In this document: piece after piece, positions 1 through 64,000 of the stretch
Position numbering within the stretch: the first letter of the stretch is position 1
Layout of the letters: every line of letters begins with the position of its first letter
Assembly: GCA_903852325.1 (NCBI GenBank)
Contig: CAINQO010000035.1
Location: 34,117 to 98,116, forward strand
DNA: 64,000 nt
DNA from: Candidatus Omnitrophota bacterium
GTDB lineage: Bacteria > Omnitrophota > Gorgyraeia > Gygaellales > Profunditerraquicolaceae
Direction of reading: 5' to 3'
Made by a program: the position numbers and the translations under genes
Notes under the pieces: generated by a model
Seen by the model: the letters and a program-made list of their open reading frames with translations, nothing else
The model's database searches: none
Told to the model about the DNA's origin: nothing

Positions 1-308
1 TAAGTAATAATGCCGGCGGGGTGGAAGGTGGAATATCCAACGGACAGGAGATTGTTTTGCGCGCCTGCATGAAACCGATCGCCACGCTGCTTGATCCGCT
101 GGATTCAGTGCACATCCACACTAAAAAACCGGCCAAGGCGGCGGTAGAACGCTCGGACATCTGCGTAGTGGAATCCGCCGGGGTCGTGGCGGAAGCGGCA
201 TGCGCCCTGGTATTGGCGGACGCTTTCCTGGAGAAATTCGGCTCCGACGCTTTAAGGGACATTAAAAATGCCTACGCCGGATATCTGAAACGGATCCGTC
301 ATGCGTAG
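1..308 (+). CDS. aroC: Chorismate synthase, C-terminal fragment (5' end lies outside the window)
   Basis: Translation GGISNGQEIVLRACMKPIATL...RSDICVVESAGVVAEAACALVLADAFL matches the conserved AroC C-terminal block GGIS.GQ.I....KP..S....RHDPCVVPRA.PVAEAM.A. The ORF runs to the window edge. Confidence 0.8.
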   Translation, partial: SNNAGGVEGGISNGQEIVLRACMKPIATLLDPLDSVHIHTKKPAKAAVERSDICVVESAGVVAEAACALVLADAFLEKFGSDALRDIKNAYAGYLKRIRHA

Positions 309-561
309 CCTGATTTACCGGAATGTTAAGATCGAGCGGTATAAAAGCTCCAATCAGCTGCTCTTAAAAGGGGAGATCGCCAATGAGGCCGGGAAATATT
401 ATACGACGGTCGCGGTGCGGGTGATCCTGTTTATCCGGAATATAATCGTGGTCAATGAAGTTTTTTTGATCAATGATCTGCCGAACGGATCGACCAAGGT
501 TTTCGAGCGGCATATTTATGATCTGACTCCGGCCGATTCGATCAATGATCACCCGCTATGA
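301..561 (+). CDS. Hypothetical small protein (doubtful ORF)
   Basis: An 86-aa ORF with no recognisable motifs. An antisense 62-aa ORF (364..552) overlaps it. The region may instead be non-coding leader sequence for spoVG. Confidence 0.15.
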   Translation: MRSLIYRNVKIERYKSSNQLLLKGEIANEAGKYYTTVAVRVILFIRNIIVVNEVFLINDLPNGSTKVFERHIYDLTPADSINDHPL

Positions 562-749
562 GGTTTTTACGGAAAACTGCTATTAGCGGCTTTGTTCTTA
601 AATAATCCGGTTAGAAAAAATCATTCCTTTCGTCTATTTAAGTGAAGGCACGACTTAATGTATGGCGCCCGCCACAAAGATTGGCGGGTCTGCCGCGAAT
701 TGCGGCGGAACATAAGTTAAGTGCTTTAAACTTAAGAGAGGAGTGGGCG

Positions 750-1004
750 ATGGATGAAAATACCATCAGCGTCAGCCGCATTTTTAAGCTGGAAACCGAT
801 TCCAAGCTTAAAGCTTTTGCGGATGTTTCTTTTTCCGGAATCGTGATCAAGGGTTTTAGCGTAGTAGACGGAGAAAAAGGATTATTTGTGAGTATGCCGC
901 GCCATCAGGGTAAAGATGGGAAATGGTATAACACGGTAATTCCCGCCACTAAAGAACTGAAACAGCAGTTCTGCGATGTTGTCCTGGAAGCGTATAAAAG
1001 TTAA
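750..1004 (+). CDS. spoVG: Septation protein SpoVG
   Basis: MDENTISVSRIFKLETDSKLKAFADVSFSGIVIKGFSVVDGEKGLFVSMPRHQGKDGKWYNTVIP closely follows the SpoVG family pattern (V.D.RV..G.NGLFVAMPS.R..DG.....HP). RBS AGAGAGGAGTGGG precedes the ATG at 750. The track ORF starts earlier at 642. Confidence 0.85.
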   Translation: MDENTISVSRIFKLETDSKLKAFADVSFSGIVIKGFSVVDGEKGLFVSMPRHQGKDGKWYNTVIPATKELKQQFCDVVLEAYKS

Positions 1005-1069
1005 ATAAAGATGTGCCCGGGTAAGGGTGGGAAAGATATCCTATCCTTACCCGGTATTTTAACTATGCG

Positions 1070-1573
1070 ATGAATATTTATCTTGTCGGGTTTATGGGTA
1101 CCGGAAAAACTTCTGTCGGCCGGGTGCTGGCGGAACAGAAAAAATGGAATTTTGTCGACCTGGATGAATTGATCGAATTGCAGCAGCAGCGCAGGATCGT
1201 CGACATTTTTGCCAAGTACGGGGAAGCTTATTTCCGCAAGATCGAGAAGAAGGCTTTAAAGCAGGTGGCTACCCAGGATAAATTTGTGGTTGCTTGCGGC
1301 GGCGGGATAGTTTTAGATCCGCAGAACATTAAGCTGATGAAAAAAACCGGGACGGTAGTCTGCCTGTCGGCAAATTGTGAGACGATCTTAAAAAGAGTCT
1401 CCTCCAGCACGCAGCGCCCGATTTTAAATGTGGCCAAGCCCCGGGAGCGTATAGAGCATTTGCTGAAAATGCGCGCCCCTTATTATGCGCAGGCGCACGC
1501 CATTATCGATACTACCGGCGTTTCCGTCAAGCAGGTCGCCGCTAAGATCAGCAGGAAGCTTCTAAAAAAGTAA
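1070..1573 (+). CDS. aroK: Shikimate kinase
   Basis: N-terminal Walker A IYLVGFMGTGKTSVGRVLA, 167 aa. Sits downstream of aroC as in shikimate pathway clusters. Confidence 0.9.
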   Translation: MNIYLVGFMGTGKTSVGRVLAEQKKWNFVDLDELIELQQQRRIVDIFAKYGEAYFRKIEKKALKQVATQDKFVVACGGGIVLDPQNIKLMKKTGTVVCLSANCETILKRVSSSTQRPILNVAKPRERIEHLLKMRAPYYAQAHAIIDTTGVSVKQVAAKISRKLLKK

Positions 1574-2655
1574 TGAATGATTTTGAGGCTTTGGTAAGCT
1601 TGAATCTTATCCCGCAGATAGGCAGCGCGCGGCTGGAGCGGCTGCTTGAGCATTTCGGCCAGCCGGAGGCGATCTTCCGGGCCAGCCGGCAATCTTTAAC
1701 GGCGGTAGTGGGCGAACAGCTTGGCCAAAGTATCCTTGATTTTGATACCGGAAAACTAAAAGCGGATTTGGCTTTGGCGCAAAAGTCGGGGATAAAGGTC
1801 CTTACCCTCCTGGATCAGGAGTATCCTGCGGCGCTAAGGCAGATACCCGGGCCGCCGATGGTGCTGTATTGTTTGGGGCAGATAACTCCGGCGGATAATT
1901 TAGCGGTGGGAATCGTCGGTTCACGCCAGGCATCCTTTTACGGATTAAATAACGCCCAAAATTTTGCCGCGCAGTTAGCGGCCCGGGGGATTACCGTAGT
2001 TTCCGGAATGGCCCGCGGAGTGGATACTTTTGCCCACCGCGGCGCTTTAAAAGCAAAGGGGCGCACCCTGGCGGTGATCGGCAGCGGTTTTAAGCATATT
2101 TATCCGCAGGAAAATGCGGATCTGGCAGAAGAAATTGCTGCTTGCGGGGCGGTAATCTCCGAATTTCCCATGGAGGTAAAACCTTTGCCGCAGAATTTTC
2201 CCCGGCGCAACCGCCTGATCAGCGGCTTAAGCCTGGGAGTTTTGATCACCGAGGCAGCCAGGAACAGCGGGGCCCTGATCACCGCGGATTTCGCTTTGGA
2301 GCAGGGAAAAGAAGTTTTTGCTTTACCCGGAAGGATAGATTCAGCCGGTTCCCTGGGGACTAACGCTTTGCTTAAGCAGGGGGCAAAACTGGTCACCTGC
2401 TGCGAAGATATCCTGGAAGAGCTGAACTTGGTGGATGCGGGAGGCAAAGATATAGAACCGCCGCCGGAAAATAAAATCCCCGCGGACCGCCAGGAAAGAG
2501 AGCTTTACGGGCACATCGGAGACCAGCCGGTGGCGATCGACGAATTAGTGCAAAAATCATCCCTGGCCAGCAGCAGGGTATTGAACCTGCTTTTAAAATT
2601 ACAATTTAAAAAGCTAATCCGGATATTGCCGGGTAAACAGTATATGAGGAATTAA
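1573..2655 (+). CDS. dprA: DNA processing protein DprA/Smf
   Basis: Rossmann-like core GIVGSRQASFYG...GMARGVDTFAHRGAL, 360 aa. Start overlaps the aroK stop (TAATGAATG). Confidence 0.9.
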   Translation: MNDFEALVSLNLIPQIGSARLERLLEHFGQPEAIFRASRQSLTAVVGEQLGQSILDFDTGKLKADLALAQKSGIKVLTLLDQEYPAALRQIPGPPMVLYCLGQITPADNLAVGIVGSRQASFYGLNNAQNFAAQLAARGITVVSGMARGVDTFAHRGALKAKGRTLAVIGSGFKHIYPQENADLAEEIAACGAVISEFPMEVKPLPQNFPRRNRLISGLSLGVLITEAARNSGALITADFALEQGKEVFALPGRIDSAGSLGTNALLKQGAKLVTCCEDILEELNLVDAGGKDIEPPPENKIPADRQERELYGHIGDQPVAIDELVQKSSLASSRVLNLLLKLQFKKLIRILPGKQYMRN

Positions 2656-4713
2656 ATGCCTAAAAATTTAGTGATTGTCGAATCGCCGACCAAAGCCAAA
2701 ACCATCAGCAAGATCCTCGGGGATGATTTCAGGGTAGTTTCCTCGATGGGGCACGTCATCGACCTGCCGGCGAAAAAACTCGGGGTCAATGTTGAGGATA
2801 ACTTTACCCCGGATTATGTGGTGATCCCGGGAAAAAAGAAGATCCTGGCCCAATTGAAAAAAGAAGCCAAAGGAAAAGAAAATATTTATATCGCGACTGA
2901 CCCTGACCGGGAGGGGGAAGCGATCGGCTGGCAGATAAAAGAAAAATTATTCAAGGGTAAAGAAGTCAAGCGGGTCAGTTTCCATGAGATCACCCCGCAC
3001 GCGGTGGCGGAATCTTTTAAAAACGCCAGGGAGTTCGACCTGGAAATGATCCAGGCCCAGGTCGGCCGCCGGGTGCTGGACCGGATGGTGGGTTATTTTC
3101 TGAGCCCTTTACTCTGGAAGAAGCTTGCCCGGGGATTAAGCGCCGGCAGGGTGCAGTCTGTGGGATTGAGGCTGATCGTGGAGAGGGAGCGGCAGATCCA
3201 GGTTTTTGTGCCCAGCGAATATTGGCAGATCGGCGCGGAATTATTCAAGCCCCAGGTGTCCGGGGAGAGCGGTTTTTCCGCGGAACTGGAGAAGATCGGC
3301 GGCGAGAAAGCGCAAATCAAAAACGGCGGCCAGGCCAAGGAGATCTGCGAATTTTTGCGGGATAAAGAATTTAAGGTTCAGGGAGTGAAGAAGTCGGAGA
3401 AGAAGCGTTACCCGCCCGCCCCGTTTATTACCAGCACGATGCAACAGGAAGCGTTCAATAAATTAAGGTTCAACGCCTCCAAAACCATGTTGATCGCCCA
3501 GCAGCTTTACGAAGGGATCGATATCGGCGAGGATAACCCGGTGGGTTTAATTACTTATATGCGTACGGATTCTCCGCATGTCGCCGCCGAAGCGATCCAG
3601 GAGGTGCGCGAGCATATCGGCAGAAGTTTCGGCAAGGATTTTGTCCCGGAGAAGCCCAATGTTTTTAAAGCGAAGAAATCCGCGCAGGAGGCGCACGAAG
3701 CGATCCGCCCCAGCTATGTCTCCCGGAGCCCGGAGAGCCTTAAGGATTTTCTCAATCACGACCAGATCCGGCTTTATACGTTGATCTACAACCGTTTTTT
3801 GGCCAGCCAGATGAAACCGGCGGAGTTCTTAGCGACGGCGGTAGACATCCTGGCGGATAAATATTTATTCGCGGCTAACGGCAGCCATTTGCTTTTTGAG
3901 GGTTTTCTCGCCGCTTACAATAAAGAGGAGGAGGGGGAGGAAAAAGACGAGGAAGAGGAAAAAGAAAAAGATAAGAATAAAAATGTAATTCCTCCTCTGG
4001 AGCAGGGTGAGGTGCTGGGCTTAAAGGGGTTGAATCCTTCGCAGCATTTTACCAAGCCTCCGCCCCGGTATTCGGACAGCTCTTTGATCAAGGCGCTGGA
4101 AGAAGAGGGGATCGGCAGGCCTTCAACCTACGCCCCGATCATTTATACGATCATTTTGCGCGATTATGTGCGCCGGATCAAAGGCTACCTTAATCCTTCC
4201 GAGCTGGGTTTTAAGGTCAATGACCTTTTAGTGGAATACTTCCCCAAGATCCTCGACTTGAAATTTACCGCCGCTATCGAGGAGCAGCTGGATGAGGTGG
4301 AGGAAGGTAAATTGAGCCGGATAAAAGTGCTGGAAGATTTTTACCAGCCGTTTAAGGAAAGCCTGGATTTTGCCCAGGCCAACATCGTCAAGGAAGTGAT
4401 CACTACGGACCAGGTATGCGATAAATGCGGCAAGCCCTTGATCGTGAAGTGGGGCAGGCGCGGAAAATTCTTGAGCTGTTCCGCTTTTCCGGAATGCAAG
4501 AACTCCAAATCGATTACCTCCGGGGTCAAATGCCCGCTGGAAAATTGCGGAGGTGAGCTAATCGAGCGGCGCTCAAAGCGCGGATTTTTCTACGGCTGCT
4601 CGAATTTCCCCAAGTGCACGTTTACTTCGCGTAATTTACCGGATGACAAGGATGAGGCGGAGAAAAAACCCGAAGCACAGCCTGAAGCTAAACCAGAGGA
4701 TAAACAAGAATAA
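2656..4713 (+). CDS. topA: DNA topoisomerase I
   Basis: TOPRIM N-terminus MPKNLVIVESPTKAKTISKILG. C-terminal Cys4 zinc ribbons (CDKCGKPL..., CPLENCGGEL...CSNFPKC). 685 aa. Confidence 0.95.
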   Translation: MPKNLVIVESPTKAKTISKILGDDFRVVSSMGHVIDLPAKKLGVNVEDNFTPDYVVIPGKKKILAQLKKEAKGKENIYIATDPDREGEAIGWQIKEKLFKGKEVKRVSFHEITPHAVAESFKNAREFDLEMIQAQVGRRVLDRMVGYFLSPLLWKKLARGLSAGRVQSVGLRLIVERERQIQVFVPSEYWQIGAELFKPQVSGESGFSAELEKIGGEKAQIKNGGQAKEICEFLRDKEFKVQGVKKSEKKRYPPAPFITSTMQQEAFNKLRFNASKTMLIAQQLYEGIDIGEDNPVGLITYMRTDSPHVAAEAIQEVREHIGRSFGKDFVPEKPNVFKAKKSAQEAHEAIRPSYVSRSPESLKDFLNHDQIRLYTLIYNRFLASQMKPAEFLATAVDILADKYLFAANGSHLLFEGFLAAYNKEEEGEEKDEEEEKEKDKNKNVIPPLEQGEVLGLKGLNPSQHFTKPPPRYSDSSLIKALEEEGIGRPSTYAPIIYTIILRDYVRRIKGYLNPSELGFKVNDLLVEYFPKILDLKFTAAIEEQLDEVEEGKLSRIKVLEDFYQPFKESLDFAQANIVKEVITTDQVCDKCGKPLIVKWGRRGKFLSCSAFPECKNSKSITSGVKCPLENCGGELIERRSKRGFFYGCSNFPKCTFTSRNLPDDKDEAEKKPEAQPEAKPEDKQE

Positions 4714-4808
4714 GGATTAGCTGCAGCCAGGTGTCCTTGCGGGGAGTTTGTGATTAAAGGCGAATGACAACGGAGCAATCTTTTAGAGGCGCCTAAAGAC
4801 ACCAAATT

Positions 4809-5678
4809 ATGGATAAATACATCGAAAAATTCGCCCGCTATCTGGAAATCGAGAAGAATTATTCTTTGCATACGATCATAAATTATAAATTGGACCTGCA
4901 GGGGTTCAATAAATTTGTTTCCGGGACCGAGCTGGAAAAGATCGATTACCTGACCTTGAGAAAATATCTGGCGGTCCTGAAAGAAAAAAATTTCGGTAAC
5001 CGCACCGTCGGGCGCAAGCTTTCCACCCTGCGCAGTTTTTTCCGTTTTCTTTGCCGGGAAGGCCATCTGAAGACCAACCCGATCCTGATGCTTTCCAGCC
5101 CCAAACTGGATAAACGCCTGCCTTCTTTTATGACCGAGGATGAGGTTTACCGGTTGATCGAATCAGCTTTCGCTAAAACCGCCCGGGATGATCTGGGACT
5201 GCGTGACCGGGCGATCCTGGAAGTATTTTATTCCAGCGGCCTGCGTATCTCCGAACTGGTCGGTTTAAACCTGGAGGATATCGATTTTATCAGCGGTATC
5301 CTGAAGGTCAGGGGGAAAGGCAAAAAGGAGCGCATCGTCCCCATCGGAGAAACCGCGCTCTCGGCGGTAAGGAAATACCTGGATAAAAGGAAAAAACAAA
5401 CGGAGGCTTTATTCTTAAACAATCATTCCGTCCGGATCACCGCCCGCGGGGTGCGTTTTGTGCTGGCAAAATACCTTAAGTCCACCGGGATGAAGCCTGG
5501 GGTTTGCGCGCATACTTTCCGGCACTCTTTCGCTACGCATCTTTTAAATCGCGGGGCGGATTTGCGCACGGTGCAGGAGCTGCTGGGCCATGCAAACCTT
5601 TCTTCCACGCAGATTTATACGCATTTAACTACAGACAAATTAAAGAGCGTCTACGATAAGGCGCATCCGCACGCCTAG
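4809..5678 (+). CDS. xerC: Tyrosine recombinase XerC/XerD (CodV-like)
   Basis: C-terminal catalytic motif HTFRHSFATHLLNRGADLRTVQELLGHANLSSTQIYTH. 289 aa. Follows dprA-topA as CodV/XerC does in Firmicutes-like synteny. Confidence 0.85.
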   Translation: MDKYIEKFARYLEIEKNYSLHTIINYKLDLQGFNKFVSGTELEKIDYLTLRKYLAVLKEKNFGNRTVGRKLSTLRSFFRFLCREGHLKTNPILMLSSPKLDKRLPSFMTEDEVYRLIESAFAKTARDDLGLRDRAILEVFYSSGLRISELVGLNLEDIDFISGILKVRGKGKKERIVPIGETALSAVRKYLDKRKKQTEALFLNNHSVRITARGVRFVLAKYLKSTGMKPGVCAHTFRHSFATHLLNRGADLRTVQELLGHANLSSTQIYTHLTTDKLKSVYDKAHPHA

Positions 5679-5723
5679 AAGAACAGCAGTTAGCGGGTAG
5701 TGGTCAGCAGAAGAGGAAGGCCG

Positions 5724-6995
5724 ATGTTTATAATTTATGACTTTGTGTTTTTAATCTTCGCGGTCATTTGCCTGCCGGTTTATTTTATGCGCGGGAAATT
5801 AAGCGGCGCATTTTCCAGGCGCTTGGGTGTCCTGCCGGAACATTTGAATTTGGACCGGCCGATCTGGATCCATGCGGTAAGCGTGGGGGAGGTCAATGCG
5901 GTCAAAGGGCTCCTGTTGCAGCTGCGCCAGGCTTATCCCGGGAAAAAATTGGTAATTTCCACGGTCACCGCCACGGGGAATAAAGTCGCCAGAGAGGTAA
6001 TTAAAGAGGGGGATTTTTTGACTTATCTGCCCCTGGATTTTAGTTTTATCGTGCGCGGCGTATTAAAGAAGATCAACCCCTGCATGTTTATTATCGCCGA
6101 GACCGAGATCTGGCCGAACTTGATCAGCTGTCTGGATAAAGCGGGGATCCCGGTGATCACGGTCAACGGAAGGATCTCGGACCGTTCTTATCGCGGATAC
6201 CGCTTGATCAAATTATTTATCCGGCCGATCCTGCGCAAGGTCTCCCAATTCTGCGTGCAAACCCGGGAGGACGGACGGCGGCTGGAAAATTTAGGGGTGG
6301 AGGCAAAAAAGATCCGGGTGACCGGCAATGTAAAATTCGATATTAATCTTGGCGTTTCCGATGGCCTGGAAGCGAAAGTTTACCGGGATAAACTTTTACT
6401 GGGGGCCTCCGGGCGGTTGCTGGTTTGCGGAAGCACGCATCCGGGGGAAGAAGAATTGATCCTGGATGCCTACCGGAAAATTTTGCCGGCTTTTCCGGAT
6501 TTAAAAATCCTTATTGCTCCCCGGCATCCGGAACGCCGTAAAGAGGTTTGCCGGGTAGTGGAGCAAAAGGGATTTATGCCTTTGCTTATCTCCGCGCTGT
6601 CCGGATTCTGTCCTTCCTGCGTAAATAACCCGGTATTTATTTTGGATACGGTGGGAGAACTGTTCAATTATTATCGGGCCGCGGATATTGTTTTTATCGG
6701 CGGAAGCCTGGTAAAAAAAGGGGGGCACAATATCATTGAGCCGGCCAGTTTAAAGAAACCGGTAATTTTCGGCCCCTACATGTTTAATTTCCGGCAGATC
6801 AGCGAGTTGTTCCTGGCCAATCAGGCCGCGCTTGCCGTTTCCGGCAGCGGGGAATTATCCGAGCGGGTCAAGGAACTCCTCCAGGGCAGCCTTTTAGCCA
6901 AAGGGTTGGCGGAGCGAGCCTACGCATTAATTCTTAAAAATCAGGGAGCAACCCGGAAAAACATAGAGATCATTAAAGAAATAACTAAAACTTAA
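5724..6995 (+). CDS. waaA: 3-deoxy-D-manno-octulosonic acid (Kdo) transferase
   Basis: WIHAVSVGEVNAVKGLL, APRHPER, GGSLVKKGGHNIIEPA and FNF motifs align with E. coli WaaA/KdtA. N-terminal TM helix. Start moved to the internal ATG at 5724, which is preceded by AGAGGAAGG. Confidence 0.9.
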   Translation: MFIIYDFVFLIFAVICLPVYFMRGKLSGAFSRRLGVLPEHLNLDRPIWIHAVSVGEVNAVKGLLLQLRQAYPGKKLVISTVTATGNKVAREVIKEGDFLTYLPLDFSFIVRGVLKKINPCMFIIAETEIWPNLISCLDKAGIPVITVNGRISDRSYRGYRLIKLFIRPILRKVSQFCVQTREDGRRLENLGVEAKKIRVTGNVKFDINLGVSDGLEAKVYRDKLLLGASGRLLVCGSTHPGEEELILDAYRKILPAFPDLKILIAPRHPERRKEVCRVVEQKGFMPLLISALSGFCPSCVNNPVFILDTVGELFNYYRAADIVFIGGSLVKKGGHNIIEPASLKKPVIFGPYMFNFRQISELFLANQAALAVSGSGELSERVKELLQGSLLAKGLAERAYALILKNQGATRKNIEIIKEITKT

Positions 6996-7007
6996 GGGAG
7001 ACTACTT

Positions 7008-7478
7008 ATGGCCGCAGACATTTATATGACCCAGGAAGGTTATGAAAAACTGGTAGGTGAACTGGAATATTTAAAAACCGTCAAACGCCGCCAGCTGGCC
7101 AAAGCGATCGGAGAGGCCCGCGCTTACGGGGATATCAGCGAAAATGCGGAGTATGACGCGGCCAAGGACGCGCAAGCCCACAACGAAAAAGAAATTATGG
7201 AATTAGAGGATAAGCTTTCCCGGGTGCGCATCCTGGATAAAAATATTCCCAAAGACCAGGTTTTGATCGGGGCAAAAGTAAAATTATTGGATATGGATAC
7301 ACAGGAAGAGTTGGAGTATACTCTTGTGTCCGACCTGGAAGCGGATTATAACCAGGCCAAGATCTCCGTCAGTTCTCCGGTAGGTTCAGGTTTGCTGGGG
7401 CATAAAGTTAATGAGGTCGCCGAAATTAAAATCCCCGCGGGGATACTAAAGTATAAAATTATCGAAATAACCCGTTAA
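7008..7478 (+). CDS. greA: Transcription elongation factor GreA
   Basis: MTQEGYEKLVGELEYLKTVKRRQLAKAIGEARAYGDISENAEYDAAKDAQAHNEKEIMELEDKL is a canonical GreA coiled-coil plus FKBP-like C-domain. 156 aa. Confidence 0.95.
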   Translation: MAADIYMTQEGYEKLVGELEYLKTVKRRQLAKAIGEARAYGDISENAEYDAAKDAQAHNEKEIMELEDKLSRVRILDKNIPKDQVLIGAKVKLLDMDTQEELEYTLVSDLEADYNQAKISVSSPVGSGLLGHKVNEVAEIKIPAGILKYKIIEITR

Positions 7479-7497
7479 CTAAAAGGCTTGAGGAAAA

Positions 7498-8250
7498 ATG
7501 AAGATTAAAAAAATATTCAGTTGGCAGGTGGTGCTCGGGTTTAGTTTGATCATGCTTTCCGCCGCCGTTTACGGTATCCATTATCTGATTTTCCGGGATG
7601 CCCGGTATATTTTCAGTTATTTGATCAGCGATACCGCTTTTGTTTTCCTGGAAGTATTCCTGGTGACTATGGTCGTGCACAATCTCCTGGCGCAGCGGGA
7701 AAAACAGGCGCTGTTTAAAAAAATGAACATGGTGATCGGCGCTTTTTTCAGTCAGGTGGGCAAGGAGCTGGTTAAGTTTTGCGTGGCCTTCGACGCCCAG
7801 GGAGAAGAGTTGGCCGCTAAATTCATCGTGCGCAACGAATGGACGGCCAAGCAATTTAAAGACCTGCAGAAGGAGATTTCCGGTTTTTCCTGTGCGGTTG
7901 ACTGCCATAAAGGGGACCTGGAAGGCTTGAAACTATTTTTGGTAAAAAACCGGGGTTTTCTCCTGGCACTTTTGGAGAACCAGAACCTCCTGGAGCACGA
8001 GTCCTTTACCGACCTGCTTTGGGCGGTTTTTCATCTTACGGAAGAACTGGAAGGCAGGCAAACCCTGCAGGGGCTTGATCCGGCGGACTATAAACATCTT
8101 AACGGGGACATCCAGCGGGCTTACCGGCAATTGATCCGCCAGTGGCTCCTGTATATGGAGCATCTTAAGGCGGATTATCCGTATTTGTTTTCCCTGGCGA
8201 TGCGGACCAATCCTTTCGACCGTAAGGCGACGATCCAGGTGCGCGCGTAA
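7498..8250 (+). CDS. Hypothetical membrane protein (2 N-terminal TM helices plus cytoplasmic domain)
   Basis: 250-aa ORF with hydrophobic segments VVLGFSLIMLSAAVYGIHYLIF and FVFLEVFLVTMVVHNLL. No recognisable family motif. Confidence 0.55.
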   Translation: MKIKKIFSWQVVLGFSLIMLSAAVYGIHYLIFRDARYIFSYLISDTAFVFLEVFLVTMVVHNLLAQREKQALFKKMNMVIGAFFSQVGKELVKFCVAFDAQGEELAAKFIVRNEWTAKQFKDLQKEISGFSCAVDCHKGDLEGLKLFLVKNRGFLLALLENQNLLEHESFTDLLWAVFHLTEELEGRQTLQGLDPADYKHLNGDIQRAYRQLIRQWLLYMEHLKADYPYLFSLAMRTNPFDRKATIQVRA

Positions 8251-8253
8251 TTA

Positions 8254-8421
8254 ATGGAATATAAGATCGGGCATTTAAAAGTCGAAATTTTTAAGATCAA
8301 AAACCGGGAAGGTTTCGCCGCGGTTTGTTACGATCATCTTACGGAGGGCAAAACCGTCCAGGAAGCTTACCAGCGGATGGAAAAAGCGCTGCGGCGCAGC
8401 AGTAAAAAGGAAAATGTTTAG
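8254..8421 (+). CDS. Small UPF0150/HicB-like protein (55 aa), below the ORF-track size cut-off
   Basis: Manual translation MEYKIGHLKVEIFKIKNREGFAAVCYDHLTEGKTVQEAYQRMEKALRRSSKKENV. The block GFAAVCYDHLTEGKTVQEAYQRMEKAL matches the UPF0150/HicB-like pattern (G..A.vP.LPGc...G.T.EEA..n.kEA). No HicA partner was seen. Confidence 0.4.
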   Translation: MEYKIGHLKVEIFKIKNREGFAAVCYDHLTEGKTVQEAYQRMEKALRRSSKKENV

Positions 8422-8426
8422 TTTAG

Positions 8427-9344
8427 ATGAAAATTAAATACTGGTTTTTGCTTTCCCGGGTCCCGTTTTTAAGCGTCTTGGTCGCTCCGTATATTTTAGG
8501 TTCCCTTCTGGCCGGGCGCGCTTGCGGGATCTTTAATCTTCCGGTTTTTATCTTCGGATTATCCGGGGCAGTCCTGGTGCAGCTGGTCGCCCACTACAGC
8601 GGGGAAGTGCATGACCTGGCGGAGGACCGCCTGAGCGTGGTATTAGAAAAAAATTTCTTCAGCGGCGGGAGCGGGGTGCTGGTTGAGAACCGCCTTGTCC
8701 CTAAAAATGTAATAATTTTAAACCGGAGTTTTTTATTCCTGGCAGTGGCCGTGGGATTGATCCTGCAGGGTTATTTCCGGACGGGAAGCCTGACCTTGTG
8801 GCTGGGGATGACGGGAATATTCTGCGCTTATTTTTATTCCACCCCTCCGCTGCGCTTGGTCAGCCGGGGAATCGGGGAGCTGCTTATTGCTTACGCTTTC
8901 GGCTGGCTTTCGGTAAATGCCGGGTTTTATCTGCAAGCGGGGAGGTTCGCTATGTTGGGCACCTGGATCTCTATCCCGGTTGCCTGCAGCGTCGCCAATA
9001 TAATCCTGATCAATGAATTTCCGGATTATCTGGCGGATAAGCAGTGTTTAAAGAAGAATATGCTGGTGCGTATCGGTAAAGAGAACGGGTCGCGGGTTTA
9101 CGCGGCTTTAGCGGTGACCGGGGCGCTGGCCTTTATTTTTTCTTTGGCTAAAGGCGTGCCGCTTCAGACGGGGATTTTTTATCTTCCGGTTTTGTTTCTT
9201 TCATTAGGCCTGGCCTACCGGATGCTTAAGGGAGGATACCGGGAGCGGGTTGCGCTGGAAAAAATGTGCGGCCTGACTATCCTGGTAAACCTGGGGACGA
9301 CTTTAAGTTATCTGCTGGGATTATTATTCCGGTATAAATTTTAG
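8427..9344 (+). CDS. UbiA-family aromatic prenyltransferase (MenA-like)
   Basis: Polytopic membrane protein, 305 aa, with the YSTPPLRL motif characteristic of the UbiA/MenA superfamily. Confidence 0.7.
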   Translation: MKIKYWFLLSRVPFLSVLVAPYILGSLLAGRACGIFNLPVFIFGLSGAVLVQLVAHYSGEVHDLAEDRLSVVLEKNFFSGGSGVLVENRLVPKNVIILNRSFLFLAVAVGLILQGYFRTGSLTLWLGMTGIFCAYFYSTPPLRLVSRGIGELLIAYAFGWLSVNAGFYLQAGRFAMLGTWISIPVACSVANIILINEFPDYLADKQCLKKNMLVRIGKENGSRVYAALAVTGALAFIFSLAKGVPLQTGIFYLPVLFLSLGLAYRMLKGGYRERVALEKMCGLTILVNLGTTLSYLLGLLFRYKF

Positions 9345-9356
9345 GAGGAGATTAAA

Positions 9357-9734
9357 ATGTATCAGGTGGAGATTACCCATGATCAGGAGATGGCGTTTAC
9401 GGCCAGGGCCGGGGAAGCGCAGCTGGTGATCGACGCGCAGGGGAAAGGATTTACTCCGCTGGATGCGCTTTTTGCCGGATTAGGCAGCTGTGTCGGGGTG
9501 TATATTCGAAAATACGCCGTGGGCGCAAAATTAGATTTGAAAAATTTTAAGGTTAATGTTTCCGGGGAGCTTTCCGGATCCCCGCTTACTTTTAAACAGG
9601 TCAACGTGCAGATCGATCTTAACGGCTGTCAATTGGATGAACGCAGGCAAAAAGCGCTGTTGGAGTTTATAAAAAATTGCCCGGCGCATAATACTTTAAA
9701 AGGCAACCCAACAGTGGAGTTTAAAATATGCTAG
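9357..9734 (+). CDS. OsmC/Ohr family protein
   Basis: 125 aa with the paired cysteines and C-terminal CPAHNTL motif typical of OsmC-like peroxiredoxins. Confidence 0.8.
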   Translation: MYQVEITHDQEMAFTARAGEAQLVIDAQGKGFTPLDALFAGLGSCVGVYIRKYAVGAKLDLKNFKVNVSGELSGSPLTFKQVNVQIDLNGCQLDERRQKALLEFIKNCPAHNTLKGNPTVEFKIC

Positions 9735-10450
9735 AAATAAAATTAAGGCAATCCGGCAGTTGCATTATTTTGGATTTGTGCGGGCGCATCGACGTGGATT
9801 CGGCAAACCTGGTCGAGGTGGTCGGCCAGTGCGTGCGGGACGGTTACCCGGACCTGCTCTGCAACCTGGAGGAGGTTACCGGGATAGACTATATGGGGAT
9901 ATCGGTGATCGTCATCGCTTATAAAGAAGTAGTGAACCATCACGGGAGGATGAAATTCGTCAATATCCCGGCGCAATTACGCAGCGTATTCGCGGTTTCC
10001 GGAATGGACCGGGTAGTGGAGATTTACGGCAGCGAAGAGCTGGCGCTCAACAGTTTTAAGGAGGATAAAATTATCGAGGAAATCAAGCGGATGCAGCTGC
10101 GCCGCCGGTTCAAGCGCCTGCCGATCGATTTAAAAATAGAATTAAAATCCAAAACCGACTCTTCCGCCGCATGCCAGAAAGCGGACATCCTTAATTTAAG
10201 CGCGGTGGGGGCTTTTATTTTCGGTTGCGGCAAATTCAGGCTGAAGGATGAAGTGGTCATGAAAATGAAGCTCGGGCCCAAGCAGGAGGAGCTTCAGCTT
10301 GACGGGCGGGTGGTATGGGTACCGGATAAAGAGGTGCAGATCCACGAGTATCCGGGGATTGGAGTGGAGTTTTATGATATTTCTTCGGCCAATCAACAAA
10401 GGTTGATCGAGTTTATCGACCGGAACCTTTCCTCGCTGCCTCAGGAATGA
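9728..10450 (+). CDS. STAS domain (anti-sigma-factor-antagonist-like) fused to a C-terminal PilZ c-di-GMP-binding domain
   Basis: The N-terminal about 110 aa resemble SpoIIAA/STAS (ILDLCGRIDVDSANLVEVV...MGISVIVIAYKEVVNHHGRMKFVNIPAQLRSVFAVSGMDRVVEIY). The C-terminus has PilZ signatures QLRRRFKR (RxxxR) and DILNLSAVGAFIF (D/NxSxxG). Confidence 0.65.
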   Translation: MLEIKLRQSGSCIILDLCGRIDVDSANLVEVVGQCVRDGYPDLLCNLEEVTGIDYMGISVIVIAYKEVVNHHGRMKFVNIPAQLRSVFAVSGMDRVVEIYGSEELALNSFKEDKIIEEIKRMQLRRRFKRLPIDLKIELKSKTDSSAACQKADILNLSAVGAFIFGCGKFRLKDEVVMKMKLGPKQEELQLDGRVVWVPDKEVQIHEYPGIGVEFYDISSANQQRLIEFIDRNLSSLPQE

Positions 10451-10462
10451 TCCTAAAAAAAG

Positions 10463-11119
10463 ATGAAGAAATTAAAAGTAAGGCCTAAGGCGGTTATCTT
10501 TGACCTGGATGGAGTGATCGTTGATTCGATGCCGTATCACTTCATCGCCTGGTATGAAGCGCTTCGCCCCTGGGGAGTGCGCATCAGTTGTTTTGAGGTT
10601 TACGCGCAGGAGGGGGAACGCTGGCAGGAAACCCTAAAAGGCCTGCTTAAGCGTAACCGGATTAAGCCGGAGCGCAAGGTTTTAGAGGCTATTTTTGCCG
10701 CCCGGCAAAAGATCTTTAAGCGTTATTTTAAACGCTTTATCTTCCGGGGCGCCTACGAGCTGCTCCGGGACCTGAAAAAACAGGGTTTTTTATTGGGGCT
10801 GGTCACCGGCAGCCCGATGGAAGAGGTAAGGAAGATCCTGCCCGCCGGGGTGCTTAAACTTTTTGCCGCCACGGTCGCCGGAAATCAGGTCAAGAAAGGC
10901 AAGCCGCATCCGGAACCATATCTTAAAGCCGCCGCCGGCTTAGGCCTGGCGCCGCGGGACTGCCTGGTGATTGAAAATGCCCCTTTCGGCATTACCTCTG
11001 CCAGGCAGGCAGGAATGCCTTGCATTGCTGTTTCTACCAGCCTTCCCAAAGAATACCTGGCCGGAGCCGATTTTACGATCGAAAACCTGGGCCAGATCCA
11101 AGGATTGATCCCGCTTTAA
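10463..11119 (+). CDS. HAD-IA family hydrolase (beta-phosphoglucomutase-like)
   Basis: Motif I VIFDLDGVIVDS, motif II LVTGS, C-terminal motif IV IENAPFGITSARQAGM. 218 aa. Confidence 0.85.
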   Translation: MKKLKVRPKAVIFDLDGVIVDSMPYHFIAWYEALRPWGVRISCFEVYAQEGERWQETLKGLLKRNRIKPERKVLEAIFAARQKIFKRYFKRFIFRGAYELLRDLKKQGFLLGLVTGSPMEEVRKILPAGVLKLFAATVAGNQVKKGKPHPEPYLKAAAGLGLAPRDCLVIENAPFGITSARQAGMPCIAVSTSLPKEYLAGADFTIENLGQIQGLIPL

Positions 11120-11223
11120 TCAAAGGATTTTTTAACTTTTGCCGTCTCTTGAAATAAATACTTCCCAGTGGTTTATTTTTACATATCTCATTGCTAATCT
11201 TAGGTTTTAGTTTTGAAAATCAT

Positions 11224-11252
11224 TTGCCTGGCGAATGGCGGTGTGGTATTAT
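11224..11252 (+). promoter_or_regulatory. Candidate sigma70-type promoter for the UPF0016 gene
   Basis: TTGCCT, 17 nt, TATTAT, sited about 35 nt upstream of the ATG at 11289. Confidence 0.4.
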
Positions 11253-11288
11253 AGATGTTTAAATAAACCGATTTTATAGAGAGGAGCA

Positions 11289-11567
11289 ATGCCGATGGAT
11301 TGGAAAGTGTTTGCGGCTACATTTGCAGCGGTATTTTGCGCAGAATTAGCGGATAAAACTCAAATGGTCGGTATCGGCATGGCGGCTAAAACGGGGAAAC
11401 CTATTTCGGTTTGGGCCGGGTCAGTGGCCGCCTATGTTATCGTCACTGTAATTTCGGTGTTTTTAGGTTCACTGGCGGCCAGATTCATCCGGCCGGAAAT
11501 GATCCGCTATGTCGGCGCTTCATTATTCATTTTGATCGGCGCGCTTATGCTGCTTAAAATACTTTAA
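11289..11567 (+). CDS. UPF0016 (GDT1/TMEM165-like) single-repeat membrane protein
   Basis: 92 aa with three TM segments and the family signature ELADKTQ (E-x-G/A-D-K-T). A single repeat implies a dimeric cation transporter. Confidence 0.7.
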   Translation: MPMDWKVFAATFAAVFCAELADKTQMVGIGMAAKTGKPISVWAGSVAAYVIVTVISVFLGSLAARFIRPEMIRYVGASLFILIGALMLLKIL

Positions 11568-11573
11568 AAGCCT

Positions 11574-12635
11574 ATGTCCTTAGCCAGGGAGTATCTTTAT
11601 AATCTGGTTACCGGTAAGACCAAGGGTCCCGGAGCCGCATTTTTAAGAGGGATTTTATTTATTCTTTCCCTGATTTACGGTTTTATTGTCATTCTCCTTG
11701 CCGGTTTCTATAAAATAAGGCGCCGGCGCCTTCCGGCCAAGGTGGTCAGTGTCGGCAATATCACCCTGGGCGGGACAGGAAAAACTACTTTAGTCCAATA
11801 TTTATCGGTTAAATTGAGCGCCGCAGGCAATAAAGTGGCTGTCTTGACCCGGGGGTATAAACGTAACGCGCAGCTTGAGGGGACCAGGGGGATGGGGGAT
11901 GAGCCGTTAATGCTCGCGGAAAAACTTCCGCAAATTCCGGTGATCGTGAACAAGGACCGGCTAAAAGCCGCCAGGCAGGCGGTCAGGGATTATGCTTGCG
12001 ATACGCTGATCCTGGATGACGGGATGCAGCAGTGGAAACTGGATAAAGACCTGGAGATCGTGACCATCGACGCGGCAAATCCTTTCGGCAATTTACGCCT
12101 GCTTCCGGCGGGGTTTTTGCGTGAGCCGCTCTCTGCCCTTAAGCGTGCGGATATTTTTGTCATTACCCAAACTTCCTGCGTCCGGGATCCAGGCGCTTTA
12201 GCGGATAAGCTTACGCGGATCAACCCCCGGGCGCTGATCGTCGAATCCAACCACGCGCCAAAAGGGTTAAGTCCCCTGGAGGCCCCGGATAAAGAATTAG
12301 GGTTGCCGGCGCTTAAAGGTAAGACCGCGGCGGTATTTTCCGGGATCGGTAACCCGGAGGGTTTTGAAAAATGCCTGCGCGGGCTGGGCATTAAATATAT
12401 GAAAATTTACCGGTTCCCGGACCATCATGCTTATACCCAAAATGATATCCTGGAAATCCTCCAGGCAGCCCGGAAGGATAAGCTGGAGATGGTGATCACG
12501 ACGCAAAAAGACGCGGTGAAACTCCGCAAAACAGGGATCAAGGATTCCGGGATACTGGTCCTGGAGATAAAACTAGAGATCACTAAAAATGAAGCAGAAT
12601 TTGATCGTCGATTACTGCGCTTACATTCTATTTAG
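11574..12635 (+). CDS. lpxK: Tetraacyldisaccharide 4'-kinase
   Basis: N-terminal TM helix then P-loop VVSVGNITLGGTGKTT. 353 aa. Confidence 0.9.
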   Translation: MSLAREYLYNLVTGKTKGPGAAFLRGILFILSLIYGFIVILLAGFYKIRRRRLPAKVVSVGNITLGGTGKTTLVQYLSVKLSAAGNKVAVLTRGYKRNAQLEGTRGMGDEPLMLAEKLPQIPVIVNKDRLKAARQAVRDYACDTLILDDGMQQWKLDKDLEIVTIDAANPFGNLRLLPAGFLREPLSALKRADIFVITQTSCVRDPGALADKLTRINPRALIVESNHAPKGLSPLEAPDKELGLPALKGKTAAVFSGIGNPEGFEKCLRGLGIKYMKIYRFPDHHAYTQNDILEILQAARKDKLEMVITTQKDAVKLRKTGIKDSGILVLEIKLEITKNEAEFDRRLLRLHSI

Positions 12636-14592
12636 GGTAGTAAGTTTTTTTACTTATTTCCTCCCCTTGAATTTCAGCCTGTTCCTGGGCCGCCGGCTGG
12701 GGGACCTGGTATTTTTTTTAGACCGCAGGCACCGGGCGGTCGCTTACGCCAATATCCGCCGCACCGTCGCGGAAAAATTGGACACCGGGGCATGCGCCAG
12801 GATCGCGCGCAAAAGCTACCAGGCGTTCGGGCAAAATTTAATCGAGATTTCTTTTATTCCGCGCATCAATAAGCGGTATTTGCAGAAATATATCCGGATT
12901 GAAGATAAGGAATACGGCTATCAGGCTTTTGACCGGGGCAAAGGGGTAATTTTTTTGATCGTCCATGAAGGGAATTGGGAGCTTTCCAATATCATCATGG
13001 CAAATTTAGATGTGGCCTTTGTGTTGTTTGTCCGGGACCAGGGGTTACCCCGGTTAAACGCCCTGCTGAATAAATACCGGCTGGCCCATGGAGCTAAGAT
13101 CATGCATAAGGACGCCAGCCTCCGGCAGCTGATCGAAGTGCTTAAGAGTAACCAGTCCGTGGGGATGACCGTGGACCAGGGGGGGAAAATCGGGGTAGGG
13201 GTAAATTTCTTCGGCAAAGATGCCTCGATGTCTACGGGAGCGGTAAAGCTGGCGCTAAAATACGATTGCGCGATCATCCCTATTTTTTATACCCGGGTGA
13301 AAGGCCCCTATTCTAAAGTAATCTTAGACCAGGTTTTTACGGCTACCCGCACCGGGGATGAAGAAAAAGACCTCCGGGATAACCTGCAAAGACTGTTTGT
13401 CATTTATGAAAAATACCTGCGTAAATATCCGCATGAATTGCTCTGGACGTATAAGATTTATAAATACAGCCGGGAGCGGGATGTGCTGATCCTTAGCGAC
13501 GGCAGGACCGGCCACCTGCGCCAATGCGAGGCAATAGCGGAGTTGACCCGCCGGCAATTGGAGGAGCGGGGGATAAAAACGCACCTGGCGGTCCGGGAGA
13601 TAAAATTCCGCTCCAAGCCGCGCGCCTTTTTATTGGGTTTATTGGCGAAGTCCACCGGTAAATATGAATGCGGGGGGATTGGGGCGCGTTATTTACGCCA
13701 TGCCTTGACCCCGGAAAGCTGGGAAAGCCTGATGGGGGTCAACCCGGAGATCGTGATTTCCGCCGGCGGCTCGGCCGCGGCGGTAAATTATCTTTTGAGC
13801 GTTGAAACCCAGTCTAAGTCCATCGTCTTGATGCGGCCGGGCTTGCTGAGTTTGAATAAATTTAACTTAGCGCTTATTCCCCGGCATGACTGGCCAGAGG
13901 GCCGTGGTTTGCCATTTTTTTGGCAAAGCCATCTGGGAGGCGGCAAGCTCCCGGCTAAAAATACCATAATCACCGAAGGGGCGCTTAATTTAATTGATTC
14001 CCGGTACCTGATCCAAAAAGCTAAAAGTTTTTCCGGATCAGGATTATTGCGGGGGCCTTTGCATGACCCCTGTATCGGGGTATTGCTCGGCGGAAACAGC
14101 AGGGATTTTTCTTTAGAGCCGCAGGCTATCCGGGAATTGGCGCAGGAGGTCAAAAAAGCCGCCCGGGAGTTAAACGCGGATATCCTGATCACCACCTCCC
14201 GGCGCACTCCGGAAACCGTAGAGTCGCTGCTCAAGGATGAATTTACCGCAGAGCCGCGCTGCAAGCTGTTGGTGATCGCCCGGGAAAACAGTAATCCGGA
14301 TGTGGTGGGAGCGATATTGGGATCAAGCCGGGTTTTGATCAGCTCTCCGGAAAGTATTTCGATGATCTCTGAATCCGTAGCCGCGGAAAAATACGTGGTC
14401 GTGTTTCAGGCGGGCAAGCTGGGCGCAAAGCACACGCGTTTCCTGAAATATTATCAGGATAAGGGTTATATTTATTTAGAACAGATCCAAGGCGTTTCCC
14501 GGAGGATCAGTCAGTTGCTCAAAGACAGGCCGGCGGTGAATTTTCCGCAGGACAATTTAAAAGTCAGCGAGGGGTTAAAGAGGATATTGTAA
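12589..14592 (+). CDS. Bifunctional protein: LpxL/HtrB-family lipid A late acyltransferase (N-terminus) fused to an ELM1/DUF1022-like predicted GT-B glycosyltransferase-fold domain (C-terminus)
   Basis: The N-terminal 300 aa carry a TM anchor plus the H-x4-E catalytic dyad (IVHEGNWELS) and align with HtrB. The C-terminal 360 aa begin VLILSDGRTGHLRQCEAIAE, resembling the ELM1-family signature (V.SDGK.GHENQ). Overlaps the lpxK 3' end by 47 nt. Confidence 0.7.
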   Translation: MKQNLIVDYCAYILFRVVSFFTYFLPLNFSLFLGRRLGDLVFFLDRRHRAVAYANIRRTVAEKLDTGACARIARKSYQAFGQNLIEISFIPRINKRYLQKYIRIEDKEYGYQAFDRGKGVIFLIVHEGNWELSNIIMANLDVAFVLFVRDQGLPRLNALLNKYRLAHGAKIMHKDASLRQLIEVLKSNQSVGMTVDQGGKIGVGVNFFGKDASMSTGAVKLALKYDCAIIPIFYTRVKGPYSKVILDQVFTATRTGDEEKDLRDNLQRLFVIYEKYLRKYPHELLWTYKIYKYSRERDVLILSDGRTGHLRQCEAIAELTRRQLEERGIKTHLAVREIKFRSKPRAFLLGLLAKSTGKYECGGIGARYLRHALTPESWESLMGVNPEIVISAGGSAAAVNYLLSVETQSKSIVLMRPGLLSLNKFNLALIPRHDWPEGRGLPFFWQSHLGGGKLPAKNTIITEGALNLIDSRYLIQKAKSFSGSGLLRGPLHDPCIGVLLGGNSRDFSLEPQAIRELAQEVKKAARELNADILITTSRRTPETVESLLKDEFTAEPRCKLLVIARENSNPDVVGAILGSSRVLISSPESISMISESVAAEKYVVVFQAGKLGAKHTRFLKYYQDKGYIYLEQIQGVSRRISQLLKDRPAVNFPQDNLKVSEGLKRIL

Positions 14593-14597
14593 TTAAA

Positions 14598-14628
14598 AAG
14601 GAAGGGCGGATTGAATCCCGCCCTTCCT
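14598..14628 (+). promoter_or_regulatory. Perfect 11-bp hairpin AAGGAAGGGCGG-ATTGAAT-CCGCCCTTCCT (SD-mimic/anti-SD), a short-loop variant of the repeated leader element
   Basis: Lies 6 nt after the lpxL-fusion stop and 32 nt before the ATG at 14661, whose own SD is AAGGAAGGGTTGGG. The motif AAGGAAGGGCGG(G)AT(T)GAA recurs at 53550. Confidence 0.5.
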
Positions 14629-14660
14629 CAGCGATTTAAGTTAGCAAAGGAAGGGTTGGG

Positions 14661-16754
14661 ATGAAGATTTTACAAATTTTGCCGGAACTTAATGTCGGAG
14701 GGGTAGAGACCGGGACGGTGGACCTTTCCCGTCATCTGGTGCGCCTGGGGCATAAATCGGTGGTGGTTTCCGCCGGCGGAGCGCTGGTCAAAGAACTGGA
14801 GGAGGCGGGGGCTAAACACTATCAACTGCCGGTAAATAAAAAATCCATCATCTCCATGATCAAGCTGGTTCCGGAGTTAGCCGAAATTATCAAACGGGAA
14901 GGGATCGAGATCGTACATGCCCGCTCAAGGGCGCCGGCCTGGATCGCTTATTTTGCCTGCCGAAGGACCCAGGCGGTATTCGTTACCACTTGCCACGGTT
15001 ATTACCAGAAACATCTTTTTAGCGCGGTAATGGGCTGGGGCAAAAAAGTGATCGTTTTAAGCAACGTGATCGCCCGGCACATGATCGAGGATTTTGCCGT
15101 TCCCCATGAGCGGATCAAGCTGGTGCCGCGCAGCGTGGATCTGGAGAAATTTAAATACCGGGACCCTAAAAACAAAAGGAAAGAAGATTTTAATGTCGGT
15201 ATCATCGGCCGGATCACCCCGCTAAAAGGGCATTTGCATTTTATCAAAGCCATGGCACGCATTTCCCGCTCCGTCCCGCGCCTGAAGATCTGGATCGTCG
15301 GCGATGCTCCGGCTTCCAAGGAAGCTTATAAAGAAGAACTGCAAATTTTAGTGCGCCGCCTGGGTTTATGGCATTGCACGGAATTTCTGGGCACGCAGCG
15401 GGATATTCCGGGAATATTGGAGAACCTGGATCTGGTGGTTTTAGCCACGACTACTCAGGAGGCCTTCGGCAGGGTGGTTGTAGAGGCGCAGGCCTGCGGG
15501 GTACCGGTGGTGGCGACCAGGGTCGGAGGGGTGATCGATATTATCGAGGACGGCAAGAACGGGCTCCTGGTCCCTCCGGCGGATTCCAAAAGCATGTCGG
15601 AGGCGGTGATGCGTATTTTTAAGGACGCGGAATTCGCCCGCATCCTGGCGGAAAATGCCTACGCTAAGGTCAAAGAAAAATATAATGTGGAATTGATGGT
15701 CAAAAATACTTTAGAGGTTTACCGGGAGGCGCTGAATAATTTTAAGATCCTGGTGATCAAGCTCAGTTCTTTAGGGGACGTGATCCTTTCTACGGCGGCC
15801 TTAAGGGCGATCCGGGAAAAATTTCCCCAAAGTAAATACAAGATAAGTTTTCTGGTCGGGGAAGAATCCAAGGACCTGCTTTTGCGCTGCCCGTATATCG
15901 ACGAACTTCTGGTTTGCGACTTAAAAAATAAGGACCGCGGCCCCTTCGGTTTGCTGAGGATGGGTCAGCTTTTACGGAAGAAAAATTTCGACTCGGTGAT
16001 CGATCTGCAAAATAGCCGTTCCAGCCACCTGCTGGCTTATCTGAGCGGTTGCGTCCACCGCTACGGATATGACAATAAAAAGTTTTCCTTTTTGCTCAAC
16101 TACCGGATCCAGGATCAAAAAACCCCGCTGGACCCGGTAACCCACCAGTTCAGGATCCTTAAGCTGCTGGGGATCGACCTGTTGAATAATGCCCTTGAGC
16201 TTTGGCCTTCCGCGGAAGACCGGGAGAAGGTGGAGGAACTTTTTAATTCCCAATGGTTGAGCCAGGTGCAGAAAGTGGTGGGGATCAATATCAGCGCTTC
16301 CTCCAGATGGGAGACAAAACTCTGGCCGCTGGAATACGTGATCACCCTGTGTGAAGAACTGGAAGCCAGGGATATCCGGGTGGTCATTACCGGTAAGCAA
16401 GAGGATCAGCCGCGCGCCAACATGCTCGTCGATTCGCTTAAGAACACCAAGGTGATCAATGCCTGCGGCAAGACCAATATCAACGAATTGGCGGTGTTGA
16501 TCAAAAAATGCAATGTGTTCATCTCCGCCGATTCTTCTCCTTTGCATATCGCTTCCGCGGTGGGCACTCCTTTTGTCGCTTTGTTCGGCCCGACGGATCC
16601 TTTGCGGCACCTTCCCCCCGGGGCTAATTACGCGGTGATCGATAAGAAATTGAATTGCAGCCCTTGTTATAAAAATAGATGCCGCAGTAAGCGCTGCATG
16701 ATCGAGATCGATCCGGCGCAGGTTTTTGAAGCGGTAATGAAGTTATTGAAATAA
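14661..16754 (+). CDS. Bifunctional LPS-core glycosyltransferase: GT4 (RfaG-like) N-domain fused to GT9 (heptosyltransferase-like) C-domain
   Basis: N-terminal half has the GT4 E-x7-E motif region EAFGRVVVEAQACGVPVVATRVGGVIDIIEDGKNGLLVPP. C-terminal half has the GT9 pattern ILVIKLSSLGDVILSTAALRAIREKFP...ISADSSPLHIASAVGTPFVALFGPTDP. 697 aa. Confidence 0.8.
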   Translation: MKILQILPELNVGGVETGTVDLSRHLVRLGHKSVVVSAGGALVKELEEAGAKHYQLPVNKKSIISMIKLVPELAEIIKREGIEIVHARSRAPAWIAYFACRRTQAVFVTTCHGYYQKHLFSAVMGWGKKVIVLSNVIARHMIEDFAVPHERIKLVPRSVDLEKFKYRDPKNKRKEDFNVGIIGRITPLKGHLHFIKAMARISRSVPRLKIWIVGDAPASKEAYKEELQILVRRLGLWHCTEFLGTQRDIPGILENLDLVVLATTTQEAFGRVVVEAQACGVPVVATRVGGVIDIIEDGKNGLLVPPADSKSMSEAVMRIFKDAEFARILAENAYAKVKEKYNVELMVKNTLEVYREALNNFKILVIKLSSLGDVILSTAALRAIREKFPQSKYKISFLVGEESKDLLLRCPYIDELLVCDLKNKDRGPFGLLRMGQLLRKKNFDSVIDLQNSRSSHLLAYLSGCVHRYGYDNKKFSFLLNYRIQDQKTPLDPVTHQFRILKLLGIDLLNNALELWPSAEDREKVEELFNSQWLSQVQKVVGINISASSRWETKLWPLEYVITLCEELEARDIRVVITGKQEDQPRANMLVDSLKNTKVINACGKTNINELAVLIKKCNVFISADSSPLHIASAVGTPFVALFGPTDPLRHLPPGANYAVIDKKLNCSPCYKNRCRSKRCMIEIDPAQVFEAVMKLLK

Positions 16755-16819
16755 GCAATATACCTGGCGCTTAGTGGTATTGCGCCAGTACGCGCCACGT
16801 GGCGCGAGGGGCGGGATGA

Positions 16820-16894
16820 CCCCGCACCATCTTCTAATTCACGCTTTAAGTCCTAAGGTTTAATAACAATTAACTATAAGGATGGTGCGGGGTG
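16820..16894 (+). promoter_or_regulatory. Leader element copy A (anti-SD arm CCCCGCACCATCTTCT paired with SD/start arm AAGGATGGTGCGGGGTG) upstream of the GT4 gene
   Basis: The 5' arm at 16820..16835 is complementary to 16878..16894, which holds the RBS and the GTG start at 16892. An AT insertion is matched in both arms. The CGCGCCACGTGGCGCG palindrome lies upstream. Confidence 0.6.
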
Positions 16895-17992
16895 CGGATT
16901 TTATTTTTAGCCAATCATCTTAATGTCGGGGGGATCTCCAGTTACTTGCTGACCTTGGGTAGCGGATTGAAAGAAAAAGGGCATGAGGTTTATTTGGCCT
17001 CCGGGGGCGGTGAATTAGAGGAAAAATTCCGGCAGGCCGGAATAATCCTGATCAATGTCCCCTTGAAAACAAAAAGCGAGATCAGTCCGAAGATCCTGAT
17101 CAGTTACTGGAAATTAAAAAAGGCCGCTGCCGGTTTGCGGATCGAGCTTATTCATTCGCACAGCCGGACCACCCAGGTTTTGGGATGCTGGCTGGGCCGC
17201 TCCCTGGGCAGGCCGCATATTTTTACCTGCCACGGTTTCTTTAAACCGAAACTGCCGCGCAAGGTTTTCGGCTGCTGGGGCCAAAGGGTAATTGCTATCA
17301 GCTCCCAGGTCAAAGAGCACTTGACCGCGGATTTTAAATTCAGCGAAAATAAGATTAGCGTGATCCATAACGGCATCGACACGCAAAAATTCGGGGATTT
17401 TTCGGGAAGGGACCGCTTGCGCAGCAGTTTAGGGGTCGCCCCGGATGGTTTTTTGATCGGGATCATCGCCCGCCTCTCCGATGTGAAGGGGCATCTTTAC
17501 CTTATCCGGGCGATGCCGGAGATTTTAAAAAAATTCCCCGGGACCAAATTAGCGATAATCGGTCAGGGTAAGACCGAAGGCTCTTTGGTCAAAGAAACAG
17601 GGAATTTAGGGTTAGAGGGCAATATTTTATTTGTCCCGGAAGCAAAAGATACCCGGGAATGGCTTTGCGCCATGGATGTTTTTGCCATGCCTTCGCTGCA
17701 GGAAGGCTTGGGGCTGGCTTTGATGGAAGCGATGGCTCAGGGTTTAGCCGTGGCCGGATCGGCGGTAGGGGGGATCAAAACCCTGGTCCAGGATAAAATT
17801 ACCGGACTGCTGGTCCCGGCGCGGGATGCGGGGGCGCTGGCGCAGGCGATCATCTCTTTGCTTGGGGATCCGGATTTACGCCGTAATTTAGGGGATCAGG
17901 CGCGCGAATTTATCGCCGCTAATTTTTCTAAAAAAGAAATGGTGGAAAAGACCGAAGGCCTTTACCGGCAGGTTTTAAATCCCAATGAGTGA
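16892..17992 (+). CDS. GT4-family glycosyltransferase (GTB fold)
   Basis: MRILFLANHLNVGGISSYLL... with E-x7-E region LQEGLGLALMEAMAQGLAVAGSAVGGIKTLVQDKITGLLVP. GTG start. 366 aa. Confidence 0.85.
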   Translation: MRILFLANHLNVGGISSYLLTLGSGLKEKGHEVYLASGGGELEEKFRQAGIILINVPLKTKSEISPKILISYWKLKKAAAGLRIELIHSHSRTTQVLGCWLGRSLGRPHIFTCHGFFKPKLPRKVFGCWGQRVIAISSQVKEHLTADFKFSENKISVIHNGIDTQKFGDFSGRDRLRSSLGVAPDGFLIGIIARLSDVKGHLYLIRAMPEILKKFPGTKLAIIGQGKTEGSLVKETGNLGLEGNILFVPEAKDTREWLCAMDVFAMPSLQEGLGLALMEAMAQGLAVAGSAVGGIKTLVQDKITGLLVPARDAGALAQAIISLLGDPDLRRNLGDQAREFIAANFSKKEMVEKTEGLYRQVLNPNE

Positions 17993-19037
17993 AAAAACAG
18001 AAAATCCGCGGATTTTGATCTTTAATGTTAACTGGCTGGGGGATGTTTTATTCTCATCCGCCGCCATCAGGAATATCCGCAGGAATTTCCCGAAAAGTTA
18101 CATTGCCTGCGTGATCCCTAGCCGCTGTTACCCGGTGCTCAAGGATAACCCGTATCTGGACGAGGTGATCATTTTCGACGAGCATGACCGGCACAAAGGG
18201 ATACTGGAGAAAATGAATTTTGTCAGTCTCCTGAAGAAAAAGCAGTTCGATAAAGTGTTTTTACTGCACCGCTCCTTCAGCCGGGCGCTCATCTGCCGTC
18301 TGGCCGGGATAAAGCAGCTTATCGGCCACTATACCAAAAAACGGGCCTTCCTTTTGACGCACAAAATTTTTCCTCCGAAAAAAGATTCCCTGCATCGCAT
18401 CGATTATTATCTGGATATTATTGAAAAGTCCGGTTTAAGGGTGGAGGACCGGTACCTGGATTTTTTTGTCAGCCATGAAGACCAGGAGCATGTCGACAGC
18501 TTTTTTAAGAAAAATTCCCTTTCCGATAAGGATCTGGTCATTGCCCTTAATCCCGGAGGCAATTGGGTGCCGAAACGCTGGCCGCCGGAATACTGGGCGG
18601 CCCTGGCGGATAAATTGATCAGCCAAACCGGCGCCAAGGTAATTATTACCGGCAGCATTTCGGATTTGTTGCTGGCCGGCCAGATAAAAGAGAGGATGCG
18701 CGAAACGCCTTTGACCGGCTGCGGGGTTTTTAATTTAAAACAGTTAGGGGCGCTGGCCAAGAAAGTGGACCTGTTCATTACCGCCGATACCGGGCCGCTG
18801 CATATTGCCAATGCGGTAGGGGCAAAAAAAATAATCGCTATTTTCGGCCCTACCGCGCAAAAGGTCACCGGGCCGTTCCCTTCGACCAATGTGGTCATCC
18901 TGCAAAAAGATACCGGCTGCCGGATCCCCTGTTATAAGGTGAACTGCCCGGACAGCCACTGCATGCGGGCGGTTACGCCGGATGATGTCCTGGCTCAGGT
19001 CAAGCAAATATTTAATCCCCGGCGGGAAACCCCGTAG
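17985..19037 (+). CDS. GT9-family glycosyltransferase (LPS heptosyltransferase-like)
   Basis: ILIFNVNWLGDVLFSSAAIRNIRRNFP, NPGGNWVPKRWPPEYW, ITADTGPLHIANAVGAKKIIAIFGPT. 350 aa. Confidence 0.85.
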   Translation: MSEKTENPRILIFNVNWLGDVLFSSAAIRNIRRNFPKSYIACVIPSRCYPVLKDNPYLDEVIIFDEHDRHKGILEKMNFVSLLKKKQFDKVFLLHRSFSRALICRLAGIKQLIGHYTKKRAFLLTHKIFPPKKDSLHRIDYYLDIIEKSGLRVEDRYLDFFVSHEDQEHVDSFFKKNSLSDKDLVIALNPGGNWVPKRWPPEYWAALADKLISQTGAKVIITGSISDLLLAGQIKERMRETPLTGCGVFNLKQLGALAKKVDLFITADTGPLHIANAVGAKKIIAIFGPTAQKVTGPFPSTNVVILQKDTGCRIPCYKVNCPDSHCMRAVTPDDVLAQVKQIFNPRRETP

Positions 19038-19076
19038 GTTTACCTGGGGATAAACGGGGATTTCCTGATGGGGAGG

Positions 19077-19106
19077 AAGCCCCGGACTTTAGTCTAAAGG
19101 GGCTTC
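19077..19106 (+). promoter_or_regulatory. Perfect 8-bp hairpin GAAGCCCC-N14-GGGGCTTC whose 3' strand contains the SD (AAGGGG) of the following gene
   Basis: Ends 5 nt before the ATG at 19112. Conceptually the same SD-sequestering arrangement as the leader elements. Confidence 0.35.
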
Positions 19107-19111
19107 ACAAA

Positions 19112-21127
19112 ATGAAAATCCTTTTTGTCACCTTAAGCAATATCGGCGATTGCATCCTCACCTTGCCGGTGCTGGATGGGCTGCGGGAAAAATACCCGCA
19201 GGCCAAAATCACCTGCTTAGTCCCTCCGGGGCCCAAAGAAATCTTTACCGCTAACCCTGCCGTGGCCCGGGTGTTTATTTTTGATAAACACGCCAAATTG
19301 CAAGAGAAGGTCAAATTATTTTTTTCCTTAAGCCGGGAGGAGTTTGACCTGGTGATCGATCTGCGGAATAGTTTTTTCGGCGCTTTCTTACCGGCGAAAA
19401 AATGGAACTTGTTCAGCGGCCCCTTGCGCCGGATACCCGGAAAGATCAAGCACATGAAAGACCGGCATTTATACCGGGCATTAGGCCGGGATTATCCTCT
19501 CTTAAGGAAATACCGTTCTTTTAATATTAAGCCGCAGGATGATGATTATATCGAAAAAATATTGGGCCCGGCCGCAGGGAAGAAACTGATCGTGGTTGCC
19601 CCCGGGGCAAAAAGCCGGTCCAAGTGCTGGGCTAAGGAAAATTTCCGCCTGCTCTGCGGCCGGCTGGCGGAAGAGGGGAATCAAATCGTGCTGACCGGGG
19701 ATAAAGCGGATCAGGAGGCCTGTGCTTATATCCGCCGGGAGGGAATAATCGATCTGTGCGGCCGGACCGACCTGGCGCAATTAGGGGCCCTGCTTAAACG
19801 GGCGCGGCTTTTGATCAGCAATGACAGCGCGGCAATGCACCTGGCCAGTTACCTGAACGTGCCGGTGGCGGCGATTTTCGGGCCGACGGATGAAAAAAAA
19901 TACGGCCCCTGGTCGGATAAAAATATCGTGATCAAAAAAGAGGTTTTTTGCCGCCCCTGCGCCAAAGCCCAATGCCGCTCCCTGAGCCTTGATTGCCTGG
20001 AGGCGATCAAGCCGGAGGATGTCCTGCGGCAGATCGAGCCGTTGCTTAAAGAACAAAAGGATGCCGCACTTTCTTTGCAAAATGAAATCCGAAACGGATT
20101 CCGCCGGATCCTGGTGGTGCGCACCGACCGGTTAGGGGACGTGATTTTATCCACCCCGGCGGTAAAAGCCTTAAGGCAGGCGTTTCCGCAAAGCTATATC
20201 GCGATGCTGGTTTCTTCCTACGCTAAAGACGCGGTGGAAGGTAACCCGGATTTAGATGCGGTGCTCGTTTTCGATAAAGAAGCCAAAGATAAGGGCGTGT
20301 TCGGCAGTTTAAAGTTGGCGGGTGAGCTTAAACAAAAGCAGTTTGATCTGGCGGTGATCCTGCATCCCACGGTGCGGGTGCATTTATTGATGTTTATCGC
20401 CGGGATTCCCCGGCGCGTAGGTTATGACCGCAAATTTGATTTTTTACTCACCGACAGGATCCCGCACGTAAAACAAGAAGGGCAAAAACACGAATCCGAA
20501 TATACCCTGGATTTAATCCGCTACCTGGGGGTCGCTCCGCAAAGCCCCGCATTGTTTGTGCCGGTAAAACAGGAGTCGGAAAAGTGGGTGGAAGCTTTAT
20601 TCCGGCAAGAAGGGATCGGCCCCAAAGATAAATTGCTGGTGATCCATCCGGCGGCAAGCTGTATTTCTAAAATTTGGCCGGCAGAAAGGTTTGCCCTGGT
20701 CGCCGACAGGCTGGCGCAACAATACGGTTTTAAAGTCTGCATTATTGCCGGGCCGAAAGATATAAGTAAAGCGGAACTGGTGAGCAGGAGTATGCAGGTT
20801 CCTGCTCTGAACCTGGCGGCAAAAACAACGGTCAGTCAGCTGGCCAGTTTAATCAAAAGGGCGCAGCTATTTATTTCCACGGATTCCGGACCGGTGCATA
20901 TTGCTTCCGCTTTTTCTATCCCCCAGGTTACGATTTTCGGGCGCAGCCAGGCAGGGCTTAGCCCAGTGCGTTGGGGCCCGCAAGGGGAGAGGATCAGGAT
21001 TTTACATAAAGAAGTCGGCTGTACGGCTTGCCTGGCGCATGACTGCCTTCGGGAATTTGCCTGTATTAAATCCATTACGGTTGAGGATGTACTTGAAGCA
21101 GCGGAGGAACTGATTAGTGGATTCTAG
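19112..21127 (+). CDS. Tandem double GT9 (two heptosyltransferase-like domains in one polypeptide)
   Basis: Two full repeats. Each begins I(L)xVxLxxxGDxILxxP (MKILFVTLSNIGDCILTLPVLDGL and ILVVRTDRLGDVILSTPAVKAL) and ends with the ...DSxxxHLA/IASA...IFGPT core. 671 aa. Confidence 0.8.
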   Translation: MKILFVTLSNIGDCILTLPVLDGLREKYPQAKITCLVPPGPKEIFTANPAVARVFIFDKHAKLQEKVKLFFSLSREEFDLVIDLRNSFFGAFLPAKKWNLFSGPLRRIPGKIKHMKDRHLYRALGRDYPLLRKYRSFNIKPQDDDYIEKILGPAAGKKLIVVAPGAKSRSKCWAKENFRLLCGRLAEEGNQIVLTGDKADQEACAYIRREGIIDLCGRTDLAQLGALLKRARLLISNDSAAMHLASYLNVPVAAIFGPTDEKKYGPWSDKNIVIKKEVFCRPCAKAQCRSLSLDCLEAIKPEDVLRQIEPLLKEQKDAALSLQNEIRNGFRRILVVRTDRLGDVILSTPAVKALRQAFPQSYIAMLVSSYAKDAVEGNPDLDAVLVFDKEAKDKGVFGSLKLAGELKQKQFDLAVILHPTVRVHLLMFIAGIPRRVGYDRKFDFLLTDRIPHVKQEGQKHESEYTLDLIRYLGVAPQSPALFVPVKQESEKWVEALFRQEGIGPKDKLLVIHPAASCISKIWPAERFALVADRLAQQYGFKVCIIAGPKDISKAELVSRSMQVPALNLAAKTTVSQLASLIKRAQLFISTDSGPVHIASAFSIPQVTIFGRSQAGLSPVRWGPQGERIRILHKEVGCTACLAHDCLREFACIKSITVEDVLEAAEELISGF

Positions 21128-21250
21128 GTTGAGGAGTGGGGATTGGGTCGAGTAGTGGGATAGGTAGTGCGGGTGAGTTGTGGGGTAGACCAACTACTAA
21201 TCCACACAACCTAACGCACTACTTTACCTAACCCACACTACTCACCCTAT
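21128..21250. repeat. G-rich/C-rich imperfect long palindrome (GTAGTGGG / CCCACTAC / ACTACTAAT words); related copy at 58419
   Basis: GGATTGGGTCGAGTAGTGGGATAGGTAGTGCGGGTGAGTTGTGGGGTAG is followed by the near-complementary CTAATCCACACAACCTAACGCACTACTTTACCTAACCCACACTACTCACCC. Immediately 3' of the GT9-GT9 gene. Confidence 0.5.
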
Positions 21251-21281
21251 GCTCGATTTTGGCTATCCAGTAATGCTTGAT

Positions 21282-21310
21282 TTGTCAGCAAATTGTGTTA
21301 AAATCATTAT
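21282..21310 (+). promoter_or_regulatory. Candidate sigma70 promoter giving a (near-)leaderless transcript for the DHS-like gene
   Basis: TTGTCA, 17 nt, CATTAT, then 5 nt to the ATG at 21316. Confidence 0.35.
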
Positions 21311-21315
21311 CTATT

Positions 21316-22245
21316 ATGATCAACTTAAAGAAGGTTAAAAGATATTCGCTTAAAGCCCGTTTAAGCAAGGTAAATAAGGGGGATTTTGCCCTTAAACCGG
21401 CTAAAGGCAGGAGTTTTTCCGTTTTTTTTGACTCCTTACCTAATATTTTAAAAGCCAAAGATTTACGCTCGGTTTCTGCCGATATTATCGCGGCGCGCCG
21501 GAAAAATAAAGGGGTGATTTTAATGGCCGGGGCCCACGTGATCAAGTGCGGGCTTAATCCGGTTTTGATCGAGTTGTTGGAAAAAAAAGTGATTACCTGT
21601 ATCTGCCTTAACGGGGCCGGATTGATCCACGATTTTGAGATCGCCTACCAGGGGAAGACTTCGGAAGATGTGGCCGCCAACCTCAAAGACGGGAAATTCG
21701 GGATGGGGATCGAGACCGCGGATTTTATCAACGCCGCGGTCAAAGAAGGGACTGAGGCGGGCTTTGGATTAGGTTATGCCTTAGCCAATAAAATGGCCGG
21801 GGCAGCTTTACCCAATAAAGATCTAAGCCTGATTTATAATGCCTATAAGCGTAAAATCCCGGTTTGTGTTTTTGCGGCGATCGGTACGGATATAATCCAT
21901 CAGCACCCTTCTTTCGACGCTGCGGCAACCGCCGTGGGCTCATTGCGGGATTTCCATATCCTGGTGGAGAGGATCCGCTCCTTGAATCAGGGGGGAGTGG
22001 TTTTAAATTTCGGCTCCGCGGTGCTTTTGCCTGAAGTATTTTTAAAGGCTTTGAACCTTGCCCGCAACCTGGGCAGCAAAGTGAAAGATTTTACTTCCGC
22101 TAATTTCGATATGATTTACCAGTACCGCGCGGCACAGAATGTAGTGAGCCGTCCCACCGCTTCCGGGGGTAAAGGCTATTATATTATCGGTCACCATGAG
22201 ATCATGCTGCCGCTTTTAGCCCAAAGTATATTGGAAAAAATCTGA
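21316..22245 (+). CDS. Deoxyhypusine synthase (DHS)-like NAD-binding family protein, function unknown, embedded in the LPS/heptose locus
   Basis: Three blocks follow the DHS pattern. AGAHVIKCGLNPVLIELLEKKVITCICLNGAGLIHDFE matches SN.ISSG.RE.I..L.....VDV.VTTAGGVEED. IPVCVFAAIGTDIIHQH matches IPVF.PA.TDGS.GD. LNQGGVVLNFGS matches GGGVVKHH. Start moved from the track's 21277 to the internal ATG at 21316 because 21277 overlaps the putative -35 box. Confidence 0.5.
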   Translation: MINLKKVKRYSLKARLSKVNKGDFALKPAKGRSFSVFFDSLPNILKAKDLRSVSADIIAARRKNKGVILMAGAHVIKCGLNPVLIELLEKKVITCICLNGAGLIHDFEIAYQGKTSEDVAANLKDGKFGMGIETADFINAAVKEGTEAGFGLGYALANKMAGAALPNKDLSLIYNAYKRKIPVCVFAAIGTDIIHQHPSFDAAATAVGSLRDFHILVERIRSLNQGGVVLNFGSAVLLPEVFLKALNLARNLGSKVKDFTSANFDMIYQYRAAQNVVSRPTASGGKGYYIIGHHEIMLPLLAQSILEKI

Positions 22246-22246
22246 C

Positions 22247-22317
22247 CCCGCACCTTCTTCGTATTCGATCTGAAGGTCAGGGGTAAAAAATAGTTAATAA
22301 TAGGAAGGTGCGGGGTG
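22247..22317 (+). promoter_or_regulatory. Leader element copy B (CCCCGCACCTTCTTC ... AGGAAGGTGCGGGGTG) upstream of hldE
   Basis: The 5' arm starts 2 nt after the upstream stop. An internal GAAGGTCAGGGG can alternatively pair with the anti-SD. The 3' arm supplies the SD and GTG start (22315). Confidence 0.6.
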
Positions 22318-23328
22318 AAGAACCTAAAAGAGATTGTCCGCAAATTCAAGCGGGCTAATATTTTGGTCGTCGGAGACCTGATCCTGGATGAATACATCTG
22401 GGGCGCGGTGGAGAGGATCTCTCCGGAGGCTCCCGTGCCGGTGCTTTGGGCCAACAAACGTACTTTTGTTCCCGGGGGCACCGCTAACGTGGCCAATAAC
22501 ATCGGCTCCTTCGGGGCAAAAGTGACTCTTTTGGGGGTCACCGGTTCCGACGCGAACTCCAAGATTTTGCTGGGCGAATTAAAGAAGAGAAAGATCGATA
22601 CGCGGGGTATTTTTGTCGAAAAAAATCGGCACACTACGGTCAAGACGCGGATCCTGGCCGGGCATCAGCAGGTAGTCCGGGTGGATTGGGAACATACCCA
22701 TGATCTGTCTCAAGAGTTAAACGATAAGATTTTAAAATTCATCCAGAAGAATATCGATGATTTCGACGCGATCATTATCGAGGATTACGGCAAAGGGGTA
22801 ATCAATGTCCCGCTCTTGAAAACGCTGATCGCTTTGGCGAAAAACCATAAAAAAATCATTACCGTTGATCCGAAAGAGGAGAACTTTCAGTTTTATCGGT
22901 CGGTAGATTCGATCACTCCTAACCGCAAGGAGCTGGAAAACGCGATAAGGAATTTGAAGATCCAGGACACGACCAACGGTTTCAAGATCAATACGGATAA
23001 ACTCTTTACGGATAAGGATGTGGACCGGGCTGCCCGGGAGATCCTGGAATACCTGCGTCTTGATTCTATTCTGGTTACCCTGGGGGAGCACGGGATGAAA
23101 CTTTTGGAAAAGAACGGCCGCCTTACCCATATTCCCACGGTAGCCCAGGAAGTTTTCGATGTTTCCGGCGCGGGGGATACCGTAATCAGCACCTTTACCC
23201 TGGCTTTAAGCGTGGGCGCTTCCAAATTAGAGGCGGCGCACATCGCCAATTTTGCCGCAGGGATAGTGGTAGGTAAATTGGGCACGGCAGTGACCAACAC
23301 TAAAGAACTATTAGAAAGGATTAAATAA
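22315..23328 (+). CDS. hldE: D-glycero-beta-D-manno-heptose 7-phosphate kinase (HldE domain I / RfaE1, PfkB family); no fused adenylyltransferase domain
   Basis: ILVVGDLILDEYIWGAVERISPEAPVPVL and the C-terminal DVSGAGDTV ribokinase motif. 337 aa, GTG start. Confidence 0.85.
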   Translation: MKNLKEIVRKFKRANILVVGDLILDEYIWGAVERISPEAPVPVLWANKRTFVPGGTANVANNIGSFGAKVTLLGVTGSDANSKILLGELKKRKIDTRGIFVEKNRHTTVKTRILAGHQQVVRVDWEHTHDLSQELNDKILKFIQKNIDDFDAIIIEDYGKGVINVPLLKTLIALAKNHKKIITVDPKEENFQFYRSVDSITPNRKELENAIRNLKIQDTTNGFKINTDKLFTDKDVDRAAREILEYLRLDSILVTLGEHGMKLLEKNGRLTHIPTVAQEVFDVSGAGDTVISTFTLALSVGASKLEAAHIANFAAGIVVGKLGTAVTNTKELLERIK

Positions 23329-23329
23329 T

Positions 23330-24082
23330 ATGGACGTAATCGGGGTGATCCCGGCCAGGTATTCATCTACCAGGTTCCAGGGTAAGGTCCTGGCGGACAT
23401 TCTGGGCAAGCCGATGCTCCAGCATGTCTGGGAAAGGGCCAAACAATGCCGTATGCTGGACGATCTGGTCATTGCCTGCGATAACGAGTTGATCCTGAAA
23501 ACCGCCTTAGGGTTCGGAGCCAAGGCGCAAATGACCTCTAAAGAGCATTCCTGCGGCACCGACCGGATCAGTGAAGTAGTTAACCCGCTGGATGTGAAGG
23601 TGATCATCAATATTCAGGCGGATGAACCGCTGATCCACCCGATGATGATCGACAGTGTCGCCCGGGCTTTGCTCGAGGATAAAATGCTGAACATGGCGAC
23701 GTTAATGAAAAAGATCGACGATGTCCTGGAACTTTTGGACCCTAATGTGGTTAAGGTGGTCGTGGATAAAAATAATTTCGCTTTATATTTTTCCCGCGCC
23801 CCGATCCCTTACCTGGCGCCGAATGCCGAAATCGACCAGGTCACTTACTACAAGCACATCGGGCTTTACGGTTACACCAAGGATTTTTTATTTACTTACA
23901 AAAACCTTCCGGTTTCTAACCTGGAAAAAACGGAAAAATTAGAGCAGCTGCGCGTGTTAGCGGAGGGGTTCCGGATCAAAGTGCTCCAGACGCAGTTCGA
24001 CACCGTGGGAGTGGATACGCCTAAAGATTTGGAGAGGGTTTTGTGGCAATTAAAAAAGGGGAAGAACGATGCATCCGGTTAA
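23330..24082 (+). CDS. kdsB: 3-deoxy-manno-octulosonate cytidylyltransferase (CMP-Kdo synthetase)
   Basis: VIGVIPARYSSTRFQGKVLADILGKPMLQHVWERA. 250 aa. Confidence 0.9.
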   Translation: MDVIGVIPARYSSTRFQGKVLADILGKPMLQHVWERAKQCRMLDDLVIACDNELILKTALGFGAKAQMTSKEHSCGTDRISEVVNPLDVKVIINIQADEPLIHPMMIDSVARALLEDKMLNMATLMKKIDDVLELLDPNVVKVVVDKNNFALYFSRAPIPYLAPNAEIDQVTYYKHIGLYGYTKDFLFTYKNLPVSNLEKTEKLEQLRVLAEGFRIKVLQTQFDTVGVDTPKDLERVLWQLKKGKNDASG

Positions 24083-24881
24083 TGTGGGAAAAATAAAATT
24101 CGGAGACCGCTACCCGCTGGTTTTGATCGCCGGCCCTTGCGCGATCGAATCGGAAAGTTCCTGCCTTGAGGCGGCGGCAAAGCTCAAGGAGATTACCGCC
24201 GGCTTAGGCGTTCCGTTCATCTTCAAGTCCAGCTTTGATAAGGCCAACCGGCTTTCCGTGGGGTCTTACCGCGGTCCGGGGCTAAAAAAAGGGTTGGCTA
24301 TTTTAAAGAAAGTAAAGTCGAAACTGAAACTCCCCATTTTAAGCGATGTGCATTGCGTGCATGATGTCGAGCCGGCCGCGCAGGTCCTGGATATTATCCA
24401 GATCCCGGCGTTTTTGAGCCGCCAAACCGATATTGTTTTAGCCGCCGGGCGCACCGGTAAAGTGGTGAATATTAAAAAAGGCCAGTTCCTGGCCCCCTGG
24501 GATATTTTACCGATTATCAAAAAAGTGGAAAGCACGGGGAATAAACAGATTTTAATCACTGAACGCGGAGCAAGCTTCGGTTACAATAATTTAGTCACGG
24601 ATTTCCGGAGTTTAGCGATCATGCGGGATTTTGGCTATCCGGTAATTTATGACGCTACCCACAGCGTGCAGCTTCCCGGAGGCCAGGGCGGCTGTTCGGG
24701 AGGGCAGACCCAGTTTGTCGCCGGGTTGTCCCGGGCGGCGGTGGCTTTTGGCTGCGACGGTTTATTTTTGGAGGTGCACGCTAACCCCAAAGCCGCTCCC
24801 TGCGACGGGCCGAACATGATCAACTACCGGGAATTGGAAGAGCTTTTAAAGCAAATCAAAAGGATCAGCCAGGTAATATAA
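24069..24881 (+). CDS. kdsA: 2-dehydro-3-deoxyphosphooctonate aldolase (Kdo-8-P synthase)
   Basis: PLVLIAGPCAIES...KSSFDKANR...DVH DAHP-synthase-like fold motifs. 270 aa. Confidence 0.9.
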   Translation: MHPVNVGKIKFGDRYPLVLIAGPCAIESESSCLEAAAKLKEITAGLGVPFIFKSSFDKANRLSVGSYRGPGLKKGLAILKKVKSKLKLPILSDVHCVHDVEPAAQVLDIIQIPAFLSRQTDIVLAAGRTGKVVNIKKGQFLAPWDILPIIKKVESTGNKQILITERGASFGYNNLVTDFRSLAIMRDFGYPVIYDATHSVQLPGGQGGCSGGQTQFVAGLSRAAVAFGCDGLFLEVHANPKAAPCDGPNMINYRELEELLKQIKRISQVI

Positions 24882-24899
24882 ACTTTAATAAGGTGCGGG

Positions 24900-25868
24900 A
24901 TGAGTATTGATTTGATCAAACGGGCAAAAGAAGTTTTGGAAATCGAAGCGCAGGCAGTGCGCCGGTTAAAGGGGTGCCTGGATAAAGGTTTTATTAAAGC
25001 GGTTGAGCTGATCCTGAAGAGCAAGGGCAGGGTAGTGGTTAGCGGAATGGGCAAGACCGGAATTATCGCCCAAAAATTTTCCGCGACTCTTGCTTCGACC
25101 GGGACCCCCAGTTTATTCCTGCATACCGCCGAAGCTATTCACGGGGATTTAGGCAAGGTTACCGCGGATGATGTGGTGATCATCCTTTCTAACAGCGGTT
25201 CGACCGAGGAGATGAAACAGCTTTTGCCGATCCTCAAAAAGATCGGCGCTCCGATCATTTCTTTGACCGGCAACACCAAATCCATTCTGGCCAAATACAG
25301 CGATGTGGTCCTGGATGTCTCCGTGAAAAAAGAGGCCTGTCCGTTAGGTTTGGCCCCCACGGCTTCCACTACCGCGGCTTTGGCGATGGCCGATGCCCTG
25401 GCGGTCTGCCTGCTGGAACGTAAGGGGTTTAAAGAAAAGGATTTTGCATTTTTCCATCCTGGGGGCACTTTAGGCAAGCGCCTGCTTTTGAGCGTCGCGG
25501 ATATCATGCGCCAGGGGCAGTCTAATGCCATTGTCCGCGAGGATAAATTGGTGGCGGAAGTTTTGTTGGCGATTACCCGGGCCCGGGCCGGCAGCGCTAT
25601 TGTGGTGGATAAGCAGGGAAAACTGAAGGGGATATTCACCGACGGAGACCTGCGCCGGCATTTAGCCACCGACAAGTATTTACCGCAGCGGCCGATCAAA
25701 GAAGTAATGACCAAAAACCCCACGGTAGTGAGCAAAGATATGCTGGCGGCAGAGGCGATGCGGATATTACAGGCCAGGAAGATCGATGAAGTCCCGGTGG
25801 TGGATAAATTCAGGCGCCCGGTGGGCTTATTGGATGTCCAGGACCTGCTTAAAGCCGGATTAATTTAA
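24900..25868 (+). CDS. kdsD: Arabinose-5-phosphate isomerase (SIS plus tandem CBS)
   Basis: SIS motif VVVSGMGKTGIIAQKFSATLASTGTPS plus C-terminal CBS pair. 322 aa. SD AAGGTGCGGG precedes the ATG. Confidence 0.9.
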   Translation: MSIDLIKRAKEVLEIEAQAVRRLKGCLDKGFIKAVELILKSKGRVVVSGMGKTGIIAQKFSATLASTGTPSLFLHTAEAIHGDLGKVTADDVVIILSNSGSTEEMKQLLPILKKIGAPIISLTGNTKSILAKYSDVVLDVSVKKEACPLGLAPTASTTAALAMADALAVCLLERKGFKEKDFAFFHPGGTLGKRLLLSVADIMRQGQSNAIVREDKLVAEVLLAITRARAGSAIVVDKQGKLKGIFTDGDLRRHLATDKYLPQRPIKEVMTKNPTVVSKDMLAAEAMRILQARKIDEVPVVDKFRRPVGLLDVQDLLKAGLI

Positions 25869-25872
25869 TCGA

Positions 25873-25963
25873 GGCGCAGCAATCAATGACTGCGCCGAAG
25901 ATTATCCGCCAACGATCCAGTGGCGGATAAATTTAGAAAGAAACTCCGGGCTTAGCCCGGAGT
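25873..25963 (+). promoter_or_regulatory. Three consecutive perfect stem-loops between kdsD and kdsC
   Basis: GGCGCAG-N10-CTGCGCC (25873..25896), TTATCCGCC-N11-GGCGGATAA (25902..25930) and ACTCCGGGC-TTA-GCCCGGAGT (25943..25963). None has a U-tract. Confidence 0.4.
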
Positions 25964-25974
25964 GATCCATTAAA

Positions 25975-26517
25975 ATGCCCTGGGAATCCCTCAATCAAGA
26001 CCTAAAAACACGTTTCAGCAAGATCCGCCTCCTGCTTTTGGATGTGGACGGGGTTTTAACCGACGGCCGGATCGTTTATGATTCCCGGCGCCGCGACTCT
26101 AAATTTTTCGACGTGCATGACGGCCTGGGGGTTTATGTCTTGCATAAATTCGGGATCAATACGATCCTGATTACCGCCAAGAATTCCAAAGCGATCGCCC
26201 CGCGCTCTAAGGATATGCGGGTGGTGGAGGTTTTTGCGGGGATCACCCCTAAAAGCATGGTTTTAGATAGGATCCTCAAGAAATACGGGGTGGAAAAAGA
26301 GGCGGTTTGTTTTATGGGGGATGACCTGGTGGATCTGTCCCTGATGCGCAAGATCGGCCTTCCGGTGGCTCCCGCCAATGCCCGGGAAGAAGTCAAGGAG
26401 GCAGCAGTGTATGTCACCAGCTGTTCCGGCGGCAGGGGAGCGGTCCGGGAAGTGGCGGAGTTGATCCTGAAATCCCAGGATAAATGGAAAGATGTTTTAA
26501 AACTTTATGAAGCATAA
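25975..26517 (+). CDS. kdsC: Kdo-8-phosphate phosphatase (HAD-IIIA)
   Basis: LLLDVDGVLTDGRIVYDS, FMGDDLVDL. 180 aa. Confidence 0.85.
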   Translation: MPWESLNQDLKTRFSKIRLLLLDVDGVLTDGRIVYDSRRRDSKFFDVHDGLGVYVLHKFGINTILITAKNSKAIAPRSKDMRVVEVFAGITPKSMVLDRILKKYGVEKEAVCFMGDDLVDLSLMRKIGLPVAPANAREEVKEAAVYVTSCSGGRGAVREVAELILKSQDKWKDVLKLYEA

Positions 26518-27403
26518 AGATTTAGTTTTAACTTTTGTATTTTTATTCTTTGCCTGCGGTTCCTTGTTTGCGGCGGTAGAAGTCAAGGATCCCGGTGAAT
26601 CTGCCGGACAGGTGGGGGATTTTTCCCTTGCTGGTTTCGGGGACAAAGGAAAGAAAGCCTGGGACCTGGCGGGTAAATCCGCCAATATTTTCACCGATGT
26701 GGTTAAATTGCAGAAAGTCGTCGGTAATGATTACGCCCTCACCGATACGATCAACCTTACCGCCGATAACGGGGACTTTAACAAGAAAAGCGGCCTGGTG
26801 CATTTGCAGGACAATGTCGTCATCACTACCGCCAGCGGCGCCAAGATGACTACCGATACCCTGGATTGGGACAGGAAGCAGCAGATCGTCAAGACCTTGG
26901 ACAGGGTCAATCTGGCCAAGCAGGATATGAACCTTTCCGGCCAAGGCGCCCAGGGAAAGACGGAATTAAAGCAAATCAAGCTGGAAAAAGATGTGCGCCT
27001 GGATATTCAGACCCTGGATAAGCAGGTGAACAAAAAAGAAAAGATCGTCATTACCTGCGACGGGCCGCTGGACGTCGATTATGAAAAAAATATTGCCATA
27101 TTCAATAATAATGTTAAAGTAGAAAAGCCGGATATGACCATTTACAGCGATAAAATGGAAGTTTTTTTTACCCCTAAAGAGCAGCCGGCGCAGCCTAAAA
27201 CGCCTGCTCCCGGGATGGCGGCGCTCTCCAGTTCCGTGGATCGGATCGTCGCTTCGGGGAATGTGCGCATCGTGCGGGGGGAGAATACTTCTTTCAGCCA
27301 GCAGGCAATTTATACCGCCGCGGATAAAAAAATCACTTTGACCGGAAAGCCGCAAATTATCATTTACCAGACGGAGAACGCGAATGCAGCTTTTGGAAAC
27401 TAA
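26507..27403 (+). CDS. LptC/LptA-family (OstA-like beta-jellyroll) LPS transport protein, N-terminally anchored
   Basis: Signal/anchor [17 protein letters not shown], then two OstA-like repeat regions ([24 protein letters not shown] and [37 protein letters not shown]). 298 aa, so possibly a combined LptC plus LptA function. Confidence 0.6.
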
Positions 27404-28106
27404 GGGCCTGGCTAAATCCTATGACGGTCGCTGGGTGGTTAAGGGCGTGGATATCACGGTCAAGCGCGGGGAGATCGTCGGGCTTTTAGGCCCCAACGGA
27501 GCCGGCAAGACTACTACTTTTTATATGATCGTCGGGATCGTCCCCCCCAACAAGGGCACGATCGTTTTTGATAACCATGAAATCACCCGGATGGCGATCC
27601 ACGAGCGGGCGCGTTTCGGGATCGGCTATCTTGCCCAGGAACCCTCGATATTCCGGAAACTGACCGTGGAAGAAAATATCAACGCGATCCTGGAGACTTT
27701 GCCTTTGAGCCGCGCGCAGAGAAAAAACCGGCTGGCGTTTTTGCTGGAGGAGTTGAATATCGCGCACCTGGCAAAGCATAAAGCCTACACTTTAAGCGGC
27801 GGAGAGAGAAGGCGCCTGGAGATCACCCGGGCGCTGGTGACCAATCCTTCTTTTATCCTGCTGGATGAACCTTTCAGCGGGATCGACCCGATCGTCGTCA
27901 ATGAAGCGCAGGAGATCATTAAGGAATTAAAGGCCAAAGGCCTGGGTATTCTTTTGACCGACCATAATGTGCGGGAGACCCTGGCGATCACCGACCGGGC
28001 GTATTTAATTTCCGAAGGGGCGATCCTTATTTCCGGATCCGCGGAGGAGCTGATTAATCACCCTCAGGCCCGCCAGGTTTATTTAGGTGAGAAGTTTAGG
28101 ATGTAA
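27384..28106 (+). CDS. lptB: LPS export ABC transporter ATP-binding protein
   Basis: Walker [12 protein letters not shown], signature [11 protein letters not shown], Walker B ILLDEP. 240 aa. Confidence 0.9.
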
Positions 28107-28248
28107 CCCCGCACCTTCTTCTGTATTCGGAAGAAAAACGGATTGATTAAAGGCGCGGGACAATAATAACCATGGTCATTTCTTTAAACATCAAGGTTCA
28201 AAGCTTAGATGCAGGGAATGATATAATTAAGAAAGAAGGTGCGGGGTG
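28107..28248 (+). promoter_or_regulatory. Leader element copy C (CCCCGCACCTTCTTC ... AAGAAGGTGCGGGGTG) upstream of tig, with a 25-codon uORF
   Basis: The 5' arm begins at the first nt after the lptB TAA. The uORF at 28173..28250 ends with TGA overlapping the tig GTG (GGTGA). Confidence 0.6.
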
Positions 28249-29133
28249 AAAACCGAAGTTAAGAAATTAGACGGAACTAAACGTGAAATTAATGTCGCCG
28301 TGACCGGCGACTTGGTCAAAAATAAATTTGAAGAAGTTTTCGCACAGGTCGCCAAAGAAGCCAAGGTCCCGGGTTTTCGCCCGGGAAAAGCGCCCCGGGA
28401 TCTTCTGGAAAAGCATTACGGTTCCAGCGTCCATGAGCAGGTGTTAAAGGAGCTGGTCCCGGATGTGTATAACCAGGCGGTCGCGGCGGAAAAACTCGAT
28501 GTCATTGAGCTGCCCCAGATCACCGATGTGCAGCTGGATCGGGCCAGCCTTTCTTTTAAAGCGGTCGTGGAGGTCAGCCCGGAAATTACGCTGAAGAATT
28601 ATAAAAACCAGGTAATTAATTATAAGCTGCCGGTTGTTTCCGCGGATGAAGTGAAACGCCAGATCGACTCGGTCAAGGAATCGCGTAAGGCCGAAAACCT
28701 GGATGATAAATTCGCCCGCTCCCTGGGTTATCCTGATTTAGGGGAATTGGAAAAAGCGGTGGAAAGACAGATCTTTCTTACCAAGGAGAATCAGGAACGC
28801 CAGCGGATTGAAAATGAATTAATCGAAAATATTACCAAAGGGGTGGAATTTAAGCTGCCGCAAGGATTGGTGGACCGGCAGGTTCAGGATATGCTGCGGC
28901 AGACCAAGATCGATTTGGCGATGAAAGGGCTGCCCCGGGAGAAGATCGACGCGCAGGATAAATTGCTTTTAGAGGGGATCGAACCGGAAGCAAAAAAGCA
29001 GGTCAAGATTTACCTGATCCTGGCGCAGATCGCGAAAAAAGAGAATATCGCCATCGACGACCATATGCCGCGCAAGGTGATGGAGTTTCTGCTGGGTGAA
29101 GCAGAGTGGAAGGCTGCACAAGAGAATAAATAG
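28246..29133 (+). CDS. tig: Trigger factor lacking the central FKBP/PPIase domain
   Basis: N-terminal ribosome-binding domain (MKTEVKKLDGTKREINVAV..., GFRPGKAP signature) joined directly to the C-terminal chaperone arm. 295 aa versus about 430 typical. GTG start. Confidence 0.8.
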   Translation: MKTEVKKLDGTKREINVAVTGDLVKNKFEEVFAQVAKEAKVPGFRPGKAPRDLLEKHYGSSVHEQVLKELVPDVYNQAVAAEKLDVIELPQITDVQLDRASLSFKAVVEVSPEITLKNYKNQVINYKLPVVSADEVKRQIDSVKESRKAENLDDKFARSLGYPDLGELEKAVERQIFLTKENQERQRIENELIENITKGVEFKLPQGLVDRQVQDMLRQTKIDLAMKGLPREKIDAQDKLLLEGIEPEAKKQVKIYLILAQIAKKENIAIDDHMPRKVMEFLLGEAEWKAAQENK

Positions 29134-29152
29134 CGGTATTCATGTTGATTAG

Positions 29153-29260
29153 CTCCGCGCCTAAGCCTTGGATGTTACGCTTAGCATATATTCGAATATT
29201 GTAACGCGCGGAGTAAATTAAAAATTACCACTTATTATAAATAATTTTAAATTTAAGGAG
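29153..29260 (+). promoter_or_regulatory. Conserved structured element upstream of clpP (copy 1 of 2; second copy upstream of queH)
   Basis: 8-bp stem CTCCGCGC/GCGCGGAG enclosing CTAAGCCT..GTTACG..ATATATTCGAATATTGTAAC, then GTAAATTAAAAATTACCACTTATTATAAATAATTTT and the clpP RBS. Confidence 0.6.
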
Positions 29261-29266
29261 GCAAAA

Positions 29267-29881
29267 ATGGATATTAAGAACCAAATATTGGTCCCGATGG
29301 TTATTGAGCAGAACCCGCGCGGTTTTGAACGCGCATACGATATTTACTCGCGCCTGCTTAAGGACCGGATCCTGTTCATCGGCACCCCCATCGACGATTA
29401 TGTCGCTAATTTAGTGATCGCCCAGCTTCTTTTCCTGCAAATGGAGGACAAAGATAAAGATATTAATATCTATATCAATTCTCCCGGGGGTTCGGTAACC
29501 GCGGGCCTGGCAATTTATGACACGATGCAATTTATCAAATGCGATGTGGCCACCTATTGCGTGGGCCAGGCAGCCAGCATGGGGGCGGTATTACTGGCGG
29601 CGGGAAGAAAAGGAAAACGTTTCGTGCTCCCCAATTCCCGGGTAATGATCCATCAGCCCTGGGGAGGGGTGCAGGGAGCGGCCTCGGATATTTCCATCCA
29701 GGCCAAAGAGATCTTAAAGCTGCGCGATCGGCTCAATGAAATCCTGGCGCACCATACCGGCCAGCCGCTGGAAAAAATACAAAAGGACACGGACAGGGAT
29801 TATTTTATGTCCGCTCAGGAATCCAAAGATTACGGTTTGGTCGATGAAGTGATCTTGCCGGAAACACCGAAAAAGAATTAA
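29267..29881 (+). CDS. clpP: ATP-dependent Clp protease proteolytic subunit
   Basis: Catalytic Ser context [20 protein letters not shown]...[14 protein letters not shown] and His MIHQPWGG. 204 aa. No clpX follows. Confidence 0.95.
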
Positions 29882-29898
29882 AATATAACTAAAAGAAG

Positions 29899-29910
29899 CG
29901 ACAATTGTCG
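29899..29910. promoter_or_regulatory. Perfect 12-bp palindrome CGACAATTGTCG upstream of serC (candidate operator)
   Basis: Located 27 nt upstream of the ATG at 29937. Same architecture as the ATATTCGAATAT palindrome. Confidence 0.3.
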
Positions 29911-29936
29911 ACGATCATTATCAGGAGAGATATAAA

Positions 29937-31076
29937 ATGAAGAAAGAGTACTTATTGACCCCGGGTCCTACCCCTTTACCGCCGCAGGTCAGCCTGGCCA
30001 TGGCCAAACCGATCATTCATCATCGCACTCCGCAGTTCCAGGAGATCCTGAAGGAGGCCAGCGCCGGATTAAAATGGGCTTTCCAGACGGCTAACGACGT
30101 TTTTATTATTTCTGCATCGGGTACCGGAGCGATGGAAGCGGCGGTGGTCAATCTGCTTTCCTGCGGGGATGCCGCGTTAGTAGTCCAGGGCGGTAAATTC
30201 GGCGAAAGATGGACGGAGCTTTGCAAGGCTTACGGGATCAAGGCTGAGGTTGTTGACGTGGAATGGGGCAAAGCGGTCAGCCCGGAGGAGATTGCTAAAA
30301 GATTGAAAGCCAATCCGCAGATCAAGGCGGTATTTGCCACTTTATGCGAAACTTCCACCGGCGTGGACAATGATATCCAGGCGATTGCCGCCGTGGTCAA
30401 GCAGACTCCGGCAGTTTTAGCGGTGGACGCGATCAGCGGCCTGGGAGCGGTCGATCTTAAAACCGATGCCTGGGGGGTGGATGTGGTAGTGGCCGGTTCG
30501 CAGAAAGGCCTGATGCTTCCTCCGGGGCTAGGGTTTATTTCTTTAAGCGCCAAGGCCTGGAAATTGGTCGAGGAGTCCAAAACCGGCCGGTATTACCTTG
30601 ATTTGAGAAAAGCGAAAAAAGCCCTGGATAAAAATGATACGCCGTTTACTTCCGGGATCACCTTGATCATCGCTTTAAATGAAGCTTTAAAATTAATGCA
30701 GGCCGACGGCCTGGAAAACATATTTAAGCGCCACCGGGTAATGGCGGATGCCACCCGCGCCGCGGTTAAGGCTTTGGGGATGGAGCTGTTTGCCCCCACC
30801 GCTGCTTCTGACGGGGTTACCGCGGCTAAGGTGCCTGCCGGCCTTGACGGGGAAAAATTGGTCAAGACTATGCGGGATACTTACGGGGTAACCATTGCCG
30901 GCGGACAGGAAGAGCTTAAGGGCAAAGTCATCCGCATCGCGCATATGGGTTATATCGCCGAATCTGATATTATTTTAGGGATAACCTGCCTGGAAAAAGT
31001 CCTGGCCCAGATGGGCTATAAATTCAACTTAGGGGCAGGGGTCAAGGCAGCGGAAGAGGTATTTTTGAAGGGCTAA
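29937..31076 (+). CDS. Class V aminotransferase (AGXT/SPT family), probable phosphoserine aminotransferase
   Basis: LLTPGPTPLPPQV...ISASGTGAMEAAVVNLL...GSQKGLMLPPGLGF (PLP-Lys context). Directly upstream of serA. 379 aa. Confidence 0.75.
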   Translation: MKKEYLLTPGPTPLPPQVSLAMAKPIIHHRTPQFQEILKEASAGLKWAFQTANDVFIISASGTGAMEAAVVNLLSCGDAALVVQGGKFGERWTELCKAYGIKAEVVDVEWGKAVSPEEIAKRLKANPQIKAVFATLCETSTGVDNDIQAIAAVVKQTPAVLAVDAISGLGAVDLKTDAWGVDVVVAGSQKGLMLPPGLGFISLSAKAWKLVEESKTGRYYLDLRKAKKALDKNDTPFTSGITLIIALNEALKLMQADGLENIFKRHRVMADATRAAVKALGMELFAPTAASDGVTAAKVPAGLDGEKLVKTMRDTYGVTIAGGQEELKGKVIRIAHMGYIAESDIILGITCLEKVLAQMGYKFNLGAGVKAAEEVFLKG

Positions 31077-31091
31077 ATTTAGAGAAAGAGC

Positions 31092-31219
31092 AAATCCTAG
31101 GCACTAAATCCTAAACTCTAAACAAACTCAAAAAATTTAAACTCAAAACCCGAAACATGGGTTTGGAGTTTTGGATTTTGGATTTGTTTAGGATTTAGAG
31201 TTTAGTGTTTAGAGTTTAG
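31092..31219. repeat. Long imperfect hairpin built from inverted heptamer tandem repeats (CTAAAYN x3 ... NGTTTAG x4) between serC and serA
   Basis: The left arm CTAAATC CTAAACT CTAAACA AACTCAAAA...AAACCC and loop GAAACAT precede the right arm GGGTTTGGAGTTTTGGATTTTGGATTTGTTTAG GATTTAG AGTTTAG TGTTTAG AGTTTAG. The arms are A/C-rich versus G/T-rich. Confidence 0.5.
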
Positions 31220-31240
31220 AATAATAATGAGGGGTGAGAG

Positions 31241-32827
31241 ATGATCAAAGTTTTAGTCAGTGATGCGTTAAGCCAGGAAGGGCTCAAAATATTCAATGAT
31301 TGCAAAGAGCTTACCGTAGATGTCAAGACGGATTTAAAACCCGATGCGCTCAAAGAAATCATCAAGGATTATGACGCTTTGGTGGTCCGCAGTGCGACCA
31401 AGGTGACCAAGGAAATAATCCAGGCCGCCGAAAAACTAAAAGTGATCGGCCGGGCCGGAGTAGGTTTGGATAATGTGGATCTGGAAGCGGCGACCGCCAA
31501 AGGGATCATCGTTATGAACACCCCGGCGGGAAACACGATCTCTACCGCCGAACATACCTTCAGCATGATCCTGACCTTATCCCGGAATATCGCCCAGGCA
31601 AACGCCTCGATGAAGAAGGGGGAATGGAAACGTTCCAAATTCATGGGGGTGGAATTATACAATAAGGTTTTGGGGATCGTTGGGTTCGGCCGGATCGGTT
31701 CGGAGGTGGCTAAGCGCGCGCTTTCATTCGGAATGAAGGTGTTGGCGTATGACCCGTTTTTATCTGCCCAGGTTGCCGAGAGCATCGGGGTGGAGATTGC
31801 CGAATTGAAGAAGGTACTGCAGGAATCCGACTATATTACCGTGCACACTCCTTTAACCGAAGAAACCAGGCACATGATTTCGGATAAAGAATTCGCTTTA
31901 ATGAAAAAGAATGTGCGCATCGTCAATTGCGCCCGCGGCGGGATCATCGACGAACTGGCTTTAGTCAAAGCGGTTAAAGAAGGTAAGGTTTCCGGAGCGG
32001 CGATGGATGTTTTTGAAAATGAACCGCTGGCCGCCGACAGTGAACTTTTGAAGCTGGATAACGTGATTACTACTCCGCATCTAGGGGCTTCTACCGAAGA
32101 GGCGCAGATCAATGTCGCCATCGAAGTGGCGGAGATCGTGCGCGACGCGCTCCTGGGCCGGGGGATCCGTAACGCCGCCAATTATCCCTGCTTAGAAGCG
32201 GAGGTGTGCAAGATCCTTAATCCCTACATTAACCTGGCGGAAAAACTGGGGATGTTCAGCGCCCAGCTGGTTGAGGGCCGGTTCCAGGAATTAGTGATCA
32301 ACTATAGCGGACAGATCACTAAGTATGATTTAAGTTCGGTAACCATGGCCCTGGCCAAAGGACTGCTTACCCCGATATTAAAAGAGACGGTTAATTTCGT
32401 TAACGGCATCTCTTTGCTCAAAGAAAGAGGGATAAAGCTGCGCGAATCGAAATCCGCGGAAGAAGGAGAGTTCGTTAATCTTATTCAGTTGGAAATTAAG
32501 ACCGACAAAGAAAGCAAATCGGTTTGCGGGACCCTTTCCAGCAATAAGCAGCCCCGTATCGTAAAAATCGACGATTATTACCTGGAATTATACCCGATCG
32601 GAGAAATGGTGTTTATCCGGAATTGGGATAAGCCGGGACTGATCGGAAGCCTGGGGACATTCATGGGTAAGAACGGGATCAATATCGCCGCAATGACCTT
32701 CGGCCGGGATAAACCGGGCGGAAAGGCGATCAGCGTGTTGAACGTGGATAGCCTGGTCAGCCAGGAGATCCTGGACAAGATCAGGGAATTGGAAAATATC
32801 CTCACTGCTAAAATAATCCGGACGTGA
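31241..32827 (+). CDS. serA: D-3-phosphoglycerate dehydrogenase (long form with ASB and ACT domains)
   Basis: NAD-binding GIVGFGRIGSEVAKRA, catalytic ...CARGGIIDE...HLGASTEEAQ, C-terminal ACT domain. 528 aa. Confidence 0.9.
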   Translation: MIKVLVSDALSQEGLKIFNDCKELTVDVKTDLKPDALKEIIKDYDALVVRSATKVTKEIIQAAEKLKVIGRAGVGLDNVDLEAATAKGIIVMNTPAGNTISTAEHTFSMILTLSRNIAQANASMKKGEWKRSKFMGVELYNKVLGIVGFGRIGSEVAKRALSFGMKVLAYDPFLSAQVAESIGVEIAELKKVLQESDYITVHTPLTEETRHMISDKEFALMKKNVRIVNCARGGIIDELALVKAVKEGKVSGAAMDVFENEPLAADSELLKLDNVITTPHLGASTEEAQINVAIEVAEIVRDALLGRGIRNAANYPCLEAEVCKILNPYINLAEKLGMFSAQLVEGRFQELVINYSGQITKYDLSSVTMALAKGLLTPILKETVNFVNGISLLKERGIKLRESKSAEEGEFVNLIQLEIKTDKESKSVCGTLSSNKQPRIVKIDDYYLELYPIGEMVFIRNWDKPGLIGSLGTFMGKNGINIAAMTFGRDKPGGKAISVLNVDSLVSQEILDKIRELENILTAKIIRT

Positions 32828-34569
32828 AAAGTCTTAAGTACTTATTCTTGATTTTCGGCTTTCTGGCTTCCTGCGCCGGCAGCTTGCACGCTAAGGAGAT
32901 CACCGTAGTTTACAGCGGCCAGACGCATGCCGCCCTTTACCCTTGCAGCTGCCCGATCCGCCAGGACGGGGGGTTGACCCGCCGGGGGACGTTGATCAAA
33001 GAATTAAAGAAGCAGTATCCGGGGATGCTGCTTTTGGATTCCGGAAATTTTACCGCCGGCGGAAGGATGGACGAATATACCTTGAACACCCGCCTGGATA
33101 TGCAGCGCTCCGAGGTCAATTATAAAGCCATGGAGCTGATGGGTTACGACGCGGTGGGGGTGGGTCCGGAAGAATTTAATTTCGGGAAAGAGTTTTTTTT
33201 AAAAAACGTCAAGAAAAATAATCCCGTTTACTTGAGCGCTAATTTATCGCTCCAGACCGTTGTTCCTTATCTCATTAAGGAGGTCGGGGGGGTGAAGGTG
33301 GCGGTCCTGGGGTTGACCGGCTTATCCGCCAAGCAAAAGGCGGAAGGGATAAAGATCGATCTTCCGGAGATCAGCGGATTGATCGATGACTTAAGGCTTA
33401 AACAGGGGGCGCAGGTCTTGATCATCCTGAGTACCCAGGGGGAACGCGAAGATTTAAAACTGGTTTCTAAAACCAAAGGCATCGATATCATTATTATCGG
33501 CGACCAGCCGCTGAAAGAAGACCCTTTGACTAAGGTTGATTCGACCTTCATGTTCCGTCCGGCCTGGCAGGGCCGCCAGCTGGGAAGGATAGCCATATCG
33601 GTAGAAAACGGGAAACTGGCCGGTTGCCGCCTGGAAGAATTGCCTTTGATCCCGGGAATAAGCGATGATCCGGAAATCGGCGCGATCGTGCCGGCCTGTT
33701 ATGCCGATGCTAACTGTAAAAATAAGGAGCAGGTGGGGATTTGCCAGAATGCCGGTGCGCCCAACGCCTCCTGCAGGTTCGACAAACCCAATAAAGTAAA
33801 TTTAACGCTCATCACCAGGAAAGATTGCCGCATCTGCAACACCGGGCCGGAGGTTTTACGGTTAAAGAATAAATTTCCCGGGCTTTCCGTGGAAAGCCTT
33901 GAGCTGACGGATAAAAAAGCGCGCTCCCTGGTTAAAGAATTAGAGATCACTACTTTGCCGGCTTTTATCCTGGAGAAAAAGATCGAAGAGGAGAATAATT
34001 TCGAGAGCGTTAAGGATGATCTGCTGCTTAAAGGTGATTTTTATCTATTAAAGCCGCAAGCCAGCGGGATCTCCAACTTTATCGACCAGGAAACAAAGCC
34101 GGGAAAATTCGATTTATTTTTCAGCCTGTTCGATAAAGACGCGCCGTTATTATTAGCTACCGTAAAAGAGTTTAACCCGGCGCTGCATTTTCTGGCCGAA
34201 GAAATAAAAGAGGGTTTTACCGCCGGACAGGGGACCGCTGAGGTGGAAGAGGATTTGCGCGCGGTATGCGTGCAGAAGATCTATCCGGAGAAATTCTGGG
34301 ATTATCTGGCTTGCCGGGCTAAAAATATCCAGAGCACTTACTGGCAGGATTGCCTGGGCGCGCAGGAAAGCCAAAATATTTCCGGATGCGCCAGGGGCCC
34401 GCAGGGGGCGCAGCTGCTTAGGGAAAATACCGGCCTGAATAAAAAATTACAGGTTTCCTTCGGGCCAAGCTATCTCGTGGACAACCAGGAGATTTTTTCC
34501 TCCCGGGGCGTTCCGTCAAAAGAGAGGTTAAAAGAAATATTACAAAAGAAGCAGGGGGATAAAAAATGA
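32824..34569 (+). CDS. Lipoprotein with an N-terminal degenerate metallophosphatase/5'-nucleotidase-like domain and a Cys-rich C-terminal region
   Basis: Lipobox LASCAG. YDAVGVGPEEFNFG in place of the usual GNHEFD motif. Cys-rich segments (CQNAGAPNASCRF, CRICNTG, C...C) follow in the C-terminal half. 581 aa. GTG start overlapping the serA TGA. Confidence 0.5.
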   Translation: MKSLKYLFLIFGFLASCAGSLHAKEITVVYSGQTHAALYPCSCPIRQDGGLTRRGTLIKELKKQYPGMLLLDSGNFTAGGRMDEYTLNTRLDMQRSEVNYKAMELMGYDAVGVGPEEFNFGKEFFLKNVKKNNPVYLSANLSLQTVVPYLIKEVGGVKVAVLGLTGLSAKQKAEGIKIDLPEISGLIDDLRLKQGAQVLIILSTQGEREDLKLVSKTKGIDIIIIGDQPLKEDPLTKVDSTFMFRPAWQGRQLGRIAISVENGKLAGCRLEELPLIPGISDDPEIGAIVPACYADANCKNKEQVGICQNAGAPNASCRFDKPNKVNLTLITRKDCRICNTGPEVLRLKNKFPGLSVESLELTDKKARSLVKELEITTLPAFILEKKIEEENNFESVKDDLLLKGDFYLLKPQASGISNFIDQETKPGKFDLFFSLFDKDAPLLLATVKEFNPALHFLAEEIKEGFTAGQGTAEVEEDLRAVCVQKIYPEKFWDYLACRAKNIQSTYWQDCLGAQESQNISGCARGPQGAQLLRENTGLNKKLQVSFGPSYLVDNQEIFSSRGVPSKERLKEILQKKQGDKK

Positions 34570-35804
34570 CACATAAGCCGAAAATTTATCTTTTAGATGT
34601 GACTAATCGCGACGGGGTGCAGACCTCGCGCATTTGCCTTTCCAAGCTGCAAAAAACCATGATCAACTGGTACCTTGACCAGATGGGCGTATATCAATCG
34701 GAATTCGGATTTCCGCTTACCCGCCATGAGACAAATTATCTTAACGCTAACCTGGAACTGGTCAAATTAGGGGGGTTTTCCCGGATCCGCTTGAGCGGCT
34801 GGCTGCGGGCGACAAAAGAGGATGTCAAGGGGGCTTTGAAGCTTGTCCCGCATTTAAAATATCTGAACCTTTCTATCTCCACCAGCGACCAGATGATCGT
34901 GCATAAATTTAAAGGCAAGCTTGACCATCAGTCGGTGATCGCAGAGATGCAGGAAGCGGTGGCTGCGGCTAAGGAAGCCGGGGCGGAATGCATCGGGGTA
35001 AATGCCGAGGATGCCTCGCGGACTAACCTGGATTACCTGGTGGAGTTTTCCCTTAAAGCCAAAGAAGCGGGGGCCGACCGTATCCGCTACTGCGACACTC
35101 TGGGGTGCGATACGCCTTTTAGCATCTATGACCGGATCAAGTTCCTGGCGGAAAATGTTGGCCTGCCCATCGAAGTGCACTGCCACAATGATTTAGGACT
35201 GGTGGTGGCTAACTCCATCGCCGGGGCAAGGGCGGCGGCGGATGCCGGGCAGGATTCTTACATCAATACTTGCGTGAACGGGATGGGGGAGCGCGCCGGT
35301 AACGCCGATCTGGTTTCCGTGATCCTGGCGATTAAATACGGCCAGGGGATGAATGGTTATACCCTGGATGAAAAAGTGGATTTAAAGATGGCCTGGAAGA
35401 TCTGCAAATACGCTTCTTATGCTTTCGGGGTTCCTATCCCGATCAACCAGCCGGGAGTGGGGGCCAATGCCTTCGCCCATGAATCCGGGATCCATGCCGA
35501 CGGGGCTTTAAAGGACAGGCGCAATTACGAACTTTACGATTATGAGGAGCTGGGCCGCGGGGAACCGGAGATAATCGAAACCGGGCGCAAGATCACCGCC
35601 GGAGAATATTCGGGGATCAAGGGGTTCCGCAATGTTTATGAAAAACTGGAAGTGGCTTTCAAGGACGACGCAGAAGCAACGCGCATTTTGGAGCTGGTCC
35701 GCTACGCCAATGTGCATAACCAGAAACCGCTGGTCGACGATGAATTGAATTTTATCGCTAAATATCCGGATATCGCGCATAAGATATTTACGATGACCCC
35801 GTAA
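34566..35804 (+). CDS. DRE-TIM metallolyase (HMGL-like; isopropylmalate/homocitrate/citramalate synthase family) of unassigned specificity
   Basis: LLDVTNRDGVQ (variant of TLRDGEQ) and HCHNDLGLVVANSIAGARAAADAG...TCVNGMGERAGNADL. 412 aa with no LeuA-type regulatory domain. Confidence 0.7.
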   Translation: MTHKPKIYLLDVTNRDGVQTSRICLSKLQKTMINWYLDQMGVYQSEFGFPLTRHETNYLNANLELVKLGGFSRIRLSGWLRATKEDVKGALKLVPHLKYLNLSISTSDQMIVHKFKGKLDHQSVIAEMQEAVAAAKEAGAECIGVNAEDASRTNLDYLVEFSLKAKEAGADRIRYCDTLGCDTPFSIYDRIKFLAENVGLPIEVHCHNDLGLVVANSIAGARAAADAGQDSYINTCVNGMGERAGNADLVSVILAIKYGQGMNGYTLDEKVDLKMAWKICKYASYAFGVPIPINQPGVGANAFAHESGIHADGALKDRRNYELYDYEELGRGEPEIIETGRKITAGEYSGIKGFRNVYEKLEVAFKDDAEATRILELVRYANVHNQKPLVDDELNFIAKYPDIAHKIFTMTP

Positions 35805-35852
35805 ATATCGAACGAGAGAGTAGTTAGCAGGCTGAATGCGGGTTAGTTAACA

Positions 35853-37198
<1,346 letters not shown>

Positions 37199-37217
37199 GT
37201 GGTTGAGGATAAAACAC

Positions 37218-37246
37218 TTGACTAGTAAATTTGGTTATGGTATATT
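37218..37246 (+). promoter_or_regulatory. Strong sigma70-like promoter for the ompA-like operon
   Basis: TTGACT, 17 nt, TATATT, about 45 nt upstream of the ATG at 37292. Confidence 0.5.
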
Positions 37247-37291
37247 TAAACTTCAACAAAAAAATAAATCAATTTACGCATTGGAGGAAAA

Positions 37292-37942
37292 ATGAGGAAT
37301 AAATTTCTTAAATCAATATTCGTATTTTTTATCACTTTAAGTTTGGCCGGATGTACCTTTATTTTCCAGGCCGGTAAGCGCAGCGACGCGCAGAAAATCG
37401 AAGAATTAAGCGCGCAATTGGATGAACTGGCGCGCTCCAAGGGGCTTCTGGAACAGAAACTCGGCCAGGAAATCAATGATAAGCAGATCAAGCTCCAGAT
37501 GATGGAAAAGGGGCTGGTGATTACCGTGGTCGGGGACCTGATCTTTGATTCCGGTAAAGCCAAGATCCGCCCTGAAGCCTATTCTTTGCTGACCAAGGTT
37601 TCGGATGTATTAAAAGATAATATGGCCCAGTTCAATATCGGCATTGAAGGGCATACGGATAACGTTCCGATCAAACAAAGCGGCTGGAAATCTAATTGGG
37701 AACTTTCTACGGCCAGGGCTTTAAGCGTCCTGCATTATCTGGCCAAAGATCAGGGTATACAGCCGGAACGCTTGTCAGCGATCGGCTATGGCGAGTACCG
37801 CCCGGTAGCTTCCAACGAAACCAAGGACGGCCGCAAGCAGAACCGCCGGGTGGAGATAGTTATTTTACCCAACGTTACCAAGGTTAAGGGTGGCTCATCC
37901 GGCGCCGCGGAAGCGAAAGAACCGCAGGAAAACCTTAAATAA
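37292..37942 (+). CDS. OmpA/MotB-family lipoprotein (coiled-coil plus OmpA-like peptidoglycan-binding domain)
   Basis: Lipobox LSLAGCT. OmpA_C motifs GHTDNVPI...NWELSTARALSVLHYL...NRRVEIVI. 216 aa. Confidence 0.8.
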   Translation: MRNKFLKSIFVFFITLSLAGCTFIFQAGKRSDAQKIEELSAQLDELARSKGLLEQKLGQEINDKQIKLQMMEKGLVITVVGDLIFDSGKAKIRPEAYSLLTKVSDVLKDNMAQFNIGIEGHTDNVPIKQSGWKSNWELSTARALSVLHYLAKDQGIQPERLSAIGYGEYRPVASNETKDGRKQNRRVEIVILPNVTKVKGGSSGAAEAKEPQENLK

Positions 37943-37944
37943 AA

Positions 37945-38328
37945 ATGGATGAAGCTTTAAAAGACCGTATTTTAATAACTTTATCGGTATTAACGGCAAT
38001 CTTTTTTTTCAGCACCTTGAGCTCCTGCAATAGCGCGATGCGCCAGCGGTCGGCGCGCGATAAAGAGATGGCCGCCCGGTTAGCCTTGGAAGAGAAATCC
38101 GGCAAGTATTCGCAGGAAAAATCCGCCTTAGAAGAAAAGGCCAAGGCCAAAGAGAATGAAGTTGTCGAGTTAAAAGCCACCCTGGATGCAACCAAGAAAG
38201 CCTTACTTCAGGACCAGCTGGTCAGTCAAAGCTTGAAAGACGAGCTGCAAAAAGTTACCAAGCTGAAAGAAAATCTGGAAGAACAATTGCAGCAGGCTGT
38301 GTCAGACGGGAAGAAACCTAAAAAATGA
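37945..38328 (+). CDS. Membrane-anchored coiled-coil protein (hypothetical)
   Basis: N-terminal hydrophobic segment with LSSC, then a heptad-rich K/E region. 127 aa. Confidence 0.45.
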   Translation: MDEALKDRILITLSVLTAIFFFSTLSSCNSAMRQRSARDKEMAARLALEEKSGKYSQEKSALEEKAKAKENEVVELKATLDATKKALLQDQLVSQSLKDELQKVTKLKENLEEQLQQAVSDGKKPKK

Positions 38329-38374
38329 AATAAAGGGGGAAAATAGGGGTGAGGTCGGTAAGATTTTAAGTTTC

Positions 38375-38399
38375 AGGGGAGAGAATCCCCTTTTTTATT
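38375..38399 (+). terminator. Rho-independent terminator
   Basis: GGGGA-GAGAA-TCCCC followed by TTTTTTATT, 47 nt after the stop at 38328. Confidence 0.6.
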
Positions 38400-38417
38400 G
38401 GAAGGAGGCAGGCGGCA

Positions 38418-39401
38418 ATGAGAAAAATATTAAAGAAATCCAAAGAGGCCTTGATCAAAACTATTTCTAAGGCTAAATCCAAATTGCGGGCGGGTTTGAA
38501 AAGGAAGCCGGCAGCGGCTAAAGTTTCCGCAAGGCAGGCAGCCAAAACCGCCGTGGGTCTTGATGAGACCATCATTGCCAATACCAAATTTTACCAGGCC
38601 CCGCAGGCGCCTTTTATTCCGGTGCGCCCGCAGGAACTGCCGGCGTTTTACGACCAGGACAGGATCATCCTGCAGGTGCGCGATCCGCATTGGCTGCACA
38701 CTTATTGGGAGGTCAGGCAGAAGACGCTCGAAGATCTCCGGCATCGGCTGGGAGATGATTTTTCCCGCGCCAAAAAAGTTTTAAGGGTTTATGATGTTAC
38801 CAATATTATGTTTAACGGTTCCAACGCTAACCGCTTTTTCGATATCCAGATCAATGATTTTGCCAGCAGCTGGTATGTGGACACCGCCGGACCCGGCCGG
38901 GCCTGGTGCATTGATTTAGGTTTAATGCTGCCCGACGGGCGCTTTATTACCATTTTGCGTTCCAATGTTGTGCAAACCCCCCTGGACGGGCCATCCTGGG
39001 TCACCGATGAAGAGTGGATGATCCCCGATGAAATGTTTGCCCGGCTTTACGGGATGGGGTTTGGTTTGGGTAAAAGTTCCCCGGTGGGCGGTGCCTGGCA
39101 GCAGAGGATCAAAGAGGGATTGTTCAGTTCCGGGCTGTCCAGCGGAAGCCCGGTAAAAAAACAGGTCAAAGAAAGAAGCTTCTGGTTAAAAGTTGACTGC
39201 GAATTGATCGTTTACGGGGCCACCGAGCCCGACGCCAAAGTTACCGTTCAGGGAGCGCCGATCAAACTAAGGCCGGACGGCACCTTTACTTTGCGTTATT
39301 ATCTTCCCGATGGAAAACAGGTGATTCCGGTCAAAGCCGTTGCTGCGGATAAGCTGGAAGAACGCACCATCACTCCGATCGTAACCCGGGAAACCAAATA
39401 A
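38418..39401 (+). CDS. DUF4912-like protein (commonly found upstream of GH57 genes)
   Basis: 327 aa with a basic N-terminus and no enzymatic motif. Family assignment rests on the conserved W/Y-rich core and its adjacency to GH57. Confidence 0.5.
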   Translation: MRKILKKSKEALIKTISKAKSKLRAGLKRKPAAAKVSARQAAKTAVGLDETIIANTKFYQAPQAPFIPVRPQELPAFYDQDRIILQVRDPHWLHTYWEVRQKTLEDLRHRLGDDFSRAKKVLRVYDVTNIMFNGSNANRFFDIQINDFASSWYVDTAGPGRAWCIDLGLMLPDGRFITILRSNVVQTPLDGPSWVTDEEWMIPDEMFARLYGMGFGLGKSSPVGGAWQQRIKEGLFSSGLSSGSPVKKQVKERSFWLKVDCELIVYGATEPDAKVTVQGAPIKLRPDGTFTLRYYLPDGKQVIPVKAVAADKLEERTITPIVTRETK

Positions 39402-39406
39402 AAAAT

Positions 39407-40987
39407 ATGCCTAAAGGATACCTTTGTTTAGTCTTGCATGGCCACCTGCCTTTCGTGCGCCATCCGGAACATGAAAATTTTTTAGAGGAAGATTGGCTGT
39501 ATGAAGCGATCACCGAAACTTATGTGCCGTTGCTTTCCGTTTTTCAGGGGCTGGTCAATGAGGGGGTCGATTTCAGGATCACCATGACCCTTAGCCCTAC
39601 GCTGATTTCCATGCTCAGCGACCCGCTTTTGCAGGGCCGTTACCTAAAGCATATCAATAAGCTTATCGAGCTGACCCAAAAAGAGATCGAGCGGACAAAA
39701 TGGCAGCCGGAGTTCCGGGATCTGGCGCAGATGTATTTCGATAGATTTTCCCACGCCCGCAACATGTTCCAGCAGTATGATTCCAACCTGGTTACCGCTT
39801 TTAAAAAATTCCAGGACCTGGGAAAGCTGGAAATAATTACCTGCGGGGCGACGCACGGATTTTTCCCGCTGATGGATGTTTCCCGGGCTTCGGTGCGCGC
39901 TCAGGTAAAAGTGGCGGCGGACCATTACGAGCGGACCTTTGGCCGGCGGCCGCGGGGGATCTGGCTGCCGGAATGCGGGTATGCTCCGGGCCAGGATGAG
40001 ATACTTAAAGAAGCGGGGATCCGTTATTTTTTCACCGATTCCCACGGATTGCTGCACGGGACTCCCCGGCCCAAATACGGGGTATTTGCCCCGGTTTATT
40101 GCAAGGGCAGCGGCGTCGCGGCTTTCGGCCGGGACCTGGAGTCTTCTAAGCAGGTGTGGAGTTCCATCGAAGGTTATCCCGGCGATTATAATTACCGGGA
40201 ATTTTACCGGGATATCGGTTTTGACCTGGAGTTCGATTACATCAAGCCTTATATCCATCCGGATGGAGTGCGGATCAATACCGGGATAAAATATTACCGG
40301 ATTACCGGCACGACCAACCATAAAGAGCCTTATGTGGCGCAGTGGGCCAGAGACAGGGCGGCCGATCACGCCGGAAATTTTATGTTCAACCGCCAGAAAC
40401 AGGTTAGCTACCTTAATGACCTGATGGGTAAGGCCCCGATCCTGGTTTCCCCTTATGACGCCGAGCTTTTCGGGCATTGGTGGTATGAGGGGCCGATGTG
40501 GCTGGATTTTCTGTTCCGCAAGATCGCTTTTGACCAGAATGAGATCAGCCTGATCACTCCTTCAGAATACCTGGAGCAAAATCCGCGCAATCAGGTAGTC
40601 ACCCCGTCTTTTTCCAGCTGGGGATATAAAGGTTATTCGGAAATGTGGCTGCAGGGAAGCAATGACTGGATTTACCGCCACCTGCATGTCGCCTCCGAAC
40701 GGATGACCGAGCTGGCCAGGAACCATCCCTCATCCGACGGGCTTATGCGCCGGGCATTAAATCAGGCTTTACGCGAATTACTGCTGGCGCAAAGTTCCGA
40801 TTGGGGGTTTATCCTGGGCACCGGCACGCACACCAGTTACGCCATACGCCGCACCAAGGACCATCTTTTGAGGTTTACCAGGATTTATGAAGATATTAAA
40901 TCCAACAATCTCGATGGAAATTGGCTTGCTGATATAGAATATAAAGATAATATCTTCCCGGATATAAATTACCAGGTCCATCAGTAG
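39407..40987 (+). CDS. Glycoside hydrolase family 57 (alpha-glucan branching enzyme-like)
   Basis: N-terminal GH57 signature LCLVLHGHLPFVRHPE...EDWLYEAITETYVPLL. 526 aa. Confidence 0.85.
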   Translation: MPKGYLCLVLHGHLPFVRHPEHENFLEEDWLYEAITETYVPLLSVFQGLVNEGVDFRITMTLSPTLISMLSDPLLQGRYLKHINKLIELTQKEIERTKWQPEFRDLAQMYFDRFSHARNMFQQYDSNLVTAFKKFQDLGKLEIITCGATHGFFPLMDVSRASVRAQVKVAADHYERTFGRRPRGIWLPECGYAPGQDEILKEAGIRYFFTDSHGLLHGTPRPKYGVFAPVYCKGSGVAAFGRDLESSKQVWSSIEGYPGDYNYREFYRDIGFDLEFDYIKPYIHPDGVRINTGIKYYRITGTTNHKEPYVAQWARDRAADHAGNFMFNRQKQVSYLNDLMGKAPILVSPYDAELFGHWWYEGPMWLDFLFRKIAFDQNEISLITPSEYLEQNPRNQVVTPSFSSWGYKGYSEMWLQGSNDWIYRHLHVASERMTELARNHPSSDGLMRRALNQALRELLLAQSSDWGFILGTGTHTSYAIRRTKDHLLRFTRIYEDIKSNNLDGNWLADIEYKDNIFPDINYQVHQ

Positions 40988-40988
40988 G

Positions 40989-41711
40989 ATGCAGGAAAAT
41001 CCCGACAGAATTCCCAAGCATGTCGCTTTTATCATGGACGGCAACGGGCGCTGGGCGAAAAATAAAGGTTTGGCGCGCACCGCCGGGCACCGCCGGGGAG
41101 TGCAGCGGGTAAAAGAGATCATCCGCGGCGCCGCCGGACTGGGCATTGAAGCGGTGACCTTTTTTGCTTTTTCGACGGAAAACTGGAGCCGCCCCAAGGC
41201 CGAGGTCGCCGTGCTGATGCGTTATCTGGATAATTTTCTCGATAAAGAGATCGAGGCCTTGCATAAAAGTAATGTGCGTTTTACGGTGATCGGGCGGGCT
41301 GATCCGCTCCCCAAATATCTCCAGGCCAAGATCGCTAAGTGCGAAGAAAAGACCCGGAAAAATTCCGGGCTCAGGGTAATCCTGGCTTTAAATTACGGCG
41401 GCAGGCAGGAGATCGTGGATGCCGCCGAAAAATTTGCCCGGGAGGTACTGGAGAAGCGGGCGGATTTAGGGGGTTTGGATGAAGAAGGATTCAGCCGGTA
41501 TTTATATACCTCCGGGATCCCCGATCCGGACCTGTTGATCCGCACGAGCAATGAGATGCGGATCAGTAATTTTTTACTCTGGCAATTGTCTTACACGGAG
41601 TTTTACTTCCCGCATAAATTCTGGCCGGATTTCGGGATCGAAGATCTTAAGGAAGCGATAAAAGAATATCAAAAAAGGAATAGGAGATTCGGGGGATTAG
41701 ATGCTCATTAA
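40989..41711 (+). CDS. uppS: Undecaprenyl diphosphate synthase
   Basis: HVAFIMDGNGRWA and LNYGGRQEIV motifs. 240 aa. Confidence 0.9.
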   Translation: MQENPDRIPKHVAFIMDGNGRWAKNKGLARTAGHRRGVQRVKEIIRGAAGLGIEAVTFFAFSTENWSRPKAEVAVLMRYLDNFLDKEIEALHKSNVRFTVIGRADPLPKYLQAKIAKCEEKTRKNSGLRVILALNYGGRQEIVDAAEKFAREVLEKRADLGGLDEEGFSRYLYTSGIPDPDLLIRTSNEMRISNFLLWQLSYTEFYFPHKFWPDFGIEDLKEAIKEYQKRNRRFGGLDAH

Positions 41712-42489
41712 AAGGATATTTACTTCCGCCGCATTGATCGCCATCATTACCGGAGTGATTTTTTCCGAATGGCTCTGCAGCCTGACGATCATCGCCTTTA
41801 TTGTCCTGGGGCTGTATGAATATTTCGCGATGTTGGAGAAAAAAGGGATCTGTATTTATAAATATTTCGGCATCGGGGTTGGGGCGATCATTCCTTTATC
41901 GATCATGTTCCGGTTTGAGCCGACCAAGAGCTGGGAGCTGCTTTTTATCGTCCTGGCTTTGATCTTTCTTATTTTGATGCAATTTAAACGCCGGGACAAC
42001 TCCGGGGTGATCGTGGACATCTCCACCACTCTTTTCGGTATCCTTTATGTTTCCTGGTTCTTCAGTTTTATGATCAAGATCCGCTATCTTCCCGGCGGGT
42101 TGGGATTTTTAGTCGCCCTGCTCTCCATCACCAAATTGGGGGATATCGGAGCATATTTAGTGGGGAGCAAGTGGGGAAAGAAACTTTTAATGCCCCGGAT
42201 CAGTCCGAAGAAAACCGTGGAGGGTTCATTGGGGGGGTTGATTTTCAGCATCGCCGGAGGCTTGGTTTGCAAGCCGCTTTTGCCTTTTAATTTCGGCCAG
42301 CTTTTTTTTGTTTCCGCCTGCCTGGGTATCCTGGGGCAGCTTGGGGATTTGTCGGAATCTTTGCTCAAACGGGACTGCCAGGTTAAAGATTCCGGAAATA
42401 TTTTCCCGGGAATGGGGGGAGCCTTGGATGAAATTGACAGCTTATTGTTTACCGCTCCGGTTTTTTATTTTATCTTAGCGCGGTTATAA
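41701..42489 (+). CDS. cdsA: Phosphatidate cytidylyltransferase
   Basis: Polytopic protein with the C-terminal CTP-transferase signature SxxKRxxxxKDxxxxxPGHGGxxDRxD (ESLLKRDCQVKDSGNIFPGMGGALDEIDSLLF). 262 aa. Confidence 0.85.
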   Translation: MLIKRIFTSAALIAIITGVIFSEWLCSLTIIAFIVLGLYEYFAMLEKKGICIYKYFGIGVGAIIPLSIMFRFEPTKSWELLFIVLALIFLILMQFKRRDNSGVIVDISTTLFGILYVSWFFSFMIKIRYLPGGLGFLVALLSITKLGDIGAYLVGSKWGKKLLMPRISPKKTVEGSLGGLIFSIAGGLVCKPLLPFNFGQLFFVSACLGILGQLGDLSESLLKRDCQVKDSGNIFPGMGGALDEIDSLLFTAPVFYFILARL

Positions 42490-42492
42490 AAA

Positions 42493-43674
42493 ATGAATCC
42501 TGCTCCAAAAAATATTGCGGTTTTAGGTTCCAGCGGCTCTATCGGTCAAAGTACTTTGGAAGTGGTCAGGGGCCTGCCGCGTGAATTTAAAATTGTCGCC
42601 CTAAGCGTTAATTCCGATATTGTCCGGTTAGAACAACAGATCAGGGAATTTAGGCCGAAATTAGTCTGTGTCGGGGATCCCCGGCAAGCGGTAAAATTAA
42701 GCGCCCGGACCGGTCCAGGGGTAAAAGTTCTTTGCGGAAAATCCGGCCTGGAAGAATTGGCGCAGCATAAAGATATTCAACAGGTGATGGTGGCGATTAC
42801 CGGCGCAAATGCTTTAGCTCCGTTAATCAGCGCGATCAAAAGCGGCAAAGAAGTGGCTTTGGCTAACAAAGAAGCGCTGGTGATGGCCGGCTCGCTGGTG
42901 ATGCGTTTAGCCAGCCGGCATAAAGTTTTGATCCGTCCGGTAGATAGCGAACAGTCGGCGATCTGGCAGAGCCTGGGCGATAGCGGGGCGGAAAATATCA
43001 GGAAGATATACCTGACCGCTTCCGGCGGGCCGCTTCGGACCTGGCCGGCAAGTAAGTTTAAGCGGGTGTCGGTGGAAGAAGTATTGCGCCATCCGCGTTG
43101 GAAAATGGGCAGGAAGATCACGGTAGACTCGGCAACCTTGATGAATAAAGGGCTGGAGCTGCTGGAAGCGATGTTCCTGTTCGGCCTGGGGGAGGATAAA
43201 ATAAAAGTATTGGTCCACCCGGAAGCGTTGATCCATTCCATGGTCGAATTTAAGGATGGGGTGACCATGGCGCAGCTTTCCGTCACGGATATGCGCGTGC
43301 CTATCCAGTACGCCTTGACCTATCCCCGGCGCCTGCCGAATACGATCAGGGGAATAGATTTTTACCGTTTGCATAAACTGCATTTTGCCAAACCTGATCT
43401 ACAAAAGTTTCCCTGCCTGGCGCTGGCTTACCAGGCTGCCCGGCAGTTAGGCACCGTGCCGGCGGTTTTAAATGCCGCCAATGAAGCCTGCGTAGAGATG
43501 TTCCTTGAGCGCAAGATCGGTTTCTTAAGTATCGCCGGGATCGTGGAGAAAGTGATGCGCCGCCATACCAGGATTTCTTCTCCGGGATTGCGGGAAATAA
43601 TGGATGCCGATAGCTGGGCCAGGGAGGAAGTTTTGCGCATCGCCGCCGGCTCAAAAACTATGAGGGTTTTATAA
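42493..43674 (+). CDS. dxr: 1-deoxy-D-xylulose 5-phosphate reductoisomerase
   Basis: IAVLGSSGSIGQSTLEV, LANKEALV, HPRWKMG. 393 aa. Confidence 0.95.
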   Translation: MNPAPKNIAVLGSSGSIGQSTLEVVRGLPREFKIVALSVNSDIVRLEQQIREFRPKLVCVGDPRQAVKLSARTGPGVKVLCGKSGLEELAQHKDIQQVMVAITGANALAPLISAIKSGKEVALANKEALVMAGSLVMRLASRHKVLIRPVDSEQSAIWQSLGDSGAENIRKIYLTASGGPLRTWPASKFKRVSVEEVLRHPRWKMGRKITVDSATLMNKGLELLEAMFLFGLGEDKIKVLVHPEALIHSMVEFKDGVTMAQLSVTDMRVPIQYALTYPRRLPNTIRGIDFYRLHKLHFAKPDLQKFPCLALAYQAARQLGTVPAVLNAANEACVEMFLERKIGFLSIAGIVEKVMRRHTRISSPGLREIMDADSWAREEVLRIAAGSKTMRVL

Positions 43675-43677
43675 ATC

Positions 43678-44760
43678 ATGATTACTGTCCTGATTTTTAT
43701 TTTTATCTTGAGCCTGTTGATTATAGTGCATGAGTTCGGCCATTTTATCTGTGCCAGAGCCAACGGGGTGCGGGTGGAGCAATTTTCCCTGGGGTTCGGG
43801 CCGCTCATCTTTAAAAGAAAAAAAGGGGATACCGAGTATAGCCTGAATTTGATCCCTCTGGGCGGTTACGTCAAGATGGCCGGGGACACCCAGTCGGAAT
43901 ATAAAGGGAAAGGCGATGAGTATTTCGCCAAGCCGGCGGGAAAAAGATTTCAGATTATTTTTTGCGGGCCGCTCCTGAATTATTTCCTGGGATTTTTATT
44001 TTTCTGGCTGATCCTTTTTATCGGCTATCCCGGTTTGACCGCTAAAGTCGGCGGTCTGGTTGAAGGTTACGGCGCCCAAGCCGCGGGTTTGGCCGTCGGG
44101 GACAATATCCTTTCAGTGGATGGCAAGAAAGTTTTGCTTTGGGAGGAGCTGCAGCAGGCGGTACGGGAAAGAAAAAACCCCGGCAGCGTCGCTTTGCAGG
44201 TTTTACGCGGGGATAAGGAATTCAGTGTCAATGTTCCGATCAAATCTAAGGTGCTTGATGACCAATTGGGCGAGAAGCGCGCTTTGGGGATCATCGGTAT
44301 TTCTCCTTTTGATGAAGTAATCGAAGTCAGGCACGGCTTTTTAGAGTCGGCGGGGCTGGGATTTAAAAAAACCCTGGAACTGACGGCGATGACCTATACC
44401 GGTTTATGGAGACTGGTTACCGGAAAAATGTCGATGCGCGATTCGATGACCGGTCCGCTGGGGATATTTTTTATCACCTCCCAGGCGGCAAAATTAGGGT
44501 TGGTCGCCTTACTGCACCTGGTGGCCGTGTTAAGCGTGAGCCTGGCGATCTTTAATCTTTTGCCGTTGCCGATCTTAGACGGCGGCCACATTTTTTTGCT
44601 GGGGCTGGAAAAATTAAGGAAAAAAGCGCTGGGGGTAAAGGCGGAAGAAATTATCAATAATGTCGGGCTTTCCCTGATGATCACCCTGGCCTTATTTGTT
44701 ACTTATAACGATATCCTCAGGCTTTACGGGGAAAAGTTCAGCAAGCTGGCGGGTAAATAA
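43678..44760 (+). CDS. rseP: RIP metalloprotease RseP (site-2 protease, with PDZ)
   Basis: HEFGHFICAR zinc motif and C-terminal LPLPILDGGH. 360 aa. Confidence 0.9.
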   Translation: MITVLIFIFILSLLIIVHEFGHFICARANGVRVEQFSLGFGPLIFKRKKGDTEYSLNLIPLGGYVKMAGDTQSEYKGKGDEYFAKPAGKRFQIIFCGPLLNYFLGFLFFWLILFIGYPGLTAKVGGLVEGYGAQAAGLAVGDNILSVDGKKVLLWEELQQAVRERKNPGSVALQVLRGDKEFSVNVPIKSKVLDDQLGEKRALGIIGISPFDEVIEVRHGFLESAGLGFKKTLELTAMTYTGLWRLVTGKMSMRDSMTGPLGIFFITSQAAKLGLVALLHLVAVLSVSLAIFNLLPLPILDGGHIFLLGLEKLRKKALGVKAEEIINNVGLSLMITLALFVTYNDILRLYGEKFSKLAGK

Positions 44761-44762
44761 GC

Positions 44763-45839
44763 ATGGAAATAAAAAGAAGGAAATCCCGGGTAATTAAAAT
44801 CGGGAATTGCGCGATCGGAGGCAGGAATCCGGTAGCGATCCAATCGATGGCCAAGACTAAAACCGCCGACATTGATAATACTGTGGCCCAGATCCGGCAA
44901 TTGGAACTGGCCGGCTGCCAGATTGTCCGTTTGGCGGTTAAGGATGAGGATGACGCCAGGGCGATAAAGGCAATAAAGGCGCAGGCTAAAATCCCCCTGG
45001 TTGCGGACATCCATTTTTCCTACCGCCTTGCCTTGGCTGCGATTGAAAGCGGGGCGGATAAGATCAGGCTTAACCCGGGAAACATCGATAAGCCGCAGGA
45101 AATTAAAACGGTGGTCAGCGCCTTAAAATCCGCCGGGATACCTTTACGCATCGGATTAAACAGCGGTTCGGTAAAGGATGGGACGCGCAGGAATGCTTCG
45201 ATGACCGCTAAATTGGTCGCCGCGTGCCTGGATTATGTTAAAACGATCGAGAAATTAAAATATAACCGCCTGGTTATCTCACTCAAGGCCAATAATGTCC
45301 TGGATACGGTGGAAGCTTACCGTAAGGTGGCCAAGCTTTGCGACTACCCTTTGCACCTGGGTGTCACCGCTACCGGCAGCCCCTATAACGGGATAATCAA
45401 ATCCAGCATTGCTTTAGGGGCTTTGCTCCTGGAGGGGATTGGTGATACAATAAGGGTGTCCCTTACCGATAATCCCGTAGAAGAGATCAGGGCGGCCAAG
45501 GGTATTTTAGAGTCACTGGGGTTACGCCAGATTAAGGGGGTCCAGGTAATCAGCTGTCCGACCTGCGGGCGCTGCGAATTGGACCTGATCAATATCGTTA
45601 AAGAGCTGGAAACTAAATTAGCGCAGGAAAAATACCCGTCCTCCTTTAAAGGCTTAAAGGTTGCGGTGATGGGGTGCGTGGTTAACGGCCCGGGAGAGGC
45701 AAAAGAAGCCGATCTGGGAGTGGCCTTTGGCAGGGATACCGGGCTTTTGTTTGCGCGGGGTAAACCGGTTAAAAAAATATCCGCGAAAGATTGCGTGCGC
45801 ACTTTATTAAAAGAGATCGATTTAAGAAAAGCGCAATAG
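44763..45839 (+). CDS. ispG: 4-hydroxy-3-methylbut-2-enyl diphosphate synthase
   Basis: IQSMAKTKTADIDNTVAQI and the C-terminal CPTCGRC [4Fe-4S] cluster motif. 358 aa. Confidence 0.95.
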   Translation: MEIKRRKSRVIKIGNCAIGGRNPVAIQSMAKTKTADIDNTVAQIRQLELAGCQIVRLAVKDEDDARAIKAIKAQAKIPLVADIHFSYRLALAAIESGADKIRLNPGNIDKPQEIKTVVSALKSAGIPLRIGLNSGSVKDGTRRNASMTAKLVAACLDYVKTIEKLKYNRLVISLKANNVLDTVEAYRKVAKLCDYPLHLGVTATGSPYNGIIKSSIALGALLLEGIGDTIRVSLTDNPVEEIRAAKGILESLGLRQIKGVQVISCPTCGRCELDLINIVKELETKLAQEKYPSSFKGLKVAVMGCVVNGPGEAKEADLGVAFGRDTGLLFARGKPVKKISAKDCVRTLLKEIDLRKAQ

Positions 45840-45882
45840 TTTAATAACCGTATTTTTAGCTAACTGTCTAAGAGGAGAGAAT

Positions 45883-47145
45883 ATGGCTCAGCAGACATTA
45901 AAAGGCAGGGTCCGCGAAGATTTTCTGGCTAAATACAGCAGCGTTCTATTCAAAAGCGCCGGCAATAAGGGCGAGGTGGCCAACGTCGTGCGCAATATCC
46001 TGGAAGGGATCTTGAGCCAGCCGCGCAGTCCGCTTAAAGAAATTGAGCGGGACGCGATCATTAATGAACTGGTCGATGAATTCGCCGGACTGGGTCCGAT
46101 CGAACAATTAATGATGGATCCGGATGTTACGGAAATTATGATCAACGGGACGCATAATGTCTATGTGGAAAAGTTCGGCAAGAAAGTGCTCACCGGGATG
46201 CGTTTTGACAGCGATCAGCAATTAATGTATGTCATCCAGAAGATACTTTCGCCGACCAGAAGAAGGGTCGACGAATCGGTGCCCTATACGGACATCTGCC
46301 TTCCCGACGGCTCCCGCGTGAATATTATTATTCCGCCTTTGGCTTTAGACGGCCCGACGATCACCATCCGTAAGTTCCTGAAAAAGATCACTACCGCCGA
46401 AAACCTGATTGAATTAGGGACGCTGGACCGCAGGATGGCGGATTTTTTGATCGCCTGCATTAAGGCCAAGGCCAATATTATCTTTGCCGGCGCTACCGGA
46501 AGCGGTAAAACGACTACGGTGGGGGTGCTCTCCGGCTATATCGGTAATGACGAGCGGACGATTACGATTGAAGATACGGCAGAATTACATTTGGCGCAGG
46601 ACCATGTGGTCAGATTGGAAACCAAGCCGCCGAATATCGAAGGCAAGGGTGAAATTACCATCCGCGACCTTTTCCGCAATACCCTGCGTATGCGTCCGCA
46701 GAGAATAATCTTAGGAGAGATCAGAAGCGCCGAGGCGCTGGATATGCTTCAAGCAATGTGTTCGGGGCACAGCGGAGCGCTTTCGGTTATTCACGCTGAT
46801 ACACCGCAGGATGTTTTGCACCGGTTAGAGACGATGATCCTGATGTCCGGGATCCCGATCAGTTTGGAGGCAATCCACCGGCAGATCGTTTCGGCGCTGC
46901 ATTTGGTCATTCAGCAGGACCAGTTGGTTGACGGCGGCCGTAAGATCACCCGGATCAGTCAGGTTAACGGTTTAAAGGACGGCTGGGTAAATCTGGAAGA
47001 CCTTTTTTATTATGAAATTGAAAGCGTGGATAAGGAGGGCAGGGTCCACGGCCGTTTCCGGGCTACGGGTGTTGTCCCGGTATTCTACCCTATTTTTGCC
47101 AAAAGAGGGGTAGTGTTGAACAAGGATGTTTTTAATAAGGACTAA
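45883..47145 (+). CDS. CpaF/TadA-family type II/IV secretion ATPase (orphan)
   Basis: Walker A GATGSGKTT, then the Asp box and Walker B typical of CpaF. 420 aa. No other tad/pil genes in the window. Confidence 0.8.
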   Translation: MAQQTLKGRVREDFLAKYSSVLFKSAGNKGEVANVVRNILEGILSQPRSPLKEIERDAIINELVDEFAGLGPIEQLMMDPDVTEIMINGTHNVYVEKFGKKVLTGMRFDSDQQLMYVIQKILSPTRRRVDESVPYTDICLPDGSRVNIIIPPLALDGPTITIRKFLKKITTAENLIELGTLDRRMADFLIACIKAKANIIFAGATGSGKTTTVGVLSGYIGNDERTITIEDTAELHLAQDHVVRLETKPPNIEGKGEITIRDLFRNTLRMRPQRIILGEIRSAEALDMLQAMCSGHSGALSVIHADTPQDVLHRLETMILMSGIPISLEAIHRQIVSALHLVIQQDQLVDGGRKITRISQVNGLKDGWVNLEDLFYYEIESVDKEGRVHGRFRATGVVPVFYPIFAKRGVVLNKDVFNKD

Positions 47146-47152
47146 AATAAAA

Positions 47153-48403
47153 ATGAATTGGAGTAAAGTATTTATTCCCACGCTGAAAGAAACCCCTAAA
47201 GAAGCCGAGTCTACCGGCCACCAGTTGTTGCTGCGCGCCGGGTTTGTGCGGATGCTTATGGCCGGGGCCTACACTTATTTGCCGATGGGTTTAAGAGTGC
47301 TGGAGAATATTCAGGGGATCATCCGCCAGGAAATGAATGCCACAGGGGCAAGCGAGCTGCTCCTGCCGGCGCTGCATCCTTTAGAGCTTTGGCAGAAAAC
47401 CGGCAGGGATAAGGACCTGGGGGAAGTGATGTTTAAATTTAAGGACCGCCGGGGCAGGGAGCTGTCTTTGGGGCCGACGCATGAAGAAATAATCACCGAT
47501 CTGGTGAAAAATAATCTTTCCAGTTACCGGCAGCTTCCGCTGGTTTTATACCAGATCCAAACCAAATTTCGCGATGAGATCCGGCCGCGGTTCGGCCTGA
47601 TCCGCTGCTGCGAATTCATTATGAAGGATGCCTATAGTTTCGACGAGGATGAGGCGGGGTTGGATAAAAATTACCAGTTGATGTTTGAGGCGTATAAAAG
47701 GATATTCGCCCGGTGCGGATTAAAGGTGTTGATCACCGAAGCCGATTCCGGGGTGATGGGGGGCAAGGTCTCCCATGAATTTATGGTTGAGGCGCCTTTA
47801 GGGGAAGATGTGGTTTGTTTCTGCCCGCAGTGTAAGACCGCTAAAGCCGCCAAGGGCGGTTCCAGCCTTTGTTTTACCTGTAATACGGAAATGCGGCAGG
47901 TGAATACCATCGAGATCGGCCACATCTTTAAATTAGGCACTAAATACAGCCAGGCGCTGGAGGCGGTTTTTCCCGATAAGAGCGGCCAGTTGAAGCCTTT
48001 GATCATGGGTTGTTACGGTATCGGGGTATCCCGCCTTGTCTCGGCGATCATTGAACAGAACAATGACGCTGACGGGATCCTTTGGCCCAAAGAAGTCGCT
48101 CCTTTTCAAATTATTCTTTTGCCTTTGGACGTAACCAATCCGGAGATTATGGAGGCGGCCAACAGCCTGTACCGCCAACTGGCAGAAAACGGAATAGAGG
48201 TGTTGTTTGACGACCGTAATGAACGGGCGGGGGTAAAATTCAAGGATGCCGATTTGATTGGGGTCCCCTTAAGTATCGTCATCGGCAAAAAAAGCATCGA
48301 AGAAAAAAGTATTGAATTAAGGGTGCGCAAGGATAAAAGCTCCCAGCTGGTCCCGCAGGCGCAGGCCTTAAACATGGTAAAGAATTTATTGGCTAATCTT
48401 TAA
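47153..48403 (+). CDS. proS: Prolyl-tRNA synthetase (short form without the INS editing domain)
   Basis: Class II motifs (FRDE, GxGxGxxR) and C-terminal anticodon-binding domain. Start chosen at MNWSKVFIPTLKE (the track ATG at 47126 lies inside the cpaF 3' end). Confidence 0.85.
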   Translation: MNWSKVFIPTLKETPKEAESTGHQLLLRAGFVRMLMAGAYTYLPMGLRVLENIQGIIRQEMNATGASELLLPALHPLELWQKTGRDKDLGEVMFKFKDRRGRELSLGPTHEEIITDLVKNNLSSYRQLPLVLYQIQTKFRDEIRPRFGLIRCCEFIMKDAYSFDEDEAGLDKNYQLMFEAYKRIFARCGLKVLITEADSGVMGGKVSHEFMVEAPLGEDVVCFCPQCKTAKAAKGGSSLCFTCNTEMRQVNTIEIGHIFKLGTKYSQALEAVFPDKSGQLKPLIMGCYGIGVSRLVSAIIEQNNDADGILWPKEVAPFQIILLPLDVTNPEIMEAANSLYRQLAENGIEVLFDDRNERAGVKFKDADLIGVPLSIVIGKKSIEEKSIELRVRKDKSSQLVPQAQALNMVKNLLANL

Positions 48404-48417
48404 AAAGCGGAGCGGTT

Positions 48418-48876
48418 TTGGCCAACGAAGGATTAATTGAACAGTTAAATGATTTATTTTCCGGCTTTTTGGAGAACAAGGGGCTGGAGCTTGTGGAATT
48501 ACTCCACCAGTACGGCGGCCCGAAATTGATCCTGACCGTTTTAGCGGACAGGCCGCAGGGAGGGATAACCCTTGCCGAGTGCGCCCGGGTTTGCAAGGGA
48601 TTAAAAGAACTTTTGGAGGAAAAAAACCTGATTCCCGGCGACTATATCCTGGAGGTGGCTTCTCCGGGGCTGGACCGGCCGCTGAAAAGCGACAAAGATT
48701 TTAGCCGCGCGGTAAATAAAGAAGCGGTATTTTTCCTGAATGATCCGGTAAACGGCAAAATCCAGTGGCAGGGGATAATTCAGCAGGCCGATGAAAATTC
48801 CGTATCCATCCAGGTTGCAGGAGAAGCGATTGGGATCCCATTGATAAAAATAAATAAAGCAAGATTAGTAATTTAA
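48418..48876 (+). CDS. rimP: Ribosome maturation factor RimP
   Basis: Conserved position immediately upstream of nusA-infB, plus a typical RimP N-domain. 152 aa. Confidence 0.85.
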   Translation: MANEGLIEQLNDLFSGFLENKGLELVELLHQYGGPKLILTVLADRPQGGITLAECARVCKGLKELLEEKNLIPGDYILEVASPGLDRPLKSDKDFSRAVNKEAVFFLNDPVNGKIQWQGIIQQADENSVSIQVAGEAIGIPLIKINKARLVI

Positions 48877-48891
48877 TCGGAGAAATAAAAA

Positions 48892-50184
48892 ATGAGTCAG
48901 GAACTTTTGGCAATTATCGAACAGATTGAACGCGAAAAAGGAATTAAAAAAGAGATCATGCTTGAAGCCGTGGAAAGCGCGATGCTTTCCGCCGCAAAAA
49001 GGGTGATCGATTTAAAGCCGGATGAGGAATTTAAGGTGCAGATCGACCGGGTTACCGGAGAGATCCGCGCTTTCCGGAATAATGAGCCGGTGACCAATAT
49101 TGATTTCGGCAGGATCGCCGCTTCTACCGCGCGCCAGGTGATCATCCAGAAAATGCGGGAAGCGGAAAAGGATGTGGTTTTTATGGAATTTCAGGCCCGG
49201 GTCGGTGAAATTGTCAGCGGCACGGTGTACCGATTTGAAAAAGGGAATGTGATCGTGGATTTATTGGGCAAGGCTGAAGGGGTCCTTTTAAAACGGGAAC
49301 AATCCCCGAAGGAAGAATTTAAGCAGGGGCAGCGTATCCGCGCTTATGTGGTCGAAGTAAAAAAAGACACTAAGGGGCCGCAGATTATCCTCTCCCGGGC
49401 GCACCCAAATTTGGTTAAAGAGTTGTTCGAGCTGGAGGTTCCCGAGATCTATGAAGGGATCGTGGAGATTCGGGGGATTTCCCGTCAGGCCGGAGAGCGC
49501 ACCAAGATCTCCGTTTATTCCAAGAACGATAAGGTCGACGCGGTAGGGGCATGCGTGGGGATGCGCGGAAACCGGGTGCGCAATATCGTCAATGAATTGC
49601 AGGGAGAAAAGATCGATATCGTGCGTTTCAATGAAGATGTGCGTGAATATATCAAGGCGGCATTATCGCCGGCCAAGGTTTCGGAAATCAAGCTGGACCG
49701 GGATAAAATGAAGGCCGAAGTCGTCGTGGATGATGACCAGCTTTCTTTGAGCATCGGAAAACACGGCCAGAATGTTCGCCTGGCATCGCGCCTGGTCGGT
49801 TGGGAACTGGATATCCGCACCAAGAGTATGATCGCCGCGGAAGCGCTGGGCGGCACTGCGCCCGCTGCCGAAGCTGTTGCGGAAACAGGAGCGCCGGCCG
49901 GGGAAGAAGAAGCTAAGCCCAAGAAAGCAAAAAAAGCGGCTAAAAAATCCGCCAAGCCAGAGTCAAAAAAAGAAAGTAAAAAAGAAGCGAAAAAAGAAGA
50001 GGGCAAGGAAGCCTCTTTGGGGGAATCTCTGGGGGTAAGTGAAAAGATCGCCGAGAGCCTCAAAGCCTCCGGGGTTAAAAACGCCGCGGACGTGATTAAA
50101 TTGGGAGTGGAAGGGCTTACCCAAATCAAAGGGATCGGTGAAAAGAAGGCGGAAAAAATCATTGCGGAAGCAAAAAAATTGTAA
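48892..50184 (+). CDS. nusA: Transcription termination/antitermination factor NusA (with Lys-rich linker and C-terminal HhH)
   Basis: S1 and KH domains (GEIVSGTVYRFEKGNVIVDL, GMRGNRVRNIV). 430 aa. Confidence 0.95.
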   Translation: MSQELLAIIEQIEREKGIKKEIMLEAVESAMLSAAKRVIDLKPDEEFKVQIDRVTGEIRAFRNNEPVTNIDFGRIAASTARQVIIQKMREAEKDVVFMEFQARVGEIVSGTVYRFEKGNVIVDLLGKAEGVLLKREQSPKEEFKQGQRIRAYVVEVKKDTKGPQIILSRAHPNLVKELFELEVPEIYEGIVEIRGISRQAGERTKISVYSKNDKVDAVGACVGMRGNRVRNIVNELQGEKIDIVRFNEDVREYIKAALSPAKVSEIKLDRDKMKAEVVVDDDQLSLSIGKHGQNVRLASRLVGWELDIRTKSMIAAEALGGTAPAAEAVAETGAPAGEEEAKPKKAKKAAKKSAKPESKKESKKEAKKEEGKEASLGESLGVSEKIAESLKASGVKNAADVIKLGVEGLTQIKGIGEKKAEKIIAEAKKL

Positions 50185-50239
50185 TCGCTTTTATATAAAA
50201 TAAAGCTGCACTTTAAAGAGCGCAGAGAAAAGAGAAAAA

Positions 50240-52546
50240 ATGCCCAAAACAAAAAAAGAAAAACCCCCGGTAGAAAAAACAGCTAAACCTAAAAAAACCG
50301 CGGCCAAGGAAGCAGCTAAGCCTAAGGCGGTCAAAGCGGCCAAGCCTAAACCTTCCGCAGTAAGGGCGGTCAAGGAAAGTAAGCCAAGCCCGAAGCCGGT
50401 ATTTAAATCCATGCTTAAACCGGGGCCAAAGCCTGATTTTAGGCCCCTGGTTAAAACTCAGATTAAGCCGGTGGTAAAACCTGAAATCAAGCCGGAAATA
50501 AAGCACGAGGTTAAGCCGGCAATAAAACCCGAACTCAAACCCGAGCATAAGCCTGAAGTTAAGCATGAAATTAAGCATGAGGTAAAGCACGAAGCAAAGC
50601 ACGAAGCAAAGCACGAGGTGAAGCCTGAAATTAAACATGAGGTAAAACCGGAAACGAAATCTGATATAAAACCTGAGGTTAAAGTTGCGCATAAGCCGGA
50701 AGTTAAGGCTGAGCATAAGCCGGAAGTTAAGGTTAAAGTTTCGGCCCCGGTTCCGGTTGTTCCTGTCGAAGTTAAGGCTCCGGCGGCCCCAGAAAAAGAG
50801 ATTGAGCTGGAATTGCCGATTACCGTTAAAGATTTGGCCGTAAAATTGCAGGAAAAATCTTCAATCCTCATCAAGCACCTTATGGGGATGGGGATAATGG
50901 TGGGGATCAATCAGCCCCTGGACGAAGTTTCTTTAAATAAATTATGTTTAAAATATAATTTCAAAGTAAAAAAAGCGCTTAATGCCGAAGAGATAGTTTT
51001 GCAGGCGCACAGTAAAATAGACAAACCCCAGGATAAAAAGACCCGCGCTCCGATCGTCACCTTTATGGGGCATGTTGATCACGGTAAAACTTCTCTTTTG
51101 GATGCGATCCGTAATACTAAAGTAGCGGATAAAGAGCACGGAGGGATCACCCAGCATATCGGCGCCTACCGGGTGCAACTTCCCCAGGGGGAGATCACTT
51201 TCCTGGATACGCCGGGCCATGAAGCGTTTACCGCGATGCGCGCCCGCGGCGCCAGGATCACCGATATCGTGGTTTTAGTCGTCGCTGCGGATGACGGGAT
51301 TATGCCCCAGACGCAGGAAGCGATCGATCATGCCAAAGCCGCGCAGGTCGCGATCATTGTGGCGGTCAATAAAATCGATAAGGCGCAGGCAAATTTGGAT
51401 ATGGTCAAAAAACAGCTGGCCGCGGCCGGTTTAACTCCCGAGGATTGGGGAGGTAAAACCATTACCGTGCCGGTTTCGGCAAAGACCGGAGCGGGGATCG
51501 ATACCCTGCTGGAAATGATCCTGCTGCAGGCGGAAATGATGGAATTAAAGGCCAATCCTGACCGGTTGGCCAACGGAGTGGTAGTGGAAGCCAGGATGGC
51601 CAAAGGCCGGGGCCCGGTCGCCACCCTGCTTATCCAGAACGGAACTTTGCATCTTAATCAAAATATAATCGTCGGCAATCTTTACGGAAAGATCCGGGCG
51701 ATGCTTAATGACCGGGGGCAGGGAGTGACCGCGGTAGGGCCGGGAACTCCGGTAGAAATTTTAGGCATCAGCGGGATTCCTCAGGTAGGGGAGCAATTTT
51801 TCGCGATCGAAGATGAAAAGCAGGCCAAAGAATTGATCCAGGCGCGCCAGGAAAAAGAAAGGATCGCCCAGGTCAAGGAAGTAAAAAGGGTTAATCTGGA
51901 AGAGCTGCATGCCCAGATTGCCGCCGGTGAGATCAAGGAATTAAATTTGATTATCAAGGCCGATGTTCAGGGATCCCTGGAGGCGATTAAAGATACCCTG
52001 GAGAAATTGAATGTCTCTGAGATAAAGATCAATATCCTCCACATGGCTGCCGGCAACATCAATGCCTCCGACGTGATTTTAGCGGTAGCTTCCGATGCCC
52101 TGCTGGTGGGGTTCAACGTTTTATCCGATGAGCCGGCCAAGGAGCTGATCGCCAAAGAAAAGATCGAGGTAAAGATATACAACATTATTTATGAGCTGGC
52201 CAACGATATAAAAGCGGCGGTGGAAGGAATGCTTGACCCGAGGTTAAAGAAAATATTTTTGGGCCGGGCGGAAGTCAGGAAAATGTTCAAGCTTTCCCAT
52301 TCCGGAATTATCGCCGGCTGCATGATTACCAAGGGCAAGATCAACCGCCACTGCCAGGTTACCGTAATGCGTAACGGGGATGCGATTTTTGAAGGCAAAA
52401 TTTCCAGCCTCAAACGGTTTAAGGATGATGTCCGCGAGGTAGGGGAGGGTTTTGAATGCGGTATCGCCATCGGCGGTTTCGACCAATTAGCCGAAGGGGA
52501 TATCATTGAAGCCTACGATATCGAGAAAATAGCCAGGAAGCTGTAA
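50240..52546 (+). CDS. infB: Translation initiation factor IF-2 with a repetitive (KPEV/KHEV)n N-terminal region
   Basis: G-domain [25 protein letters not shown]. 768 aa. Residues about 75-165 are tetrapeptide repeats. Confidence 0.95.
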
Positions 52547-52566
52547 TTAAGCTGCGCAGAATAAAT

Positions 52567-53550
52567 ATGAATAAGAAGCGGATATTAAGCGGAATGCGTC
52601 CGACGGGCAAGCTGCACCTTGGGCACCTGGTGGGGGCGCTTTCCAACTGGATCAAGCTGCAGGATGAATACGACTGTTTTTTTATGGTGGCGGATTGGCA
52701 CGCGCTGATGTCGGAGTACGAAAATCCGGCTGAGCTTAAGGCGAACATGCTGGATAATGTGCTGGATTGGCTGGCCTGCGGGATTGACCCGGGAAAATCG
52801 GTGATTTTTATCCAGTCGCAGATCCCGGAGCATCTTGAGCTATATTTTATCCTTTCCCTGATCACCCCCCTGGGGCTGCTTGAGCGCTGCCCTACTTATA
52901 AGGAACAACTGCGCCAGGTAACCAACCGGGATTTAAGCACCTACGCTTTTTTAGGTTATCCGGTATTGCAGGCCGCCGACATCCTGCTTTATAAAGCCGA
53001 TAGCGTACCGGTTGGAGAGGATCAATTGCCGCATTTAGAGCTGACCCGCCAGATCGCGCGTAAGTTCAACCATATTTATAAAACAGATTGTTTTTCCGAT
53101 CCCAAGGCCTTGCTTACCCAGACTACCCGGCTTTTGGGTTTAGACGGCCGCAAGATGAGCAAGAGTTATAATAATTACATCGCTATTTCCGAGGCGCCGG
53201 AAGTGATCCGTAAAAAAGTGCAGGGGATGTTTACCGACCCGGCGCGCATCCGGGTCACCGACCGGGGGCATCCGGAAAAATGTAATGTTTATTATTATTA
53301 TGAAGCTTTTTTCCCCGAGATAAAAGACAAGGTCCATGACCGTTGTGTTAATGCCCAGATCGGCTGCACGGAATGCAAAAAAGAACTGGCGGACCGGTTG
53401 ATCGGATTATTGGCGCCTATTCAGGAAAAAAGGAAGGCTTTGGAAAAAGATAAAAAGTATATTCAAGAAATTTTATCCGTTGGACGGGAAAAGGCCGACC
53501 TTTCAGCCAAAAAAACCATCGCCCAGGTCAAAGGGCTTTTAAAGATATAA
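52567..53550 (+). CDS. trpS: Tryptophanyl-tRNA synthetase
   Basis: HIGH-type motif (GKLHLGHLVG) and KMSKS. 327 aa. Confidence 0.95.
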   Translation: MNKKRILSGMRPTGKLHLGHLVGALSNWIKLQDEYDCFFMVADWHALMSEYENPAELKANMLDNVLDWLACGIDPGKSVIFIQSQIPEHLELYFILSLITPLGLLERCPTYKEQLRQVTNRDLSTYAFLGYPVLQAADILLYKADSVPVGEDQLPHLELTRQIARKFNHIYKTDCFSDPKALLTQTTRLLGLDGRKMSKSYNNYIAISEAPEVIRKKVQGMFTDPARIRVTDRGHPEKCNVYYYYEAFFPEIKDKVHDRCVNAQIGCTECKKELADRLIGLLAPIQEKRKALEKDKKYIQEILSVGREKADLSAKKTIAQVKGLLKI

Positions 53551-53719
53551 AGGAAGGGCGGGATGAACCCTGCATTTTCTTGTTATTCAATATTAAAGTC
53601 TTAGGAATTTGATGATTAAACAGAAGGAAGGTGCGGGGGTGAATCCCGCTCCTTCTAATTGTTCAATGCTAAAACCCATACGTTTTAAAGAATTCAATAA
53701 GAAAGAAGGAGCGGGATGA
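53550..53719 (+). promoter_or_regulatory. Tandem (degenerate plus intact) leader element copies E1/E2 upstream of scpA, each with a uORF
   Basis: Pseudo-start AAGGAAGGGCGGGATGAA (53550..53567), then uORF1 MNPAFSCYSILKS (53563..53604). Second pseudo-start AGAAGGAAGGTGCGGGGGTGAA, anti-SD TCCCGCTCCTTCT (53644..53656) and uORF2 MNPAPSNCSMLKPIRFKEFNKKEGAG (53639..53719). Real SD AGAAGGAGCGGGA (53704..53716), exactly complementary to the anti-SD with two compensatory changes relative to the consensus. Confidence 0.6.
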
Positions 53720-54489
53720 ATTATAAAATCCGCTTAGAGATGTTTGAGGGGCCCTTAGACCTGCTGCTTTACCTGGTCAAGAAAGACCACCTGAATATCT
53801 ACGATATCCCCATCGCCAAGGTCACCCAGCAATACCTGGAATATATCAACCTGATGCAGCTTTTGGATTTGAATGTGGTCGGGGAGTTTTTGGTGATGGC
53901 GGCGACCCTGATGCAGATAAAATCCAAGATGCTTCTTCCGGCGGAGGAGTTGGCCGCGCAGGAGGAGGAAGAGGATCCGCGCGCTGAGCTGGTCAAGCGG
54001 CTTTTGGAATATGAAAAATTCAAACAGATCGCCGAAAATTTAAAACAGCGGGAAGCCAGCCAGCAGGAAGTTTTTAAACGCCCCAAGACCGAGACCCCGC
54101 AGGAGCTGCAGGTGCAGGATAAGGAAGAGGAAAAGTATTTTGAAGCCAGCATTTTTGACCTGATCGATGCCTTTTCCCGGGCGATCAAAGACATCCCCCG
54201 GGAAGTTTTTTACGAAGTGATTAAGGATCAGTTTACGGTCGAGCAGAAGGTGCATGATATTCTGCATTTATTGCTGGTAGAAACAAAAATCAAGCTTTCG
54301 GATCTTTTCTCCAAGAGCAAGGGCAAGCTAGAGATCATCGCCATATTTTTGGCGATCCTTGAGCTGGCGAAAATGAAGGAGATCCTTGCCCGCCAGGACG
54401 CCGATTTTGCCGACATTATCATTATCCGCAACAAGGAAAACATAATCCCTTATGAACGAAGAGACCAGACACCCGCTGCTGAAGGCTAA
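53716..54489 (+). CDS. scpA: Segregation and condensation protein A
   Basis: FEGPLDLLLYLVKKDHLNIYDIPIAKVTQQYLEYI. 257 aa. Confidence 0.85.
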   Translation: MNYKIRLEMFEGPLDLLLYLVKKDHLNIYDIPIAKVTQQYLEYINLMQLLDLNVVGEFLVMAATLMQIKSKMLLPAEELAAQEEEEDPRAELVKRLLEYEKFKQIAENLKQREASQQEVFKRPKTETPQELQVQDKEEEKYFEASIFDLIDAFSRAIKDIPREVFYEVIKDQFTVEQKVHDILHLLLVETKIKLSDLFSKSKGKLEIIAIFLAILELAKMKEILARQDADFADIIIIRNKENIIPYERRDQTPAAEG

Positions 54490-55504
54490 TTCCGTTATCA
54501 CCGACGTAAAAGAATCCGAAGAGGATATTGTTTTAAATATATCCCTGCGGCCAAATAAATTTACGGATTTTGTCGGGCATAAGGATATCGTGGATAACCT
54601 TAAAATTTCCATCCAGGCCGCCAAGCAAAGGAGCGAGCCCCTGGAGCATGTGCTTTTAAGCGGGCCTCCGGGTTTAGGCAAAACTTCCCTGTCGCATATT
54701 ATCGCTCACGAAATGGGGGCAAAGATCACCGCCACCAGCGGCCCGGCGATCGAGCGGGCCGGGGACCTGATCGGGATCCTTACCAACCTGGAAAGAGGGG
54801 ATATCCTGTTTATCGACGAGATCCACCGGATGTCTAAAGTCGTGGAAGAATTCCTGTATCCGGCGATGGAAAGTTTCCAGATCGATTTTATAATCGATAA
54901 AGGCCCTTACGCTAAAACGATTAAATTCAACCTCAAGCCTTTTACCCTGATCGGCGCCACCACCCGCACCGGGCTTCTGGCCGCTCCGCTCAGGGGGCGC
55001 TTCGGTTTGTTCTACAGCCTGGATTTTTATAAAGAGGAGGAGCTGGCCAGAATAATCAAAAATTCAAGCCAGCTGTTGACGATAAAGATCGATGACGCGG
55101 CGGCACTGGAGATCGCCAAGCGTTCCCGGGGGACTCCCCGGATCGCCAACCGCCTCCTGCGCCGGGTAAGGGATTACGCTCAGGTGTTGAAAATGGATAA
55201 AGTCGAACGGGCCTCGGCCTCCAAGATCCTGGATGACCTGGGTATCGACCAGGCCGGGTTTGATGACCTGGACCGTAAAGTTTTGAGATTAATTTTGGAA
55301 TCATTCGGCGGAGGGCCGGTGGGGATAGAATCTTTGGCCGCCAGCCTCAATGAAGAAGTGGATACGATCGAAGATGCGGTGGAACCCTATCTGTTGATGG
55401 CCGGATATTTAAAGCGCACTTCCCGGGGGCGCCTGGCCACCCGTAAAGCTTATGAACATTTCGGTTTAAAATTCAACCGGGAACAGCAGGAAGAGATTTT
55501 CTAA
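54452..55504 (+). CDS. ruvB: Holliday junction branch migration helicase RuvB
   Basis: LSGPPGLGKTSLSHIIAHEMGAKITATSGPAIERAGDLIGILTNLERGDILFIDEIHRMS. 350 aa. Confidence 0.9.
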   Translation: MNEETRHPLLKANSVITDVKESEEDIVLNISLRPNKFTDFVGHKDIVDNLKISIQAAKQRSEPLEHVLLSGPPGLGKTSLSHIIAHEMGAKITATSGPAIERAGDLIGILTNLERGDILFIDEIHRMSKVVEEFLYPAMESFQIDFIIDKGPYAKTIKFNLKPFTLIGATTRTGLLAAPLRGRFGLFYSLDFYKEEELARIIKNSSQLLTIKIDDAAALEIAKRSRGTPRIANRLLRRVRDYAQVLKMDKVERASASKILDDLGIDQAGFDDLDRKVLRLILESFGGGPVGIESLAASLNEEVDTIEDAVEPYLLMAGYLKRTSRGRLATRKAYEHFGLKFNREQQEEIF

Positions 55505-55544
55505 ATTAACAATTGCCACTGATTATAATAGGTAGTGGTTGAAA

Positions 55545-55645
55545 GCGTCGAACTAAGCCTATAGGTTACGGTTTATATATATTCGAATATTGAAACGTTC
55601 GACGTAAATTAAAAATTACCACTGATTATAAACAATTTTTAATTT
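55545..55645 (+). promoter_or_regulatory. Conserved structured element upstream of queH (copy 2 of 2)
   Basis: 8-bp stem CGTCGAAC/GTTCGACG (different sequence from copy 1 at equivalent positions) enclosing TAAGCCT..GGTTACG..ATATATTCGAATATTGAAAC, then GTAAATTAAAAATTACCACTGATTATAAACAATTTTT. Confidence 0.6.
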
Positions 55646-56203
55646 ATGGATATTCTGTTGCACATCTGCTGCGGGCCTTGTTTGATTTATCCTTTCGGCA
55701 AATTAAAAGAAAAAGGATTTAATATCCGGGGTTATTACTATAATCCCAATCTCTATCCGCAGGATGAATATCTTCGCCGCGTTGAGGCGCTGCAGCTCTT
55801 ATGCCGGGAATTTTCGCTGGAGGTCGCCTATCCCGGGCACAACCCTGAGGATTTTTCCCGGACAGTTAAATCCCTGGAAGATCCTTTGGCAAAACAGCGC
55901 TGCGTTTTATGCTGGTCATTGCGTTTGCGTAAGACCGCCCAGGCGGCCAGGGAAGCCGGCGTAAAAACGTTCAGCACTACTTTATTGGTCAGCCCGTACC
56001 AGGATCATGACGCGTTGCGCCGTTTAGGCACTCAGATCGCCCGGGAAACCGGCGTAGATTTTTATTATGAAGATTTCCGCCCCGGGTTTAAATGGGCGCA
56101 GCAGGAAGCGAAAGATAAAGGTATTTACCGGCAAAAATATTGCGGCTGCGAATATTCCATGGTGAAAACAAAACCGGCCGCACCGGTCCAGGCAAAAAAA
56201 TGA
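55646..56203 (+). CDS. queH: Epoxyqueuosine reductase QueH (DUF208)
   Basis: HICCGPC...YNPN...C..C Cys motifs of the QueH family. 185 aa. Confidence 0.85.
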   Translation: MDILLHICCGPCLIYPFGKLKEKGFNIRGYYYNPNLYPQDEYLRRVEALQLLCREFSLEVAYPGHNPEDFSRTVKSLEDPLAKQRCVLCWSLRLRKTAQAAREAGVKTFSTTLLVSPYQDHDALRRLGTQIARETGVDFYYEDFRPGFKWAQQEAKDKGIYRQKYCGCEYSMVKTKPAAPVQAKK

Positions 56204-57378
56204 AAGCTAAAATATTACTCTTAATTTTATTTTGCGTTTTAGGCGGGAGGCCCGGGGCTGGGGCTCAGGATGATGCGCTTGGCGTTAAAACGCAGGAACC
56301 GCGGGGGGTCTGGGTATCGGTTTTTTCCGGGAAGAAAATACTTTATTCCGAGCAGGGGGTTTATGACCTGATCGCCCAGTGCAAGAAGGCCAGGATCAAT
56401 GAAATTTACCTGCAAATCTTCCAATCCGGCAACGCTTATTATGATTCCCGGATCGGCGATAAAACAAAATACAGCCAGATGGTCGCTTCTGCCGGCTTAG
56501 ATACCCTGGATTTATTGCTGCGGGAGGCTAGCCAGAGCAATATCAAAGTTTTTGCCTGGGTGAATGTCCTGGGGCTGGGAAGGAATGACAAGGCGGATAT
56601 CCTGAAAAAATACGGTAATTCCATTCTTACCCGCGACCAATACCTGAGGCCGTCGAAGATCTCCACTACTACCGAGCTGGATAAATATTATCAAAGAGAG
56701 GATATGATATTCCTGGAGCCCGGAGACCCTAAAGTGGAAGCTTACGCGCTGACGATCATCAATGAAATCATTAACCGTTATCCGTTGTTCAGCGGAATAC
56801 ACCTGGATTATATCCGTTATCCTTCTCCGGTCCCGTTCCCTCCCGGTTCACGCTTTAATAAGTTCGGTTTAACCTACGGATACGGCCCGGCCAATATCGA
56901 AAGGTTCCGAGAAAAGACCGGGATCAATGTTTTAGATACCCTCAATAACGAGGATGAATATCTGGCTTGGGATAACTGGAAGCGCCAGCAGGTCACGGAT
57001 CTGGTGCGTAAAATTTCCAGCCTGGTTAGAGTCAAGTCTCTGGCTTTAACTGTTTCCTGCGCGGTGGTCCCGGTGGTTGAGCGCGCTTACGCTAATGCGT
57101 TCCAGGACTGGTCGGAGTGGCTGGATGAGGGGATCGTCGATTATGTGGTATTGATGTCCTATACTAAAGACAACCAGTTTGCTAAAGAAGTGGTCAAAAG
57201 CGCCCTGGGCCACCGCGGCAAAGGTAAGATTTATGCCGGGATCGGGGTATTTTTGATGAAAAACAATCCGGATCTGTTTTTTAACCAGTTACACGCGGTT
57301 ACCGCGCTGGCTCCCGACGGCATAGTTTTCTATTCTATCGATGACCTGAACGATCAGATCATCGGCTACCTGGATTAA
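56200..57378 (+). CDS. Secreted glycoside-hydrolase-like family 10 (GHL10/DUF187) protein
   Basis: Signal peptide MKAKILLLILFCVLGGRPGAGAQD. (beta/alpha)8-like core with conserved HLDYIRYP. Start set at the ATG at 56200 (ATGA overlap with the queH stop). The track ORF starts upstream, inside queH. Confidence 0.65.
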   Translation: MKAKILLLILFCVLGGRPGAGAQDDALGVKTQEPRGVWVSVFSGKKILYSEQGVYDLIAQCKKARINEIYLQIFQSGNAYYDSRIGDKTKYSQMVASAGLDTLDLLLREASQSNIKVFAWVNVLGLGRNDKADILKKYGNSILTRDQYLRPSKISTTTELDKYYQREDMIFLEPGDPKVEAYALTIINEIINRYPLFSGIHLDYIRYPSPVPFPPGSRFNKFGLTYGYGPANIERFREKTGINVLDTLNNEDEYLAWDNWKRQQVTDLVRKISSLVRVKSLALTVSCAVVPVVERAYANAFQDWSEWLDEGIVDYVVLMSYTKDNQFAKEVVKSALGHRGKGKIYAGIGVFLMKNNPDLFFNQLHAVTALAPDGIVFYSIDDLNDQIIGYLD

Positions 57379-57415
57379 ACCCAAAGCCACATTTAAATAA
57401 AATAAGACTATCGCA

Positions 57416-58408
57416 ATGTTAAAGCTTGCTGAATTTGACTATCTTCTTTCCAAGGAGCTGATCGCCCAATACCCTTTAGAAAAAAGGGAGGCGGCCAGGC
57501 TTTTAACGGTTAACCGCAAAGACGGCCGGATCAGCCATACGGTGTTCAGCCAGCTCGGGAGTTTTTTGGAAAAAAATGATTTACTGGTGCTTAACGATAC
57601 CAAGGTGCTGCATTGCCGTTTGATCGGGAAGAAGATCACCGGAGGTAAAGTGGAAATTTTGCTTACCCGCCGCTTAAACGGCACCGCTTTTTCCTGCCTG
57701 GTCCAGCCCAGCCGGACCAAGGTGGGGGAAAAGATCCTTTTTGCCGCGGGGGCGATCACCGGAATTTTAAGCGGACGGGGGCAGATCAGTTTTAAACAGG
57801 CGGATGCGGATGCGATTTACGGTTATGGAGTGGTTCCTCTTCCTCCCTATATCAAGCGGGAGCCGGAAGAGCTGGACACCCGGTATTATCAGACGGTTTA
57901 TGCCAGGAACGAAGGGGCGCTGGCCAGCCCCACTGCCGGTTTGCATTTTACGCCGGAAGGCTTAAAACAGCTTCAGGGCGCGGGGGTTAACCTGGCCTAT
58001 GTCACTTTACATGTGGGGTTAGGGACTTTTCGTCCGGTAAAATGTGAAAATATAACCGAGCATAAAATGGAGCCGGAAAGTTTCCTGGTTCCCGACGCGA
58101 CCATTGAGGCGCTGGCGACAGTAAAAGAGCATAAGGGCAGGGTGATTGCCGTGGGTACCACCAGCTTGCGGGCGCTGGAGACTTATGCCTCCGGCAGCAG
58201 GCAGGGGAATACCGATTTATTCATTTACCCGGGATATAAATTCAAATTAGTGGACGCTTTGTTGACCAATTTTCATCTGCCGATGACCACTCTTTTTATG
58301 CTGGTTTGCGCTTTTGCCGGAAAAGAGTTAATGCTTAAGGCGTATCAGGAAGCGGTGGAGCAAAAGTATCGTTTTTACAGCTACGGCGACGCAATGTTAA
58401 TAGTGTAA
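57416..58408 (+). CDS. queA: S-adenosylmethionine:tRNA ribosyltransferase-isomerase
   Basis: MLKLAEFDYLLSKELIAQYPLEKREAARLL and HVGLGTFRPV. 330 aa. Confidence 0.95.
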   Translation: MLKLAEFDYLLSKELIAQYPLEKREAARLLTVNRKDGRISHTVFSQLGSFLEKNDLLVLNDTKVLHCRLIGKKITGGKVEILLTRRLNGTAFSCLVQPSRTKVGEKILFAAGAITGILSGRGQISFKQADADAIYGYGVVPLPPYIKREPEELDTRYYQTVYARNEGALASPTAGLHFTPEGLKQLQGAGVNLAYVTLHVGLGTFRPVKCENITEHKMEPESFLVPDATIEALATVKEHKGRVIAVGTTSLRALETYASGSRQGNTDLFIYPGYKFKLVDALLTNFHLPMTTLFMLVCAFAGKELMLKAYQEAVEQKYRFYSYGDAMLIV

Positions 58409-58418
58409 ATAATTTTGG

Positions 58419-58490
58419 TTTAGTAGTGAGGGTTAGGCTAGGCAGTGTGTTAAGTAGTGGGGTTGGGTAGTGGGTAATACTCACTACTAA
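58419..58490. repeat. G-rich hairpin repeat (11-bp stem TTAGTAGTGAG/CTCACTACTAA around a G-run loop), related to 21128
   Basis: Loop GGTTAGGCTAGGCAGTGTGTTAAGTAGTGGGGTTGGGTAGTGGGTAATA contains at least 5 G-runs. Shares the GTAGTGGG and ACTACTAAT words with the 21128 repeat. Confidence 0.5.
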
Positions 58491-58517
58491 TACATTTCTG
58501 AATTTTAGGGTTAATAA

Positions 58518-60307
<1,790 letters not shown>

Positions 60308-60314
60308 GGAAAAG

Positions 60315-60432
60315 TTTCGCCTCAGATTCTGCGTCAAAATTCTCTGGAATTTTGACGCATTCGGCGAAATAAATTCGCAGACGGCCTGGCGGCCTACGAC
60401 TTACGTCGCTGCCGCTTCCGTAAGTCGTCTGC
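60315..60432 (+). promoter_or_regulatory. Highly structured 150-nt leader between trmD and rplS (candidate r-protein L19 autoregulatory leader)
   Basis: Hairpin 1 is TTTCGCC...GCGTCAAAATT-CTCTGG-AATTTTGACGC...GGCGAAA (11-bp perfect inner stem). Hairpin 2 is GCAGACG..CGACTTACG....CGTAAGTCG.TCTGC. The RBS GGGAAGGAG follows. Confidence 0.4.
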
Positions 60433-60461
60433 TCATTTAAGAAAGGGAAGGAGTAATAAGC

Positions 60462-60818
60462 ATGGACATTAAATCAATTGAGGCAGGTTTTACGAGAAAA
60501 GAGATGCCGGCGATCAATGTCGGGGATACGGTGAAGGTAATGACCAGGATCCCCGAAGGGCCGGATAAGTTCCGCTTGCACCCGTTTGAGGGAGTGGTGA
60601 TCGCTAAAAGCGGTTCGGGCACCAAGCTTAATTTTACGGTGAGAAAAGTTTCTTCCGGCGAGGGGGTCGAAAGGGTGTTCCCGCTGTATTCGCCGGTAAT
60701 CGACCGGATCGAGATCATCCGTTTAGGTAAGGTTAAACGCGCCAAGCTCTACTACCTAAGAGAGAAAATCGGCAAGCATGCCACTAAGATCGAAGTCAAA
60801 GAAGAAAAAGTCCAGTAG
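60462..60818 (+). CDS. rplS: 50S ribosomal protein L19
   Basis: Close overall match to bL19. 118 aa. Confidence 0.95.
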   Translation: MDIKSIEAGFTRKEMPAINVGDTVKVMTRIPEGPDKFRLHPFEGVVIAKSGSGTKLNFTVRKVSSGEGVERVFPLYSPVIDRIEIIRLGKVKRAKLYYLREKIGKHATKIEVKEEKVQ

Positions 60819-61434
60819 CCCCATATCCTACGAAAAAAAACTTAAGCACCAGGGCTATGATTTAATTATCGGCTTGGATGAGGTAGGGCGCGGTTCTTTA
60901 GCCGGCCCTGTAGCCGCGGCTGCGGTCTGGTTGAAAGATTTTAAATTCAAGCACCGGGTAGATGATTCCAAAAAATTGACCCCGGAAAGAAGAGCGCGCG
61001 CTTTTTCCGAAATAAAAAGCAAATCTTTATACGCCATTGCCCTGATCAACCACCGCAAGATCGACCAGGTCAACATCCATCAGGCGACCATTTTAGCCAT
61101 GCAAAAAGCGGTGGCGCAGCTGTCCCGGCAATTAAGCGCTGAAGAATTAAAACGCGCTTTTGTGCTTATCGACGGCAACTTGCGGATCGAATTAGAGCTG
61201 CCTTACCGCAGCATCGTCGGGGGGGATGCCAAATCGCGCAGTATCTCCGCGGCGAGCATCCTGGCTAAGGTGTACCGGGACCAAATTATGGGTATCTTTG
61301 ACGGGCTTTACCCGGAATACGGATTTATCAGGCACAAAGGTTACGGGACTGCCCTGCATTTAAGGGCGATCAGGGAAAAAGGCCCGGCAGCCATCCATCG
61401 CAAAAGTTTTATCGAGTGGGCAGGGAAAACTTAG
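60778..61434 (+). CDS. rnhB: Ribonuclease HII
   Basis: LIIGLDEVGRGSLAGPVAAAAV with a Lys/Ser-rich N-terminal extension. The true start is uncertain (41-nt overlap with rplS). 218 aa as drawn. Confidence 0.8.
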   Translation: MPLRSKSKKKKSSSPISYEKKLKHQGYDLIIGLDEVGRGSLAGPVAAAAVWLKDFKFKHRVDDSKKLTPERRARAFSEIKSKSLYAIALINHRKIDQVNIHQATILAMQKAVAQLSRQLSAEELKRAFVLIDGNLRIELELPYRSIVGGDAKSRSISAASILAKVYRDQIMGIFDGLYPEYGFIRHKGYGTALHLRAIREKGPAAIHRKSFIEWAGKT

Positions 61435-61796
61435 ATTTCGCAAAAACCGCGGAAGACGCGGCCGCCGGATTTATAAAGGCTAAAGGATATAAGATCCTTG
61501 AGCGTAATTATAGAAATAAATTCGGGGAGATCGATATTATCGCCCGGGAGAAGGGGGTGATCTGTTTCCTGGAGGTTAAGGCCAGGCGCAGCCGGCAATG
61601 CGGGGCGCCGGAAGAAGCGGTTGGCGCCATGAAACAAAAGCAGATCTGCCGGGTGGCGGTCAGTTATTTAAAATCCAAAAACTCCCTTGCGCTTCCGGCG
61701 CGTTTTGATGTCGTAGCGCTTTTATATTCCGGGAATCTCCCGGAGATAGCGTTGATCAAAAACGCTTTTGAATTAAACCCGGATTTTACCATTTAA
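61416..61796 (+). CDS. yraN: YraN-family (UPF0102) endonuclease
   Basis: FGEIDIIAREKGVICFLEVKARRS. 126 aa. Confidence 0.8.
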   Translation: MGRENLDFAKTAEDAAAGFIKAKGYKILERNYRNKFGEIDIIAREKGVICFLEVKARRSRQCGAPEEAVGAMKQKQICRVAVSYLKSKNSLALPARFDVVALLYSGNLPEIALIKNAFELNPDFTI

Positions 61797-61799
61797 ATT

Positions 61800-62363
61800 A
61801 TGAAATATAAAACCCAGAGCCTGACTCAGTACTTAAAAGACCTTTCCGCCAAGCTTCCCGCTCCGGGAGGCGGATCCGCGGCGGCATTTACCGCCGCGAT
61901 GGGGTCAGCGTTGCTGAGCATGGTGGTGAATTTTACTTTAGGCAAACCTAAGTACGCGCGTTTTGAGAAAGAATTAACTCTGATCCTGTCTAAGACAGAG
62001 GCTTTCCGGAAAGAATTCCTGGAATTGGTGGATGCGGATGTCGCCGCCTACCGCAGTAAGAATATCAGAAAAGCTTTGGCCGTGCCCCTGAAAGTGGCGC
62101 GGCTTTGTATCCGGGCGCTGGATTTGTGCCTGCCGCTGGCAAAAAAAGGAAATGTTAATTTGGTCAGTGATGTGGCGGTAGCGGCTGATCTTCTGGAGTC
62201 CGCTTTTTCCGCCGCCGCTTTTAATGTTAGAATTAACCTGAAAAATTTAGGGGACCAGAAGCTTACGCAAAAGACGCGCCAGGAACTTGAGCGGATGCAT
62301 AAGATCGCGCGTGAGATCCGCAAGGATACGGAGGAGAGGGTTGGCAAAGTTATTAGAGGGTAA
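61800..62363 (+). CDS. Cyclodeaminase/cyclohydrolase family protein (FTCD C-terminal-like, methenyl-THF cyclohydrolase-type)
   Basis: LPAPGGGSAAAFTAAMGSALLSMVVNFTLGK matches the FTCD_C signature. 187 aa. Adjacent to folD and metF. Confidence 0.7.
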   Translation: MKYKTQSLTQYLKDLSAKLPAPGGGSAAAFTAAMGSALLSMVVNFTLGKPKYARFEKELTLILSKTEAFRKEFLELVDADVAAYRSKNIRKALAVPLKVARLCIRALDLCLPLAKKGNVNLVSDVAVAADLLESAFSAAAFNVRINLKNLGDQKLTQKTRQELERMHKIAREIRKDTEERVGKVIRG

Positions 62364-63186
62364 GGAAGTCGCGGATAAGATCAAACAGGAGCTTAAAGCC
62401 AGCGTCCCGGGCTTAAAAAATCCTCCGGTATTGGCCAGCATTTTAGTGGGAGATAATCCCAGCGCGGTAGCTTATGTAAAGACCCAGGCTAAAACCGCTG
62501 CCAGCCTGGGGATTGTTTATAAACTGCATCAGTTTCCTACGATCAGCGAGGAACAATTAATCGATTTTGTGCTTAAGCTTAATGATGACCCCTCGGTTAA
62601 CGGGATCATTCTTCAGGTTCCGCTGCCTAAAGAGATCGACTATATGACCGTTTGCGAATTTATCCTTCCCCATAAAGATATTGAAGGGATGCATCCGACC
62701 AATATCGGTAAAGTGCTTTTTGGCCGGGCCAGGATCGCTGCCTGCACCGCTAACGCCGTAATTGAGCTTTTGAATTCTACCGGAGTGGATTTATACGGGA
62801 AAGAAGTAGTGGTCGTTGGCCACAGCGAGATCGTCGGCAAACCTTTAGCGATGCTCCTTTTGGAAAAGTTTGCCACGGTCACTATCTGCCATATCGCTAC
62901 CAGTCAGGCCGGTAAATTAAAAGAGCACGTGCAAAGGGCGGAAATCCTGATCGTGGCGGTGGGCCATCCGGGTTTAATCAAGGGGGAATGGGTAAGGCCG
63001 GGCGCGATTGTCGTGGATGTGGGCATGAATCATGTGGAGAATGATAGGATCGTCGGGGACGTGGAGTTTGATGCGGCCAAGGAACGCGCTGCCTACATTA
63101 CCCCGGTGCCTGGCGGAGTGGGCCCGATCACTGTCGCGATTTTAATGCGTAACCTTGTGGAAGCAGCCAAAGAGCAGCAGTCCTAA
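62341..63186 (+). CDS. folD: Bifunctional methylene-THF dehydrogenase / methenyl-THF cyclohydrolase
   Basis: LLEGKEVADKIK...ILVGDNPSAVAYVKTQAK...GHSEIVGKPLAMLL...PVPGGVGP. Start proposed at TTG 62341, preceded by GGAGGAGAGGG. The track ATG at 62287 lies deep inside the previous gene. Confidence 0.8.
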   Translation: MAKLLEGKEVADKIKQELKASVPGLKNPPVLASILVGDNPSAVAYVKTQAKTAASLGIVYKLHQFPTISEEQLIDFVLKLNDDPSVNGIILQVPLPKEIDYMTVCEFILPHKDIEGMHPTNIGKVLFGRARIAACTANAVIELLNSTGVDLYGKEVVVVGHSEIVGKPLAMLLLEKFATVTICHIATSQAGKLKEHVQRAEILIVAVGHPGLIKGEWVRPGAIVVDVGMNHVENDRIVGDVEFDAAKERAAYITPVPGGVGPITVAILMRNLVEAAKEQQS

Positions 63187-63221
63187 GGGAACATCTCCTT
63201 AAATCACCCAAAATTAAGCCA

Positions 63222-64000
63222 ATGACCTTTAAAGAAAAAATCCAGGCGGGTAAATTTTTACTTACTTCCGAGGTGGGGCCGGAAAAAGGGATTCACGCAG
63301 ACAGGTTATTAAAAGACGCCGAGCTGATCCGCAATAAAGTCGACGCGATTAACGTTACGGACTTGCAGAGCTCGGTAATGCGCCTGGGCTCATTGACCGT
63401 AAGTTTCCTGCTCAAACAAAAAGGTTTTGAACCGATTTATCAGCTGACCTGCCGGGACCGCAACCGCCTGGCGCTGCAATCCGACCTGCTTTCGGCCGGC
63501 GCTTTGGGGATCCAGAATATCCTTATTGCTACCGGAGACCATCCCAGTTTAGGTGACCATCCCCAGGCAAAACCGGTGTTTGACCTGGATTCGGTGCAAT
63601 TGATCCAGGTGGCTAAAAAACTGGAATCAGGTTTCGATATGCAGGGGCATAAGTTAGACGGAGAGCCTCCGGAATTCTGCGTGGGGGCGGTGGTTAATCC
63701 CGGCTCCGACCCTTTGGAGCCGCAAATAATGAAAATGGAGAAAAAATTTGCCGCCGGCGCGGAATTTTTCCAGACCCAGGGGGTTTTTGACCTGGCTGCT
63801 TTCGAAAACTTTATCTCTCGGACCAGGCATATCAAGGCCCCGGTGGTGGCCGGAATAATTTTACTCAAGTCGGCGGCGATGGCCCGTTATATGAACAAGC
63901 ACGTTGCCGGAATCAGCGTTCCGGATAATTTGATCCAGGAAATGCAGGAAAGTAAGGACAAAACGGCAACTTCTATCCAAATTGCCAGCCGACTGATCAA
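63222..64000 (+). CDS. metF: Methylenetetrahydrofolate reductase (3' end beyond the window)
   Basis: MTFKEKIQAGKFLLTSEV...AINVTDLQSSVMRLGSL...QLTCRDRNRLALQSDLL. TIM-barrel MTHFR signature. The ORF runs to the window edge. Confidence 0.8.
   Translation, partial: MTFKEKIQAGKFLLTSEVGPEKGIHADRLLKDAELIRNKVDAINVTDLQSSVMRLGSLTVSFLLKQKGFEPIYQLTCRDRNRLALQSDLLSAGALGIQNILIATGDHPSLGDHPQAKPVFDLDSVQLIQVAKKLESGFDMQGHKLDGEPPEFCVGAVVNPGSDPLEPQIMKMEKKFAAGAEFFQTQGVFDLAAFENFISRTRHIKAPVVAGIILLKSAAMARYMNKHVAGISVPDNLIQEMQESKDKTATSIQIASRLI

Follow-up and report, generated by a model that had tools for sequence, protein, structure and literature searches.

The window analysed here, a stretch of 64,000 nucleotides from a Candidatus Omnitrophota contig, carries one co-directional cluster encoding WaaA, LpxK, KdsB/A/D/C, four GT9 domains and LptC/A/B, and all the features described below lie on its forward (+) strand. 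The gene for the canonical Kdo transferase of family GT30, waaA (kdtA), is found at 5700..6995 (PF04413, E 5e-60) and lpxK, coding for the tetraacyldisaccharide 4'-kinase, at 11574..12635 (PF02606, E 4.5e-84; TIGR00682, 220 bits vs a cut-off of 92). By its coordinates, the 3' end of lpxK overlaps the next open reading frame (12589..14592) by exactly 47 nt, as the first-pass annotation had noted, and the same overlap was observed in the related loci L001-L004 and L019. Downstream are a GT4 + GT9 (heptosyltransferase-like) fusion gene (14661..16754; PF13439/PF00534 plus PF01075) and, identified by profile matches, genes for a GT4 glycosyltransferase (16892..17992), a GT9 glycosyltransferase (17985..19037) and a tandem GT9-GT9 glycosyltransferase (19112..21127). 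The CMP-Kdo supply genes span 23330..26517 and, with names assigned from Pfam family and context, code for KdsB (23330..24082; PF02348), KdsA (24069..24881; PF00793), the SIS+CBS protein KdsD (24900..25868; PF01380+PF00571) and a KdsC-like HAD phosphatase (25975..26517; PF08282).

The reading frame at 12589..14592 runs from an ATG start to a TAA stop in one frame and codes for 667 aa, in which an LpxL-type acyltransferase is followed by a KdoT/ELM1-like GT-B glycosyltransferase. Both domains exceed the curated Pfam cut-offs (PF03279 and PF06258), in agreement with the single fused ORF first proposed. The domain junction (aa 288-303, YKIYKYSRERDVLILS; 13450..13497) was delimited from conservation, model elements and the stops in the other frames: the final acyltransferase helix runs into the first GT-B beta-strand with about three linking residues (helix 281-292, then strand 296-303 in the AF2 model). 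In the alignment of 25 fusion homologues, aa 278-315 are highly conserved and free of gaps, K292 and Y293 being invariant. No frameshift or stop, the possibility of which had been raised in the first-pass annotation, was found at the junction, where the other two frames both carry stops. Gene calling gives the identical 667-aa protein on 17 contigs, all of them assembled independently, and at least 120 homologue clusters, all full-length fusions from Candidatus Omnitrophota with 58-72% identity, were listed. Among the 150 closest representatives at the 50% identity level, 108 have the LpxL+ELM1 architecture, with identities down to about 30%. Since the same protein is present on 17 contigs and the same architecture in at least 120 clusters, the fusion is not an artefact; it is a real, conserved and old architecture, apparently confined to Omnitrophota-type bacteria. 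Its members are named 'ELM1/GtrOC1 family putative glycosyltransferase' by NCBI and 'Kdo2-lipid IVA lauroyltransferase' by JGI, and a literature search found no paper on the LpxL-ELM1 fusion itself.

The N-terminal module (aa 1-293; 12589..13467) is a lipid A late (secondary) acyltransferase domain. PF03279 (Lip_A_acyltrans) matches aa 13-292 over profile positions 17-294 of 295 (E 5e-37, 128.1 bits vs a cut-off of 22.3), and a PDB profile search with this domain retrieved 5KN7 (E 1.9e-30). Foldseek matched it to A. baumannii LpxM (5KNK/5KN7, E 5e-12 to 1e-11, target TM-score 0.63-0.65) and further to PatA, which bears out the LpxL/HtrB-type assignment made from the sequence. The H-x4-E catalytic dyad motif, also recognised at that stage, was located by alignment and coordinates as HEGNWE at aa 126-131 (H126 and E131; 12964..12981), with H126, E127, G128, W130 and E131 invariant in the 25 fusion homologues. 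A hydrophobic helix at aa 5-31 (12601..12681) corresponds to the transmembrane anchor that had been predicted: the best Kyte-Doolittle 19-residue windows of the whole protein (about 1.5) fall there, and the AF2 model places helices at 5-22 and 27-44, the full-length prediction being only of moderate confidence in its N-terminal half (pLDDT about 55-85). By analogy with LpxL/LpxM, this helix presumably serves as an inner-membrane anchor. All 17 NCBIfam equivalog matches were below their cut-offs (best NF006270, 124.6 bits vs 248), so the acyltransferase matches none of LpxL, LpxM and LpxP closely enough for an assignment, and its predicted membership holds at the family level only (PF03279). 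The fusion protein has in common with LpxL/LpxM/LpxP the N-terminal hydrophobic anchor, the H-x4-E dyad, the fold (LpxM 5KN7/5KNK) and a gene adjoining lpxK, but it alone has a C-terminal glycosyltransferase of 372 aa.

This C-terminal module (aa 296-667; 13474..14589) was defined by PF06258, by the AF2 model and by its homology to KdoT. It opens with VLILSDGRTGHLRQCEAIAE (aa 299-318), from which PF06258 membership had been proposed, and the HMM search confirmed it: PF06258 (Mito_fiss_Elm1) matches aa 308-628 with an E value of 1.6e-44 and 152.7 bits vs a cut-off of 27. The AF2 model of the domain is of high quality (pLDDT 93.1, pTM 0.90), and its top Foldseek matches in the PDB are all GT-B proteins (E about 1e-8 to 1e-6), including UDP-GlcNAc 2-epimerases, MshA, MurG and TreT. 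The predicted GT-B fold was thus recovered. LpxB/GT19, which had been named as a comparator, was the closest match neither in structure nor in sequence. A PDB profile search found no structure of a PF06258 member, and the Kyte-Doolittle analysis revealed no hydrophobic anchor segment in the glycosyltransferase module itself.

The first-pass annotation had regarded PF06258 as a family of unknown bacterial function. This premise is outdated, since the family has a characterised bacterial member, KdoT, whose activity is published (PMC10936431, PMC12856342). Genetic evidence pointed to A. baumannii A1S_2903/GtrOC1 (KdoT) in 2024 (VanOtterloo et al., mBio; PMC10936431). In 2025, in vitro assays demonstrated that this enzyme takes Kdo from CMP-Kdo and attaches it to Kdo2-lipid IVA as a third Kdo, while being inactive on lipid IVA (VanOtterloo et al., JBC; PMC12856342). 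KdoT homologues from Acinetobacter and Rickettsia complemented the mutant, and mutagenesis revealed that R180 is functionally critical and R179 dispensable; the authors proposed that the SRRT motif contacts the carboxylate of the donor Kdo (PMC12856342). In A. baumannii, KdoT is followed by GnaT, a GT4 enzyme, and the two are mutually dependent in vivo (PMC10936431 / PMC12856342).

The C-terminal domain is homologous to KdoT. For this comparison the sequence of A. nosocomialis NIPH 2119 (L007:4289-5170) was used, the experimentally tested strain being M2; its 3' end agrees with the published cloning primer, and KdoT peptides were taken from the published primers. BLASTP gave an E value of 3e-13 (22% identity, 302 columns) and hhalign a probability of 99.65% (E 4.9e-25, 263 columns), and Acinetobacter KdoT itself scores 195 bits on PF06258. 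The two proteins share the family, the GT-B fold, the motifs SDGxxGH, IPxHD, TTSRRTP and SxSMxxE, the co-occurrence with WaaA and an adjoining GT4 glycosyltransferase domain. They differ in that KdoT is a free protein of 294 aa, whereas the Omnitrophota domain forms one chain with an LpxL-type acyltransferase (in a sister lineage, with LpxK) and is about 78 aa longer, owing to three insertions. With these insertions and an identity of 22-26%, donor specificity remains putative, and the domain is a candidate, on sequence grounds, for same-subfamily orthology within PF06258.

Each of the six residues that were mutated in KdoT has an equivalent in the fusion. D304 and H309, equivalent to KdoT D8 and H13, lie in the motif SDGRTGHLRQ (13495..13524), which the KdoT peptide and the alignment equate with KdoT residues 7-16 (SDGKAGHRSQ); D304, G308 and H309 are invariant in the 25 fusion homologues. 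The motif IPRHD (13876..13890) aligns with KdoT IPEHD, H433 and D434 being the counterparts of H109 and D110. Both are invariant in the 25 fusions; among 35 diverse domains the histidine is invariant and the aspartate nearly so, and among the 150 representatives both are nearly invariant. It is followed by a loop (aa 435-457, WPEGRGLPFFWQSHLGGGKLPAK; 13891..13959) that is variable and probably disordered, as judged from the alignments and from pLDDT values under 50 for aa 437-454 in the full-length AF2 model. The length of this loop ranges from a few to about 45 residues among homologues, with WPEGRGL-like repeats, and it corresponds to a gap in the alignment with Acinetobacter KdoT, i.e. it is absent there. 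TTSRRTP (14191..14211) contains the KdoT-family motif SRRT (PMC12856342; KdoT peptide ILTTSRRTPAE) as S537-R538-R539-T540, in which R538 is the equivalent of R179 and R539 that of R180. In the 150 representatives at 50% identity, the serine and the second arginine are invariant, the first arginine and the threonine nearly so. Finally, SPESISMISE (14344..14373), in the C-terminal Rossmann half, aligns with KdoT EDSVSMIYE; its S, M and S are invariant in every alignment (25, 35 and 150 sequences), and it may take part in donor binding.

The gene environment was compared among related loci. The GT4-GT9 gene is located directly downstream of the ELM1-like module in every inspected locus, whether the module is LpxL-fused, LpxK-fused or standalone, and waaA is present upstream in every related locus with sequence reaching that far, the LpxK-ELM1 loci included. 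LpxK-ELM1 fusions occupy the same locus in a sister Omnitrophota lineage (3 of the 150 representatives), and the standalone ELM1-like genes have waaA on one side and the GT4-GT9 gene on the other. Among the ELM1 fusions, LpxL-ELM1 is much the commonest (108 vs 3 of the 150) and the deepest, the neighbor-joining tree behind this evolutionary reading being a rough one with Acinetobacter KdoT as its only outgroup. Both fusion partners, LpxL and LpxK, are membrane-associated enzymes of the Raetz pathway flanking the WaaA step. Other Omnitrophota LPS fusions (WaaA-LpxK, LpxK-ELM1, GT4-GT9, GT9-GT9 and LptC-LptA) have different partners and share with the present one the tendency to join consecutive steps of lipid A/core assembly in one polypeptide.

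These results suggest that the fusion protein is probably a bifunctional membrane-anchored enzyme which acylates and glycosylates Kdo2-lipid IVA, the sugar probably being Kdo. Lipid IVA would be supplied by LpxK and the first Kdo residues by WaaA, whose gene is 5.6 kb upstream, and both catalytic modules would act on the WaaA product on the cytoplasmic side of the inner membrane. The N-terminal LpxL/LpxM-type module, with its H126-x4-E131 dyad, would add a secondary acyl chain; by homology to KdoT, the C-terminal module would most likely use CMP-Kdo to place one more Kdo on Kdo2-lipid IVA/lipid A, the donor being positioned by R539 of the SRRT motif. Core extension would then fall to the GT4-GT9 product of the next gene, much as GnaT comes after KdoT in A. 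baumannii. The fusion would lend a membrane anchor to a glycosyltransferase module devoid of one and would set this module beside an enzyme using the same lipid substrate. Architecture, conservation, fold, motifs, gene context and the homology to KdoT are shown by the data; from these we infer which sugar is donated, where on the acceptor it goes, which of the two reactions comes first and any substrate channelling. The presence of WaaA, KdsA/B/C/D and heptosyltransferases in the same cluster indicates that the domain should supplement WaaA without replacing it.

Alternatively, the C-terminal module could transfer a different sugar in place of Kdo, for example a hexuronic acid, a hexose or a heptose, or could use another acceptor position, which we consider possible though rather unlikely. 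It would then be a PF06258 paralogue with diverged specificity, with its acceptor in lipid A or the inner core. The identity of 22-26% to KdoT, and the three insertions, one of which is the variable loop directly behind the HD motif and near the predicted acceptor cleft, are compatible with such a divergence. WaaA enzymes can add one to four Kdo residues, so that the cell need not have a further Kdo transferase. Heptose is normally carried at O5 of Kdo I, the position of KdoIII in Acinetobacter. The Omnitrophota locus encodes heptosyltransferase-like enzymes, which Acinetobacter lacks, and the linkage made may therefore differ; as a heptose added by the heptosyltransferase-like GT9 domains of the cluster would normally take the O5 of Kdo I, at least the linkage must differ. 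To our knowledge, there is no LPS structure for any Omnitrophota, and assays of specificity within PF06258 cover Acinetobacter and one Rickettsia homologue only. Against a non-Kdo donor, however, the SRRT motif is kept with its critical arginine invariant, the full CMP-Kdo pathway is encoded in the same cluster, and complementation of KdoIII addition was seen with all the members characterised so far, which come from two classes of Proteobacteria.

It is very unlikely that the module is a non-catalytic scaffold that brings downstream glycosyltransferases, or other proteins, to the place where lipid A is assembled. The idea draws on plant ELM1 (ELONGATED MITOCHONDRIA 1), the eponymous member of PF06258 and hence of the same Pfam family as the C-terminal domain, with no known enzymatic role; it is set beside the fusion domain by description only. 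As presented in Arimura 2008, it acts as an adaptor recruiting the dynamin-related protein DRP3A to mitochondrial fission sites, rather than as an enzyme. The interdependence of KdoT and GnaT in A. baumannii in vivo and the GT4-GT9 gene that always adjoins the module in the inspected loci would also fit a scaffold. In contrast, purified KdoT is catalytically active alone, and the invariant residues of the module cluster in the catalysis-linked motifs of KdoT (SRR, HD, GG and SxSMxSE), a pattern of an active site and not of a binding surface.

Still less probable is a role of the ELM1-like module as the main Kdo transferase, taking over the WaaA step on lipid IVA, even though it is encoded right after lpxK, where waaA sits in many genomes, and although WaaA-LpxK fusions exist in some Omnitrophota as a parallel to LpxK-ELM1. 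WaaA/KdtA (GT30, PF04413) is also a GT-B enzyme encoded in this cluster and is presumed to share with the fusion domain the donor, CMP-Kdo, and the class of lipid acceptor; it is nevertheless the canonical mono- to tetra-functional Kdo transferase, with a gene of its own, whereas KdoT-family enzymes are inactive on lipid IVA. No PF04413 match was found by Pfam in the fusion protein, and hhalign against the WaaA of the window gave a probability of 0.14%, i.e. no detectable relation. With an intact waaA gene both here and upstream in related loci, replacement of WaaA is largely refuted. That the ORF is a frameshift or an assembly chimera of two genes is refuted for practical purposes by the identical ORF on 17 contigs, the diverged clusters that retain the fusion and the gap-free junction; the related MAG L019 does have two overlapping ORFs (243 and 392 aa), but the split falls inside the acyltransferase domain and not at the boundary, so that the L019 call looks like the error.

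The first-pass annotation had proposed that the fusion links ELM1/DUF1022 to glycosyl transfer on lipid A/Kdo and is a strong functional clue for the whole family. The direction is upheld by the KdoT biochemistry. Work of 2024-2025 established that the ELM1 family attaches a further Kdo to lipid A, so the fusion brings independent genomic support to a function already known for the family, not a new one and not the first clue. That the ELM1-like module carries out a different glycosylation near lipid A/Kdo, coupled in cis to secondary acylation, appears quite unlikely to us. In that case, only lipid A handled by the fusion polypeptide would pass to the GT4-GT9 protein for core extension, and the loss of the LpxL half in the LpxK-ELM1 lineage would mark a changed lipid A acylation. 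The fusion would then act in Omnitrophota as a checkpoint, built into one covalent chain, between the acylation of lipid A and the assembly of the core.

The gene located at 12589..14592 on the + strand is a single ORF, from ATG to TAA, coding for a protein of 667 aa in which two Pfam families were recognized far over their curated cut-offs. The N-terminal half (aa 13-292) is matched by PF03279, the bacterial lipid A biosynthesis acyltransferase family (E 5e-37), and its H-x4-E motif is found at aa 126-131 as HEGNWE. The C-terminal domain, which opens with VLILSDGRTGHLRQ, is matched on aa 308-628 by PF06258 (Mito_fiss_Elm1, formerly DUF1022; E 1.6e-44). The upstream lpxK gene (11574..12635) and the fusion gene overlap by exactly 47 nt. 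The first-pass annotation, based on the sequence alone, had proposed an LpxL/HtrB-type acyltransferase with an H-x4-E motif, a C-terminal PF06258 domain and this same overlap, and the Pfam searches and gene coordinates bear it out on all these points.

The same annotation called for verification that no frameshift at the junction had created the ORF. The identical 667-aa protein is encoded by 17 contigs from independent assemblies, some of them larger than 600 kb. A search of 5.8 billion proteins yielded 721 relatives; all of the 120 matches listed are full-length proteins with both domains and 58-72% identity, and those of the 120 with a name, on which the assignment of the window's protein to Omnitrophota is based, belong to Candidatus Omnitrophota MAGs. 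When 25 relatives were aligned, the junction (aa 278-315) was gap-free and contained invariant residues, and both alternative reading frames are interrupted by stops at this place. Moreover, related loci repeat the N-terminus MKQNLIADY... and the 47-nt overlap with lpxK. A frameshift or chimeric origin is ruled out by the 17 identical contigs, the relatives with both domains and the stops in the other frames, and the fusion is a genuine single ORF. In one Omnitrophota MAG (L019:7289-9179), the fusion is called as two ORFs of 243 aa and 392 aa with a 20-nt overlap. Because the break lies within the acyltransferase domain, away from the domain boundary, it is probably a frameshift or pseudogene of that assembly, and this case shows that some "standalone ELM1" database entries are artefacts.

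The AF2 model of the full-length fusion (pLDDT 79, pTM 0.79) was compared with the PDB by Foldseek. The N-terminal half resembles A. baumannii LpxM (5KNK/5KN7, E ~5e-12) and PatA, and the C-terminal half resembles GT-B proteins. For the acyltransferase half every NCBIfam equivalog score is under its cut-off, so that it is not assignable to LpxL, LpxM or LpxP. When the C-terminal domain was modelled alone (pLDDT 93.1, pTM 0.90), it matched GT-B folds only, namely UDP-GlcNAc 2-epimerases, MshA, MurG, TreT and a Rickettsia glycosyltransferase, in agreement with the fold initially predicted for it.

The function of a bacterial member of PF06258 has been published. The ELM1-like A1S_2903 (GtrOC1) of A. 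baumannii is required for anything past the Kdo2 core (mBio 2024, PMC10936431). The purified enzyme, KdoT, transfers Kdo from CMP-Kdo onto Kdo2-lipid IVA and not onto lipid IVA; the kdoT mutant is complemented by homologues of four other Acinetobacter species and of Rickettsia rickettsii, and KdoT needs a conserved SRRT motif in which R180 is critical and R179 dispensable (JBC 2025, PMC12856342). GtrOC1/14/19/22 were already given as PF06258 members in the A. baumannii typing literature. The initial view of PF06258 as an orphan family no longer holds, and the functional clue hoped for from the fusion is overtaken by experiment; its other part, that the fusion points to Kdo or lipid A glycosyl transfer, holds in its direction, and the fusion supports the KdoT function.

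KdoT peptides were derived by translating the published mutagenesis primers (MHIVYVSDGKAGHRSQALG, AVIPEHDGIP and ILTTSRRTPAE). KdoT residues D8 and H13 correspond to D304 and H309 of the fusion protein (motif SDGRTGHLRQ), H109 and D110 to H433 and D434 (IPRHD), and R179 and R180 to R538 and R539 (TTSRRTP). With a primer-derived 22-mer, KdoT genes were retrieved from ten Acinetobacter genomes. The A. nosocomialis KdoT (294 aa) ends as predicted by the cloning primer, scores 195 bits on PF06258 and aligns with the domain of the fusion by BLASTP at E 3e-13 (302 columns, 22% identity). When 35 diverse Omnitrophota-type domains were combined into a profile, hhalign matched it to KdoT with a probability of 99.65% (E 4.9e-25, 263 columns). 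Residues invariant in the best 150 representatives of the domain are G-G, S and the second R in SRRT, and S..M in SxSMxSE; the first R of SRRT is only nearly invariant. This arginine pattern mirrors the KdoT mutagenesis, in which R180 matters and R179 does not. The ELM1-like domain of the fusion differs from KdoT by being ~78 aa longer, with three insertions. A variable loop at aa 435-457 (13891..13959), directly after the HD motif, is absent from Acinetobacter KdoT; in homologues it ranges from a few residues to ~45, often with WPEGRGL/ASDSQSH-like repeats. Its pLDDT is <50, and it lies close to the side of the cleft where the acceptor is predicted to bind.

The fusion gene belongs to a long co-directional LPS cluster, whose order is the same in related Omnitrophota contigs. 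WaaA (5700..6995) and LpxK are encoded upstream. Downstream of the fusion are found a GT4-GT9 fusion of 697 aa with a heptosyltransferase-like GT9 part (14661..16754), a GT4 (16892..17992), a GT9 (17985..19037) and a tandem GT9-GT9 protein (19112..21127; 671 aa) in which PF01075 matches two stretches, followed by a PfkB kinase (22315..23328), KdsB (23330..24082), KdsA (24069..24881), KdsD (24900..25868), a KdsC-like phosphatase (25975..26517), a 298-aa fusion of LptC with an LptA/OstA-like part (26507..27403) and LptB (27384..28106). In the related locus L015, separate GT9 genes occupy the slot of the tandem GT9-GT9 protein. A 322-aa ORF (21277..22245) with a weak deoxyhypusine-synthase-like signal (PF01916, E 5e-07; no single stretch passes) is conserved in several related LPS clusters, located after the GT9 genes and ahead of the PfkB kinase. 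Two other ORFs gave no Pfam match, one of 581 aa (32824..34569) and one of 250 aa (7498..8250), the latter carrying the precomputed annotation MJ1433_N/C (PF27246/PF27232). All ORFs with a Pfam assignment in 1..64000 are on the + strand, every minus-strand ORF overlaps these, and GC skew is >0 in all 500-nt bins of the profiled 8-20 kb region; the 64 kb therefore looks like a single long co-directional stretch. Among the scanned + strand ORFs of at least 150 aa of the window, no second late acyltransferase or other lpx gene was detected.

The possibility that the ELM1-like module stands in place of WaaA was rejected because WaaA is present in the same cluster. The module would thus act in addition to WaaA, to which it shows no detectable sequence relation. 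Whether LpxL-fused, LpxK-fused or standalone, it keeps two neighbours, WaaA in the vicinity and GT4-GT9 next to it on the downstream side. The GT4-GT9 gene is directly 3' of the module in every locus inspected (the window, L001-L004 and L015-L019). This arrangement recalls A. baumannii, in which KdoT is followed by GnaT (GT4), and suggests that the module and GT4-GT9 are functionally paired in a conserved manner, much as KdoT is with GnaT. The downstream GT4 and primer-derived GnaT fragments have the N-terminus and the EX7E motif in common, both generic to GT4.

The spread of the architecture was analyzed by searching the C-terminal domain alone against 1.84 billion representatives at 50% identity, which gave 1580 matches at E <= 0.001, of which 181 reach E <= 1e-30. 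The best 150 of the 1580 were sorted with local HMMs built on the LpxL half and the LpxK that the window itself encodes. Full LpxL+ELM1 fusions account for 89 of these 150; 19 are LpxL+ELM1 truncated at the N-terminus by contig ends, 3 are LpxK+ELM1, 17 are ELM1-only with a whole domain and 22 are fragments. Within the fusions among these 150, identity to the query goes down to ~30%, and the architecture is therefore old; a divergent example of the fusion is that of "bacterium Unc6". LpxK-ELM1 fusions of ~700 aa, carried by a second Omnitrophota lineage to which the complete genome CP070837.1 belongs, form ~29 clusters (P0217, P0148, P0278-P0304). In such loci (L015:10001-12136 and L016:10001-12166), a complete 1.55-Mb genome included, the LpxL module is absent at that position and the locus is otherwise the same as in the window, with WaaA upstream, then LpxK-ELM1, GT4-GT9, GT4, GT9s, PfkB, KdsB, KdsA and KdsD. 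True standalone ELM1 genes, in one MAG labelled Deltaproteobacteria and one metagenome contig, lie after WaaA and two dehydrogenase genes, directly ahead of a GT4-GT9 gene. A rough NJ tree of 186 domains, with Acinetobacter KdoT as the root, places the LpxK-fused domains in a single clade nested among the LpxL-fused domains and scatters the standalone forms. The simplest reading of this crude tree would be an old LpxL-ELM1 fusion, with one lineage then losing the LpxL module. Other Omnitrophota encode WaaA-LpxK fusions (PF04413 + PF02606, ~650-830 aa; P0308, P0312, P0314, P0339, P0343, P0359, P0379, P0381 and P0383), and in P0313 and P0315 LpxK is apparently fused with a poly(A) polymerase/CCA-adding enzyme and an HD domain, an odd pairing.

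With the architecture, its conservation, homology, fold, motifs and context established, the following route can be proposed. Lipid IVA would be made by LpxK and receive its first Kdo residues from WaaA. The fusion protein would be anchored in the inner membrane through the LpxL half and its N-terminal helix. This half would acylate the Kdo-lipid IVA intermediate, and the KdoT-like half would glycosylate the same intermediate, the most likely addition being one more Kdo, taken from CMP-Kdo; the core would then be extended by GT4-GT9 and the other glycosyltransferases. Both known partners are membrane-associated and flank the WaaA step, which fits a fusion that tethers the ELM1-like module, itself devoid of a hydrophobic anchor segment, beside its lipid substrate. 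What we infer here is the sugar donated, the position at which it is attached, the order of the two reactions and any channelling; the main caveats to this are that identity to KdoT is low, that the domain has insertions and that the same cluster encodes heptosyltransferase-like enzymes. The O5 of Kdo I usually bears heptose, and in Acinetobacter KdoIII takes that position; to our knowledge, no LPS chemistry exists for the phylum Omnitrophota.

Both halves are known kinds of enzymes, and public databases already contain the proteins under automatically given names; the architecture is a new variant, and the fusion opens no new kind of biology. A literature search found no paper on the fusion itself or on LPS assembly in Omnitrophota. 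Because automatic annotation names just one half, "ELM1/GtrOC1 family putative glycosyltransferase" at NCBI and "Kdo2-lipid IVA lauroyltransferase" at JGI, reconstructed Omnitrophota pathways will lack one of the two activities, the late acyltransferase or the glycosyltransferase. The plant mitochondrial fission factor ELM1 is in the same family, PF06258, as the bacterial Kdo-lipid A glycosyltransferase. Plants also retain a mitochondrial lipid A-like pathway, and no paper connecting the two was found in the literature search.

The fusion of the module to both Raetz-pathway enzymes flanking the WaaA step is consistent with an enzyme acting on Kdo-lipid A intermediates and, as independent "Rosetta-stone" evidence, supports the function to which bacterial ELM1/DUF1022 proteins were recently assigned. 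The fusion is also a ready-made construct to probe the coupling of acylation and KdoT-type glycosylation. In Omnitrophota a fusion partner nearly always tethers the module to the membrane, and a GT4-GT9 gene always accompanies it. These results extend KdoT-like enzymes beyond Proteobacteria, into a deep uncultivated phylum, and suggest that split Kdo or inner-core addition is widespread.

Follow-up and report, generated by a model that had tools for sequence, protein, structure and literature searches.

The window analysed here, a stretch of 64,000 nucleotides from a Candidatus Omnitrophota bacterium, contains at 16816-16895 a palindromic element of about 80 nt, referred to as copy A, that fronts the gene of a family 4 glycosyltransferase of 366 aa (16892..17992, GTG start; this and all other features described lie on the + strand). 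The 5' arm, ACCCCGCACCAUCUU (16819..16833), is anti-Shine-Dalgarno-like and was delimited by the fold, arm complementarity and a covariance model. It is followed by a loop (16834..16878) in which fold and alignment reveal conserved family motifs (AUUCA and an inner hairpin, UUUAAG..AAGGUUUAA), and by the 3' arm, AAGGAUGGUGCGGGGU (16879..16893), which includes a Shine-Dalgarno sequence (AAGGA / GGUG) and extends over the first two nucleotides of the GUG start. The glycosyltransferase N-terminus, VRILFLAN, aligns to MNILFIAN of its orthologs. A short upstream open reading frame (uORF; 16816..16863, from ATG16816 to a TAA), encoding MTPHHLLIHALSPKV, starts at the left element border, crosses the 5' arm and terminates within the loop. 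Its ATG is preceded by a G-rich stretch that reads as Shine-Dalgarno-like, AGGGGCGGG (16807..16815), and that resembles a decayed 3' arm (AAGGTGCGGG); the matching position reads GGGAAAGGTGCGGTG-ATGAAT in the related genome L005 and AAAAGGTGAAGG-GTGAAT in L121. As the left border of copy A is ATGA-C, with one A fewer than the consensus ATGAAC, the uORF is out of frame with the usual family reading, MNPAPS, while still crossing the 5' arm. The flanks of copy A have likewise diverged from TGAA, to TGAC / TGCG. Six independent assemblies of the same organism do not differ over the 166-nt region and therefore provide no polymorphism data.

The arms ACCCCGCACCATC (16819-16831) and GATGGTGCGGGGT (16881-16893) are 100% complementary, and in the minimum-free-energy fold the stem is lengthened to 15 pairs (16819-16833 with 16879-16893). 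The fold of 16810-16900 has a predicted energy of -29.7 kcal/mol (z = -2.8), which was equalled by 0 of 200 shuffles. A preliminary description of this DNA had taken copy A for one copy of a repeated hairpin leader with paired arms, and this is borne out. It had also held that both arms carry matched AT insertions and that the two arms mirror each other's change. The mirroring is real, yet the arms align without gaps to 93 other copies, both by MAFFT and by the covariance model, and the spacing from the arm to the AUUC loop motif is the same in copy A as in the family. What had been read as insertions is a flip of one pair from U:A to A:U, at A16829 and T16883, where the consensus and the L121 ortholog have U and A, respectively. 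At this pair (17/82 in alignment A1), 93 copies have U:A, and copy A alone has A:U. Compared with the orthologous copy of L121, the closest relative, there is one substitution per arm (CACCTTCTTCT/AAGGAAGGTG vs CACCATCTTCT/AAGGATGGTG). As judged from these alignments, the stem of copy A differs by one compensated pair flip and no insertion, which makes copy A an ordinary family member rather than a special leader that gained paired insertions. The same description had noted that the short reading frame of copy A is in a different frame, so that the nucleotide motif rather than the peptide would be the conserved unit; this agrees with the nearly flat entropy at the three codon positions of the loop (1.08/1.00/1.20).

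The family to which copy A belongs comprises at least seven copies in the window (six full and one decayed) and, across MAGs of Candidatus Omnitrophota, palindromes at more than 100 loci. For the arm motif CCCCGCACC, 8 occurrences were counted where 0.9 would be expected, and a search with a two-arm pattern matched more than 114 stretches, nearly all of them from Omnitrophota MAGs. Rfam gave no match, neither for the whole window at gathering thresholds nor for 16700-16950 at E <= 10, and no description of the family was found in the literature when searched by taxon, concept and sequence. Elements are 66-148 nt long, with a mode of 81, have arms of 14-15 nt that are 96-100% complementary, and contain no ORF other than the uORF, of at most 29 codons. 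The decayed copy in the window (14609..14668) precedes a 697-aa GT4+GT9 gene and was recognized by the covariance model with 26 bits (E = 8e-4); its stem, UCCCG-CCCUUCC/GGAAGGGUUGGGA, has been maintained through compensatory changes. Copy B (22243..22319) precedes a PfkB-family kinase gene and copy C (28104..28250), with a loop of 112 nt, precedes trigger factor; their 5' arms are abutted by the upstream stops, TGA and TAA, respectively. Copy D (35853..35933), before purA, has an 81-nt uORF whose TGA overlaps the GTG start. Copies E (53563..53641) and F (53639..53719) are in tandem. The 5' arm of copy E carries three C-to-U changes that keep G.U pairs, and copy F, before scpA, has two compensated pairs (UCCCGCUCC/GGAGCGGGA) and a uORF that ends at a TGA overlapping the ATG start. 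Two solo arms complete the set: a 3' arm, AATAAGGTGCGGG-ATG (24887..24902), that constitutes the Shine-Dalgarno sequence and start of ORF 24900, and a 5' arm relic, ATGAATCCTGCTCC (42493..42506), fused in frame so that it provides the first residues of Dxr, MNPAP, with the Dxr Pfam domain beginning at residue 8.

The same closing stem appears in the fold of every copy in the window, with z-scores of -2.8 to -5.4 and predicted energies of the folded segments of -25 to -48 kcal/mol, and it is often extended by a second helix (UAUUCAA/UUGAAUA). In the 22 less-selected copies, 96.4% of cells were paired and five pairs had changed on both sides, a covariation score reached by 0 of 500 shuffles. Two points should be considered when referring to these changes: the 3' arm is constrained to remain a Shine-Dalgarno sequence, which confounds the excess of G.U over A.C mismatches, and the compensatory changes could also arise by template-switch (quasipalindrome) mutation instead of selection for paired RNA.

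The element occupies the TGAA within a start-codon context (A|TGAA), with TGAA on both sides. The flanking 4-mers were identical in 80 of 108 copies, and TGAA flanked both sides in 72 of the 108. A rare variant (TGAG, TGGA or TGCG) was common to the two flanks in 8 pairs, against 0.74 expected, which was reached in 0 of 20000 permutations. We also compared six junctions across genomes. The junction of copy A is filled in six genomes, with a full element in L121, L005, L075 and L084 and four tandem copies in L063; it is empty in L122 and L124 and holds a solo 3' arm in L123. Filled and empty states were found at four further junctions. That of the decayed copy is filled in L005, L075, L084 and L121 and empty in L063, L122 and L123; that of copy C is empty in L067; and that of the solo 3' arm contains a full element in L068 and L099. 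In L121, two junction copies are identical over 74 nt. As one and the same junction may, among related genomes, contain the element, lack it or retain a solo arm, the element behaves as an insertion element, and it has traits by which MITEs are recognized, being shorter than about 300 bp with no transposase ORF, having terminal inverted repeats and flanking direct repeats, and occurring at both empty and filled sites. Its tandem arrays and in-frame relics, such as that in Dxr, likewise point to a MITE-like nature.

An autonomous partner would be marked by CCCCGCACCTTCT and AGAAGGTGCGGGG at a distance of 0.7-3 kb, with TGAA flanks and a transposase or recombinase gene inside. In about 0.9 Mb of loci, the orphan arms flank ordinary genes, and neither a transposase nor an autonomous partner sharing the terminal repeats came to light; mobility is therefore argued for from comparison only. 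One pair of orphan arms, 2.3 kb apart in L050, was considered as a candidate and rejected, as it encloses ordinary housekeeping-type ORFs on the other strand (presumably MnmE/FolC-like, as named by eye) and no transposase. A resemblance to IS5, whose terminal repeat is GGAAGGTGCG, was also dropped, as the polarity of that repeat relative to the element end is opposite. Instead of a target duplication, the TGAA repeats could represent a core sequence at which a site-specific recombinase makes its crossover. A 4-nt target alone is insufficient to explain the near-exclusive location at start codons.

The right arm of the element (AAGAAGGUGCGGGR) supplies a Shine-Dalgarno sequence and, together with the right-hand TGAA, a new RUG start for the downstream gene; as the left arm is its complement, the mRNA would form a hairpin of 14-15 bp that buries both. 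An RTG followed by an ORF (median 247 codons) comes after 108 of about 125 pattern matches. The former start codon persists at the left border, often overlapping the stop of the upstream gene (ATGA), and an NTG is found there in 87 of the 108 copies. Element length is a multiple of 3 in 68 of 108 copies (p = 5e-10), and in 38 of 78 when the modal 81 nt is left out (p = 0.003). The loop is free of stops in the uORF frame in 46 of the 68 in-frame copies, against 8/68 and 4/68 for the other two frames. In 64 of 84 copies, no more than 11 nt separate the uORF start from the stop of the upstream gene, which in 33 is located inside the ATGA. About 40% of the copies have a uORF ending at a UGA that overlaps the new start; in the remaining 60% or so, copy A included, no uORF reaches an overlapping UGA. 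As expected of a translational-coupling hairpin, the 5' arm lies within the uORF or abuts the upstream stop, and the 3' arm contains the Shine-Dalgarno sequence and start. Most elements are found between cistrons of operons, abutting upstream stops.

We thus favor, with a probability of about 0.65, the reading that copy A is a MITE-like start-codon palindrome, widespread in Candidatus Omnitrophota, whose hairpin and uORF couple translation. The element looks like a tolerated mobile element, not a gene-specific switch, and the step that we infer is that it probably couples translation. Ribosomes arriving from the upstream gene or from the uORF would unfold the hairpin and would then reinitiate, or permit initiation, at the buried start. 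With the hairpin opened by upstream ribosomes, the original translational coupling would survive the insertion, and the insertion would thus be tolerated. Both the RNA-unfolding and the reinitiation models of translational coupling are established (PMC12548453). A broader version of this reading is tentative, at somewhat less than even odds in our estimate: the palindrome would be a phylum-wide mobile element that colonizes start codons specifically and rescues itself there, by restoring a ribosome-binding site and start codon and by making the old start that of a relay uORF, through which coupling is handed on from the upstream to the downstream gene. It would also have been co-opted as a general module. 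About one in ten junctions in Omnitrophota would then depend strictly on upstream translation, a fraction extrapolated from about 7 copies at roughly 60 junctions in the window.

The alternative that survives best, although we regard it as unlikely, is that of purely selfish palindromic DNA, whose mRNA hairpin and uORF have no translational role and are merely tolerated, with the arms kept as inverted repeats for mobility and the right arm also as a Shine-Dalgarno sequence. The TGAA flanks, the empty and filled sites, the tandem arrays and the identical copies at two loci of one genome are all consistent with this, as are the weak peptide signal of the loop, the uORFs that are short or absent in many copies, and the terminal pair, in which U.G and C.A mismatches are equally frequent (6 vs 6). 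However, a hairpin of the predicted stability over the Shine-Dalgarno sequences and starts of housekeeping genes such as purA, tig and scpA should inhibit strongly unless it is opened (PMC12548453). Lineage-specific compensated pairs in old orthologous copies (copy A vs L121, copy F and 14609-14668), the excess 3-periodicity of element length and the avoidance of stops in the uORF frame also argue against selfishness as the whole explanation.

RNA processing or stability is an improbable role. Here the stem would serve as an RNase III-type substrate or as a decay barrier, and cleavage would part the cistrons and free the ribosome-binding site. RNase III processing has been reported for the Correia elements of Neisseria, and a perfect, GC-rich stem of 14-15 bp, often with the second helix, located between operon cistrons, would suit such a role. 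Typical RNase III substrates are about 20 bp or more, such that the stem falls short of this length unless imperfect inner helices are counted, and processing leaves the start codon at the left border, the RUGA overlap and the frame statistics unexplained.

We consider it very improbable that the element is a dedicated regulatory RNA with a regulon, be it a thermometer, a riboswitch or an operator for a protein or sRNA. The Shine-Dalgarno sequence and start codon are indeed sequestered, some loop motifs are conserved (AUUCAA and UUAAAG..GGUUUAA) and stops are avoided in the uORF frame. Yet the downstream genes are unrelated in function, representing 128 Pfam families among 100 proteins, and therefore form no regulon; the loops are entirely different between orthologous sites (e.g., copy B and the element that also fills its junction in L067); no Rfam family matches; and the predicted stem is too stable to melt at physiological temperatures. 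Neither a conserved sensing core nor a coherent gene set, as expected of a thermometer or riboswitch, was thus found. A variant, in which the uORF encodes a conserved arrest peptide, was prompted by the WFN motif followed by a UGA stop, which is reminiscent of TnaC. This was rejected as the main reading, as codon-position entropy is nearly flat and the W is not conserved, often being R or G.

When compared with known systems, the element most resembles the bacterial MITEs as defined by Delihas 2011 (PMC3184786), such as Correia in Neisseria and Nezha in cyanobacteria. Like them, it is shorter than 200 bp, lacks a transposase gene and has a variable core bounded by terminal inverted repeats and, outside these, by short direct repeats. 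Genomes contain it in many copies, orthologous sites may be occupied or vacant, and its RNA folds into a long, stable stem-loop. It differs in that no related insertion sequence bearing the same terminal repeats was found in the loci covered, and in that its flanking repeat is the non-palindromic TGAA, almost always in start codon context. Moreover, as its terminal repeat is a Shine-Dalgarno sequence on the right and the complement on the left, the Omnitrophota element, unlike MITEs, rebuilds a ribosome-binding site and start, and it leaves the old start of the interrupted gene as a uORF. [quoted passage not shown] Like these, the element is multi-copy, lies directly upstream of ORFs, supplies a ribosome-binding site and start, and has internal stem-loops. 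REP2, in contrast, has no terminal inverted repeats, leaves its ribosome-binding site unhidden, and carries a promoter, its genes being co-regulated, whereas the Omnitrophota element is mostly intra-operon and showed no promoter-like site in a scan of 16500-17100.

The Rickettsia palindromic elements are among the repeats that become joined in frame to genes (Ogata 2000, cited in PMC3184786). They resemble our element in being palindromic repeats that contain an open reading frame and whose lengths tend to be multiples of 3, and in that relics enter proteins, here as MNPAP at the Dxr N-terminus; they differ in inserting inside coding sequences and being translated within the protein. The stop of the Omnitrophota element overlaps the new start, and the element thus separates reading frames instead of extending them, except in deletion relics. 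Hairpins that couple translation are known in E. coli from rpmI-rplT. Those that sequester the ribosome-binding site also include phage f1 genes VII/IX and MS2 coat-lysis (reviewed in PMC12548453). In all of these comparisons, the downstream Shine-Dalgarno sequence and start are paired to a sequence that is translated, or at which translation terminates, upstream, with NUGA-type stop/start overlaps. The known hairpins are, however, idiosyncratic to one gene pair, while the Omnitrophota element is a portable module at many unrelated junctions. REP and REPIN-RAYT sequences are palindromes of 20-40 nt with a conserved 5' tetranucleotide and an associated RAYT gene; the arms of the Omnitrophota element, in contrast, are about 45 nt apart and positioned on start codons.

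If the favored reading is true, a transposable palindrome can enter the start codon, the most sensitive position of a gene, without killing that gene, surviving there by means of the ribosome-binding site that its terminal repeat carries and of the relay uORF left behind. It would then represent a natural portable translational-coupling cassette at many unrelated junctions in an uncultured phylum of small, dense genomes. Gene calling in Omnitrophota MAGs is affected as well, through GTG starts made by the element, relic N-termini such as MNPAP on Dxr, and repeat leaders, and the element offers a simple marker of Omnitrophota genome dynamics.

Directly upstream of copy A lies a further repeat. 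The preliminary description had pointed to CTGGCGC-N11-GCGCCAG (16764-16770 / 16782-16788) and to a perfect 16-mer palindrome, CGCGCCACGTGGCGCG (16791-16806), just past the preceding stop codon, and had raised the possibility that they act as a terminator or processing site. Both are present and begin 7-10 nt after the TAA at 16752-16754. A terminator is not supported: the stems are followed by AGGGG or GTGCGG with no T-run, unlike intrinsic terminators, and a promoter and terminator scan of 16500-17100 called no promoter-like or terminator-like site at the hairpins (16755-16900). The view of copy A as a gene-specific leader with matched AT insertions, fronted by such a site, can hence be set aside as highly improbable, for although its arms do pair, with a mirrored change, and the palindromes do lie just past the stop codon, the alignment contains a single pair flip and no indel, no terminator was called, and the palindromes belong to a separate repeat, which the corresponding junction lacks in L121, L005, L075, L084 and L063.

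By comparison with its homologs, the stretch of 46 nt directly upstream of copy A is a copy of this unrelated, covarying double-hairpin repeat, referred to as family 2. Hairpin 1 (16761..16790) has the stem UA(C)CUGGCGC / GCGCCAGUA and the loop UUAGUGGUAUU, and contains the CTGGCGC-N11-GCGCCAG motif. Hairpin 2 is the 16-mer palindrome (16791..16806), a position occupied elsewhere by a variable short GC hairpin, e.g., TGCGCCCTGTGGCGCA (L123) or GCCCTTGTGGGC. Perfect 16-mer palindromes are unremarkable alone, with 3 in the window against about 1.6 expected; this one counts as real solely on account of its homology to a repeat family that occurs in other places. Homologs occur in L123, L028, L017, L068 and about 21 metagenome contigs. 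A metagenome scan with the loop pattern yielded mostly chance matches, with about 21 of 123 extending to the full motif among the matches listed (120 stretches), and an Rfam search with family 2 gave chance-level matches only. In the family alignment, 97.3% of cells are paired, pair 10/30 occurs as GC13/CG10/AU2/UA1, and 0 of 500 shuffles reach the score. We also considered the 62 nt upstream of copy A as a decayed first tandem copy of the element, which was rejected, as only the last 9-10 nt are 3'-arm-like and the remainder is family 2. Like REP/BIME sequences, family 2 consists of GC-rich hairpin units of 30-35 nt, some in tandem arrays, that are insertion-polymorphic between genes. It differs from them in its conserved 11-nt loop, UUAUUGGAAUU, and in its fixed position in other genomes, about 25 nt upstream of gene starts or directly upstream of tRNA genes, often within bases of a preceding -10-like box.

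Copy A, one of six full copies in the window of a palindromic element of ~80 nt, lies in the spacer at 16755-16894 (+ strand) between a gene for a 697-aa GT4+GT9 glycosyltransferase (GT697), whose TAA stop is at 16752-16754 (+), and a 366-aa GT4 gene with a GTG start at 16892 (+). The complementary arms and upstream palindromes reported in the preliminary description were all found where it had placed them: the arms (16819-16831 and 16881-16893) are 100% complementary, and upstream of copy A are CTGGCGC (16764-16770) with GCGCCAG (16782-16788) and the perfect palindrome CGCGCCACGTGGCGCG (16791-16806). The 166-nt region around copy A is identical in six independent assemblies of the same organism and is thus no assembly artefact. 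As RNA, the main stem of copy A is predicted to comprise 15 pairs (16819-16833 with 16879-16893), in a fold of -29.7 kcal/mol (z = -2.8) that none of 200 shuffles equalled. The short reading frame opened at the left border (uORF; ATG16816..TAA16863) reads MTPHHLLIHALSPKV, has a G-rich Shine-Dalgarno-like sequence of its own before it (GAGGGGCGGG, 16806-16815), runs through the entire 5' arm and terminates within the loop, leaving 28 nt to the GTG. The large ORFs of the window, and every real-looking gene across the whole 64 kb, are on the + strand.

The arms of copy A had been described as carrying matched AT insertions. The change is indeed mirrored between the arms, but it is the flip of a single base pair rather than an insertion. 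When copy A was aligned with 93 other copies, by MAFFT and then by a covariance model, neither arm needed a gap. The 5' arm has CCCCGCACC[A]UCU where the other copies have CCCCGCACC[U]UCU, the 3' arm has GGA[U]GG where they have AGA[A]GG, and the distance from the arm to the conserved AUUC loop motif is unchanged. Column 17/82 of the pair table is U:A throughout the 93 other sequences, and copy A alone has A:U. In the closest available relative, L121 (such handles denote loci from other genomes or metagenome contigs), the GT4 protein is 71% and the neighbouring proteins are 81-94% identical to those of the window, and the orthologous copy at the same junction has CACCTTCTTCT...AAGGAAGGTG, compared with CACCATCTTCT...AAGGATGGTG in the window. 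Given the gap-free alignment, this column and the L121 ortholog, the event in copy A is one substitution per arm with the pair kept.

Copy A is an ordinary member of its family. The window contains 8 occurrences of the arm motif CCCCGCACC vs 0.9 expected, and the full copies are A (16816-16895), B (22243-22319), C (28104-28250, with a long loop), D (35853-35933), E (53563-53641) and F (53639-53719, in tandem with E); the covariance model found a further short decayed copy at 14609-14668. A scan for the two-arm pattern, taking one genome per species, yielded more than 114 stretches among the matches listed, nearly all in Candidatus Omnitrophota MAGs and several per MAG. The 81-nt consensus is ATGAAC-CCCGCACCTTCT-AAATATTCAACTATTAAAGCCATAGGGTTTAATAAATTAAATAAGAA-AGAAGGTGCGGG-GTGA. 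No Rfam family matches the element, and literature searches by taxon, by concept and by sequences found no description of it.

UG follows the 3' arm (AAGAAGGUGCGGGR), which accordingly holds a normally spaced Shine-Dalgarno sequence and the start codon's first base; an RTG with an ORF (median 247 codons) follows 108 of ~125 pattern matches. A C:G closing pair gives a GTG start and U:A an ATG start (C:G 67, U:A 28, U.G 6, C.A 6). The 5' arm is the complement of the 3' arm and presumably resembles the 3' end of 16S rRNA, judging by the known anti-Shine-Dalgarno sequence. In the window, GTG starts are far commoner in element-bearing genes than in other genes. A regulon-specific riboswitch or operator was ruled out, as the genes downstream are functionally unrelated, with 128 Pfam families among 100 proteins; those in the window encode GT4, PfkB kinase, trigger factor, PurA and ScpA.

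Pairing was tested on 22 copies not chosen by exact arm pattern. Of the cells, 96.4% are paired, 5 of 14 pairs have changes on both sides, and the pairing score was approached by 0/500 shuffles and by no slid register. Compensated pairs number two in copy F (UCCCGCUCC/GGAGCGGGA), at least two in the decayed copy at 14609 and one in copy A, while copy D has one G.U pair and copy E three C-to-U changes that give G.U pairs on the + strand transcript only. These sequence patterns favour pairing of the arms in sense RNA, with the caveat that the 3' arm is also under Shine-Dalgarno constraint. It should also be considered that template-switch mutation in quasipalindromes can yield mirrored changes without selection, and the mirrored arm changes may have arisen in this way.

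At the left border, an NTG, mostly within ATGAAC or ATGAAT, stands six bases before CCCGC in 87/108 copies. For the 84 copies with an upstream ORF of >=80 codons ending nearby, its stop is within the left-border ATGA in 33 and within 11 nt in 64. As the right border is R-TGA (98/108 copies), a uORF starting at the left NTG may stop at a UGA that overlaps the new start, as it does in 44/108 copies. The element length is a multiple of three in 68/108 copies (p = 5e-10), and in 38/78 without the modal 81 nt (p = 0.003). The loop is stop-free in the uORF frame in 46 of the 68 in-frame copies, compared with 8/68 and 4/68 in the other frames. The uORF peptide is poorly conserved (codon-position entropies 1.08, 1.00 and 1.20), and the open frame rather than the peptide seems to be what is kept. 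At many loci (e.g., L002:2617-2700, L043:7575-7658, L101:1683-1766 and L108:2809-2894), the loop contains within it a degenerate version of the right arm (AAGGTGYGGGG), then ATGAATAAG; together these give a mini-ORF, MNKKEGAG*, ending at the same overlapping TGA, and the left arm could pair with this internal copy instead.

The family behaves like an insertion element. An identical 4-mer, usually TGAA, is found on both flanks in 80/108 copies. Rare flank variants are common to both sides in 8 copies (TGAG in four, TGGA in three and TGCG in one) vs 0.74 expected, a number reached in 0/20000 permutations. Junctions were also compared between genomes, with orthology of the flanking genes resting on tblastn identities and called-gene tables. 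The copy-A junction (GT697 to GT4) is empty in L122 (CTAAA-ATGAAC-ATACTT, with the upstream stop within ATGA) and L124, has a solo 3' arm in L123 (TGA-GCAGGAAGGTGCGGGA-GTGAAC), and is filled in L121, L005, L075, L084, the window and L063, the last with four tandem copies (1465-1749, minus strand; the first two decayed, the last two nearly identical). The preceding junction (667-aa gene to GT697) is empty in L063, L122 and L123 (ATT-ATGAAT-ATATTACAA) and filled in L084 (ATT-ATGAAT[CCCGC...GCGGGG]TGAAT-ATACTG), L075, L005 and L121, and the window copy is decayed. Between kdsA and the next gene, L067 is empty, L068 and L099 are filled, and the window has a solo 3' arm (24887-24902); this arm, AATAAGGTGCGGG-ATG, is the ribosome-binding site and start of a SIS/CBS-domain gene. 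L067 reads 'ATGAGAATGAAT' there, apparently a footprint in which the two flank copies persist. Between the lptB-like gene and tig, L067 is empty and the window filled (copy C); L068 has a 314-nt insert (3682-3995) where L067 has 14 nt, containing a reverse-orientation hairpin of the separate repeat family 2 and other GC-rich hairpins. The junction 1573 to 2656 is empty in the window and filled in L098, and that before dxr is a relic in the window and filled in L101. Window dxr begins ATGAATCCTGCTCC-AAAAAAT, encoding MNPAPKNIAVLGSSGSIG; its first residues, MNPAP, come from ATGAATCCTGCTCC, a left arm of the element (42493-42506), and residue 8 is the first of the Pfam Dxr domain. The L101 ortholog has VKKIAVLGSSGSIG after a full element, and its protein starts VKKIAVLG. 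From this comparison, the MNPAP start evidently reflects a deletion by which the left arm came to be read in frame with dxr. Homogenisation is seen in L121, where the copies at the two adjacent junctions match at every position over 74 nt, and in L005, where they are ~92% identical, unlike orthologous copies in other genomes, which differ. Units of tandem arrays (window E/F, L017 and L063) have TGAA in common between them.

The marks by which bacterial MITEs are recognized include inverted repeats at the termini, direct repeats in the flanks, the occurrence of both empty and filled sites, and an RNA that folds stably (PMC3184786). In structure and behaviour, the element qualifies on four of the five criteria; the fifth is an autonomous partner, and none was found in the loci examined. 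The element has frame-compatible length and protein relics in common with Rickettsia RPEs, and may be likened in its working to classical coupling hairpins. The literature searches found no description of Shine-Dalgarno/complement terminal repeats, location at the start codon, a rebuilt start and a relay uORF in combination.

A GC-rich stem of 14-15 bp is predicted to bury the downstream gene's Shine-Dalgarno sequence and start; the partner strand of this stem is either translated (uORF) or adjoins the upstream gene's stop. By itself, so stable a hairpin would silence initiation. Ribosomes arriving from upstream would unfold it, allowing reinitiation at the overlapping RUGA or exposing the site to new 30S subunits, the two models by which translational coupling is generally explained (PMC12548453). 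For copy A, the unfolding route would apply and the overlap route would not, since its uORF crosses the whole 5' arm and stops short of the GTG. Many empty sites are ATGA overlaps, and as these junctions were presumably already coupled, the element would preserve the coupling that it interrupts, and insertions before housekeeping genes could for this reason survive.

The palindromes upstream of copy A had been considered a possible terminator, but they are not one: they are without a T-run and a terminator scan calls none there. They are the window copy (16761-16806) of family 2, a double-hairpin repeat, and are absent at the same junction in L121, L005, L075, L084 and L063. The two-hairpin unit occurs twice in L123 (4090-4170), where L121, L122 and the window have an ATGA overlap at the same junction, and also in L028 (6564-6623), L017 (5588-5660) and L068 (3899-3958). 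A loop-pattern scan placed it in ~21 metagenome contigs among the matches listed (L156, L158, L159, L175, L191, L213, L230 and others), the remaining matches being chance. The consensus is CACCCsGCGC-UUAUUGGAAUU-GCGCsGGGUG, in which UUAUUGGAAUU is the conserved loop of hairpin 1, then a short variable GC hairpin, AAGGAGG and, usually ~25 nt downstream, the ATG. Hairpin 1 covaries strongly (one pair is GC 13, CG 10, AU 2 and UA 1, another CG 19 and UA 7), with 97.3% of cells paired and a score reached in 0/500 shuffles; in the window copy, two pairs differ on both sides from the commonest form. No Rfam family matches family 2. Perfect 16-mer palindromes number 3 in the window vs ~1.6 expected, and the one upstream of copy A is credible solely as hairpin 2 of the family-2 unit. 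Three members lie directly upstream of putative tRNA-gene-like 5' ends (identified by eye), several lie 5-12 nt after -10-like boxes with TTGACA-like -35 boxes, and some are in tandem arrays. Judging by these positions, family 2 may be a leader or stabiliser hairpin at the 5' terminus, or else a REP-like element.

Other repeats were seen in the window. An 86-nt repeat (29174-29259 and 55565-55650, 85% identical) lies upstream of clpP and a QueH-family gene and contains a 12-nt palindrome, ATATTCGAATAT, flanked by GTTAC/GTAAC and followed by AT-rich sequence; the two genes could have an operator or promoter in common here. Long imperfect inverted repeats (31092-31222; 42 nt, 76% complementary), built of short CTAAA/TTTAG-type units, occupy the spacer between ORFs 29937..31076 and 31241..32827. 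At 1017-1054, a hairpin with 16-nt arms (CCGGGTAAGGGTGGGA/TCCTATCCTTACCCGG), then TATTTT, resembles an intrinsic terminator; in L017, the orthologous spacer has a different terminator-like hairpin, then two copies of the palindromic element.

Follow-up and report, generated by a model that had tools for sequence, protein, structure and literature searches.

In an LPS core/Kdo operon of Candidatus Omnitrophota, the gene for a PfkB heptose-7-phosphate kinase (hldE) is preceded by a leader whose anti-SD segment has two possible partners, one that sequesters the SD and one that leaves it free. A first-pass annotation had read this arrangement as a riboswitch or thermometer, which raises the question of whether the leader is a regulatory switch, whether the second partner is fortuitous, or whether the leader has another origin. 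We conclude that the leader is probably a non-autonomous, MITE-like palindromic insertion element, widespread in Candidatus Omnitrophota, that would act in the mRNA as proposed below; this is the best explanation that we can offer for the locus. The leader is referred to here as copy B of the element, and the window is the whole 64-kb stretch of DNA that was analyzed.

Parts and energetics of the kinase leader

The junction between the kinase gene and the upstream gene consists of the following parts.

21277..22245, + strand: upstream DS-like ORF, with its TGA stop at 22243-22245
22243..22245, + strand: TGA stop, the left copy of the duplicated TGA target (CTGA in copy B, ATGA in other copies)
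22245..22265, + strand: 5′ terminal repeat, the anti-SD arm (arm5), with core ACCCCGCACCTTC at 22245-22257 and a weaker A/T extension to 22265
22272..22284, + strand: internal imperfect copy of the 3′ arm, GAAGGTCAGGGGT, then AA; the alternative anti-SD partner (third arm)
22285..22303, + strand: A/T-rich spacer, holding the 3′ subterminal repeat extension (22296-22303) and stops in the GTGA register
22304..22316, + strand: 3′ terminal repeat GAAGGTGCGGGGT, the SD arm, with the SD-like AAGGTG and the start-codon G and T
22315..22318, + strand: GTGA, in which GTG is the kinase start and TGA the right copy of the duplicated target

The anti-SD arm begins on the upstream stop codon, as had been noticed, A22245 being the last base of the TGA. 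Its core (A22245-C22257, ACCCCGCACCTTC) forms 13 Watson-Crick pairs with G22304-T22316 (GAAGGTGCGGGGT) without a mismatch, and the complete inverted repeat comes to 21 nt at 86% (22245-22265/22296-22316). The 3′ arm spans AAGGTG and reaches into the GTG start (22315-22317) as far as its second base, and in the predicted fold both the SD and the start of the kinase gene are sequestered in the hairpin 22245-22257/22304-22316. The whole leader has a minimum free energy of -32.3 kcal/mol (z = -3.8). The GTG occupies the aligned position of the orthologues' ATG, and the 46-nt interior shows conservation only of the repeat copy and the A/T tract. The leader sequence is identical in four contigs of the same species, so that strain-level variation is uninformative. 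The SD arm also bears what we take to be a resemblance to the IS5 terminal repeat and to the 3′ strand of 16S helix 45.

The internal partner (G22272-T22284, GAAGGTCAGGGGT) is a 79% direct repeat of the SD arm. It lies 12 nt past the anti-SD string delimited in the first-pass annotation and 30 nt ahead of AGGAAGG, and all coordinates behind these two spacings match the sequence. The alternative helix also exists, but its description as CAGGGG/CCCCTG around a small bulge does not hold: since the arm has CCCCGC, GC/CA makes an internal loop, and the helix comprises 5 bp, a 2x2 internal loop and 6 bp. The two helices are indeed mutually exclusive, since 22245-22257 pairs with either 22304-22316 or 22272-22284. 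The absence of a coupled uORF likewise stands. The 5′-flank ATG of other copies is replaced by CTG in copy B, and no through-uORF runs across this copy because TAATAATAG gives stops in the register that ends at GTGA.

Two exclusive helices, one freeing and one sequestering the SD, are what a ligand- or temperature-sensing two-state leader regulating hldE would have, and the location of the gene within an LPS core/Kdo operon is in keeping with one; from the gene context, ADP-heptose pathway intermediates had been suggested as ligands. We compared constrained ensemble energies of the two conformers over temperature. The SD-closed conformer is favored by 7.3-9.9 kcal/mol at all temperatures from 4 to 75 °C, and the SD-open (ALT) fraction is at most 2e-5 throughout that range, which is negligible at equilibrium. 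With a bias of about 9 kcal/mol, neither temperature nor a modest ligand energy could flip the leader at equilibrium, and we rejected the thermometer and any equilibrium switch on these energies. By a heuristic estimate that ignores pseudoknotted toeholds, passing from ALT to closed along the direct path costs 13-22 kcal/mol; a barrier this high could make the RNA bistable, a point in favor of a sensing leader, which nevertheless faces the free-energy gap of about 7-10 kcal/mol throughout 4-75 °C. It also lacks an aptamer-sized conserved domain in its 46-nt interior, and a search of the 64 kb against Rfam 15 gave no match at gathering score, with only noise at E≤10 locally.

Family copies and insertion polymorphism

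Copies of the same element of about 70 nt precede five unrelated genes in the window, namely those for a GT4 glycosyltransferase, the PfkB kinase, trigger factor (tig), purA and scpA. The window holds six copies and three solo arms; those other than copy B are as follows.

16806-16819, + strand: solo SD-arm-like GAGGGGCGGGATGA, 5′ of copy A
16816..16896, + strand: copy A, ahead of the GT4 glycosyltransferase gene, with compensatory arms CACCATC/GATGGTG and a decayed internal partner
24890..24902, + strand: solo 3′-arm remnant AAGGTGCGGG plus ATG, giving the SD and start to an SIS/CBS (kdsD-like) gene
28103..28250, + strand: copy C, with a 116-nt interior and an internal AAAGGCGCGGGAC partner, between an lptB-like ABC ATPase gene (stop TAA 28104-28106) and that for trigger factor
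35854..35934, + strand: copy D, ahead of purA, with a 26-codon through-uORF from ATGA to GTGA and one G.U in the arm helix
53551..53720, + strand: tandem array ahead of scpA, made of a solo arm, copy F and copy E
53552-53566, + strand: solo arm GGAAGGGCGGG plus ATGA, in the scpA array
53564-53641, + strand: copy F, whose arm5 ACCCTGCATTTTC has three C>U changes, all G.U-compatible
53640-53720, + strand: copy E, with compensatory arms CGCTCC/GGAGCG and a 26-codon through-uORF

If the element reading holds, 5 of the roughly 60 genes in the window would have starts built by the element. Beyond it we collected at least 36 further copies from other genomes and metagenomes, the metagenomic ones among the matches listed; about three-quarters of the 120 matches listed in the metagenome pattern scan are chance 15-mers in unrelated G+C-rich DNA. 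An ORF of at least 60 codons begins at a (G/A)TG derived from the 3′ arm in 36 of the 36 collected copies, nearly all have an xTGA 5′ flank, and about 20 adjoin a long upstream ORF. Across the family 98% of cells in the SD helix are paired and five pairs show compensatory changes, a result equaled by none of 500 shuffles. These data demonstrate that copy B belongs to a family and that its arms covary, although terminal-repeat requirements or quasipalindrome correction, acting on the DNA, could also produce such covariation. As a separate observation, mismatch asymmetry in the family alignment, copy F and locus L005 leans to G.U over A.C; this comparison is confounded by the C-rich arm5, by the SD/start constraint on arm3 and by the ascertainment of metagenome copies, and is not used here.

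Comparison of orthologous loci demonstrated insertion polymorphism. About 50 of some 78 genome orthologues have an ATGA stop/start overlap at the kinase junction in place of the leader, as do seven of eight additional metagenomic relatives. Filled kinase loci (eleven genome loci and L205) carry elements from at least three subfamilies, and their distribution on the kinase tree is patchy. Among sister loci, the element is present in L019 but not in L018 and in L004 but not in L027, and L028 is empty where L029 has a subfamily 1 element and L033 one of subfamily 3. A filled site equals the empty site plus the element and a second TGA(N): TGA or TGAN flanks the element on each side where a site is filled and occurs a single time in the empty sisters, the duplication being only 3-4 bp. 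The kdsD-like junction has the full element in L004 and L019 and an ATGA overlap in most orthologues. Sites A, 24900 and C are polymorphic also; at C the native SD region is missing, so that simple insertion does not explain this site. Near-identical copies stand at different genes inside one genome (L079, L166), and nested and tandem copies occur. One nested copy is inserted in the opposite sense to the TGA strand, and a nested copy bears TTCA on either side. Within subfamily 3, some copies are flanked by TAGA or TTTA and do not stand at gene starts. That the same junctions are filled in distant genomes calls for hot spots, or for ancient insertions followed by precise losses.

This distribution bears on the question of sensing. 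The same element precedes tig, purA, scpA and the GT4 gene, and it is missing from most orthologous hldE leaders (about 50 of 78), which together with the Rfam result speaks against riboswitch architecture; dispersal ahead of unrelated genes and absence at most kinase orthologues likewise leave the proposed link to ADP-heptose unsupported. A sensing leader is therefore scarcely credible. The idea of a regulon was rejected because the genes downstream of element copies are unrelated.

The terminal inverted repeats and the multi-copy dispersal with insertion polymorphism between related genomes are features of a MITE. We looked for an autonomous IS between arm pairs 250-4000 nt apart in the window and all fetched loci and found no transposase, only neighboring small copies. 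Since no transposase or autonomous element with these ends occurs in the sequences examined, mobility is inferred from polymorphism only. The element ends read directly as ACCCC.../...GGGGT, with no GTAG/CGTC REP head, and no RAYT gene was found in the window or the fetched loci. Our literature searches found no description of this element.

The internal third arm

Given this family, whether the alternative partner is fortuitous becomes a question about other copies. The first-pass annotation had held that absence of the partner from orthologous leaders would make it so; in L004, L019 and L074 it is present and complementary, at -14 to -20 kcal/mol. Arm5 and the interior form a duplex of -17.5 kcal/mol; shuffled interiors average -6.7, and none of 200 shuffles was as strong. 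The third arm is significant in 11 of 19 short copies, compared with 0 of 19 in the reverse sense, and its pairing is in register at 69% versus 42-51% in slid controls. These data demonstrate the presence of a third arm in the family and its orientation, which is always in the SD-like sense. Judged from these comparisons, the alternative partner of copy B is not fortuitous but an inherited component of the element.

What the third arm does is less clear-cut. Across three subfamilies with differing arm sequences the proximal partner matches its own arm5; at position 5, for example, it forms an A-T pair in L006 and a G-C pair in L042a. The proximal hairpin, at -13 to -21 kcal/mol, is able to form ahead of SD-arm synthesis. 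The decayed copies L005 and L205 have lost the SD helix and retained the third arm, and in these two as well as L006, L030b and L042a the proximal hairpin is better kept than the distal helix. A strong third arm is found in nine of ten copies that adjoin a long upstream ORF versus two of nine others, a post hoc comparison. We regard some RNA-level role of the third arm as a tentative proposal whose chances fall somewhat short of even.

The third arm might instead be a functionless relic: an earlier tandem or nested insertion, or a partial duplication, would have left behind an older 3′ end that has since degenerated and been passed on to descendant copies, and only the terminal-repeat hairpin and the SD and start would be of consequence. 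Consistent with this, we detected no covariation of the alternative helix among copies of the main subfamily, subfamily 1; of the window copies, A, D and E have a decayed third arm, and L029 has none; and in copy B the third arm is followed by TAA where the true 3′ end has TGA. Duplications of this kind arise repeatedly, as perfect tandem 3′ arms (L004_16901, L142 and 53552/53626 in the window) and tandem or nested elements attest, and a mechanical origin could thus regenerate third arms without function. The negligible share of the ALT state at equilibrium points the same way. However, a relic would not be expected to match its own arm in three subfamilies with different arms, to outlast the distal helix in the five copies named above, to keep the SD-like sense without exception or to be enriched at true gene junctions. 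We consider the relic rather unlikely, though it deserves to be taken seriously.

Alternatively, the internal repeat may act in DNA, as a hairpin or subterminal site recognized by a transposase or as a REP-like unit, its effects in RNA being incidental. Arm5 pairs tightly with the proximal partner in subfamilies 2 and 3, giving a REP-like hairpin whose loop is 3-5 nt, co-variation of three arms across subfamilies is the expectation for co-evolution with a cognate transposase, and the subfamily 3 copies distant from gene starts would fit as well. On the other hand, strict orientation in the sense of the downstream gene is not expected of a DNA element with symmetric ends, and the nested copy shows that opposite-sense insertion is possible. 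The G.U-compatible changes in the L033 partner, copy F and L005 would be mismatches in DNA, and the lack of a REP head and of a transposase or RAYT gene in the sequences examined also weighs against this reading, which we judge improbable.

We also considered that the element center is an outward promoter, with a -35 before and a -10 after the G-rich segment, from which transcripts would start inside the element and lack the anti-SD. The interior is A/T-rich, and L004 has TTTAGA-17-TAAAAT across the internal segment. Our scan, which covered sigma-70-like sites, found none in copy B and identified them in 5 of 36 copies, compared with 4.5 ± 1.8 in shuffled interiors. In view of this lack of enrichment over shuffles an internal sigma-70 promoter was rejected, and we give an internal promoter almost no credence.

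Proposed action in the mRNA and related systems

Our preferred reading of copy B as an insertion element leads to the following model. The target would have been a former ATGA overlap between the DS-like gene and the kinase gene. Upon insertion, the end of the 3′ repeat (...GAAGGTGCGGGG) and the duplicated TGA would give the displaced gene a new SD (AAGGTG) and start codon (G+TG). In the mRNA the terminal repeats are predicted to pair as a 13-bp G+C-rich helix of about -27 kcal/mol that buries the SD and GTG, and kinase translation would consequently depend on ribosomes arriving from upstream. In copy B, where the TGA directly adjoins the helix, a ribosome terminating there would bring about the unmasking; elsewhere in the family a short uORF starting at the retained ATG could serve. 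We infer this ribosome-mediated unmasking of the start site, and the geometry of stop and helix fits it. Transcription reaches the third arm ahead of the SD arm, and the loop closed by the third arm is 14 nt long; this arm would therefore capture the anti-SD first. It may then act as a kinetic trap that holds the SD open, and as a passive, constitutive competitor it would ease the cost of the terminal-repeat hairpin; a regulated switch is not favored.

More generally, there may be a superfamily of 'self-neutralizing' mobile elements for stop/start overlaps in Omnitrophota, with a relay selected at the RNA level, an extension that we consider possible but doubtful. The relay would consist of an anti-SD/SD hairpin, the SD, a terminal G that completes the start codon and often a 26-codon through-uORF from ATGA to GTGA. 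The anti-anti-SD arm would render the mRNA kinetically bistable (predicted barrier >13 kcal/mol), and coupling would be preserved upon insertion. Selection at the RNA level, rather than a transposase, would then explain both the sense orientation and the co-evolution of the three arms.

If the model is correct, a mobile element furnishes a sizeable share of the gene starts of these uncultivated bacteria. Gene calling would be affected, because the element starts are GTG codons with identical SD contexts, and operon models as well. The family would give a clear example from nature of a transposable element fitted to ATGA overlaps that leaves translational coupling unbroken, and its three-arm design would offer a simple, portable means to couple or insulate cistrons. 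It would also caution motif hunters that hairpins which recur, sequester an SD and have alternative pairings can turn out to be selfish DNA and not riboswitches.

Several known systems share parts of this design. Translational coupling by RBS unmasking has been reviewed (PMC12548453). In the coupling of phage MS2 coat to replicase and in structured E. coli intercistronic regions, the RBS is likewise masked by pairing with a segment at or just past the end of the upstream cistron, and is opened by ribosomes that translate or terminate there; unlike MS2-type coupling, the putative masking helix in Omnitrophota is brought in by a mobile element and recurs at many junctions that have nothing to do with one another. 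Riboswitch platforms, RNA thermometers (ROSE, fourU) and cis anti-antisense arrangements use the same three-segment logic of SD, anti-SD and anti-anti-SD. In contrast to riboswitches, ROSE and fourU, copy B has neither an aptamer nor gene-specific conservation, and where ROSE and fourU have meltable helices it has 13 uninterrupted Watson-Crick pairs and a bias of about 9 kcal/mol at all temperatures.

Among repeats, Correia/NEMIS of Neisseria, ERIC/IRU of enterobacteria and MITEAba12 are likewise non-coding, multi-copy elements of about 70-150 nt with terminal inverted repeats and presence/absence polymorphism; their short target duplication may have its counterpart in the duplicated TGA, and they are co-transcribed with adjacent genes and form long mRNA hairpins, as is expected of the Omnitrophota element. 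Unlike these MITEs, the Omnitrophota copies sit almost exclusively at xTGA stop/start junctions and in gene sense, their 3′ repeat and the duplicated TGA make the downstream SD and start codon, and a third arm resembling the SD arm is conserved in them; the sequences examined contained no cognate IS. REP/REPIN sequences, mobilized by RAYT, are also G+C-rich imperfect palindromes that form hairpin doublets, tandem or nested arrays and intercistronic mRNA hairpins, and subfamilies 2 and 3 resemble them in their tight arm5-partner hairpins; however, the Omnitrophota element stands at gene starts and not past gene ends, and the subfamily 1 arm is non-palindromic. The Neisseria REP2 and Borrelia IR repeats lie just upstream of ORFs, carry an RBS and start codon and have internal stem-loops (Delihas 2011, PMC3184786). 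The Omnitrophota repeat shares with REP2 the supply of the RBS and start codon of the downstream ORF, but REP2 has a promoter and no terminal inverted repeats, whereas the Omnitrophota element has terminal repeats and no promoter signal and sits within operons, at stop/start overlaps.

Leader B and its two competing helices

The 69-nt gap between ORF 21277..22245, a weak, deoxyhypusine-synthase-like match, and ORF 22315..23328, a PfkB kinase (hldE) named D-glycero-beta-D-manno-heptose-7-phosphate kinase by the sources, reads TGA-CCCCGCACCTTC-TTCGTATTCGATCT-GAAGGTCAGGGGT-AAAAAATAGTTAATAATAG-GAAGGTGCGGGG-TGA. It carries a 5′ anti-SD terminal repeat (arm5, core 22245-22257), a 3′ terminal repeat with the SD and start codon (arm3, 22304-22316) and, between them, an imperfect copy of arm3 (the third arm, 22272-22284).

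Repeats in leader B from a repeat search
22245-22265 / 22296-22316: long inverted repeat, 21 nt, 86%
22245-22257 / 22272-22284: short inverted repeat, 13 nt, 85%
22272-22290 vs 22304-22322: direct repeat, 79%

The leader folds at -32.3 kcal/mol (z = -3.8) with SD and GTG buried. The spacings reported by the first-pass annotation are all correct on the sequence, and its proposed alternative helix, arm5 with the third arm, exists, interrupted by a 2x2 internal loop (GC/CA) and not by a bulge; this pairing is worth -17.5 kcal/mol versus -6.7 in shuffled interiors, and none of 200 shuffles equalled it. A 14-mer covering the internal partner (CTGAAGGTCAGGGG, 22269-22282) is found identically at 5299-5312, within the gene for a tyrosine recombinase of the XerC/D type (4809..5678), which has a Phage_integrase Pfam match; about 5e-4 such chance matches are expected in 64 kb, and the sharing may be coincidence, no link having been found.

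Free energies were compared between ensembles in which the closing (arm5:arm3) or the alternative helix was enforced. At 4, 37 and 75 °C the closed ensemble is favoured by 9.9, 8.7 and 7.3 kcal/mol, respectively, and the share of the alternative state is at most 2e-5 throughout; both a thermometer and any unassisted equilibrium switch are therefore excluded. A transcript stopping short of the SD arm forms the arm5:third-arm hairpin (-19.8 kcal/mol), and to reach the closed state from there by the best direct refolding path, a barrier of 13-22 kcal/mol must be crossed at 10-37 °C (a heuristic value that ignores pseudoknotted toeholds and ribosomes), which makes a kinetic trap set by the third arm physically plausible.

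A dispersed element at stop/start junctions

The 12-mer CCCCGCACCTTC and its complement occur as facing pairs at 16.8 (copy A), 22.2 (B), 28.1 (C), 35.9 (D) and 53.6 kb (E), a sixth window copy, F at 53564-53641, being added by a covariance model. Their arm3 sequences end in the start codons of different genes: those for a GT4 glycosyltransferase, the kinase, trigger factor, adenylosuccinate synthetase and ScpA. Copy B lies within an LPS core/Kdo operon (GT9, GT4, kdsB, kdsA, kdsD, kdsC, lptC/A and lptB-like genes); the other copies precede genes without connection to heptose. The leader has no match in Rfam. Across the 64 kb there is likewise no tRNA, rRNA or other Rfam family at gathering score, and the long ORFs examined that have a credible family match are all encoded on the + strand, where many overlap by 1 or 4 nt.

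The source organism is a Candidatus Omnitrophota MAG, and 80 genome loci of relatives (L-numbers; kinase identity 64-90%) were fetched for comparison. About 50 of the 80 are empty: there is no leader, and the genes overlap as ...GAGAAGATATGAAAAA..., so that bases of the TGA stop also belong to the ATG start. Among the 11 filled kinase loci, arms of type CGCACCTTC occur in the window and in L004, L005, L019, L074 and L029, CGCCCTTCC-type arms in L006, L030 and L042 (two in tandem in each of the latter two) and L044, and CGTTAGAAAC arms in L033. Filled sites are scattered over the kinase tree, and sisters are discordant: L018 is empty and L019 filled, L027 empty and L004 filled, and L028 empty versus its sisters L029 and L033, which are filled by two different subfamilies. 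Seven of eight extra metagenomic relatives are empty, and the eighth, L205, holds a decayed copy. The first-pass reading of the leader as a riboswitch or thermometer regulating hldE, linked to ADP-heptose, drew on the helices confirmed here, but unrelated genes follow the same element, most orthologous loci lack it, Rfam has no match and the closed state dominates at every temperature. We reject that reading: the observation is confirmed, its regulatory interpretation is largely wrong, and the leader is very probably a dispersed element.

A filled site differs from an empty one by the element and a second TGA(N), as in L018 ...AATATGATAAAG versus L019 ...AATATGAT[CCCC...GGGG]TGATAAAG. Presence is likewise polymorphic upstream of the GT4 gene, at the kdsD-like gene's junction and before tig. 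Near-identical copies sit at different genes of one genome (two each in L079 and L166), and there are tandem copies as well as nested ones, which are TTCA-flanked and lie inside the host copy's conserved 'tattca'. Together, the filled/empty polymorphism, the TGA(N) duplication and the near-identical, tandem and nested copies are the hallmark of a palindromic element that is mobile but non-autonomous. The window and the fetched loci yielded no transposase; the element probably is, or was, mobile. A metagenome arm3 scan gave at least about 25 further copies of the same anatomy among the matches listed.

Alignment of 16 short copies gave the order xTGA / A(C/T)CCCGCACCTTC / t..tATTcA.. / ttAgAAGGc.tAGGGtT / A/T-rich ..AATAA.aaa / GAAGGTGCGGG(G/A) / TGA. 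The element is an insertion that rebuilds an SD and a start codon: the start is its terminal G or A plus TG of the duplication, and the SD, AAGGTG, lies 4-6 nt upstream. An ORF of at least 60 codons begins at this start in all 36 scored copies, and in about 20 of them a long ORF upstream terminates at the 5′ TGA. In 9 of the 36 a frame, typically of 26 codons (MNPAPS...KEGAG*, also written MNPAPS...NKKEGAG*), runs from a retained ATG to the TGA overlapping the new start, by rough estimate several times chance for an A/T-rich 50-nt interior; this excess suggests that a translational relay was the ancestral design. Copy B has lost it, with CTG in place of ATG and stops in frame. A sigma-70-like site occurs in 5 of 36 copies versus 4.5 expected, and in B there is none, so an internal promoter is rejected as an explanation.

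Copies with a through-uORF (5′ ATGA to 3′ GTGA); a solo arm, a tandem array and off-start copies
Window 35853-35932 and 53639-53718; L029, L049, L098, L116, L145: through-uORF copies
24879-24902 (arm 24890-24902): solo arm3 AAGGTGCGGG-ATG, without arm5, at the start of the kdsD-like (SIS+CBS) gene
53548-53720: tandem array between a Tyr/Trp-tRNA synthetase-like gene and scpA, made up of a solo arm (GGAAGGGCGGG-ATGA) and copies F and E
L033 4222-4276, 10616-10666, 16334-16388; L065 12625-12770; L038 6814-6848: off-start copies of the ACCCCGTTAGAAAC subfamily

The solo arm at 24890-24902 looks like a domesticated remnant retained for its supply of SD and start codon; its junction has the full element in L004 and L019 and a plain ATGA overlap in most orthologues. 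In the array, the uORF of copy E (26 codons) begins at copy F's GTGA.

Several sites depart from the common form. At the lptB-tig junction (28104-28250) the filled copy C lacks the native intergenic SD region, which most orthologues have as TAAGAAAGGGAAnnATG, and the element's 3′ subterminal AAGAAAGAAGG resembles that region, so this site is not a simple insertion plus duplication. Two family copies lie within the 3′ end of the DS-like gene of L067 (9708-9960), apparently inserted at the internal cATGAg of conserved HHE codons, with the C-terminal frame disrupted; one is followed by no ORF and has an interior reversed relative to the TGA flanks. Members of the ACCCCGTTAGAAAC subfamily are also located outside gene starts, clustered and in both orientations, flanked by TAGA/TTTA/TAAA duplications, and the superfamily target therefore looks like T-N-A(-N), not strictly TGA. 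A minimal 28-nt member (L033 6861-6894, ATGA-ACCCCGCTCCTG-CGTG-CAGGAGCGGGGT-GA) has a tetraloop and no third arm; since its 5′ ATG and the downstream GTG share a reading frame, translation through the palindrome may add 10 residues to the N terminus, as in Rickettsia RPE-type in-frame insertions. Two more G+C-rich palindromes between the GT4/GT9 fusion gene and copy A (16769-16806; GGCGC...GCGCC and GCGCCACGTGGCGC) are unrelated in sequence to the family.

The third arm and a proposed route to unmasking

The terminal repeats are complementary and are maintained so: 98.1% of arm5:arm3 cells are paired, both sides change at five pairs (for example CACCATC/GATGGTG in copy A and CGCTCC/GGAGCG in copy E), and the pairing measures exceed 500 of 500 shuffles and every slid control. 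Copy F's arm5 has three C>U changes, all G.U-pairable with its arm3. Arm5 and the internal segment pair in register in 69% of cells versus 42-51% when slid, and their covariation within the CGCACCTTC subfamily alignment is not above shuffles; within the subfamily the segment therefore does not behave as a partner that co-evolves with arm5, but as a conserved, partly degenerate arm3 copy.

The third arm is a family feature of fixed polarity. Of 19 short copies, 11 have it at a significant level and none does so in the opposite sense, and the covariance model favours the gene-sense strand by 25-45 bits in every copy. Proximal partners match their own arms even where these differ greatly (ACCCCGTTAGAAAC / TTTCTAATGGGGT; ACCCCGTTACATCTC / GAGATTTAAGGGGT; CCCAGCCC / GGGCTGG; CCCGGCCC / GGGCCGG). 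The decayed copies L005 and L205, like L006, L030b and L042a, have lost the distal SD-closing helix, and their minimum-energy fold is the proximal hairpin. The arm is strong in 9 of 10 copies adjoining a long upstream ORF versus 2 of 9 others (a post hoc comparison of copies not all independent). Significance, fixed sense, own-arm matching, retention in decayed copies and junction bias argue that it is not just noise. Against a function count its decay in window copies A, D and E, its absence from L029 and the recurrent duplication of arm3, seen as perfect tandem copies. An RNA-level role is somewhat doubtful; the third arm may be a pure relic, or the internal repeat may act at the DNA level as a transposase site or REP-like hairpin.

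Ribosomes unwind mRNA about 11 nt 3′ of the P-site codon, and their mRNA channel spans some 15 nt. When TGA 22243-22245 occupies the A site, about 22245-22254, the anti-SD G+C core, would therefore be unwound, freeing the GTG and the SD-arm spacer; in copies with an intact ATG, translation of the uORF through arm5 would have the same outcome. Once the ribosome had gone, arm5 would re-pair sooner with the internal copy (14-nt loop) than with the SD arm (46-nt loop), and the SD would be kept exposed until the slow refolding takes place. In this scheme the third arm would offset the terminal-repeat hairpin constitutively and would not serve as a sensor. We lean slightly towards SD/start unmasking by upstream ribosomes.

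Relation to known systems

Full-text literature searches turned up no description of the family. The element behind leader B belongs to a known kind but is apparently a variant not yet described, and the way it relates to translational coupling is unusual and can be tested. It is predicted to work like classical RBS-unmasking coupling, and its structure resembles an SD/anti-SD/anti-anti-SD expression platform, but without an aptamer. On the criteria that could be checked it does not belong with REP/REPIN sequences. Neisseria REP2 and Borrelia IR repeats, known repeats bearing an RBS and ATG (PMC3184786), are close to it; unlike REP2, it lacks a promoter and has terminal repeats. Taken as an entity, it comes nearest to bacterial MITEs (Correia, ERIC), from which it differs in lying nearly always at xTGA stop/start junctions in sense orientation, in creating a start codon from its terminal base and the target duplication, and in having a third arm.
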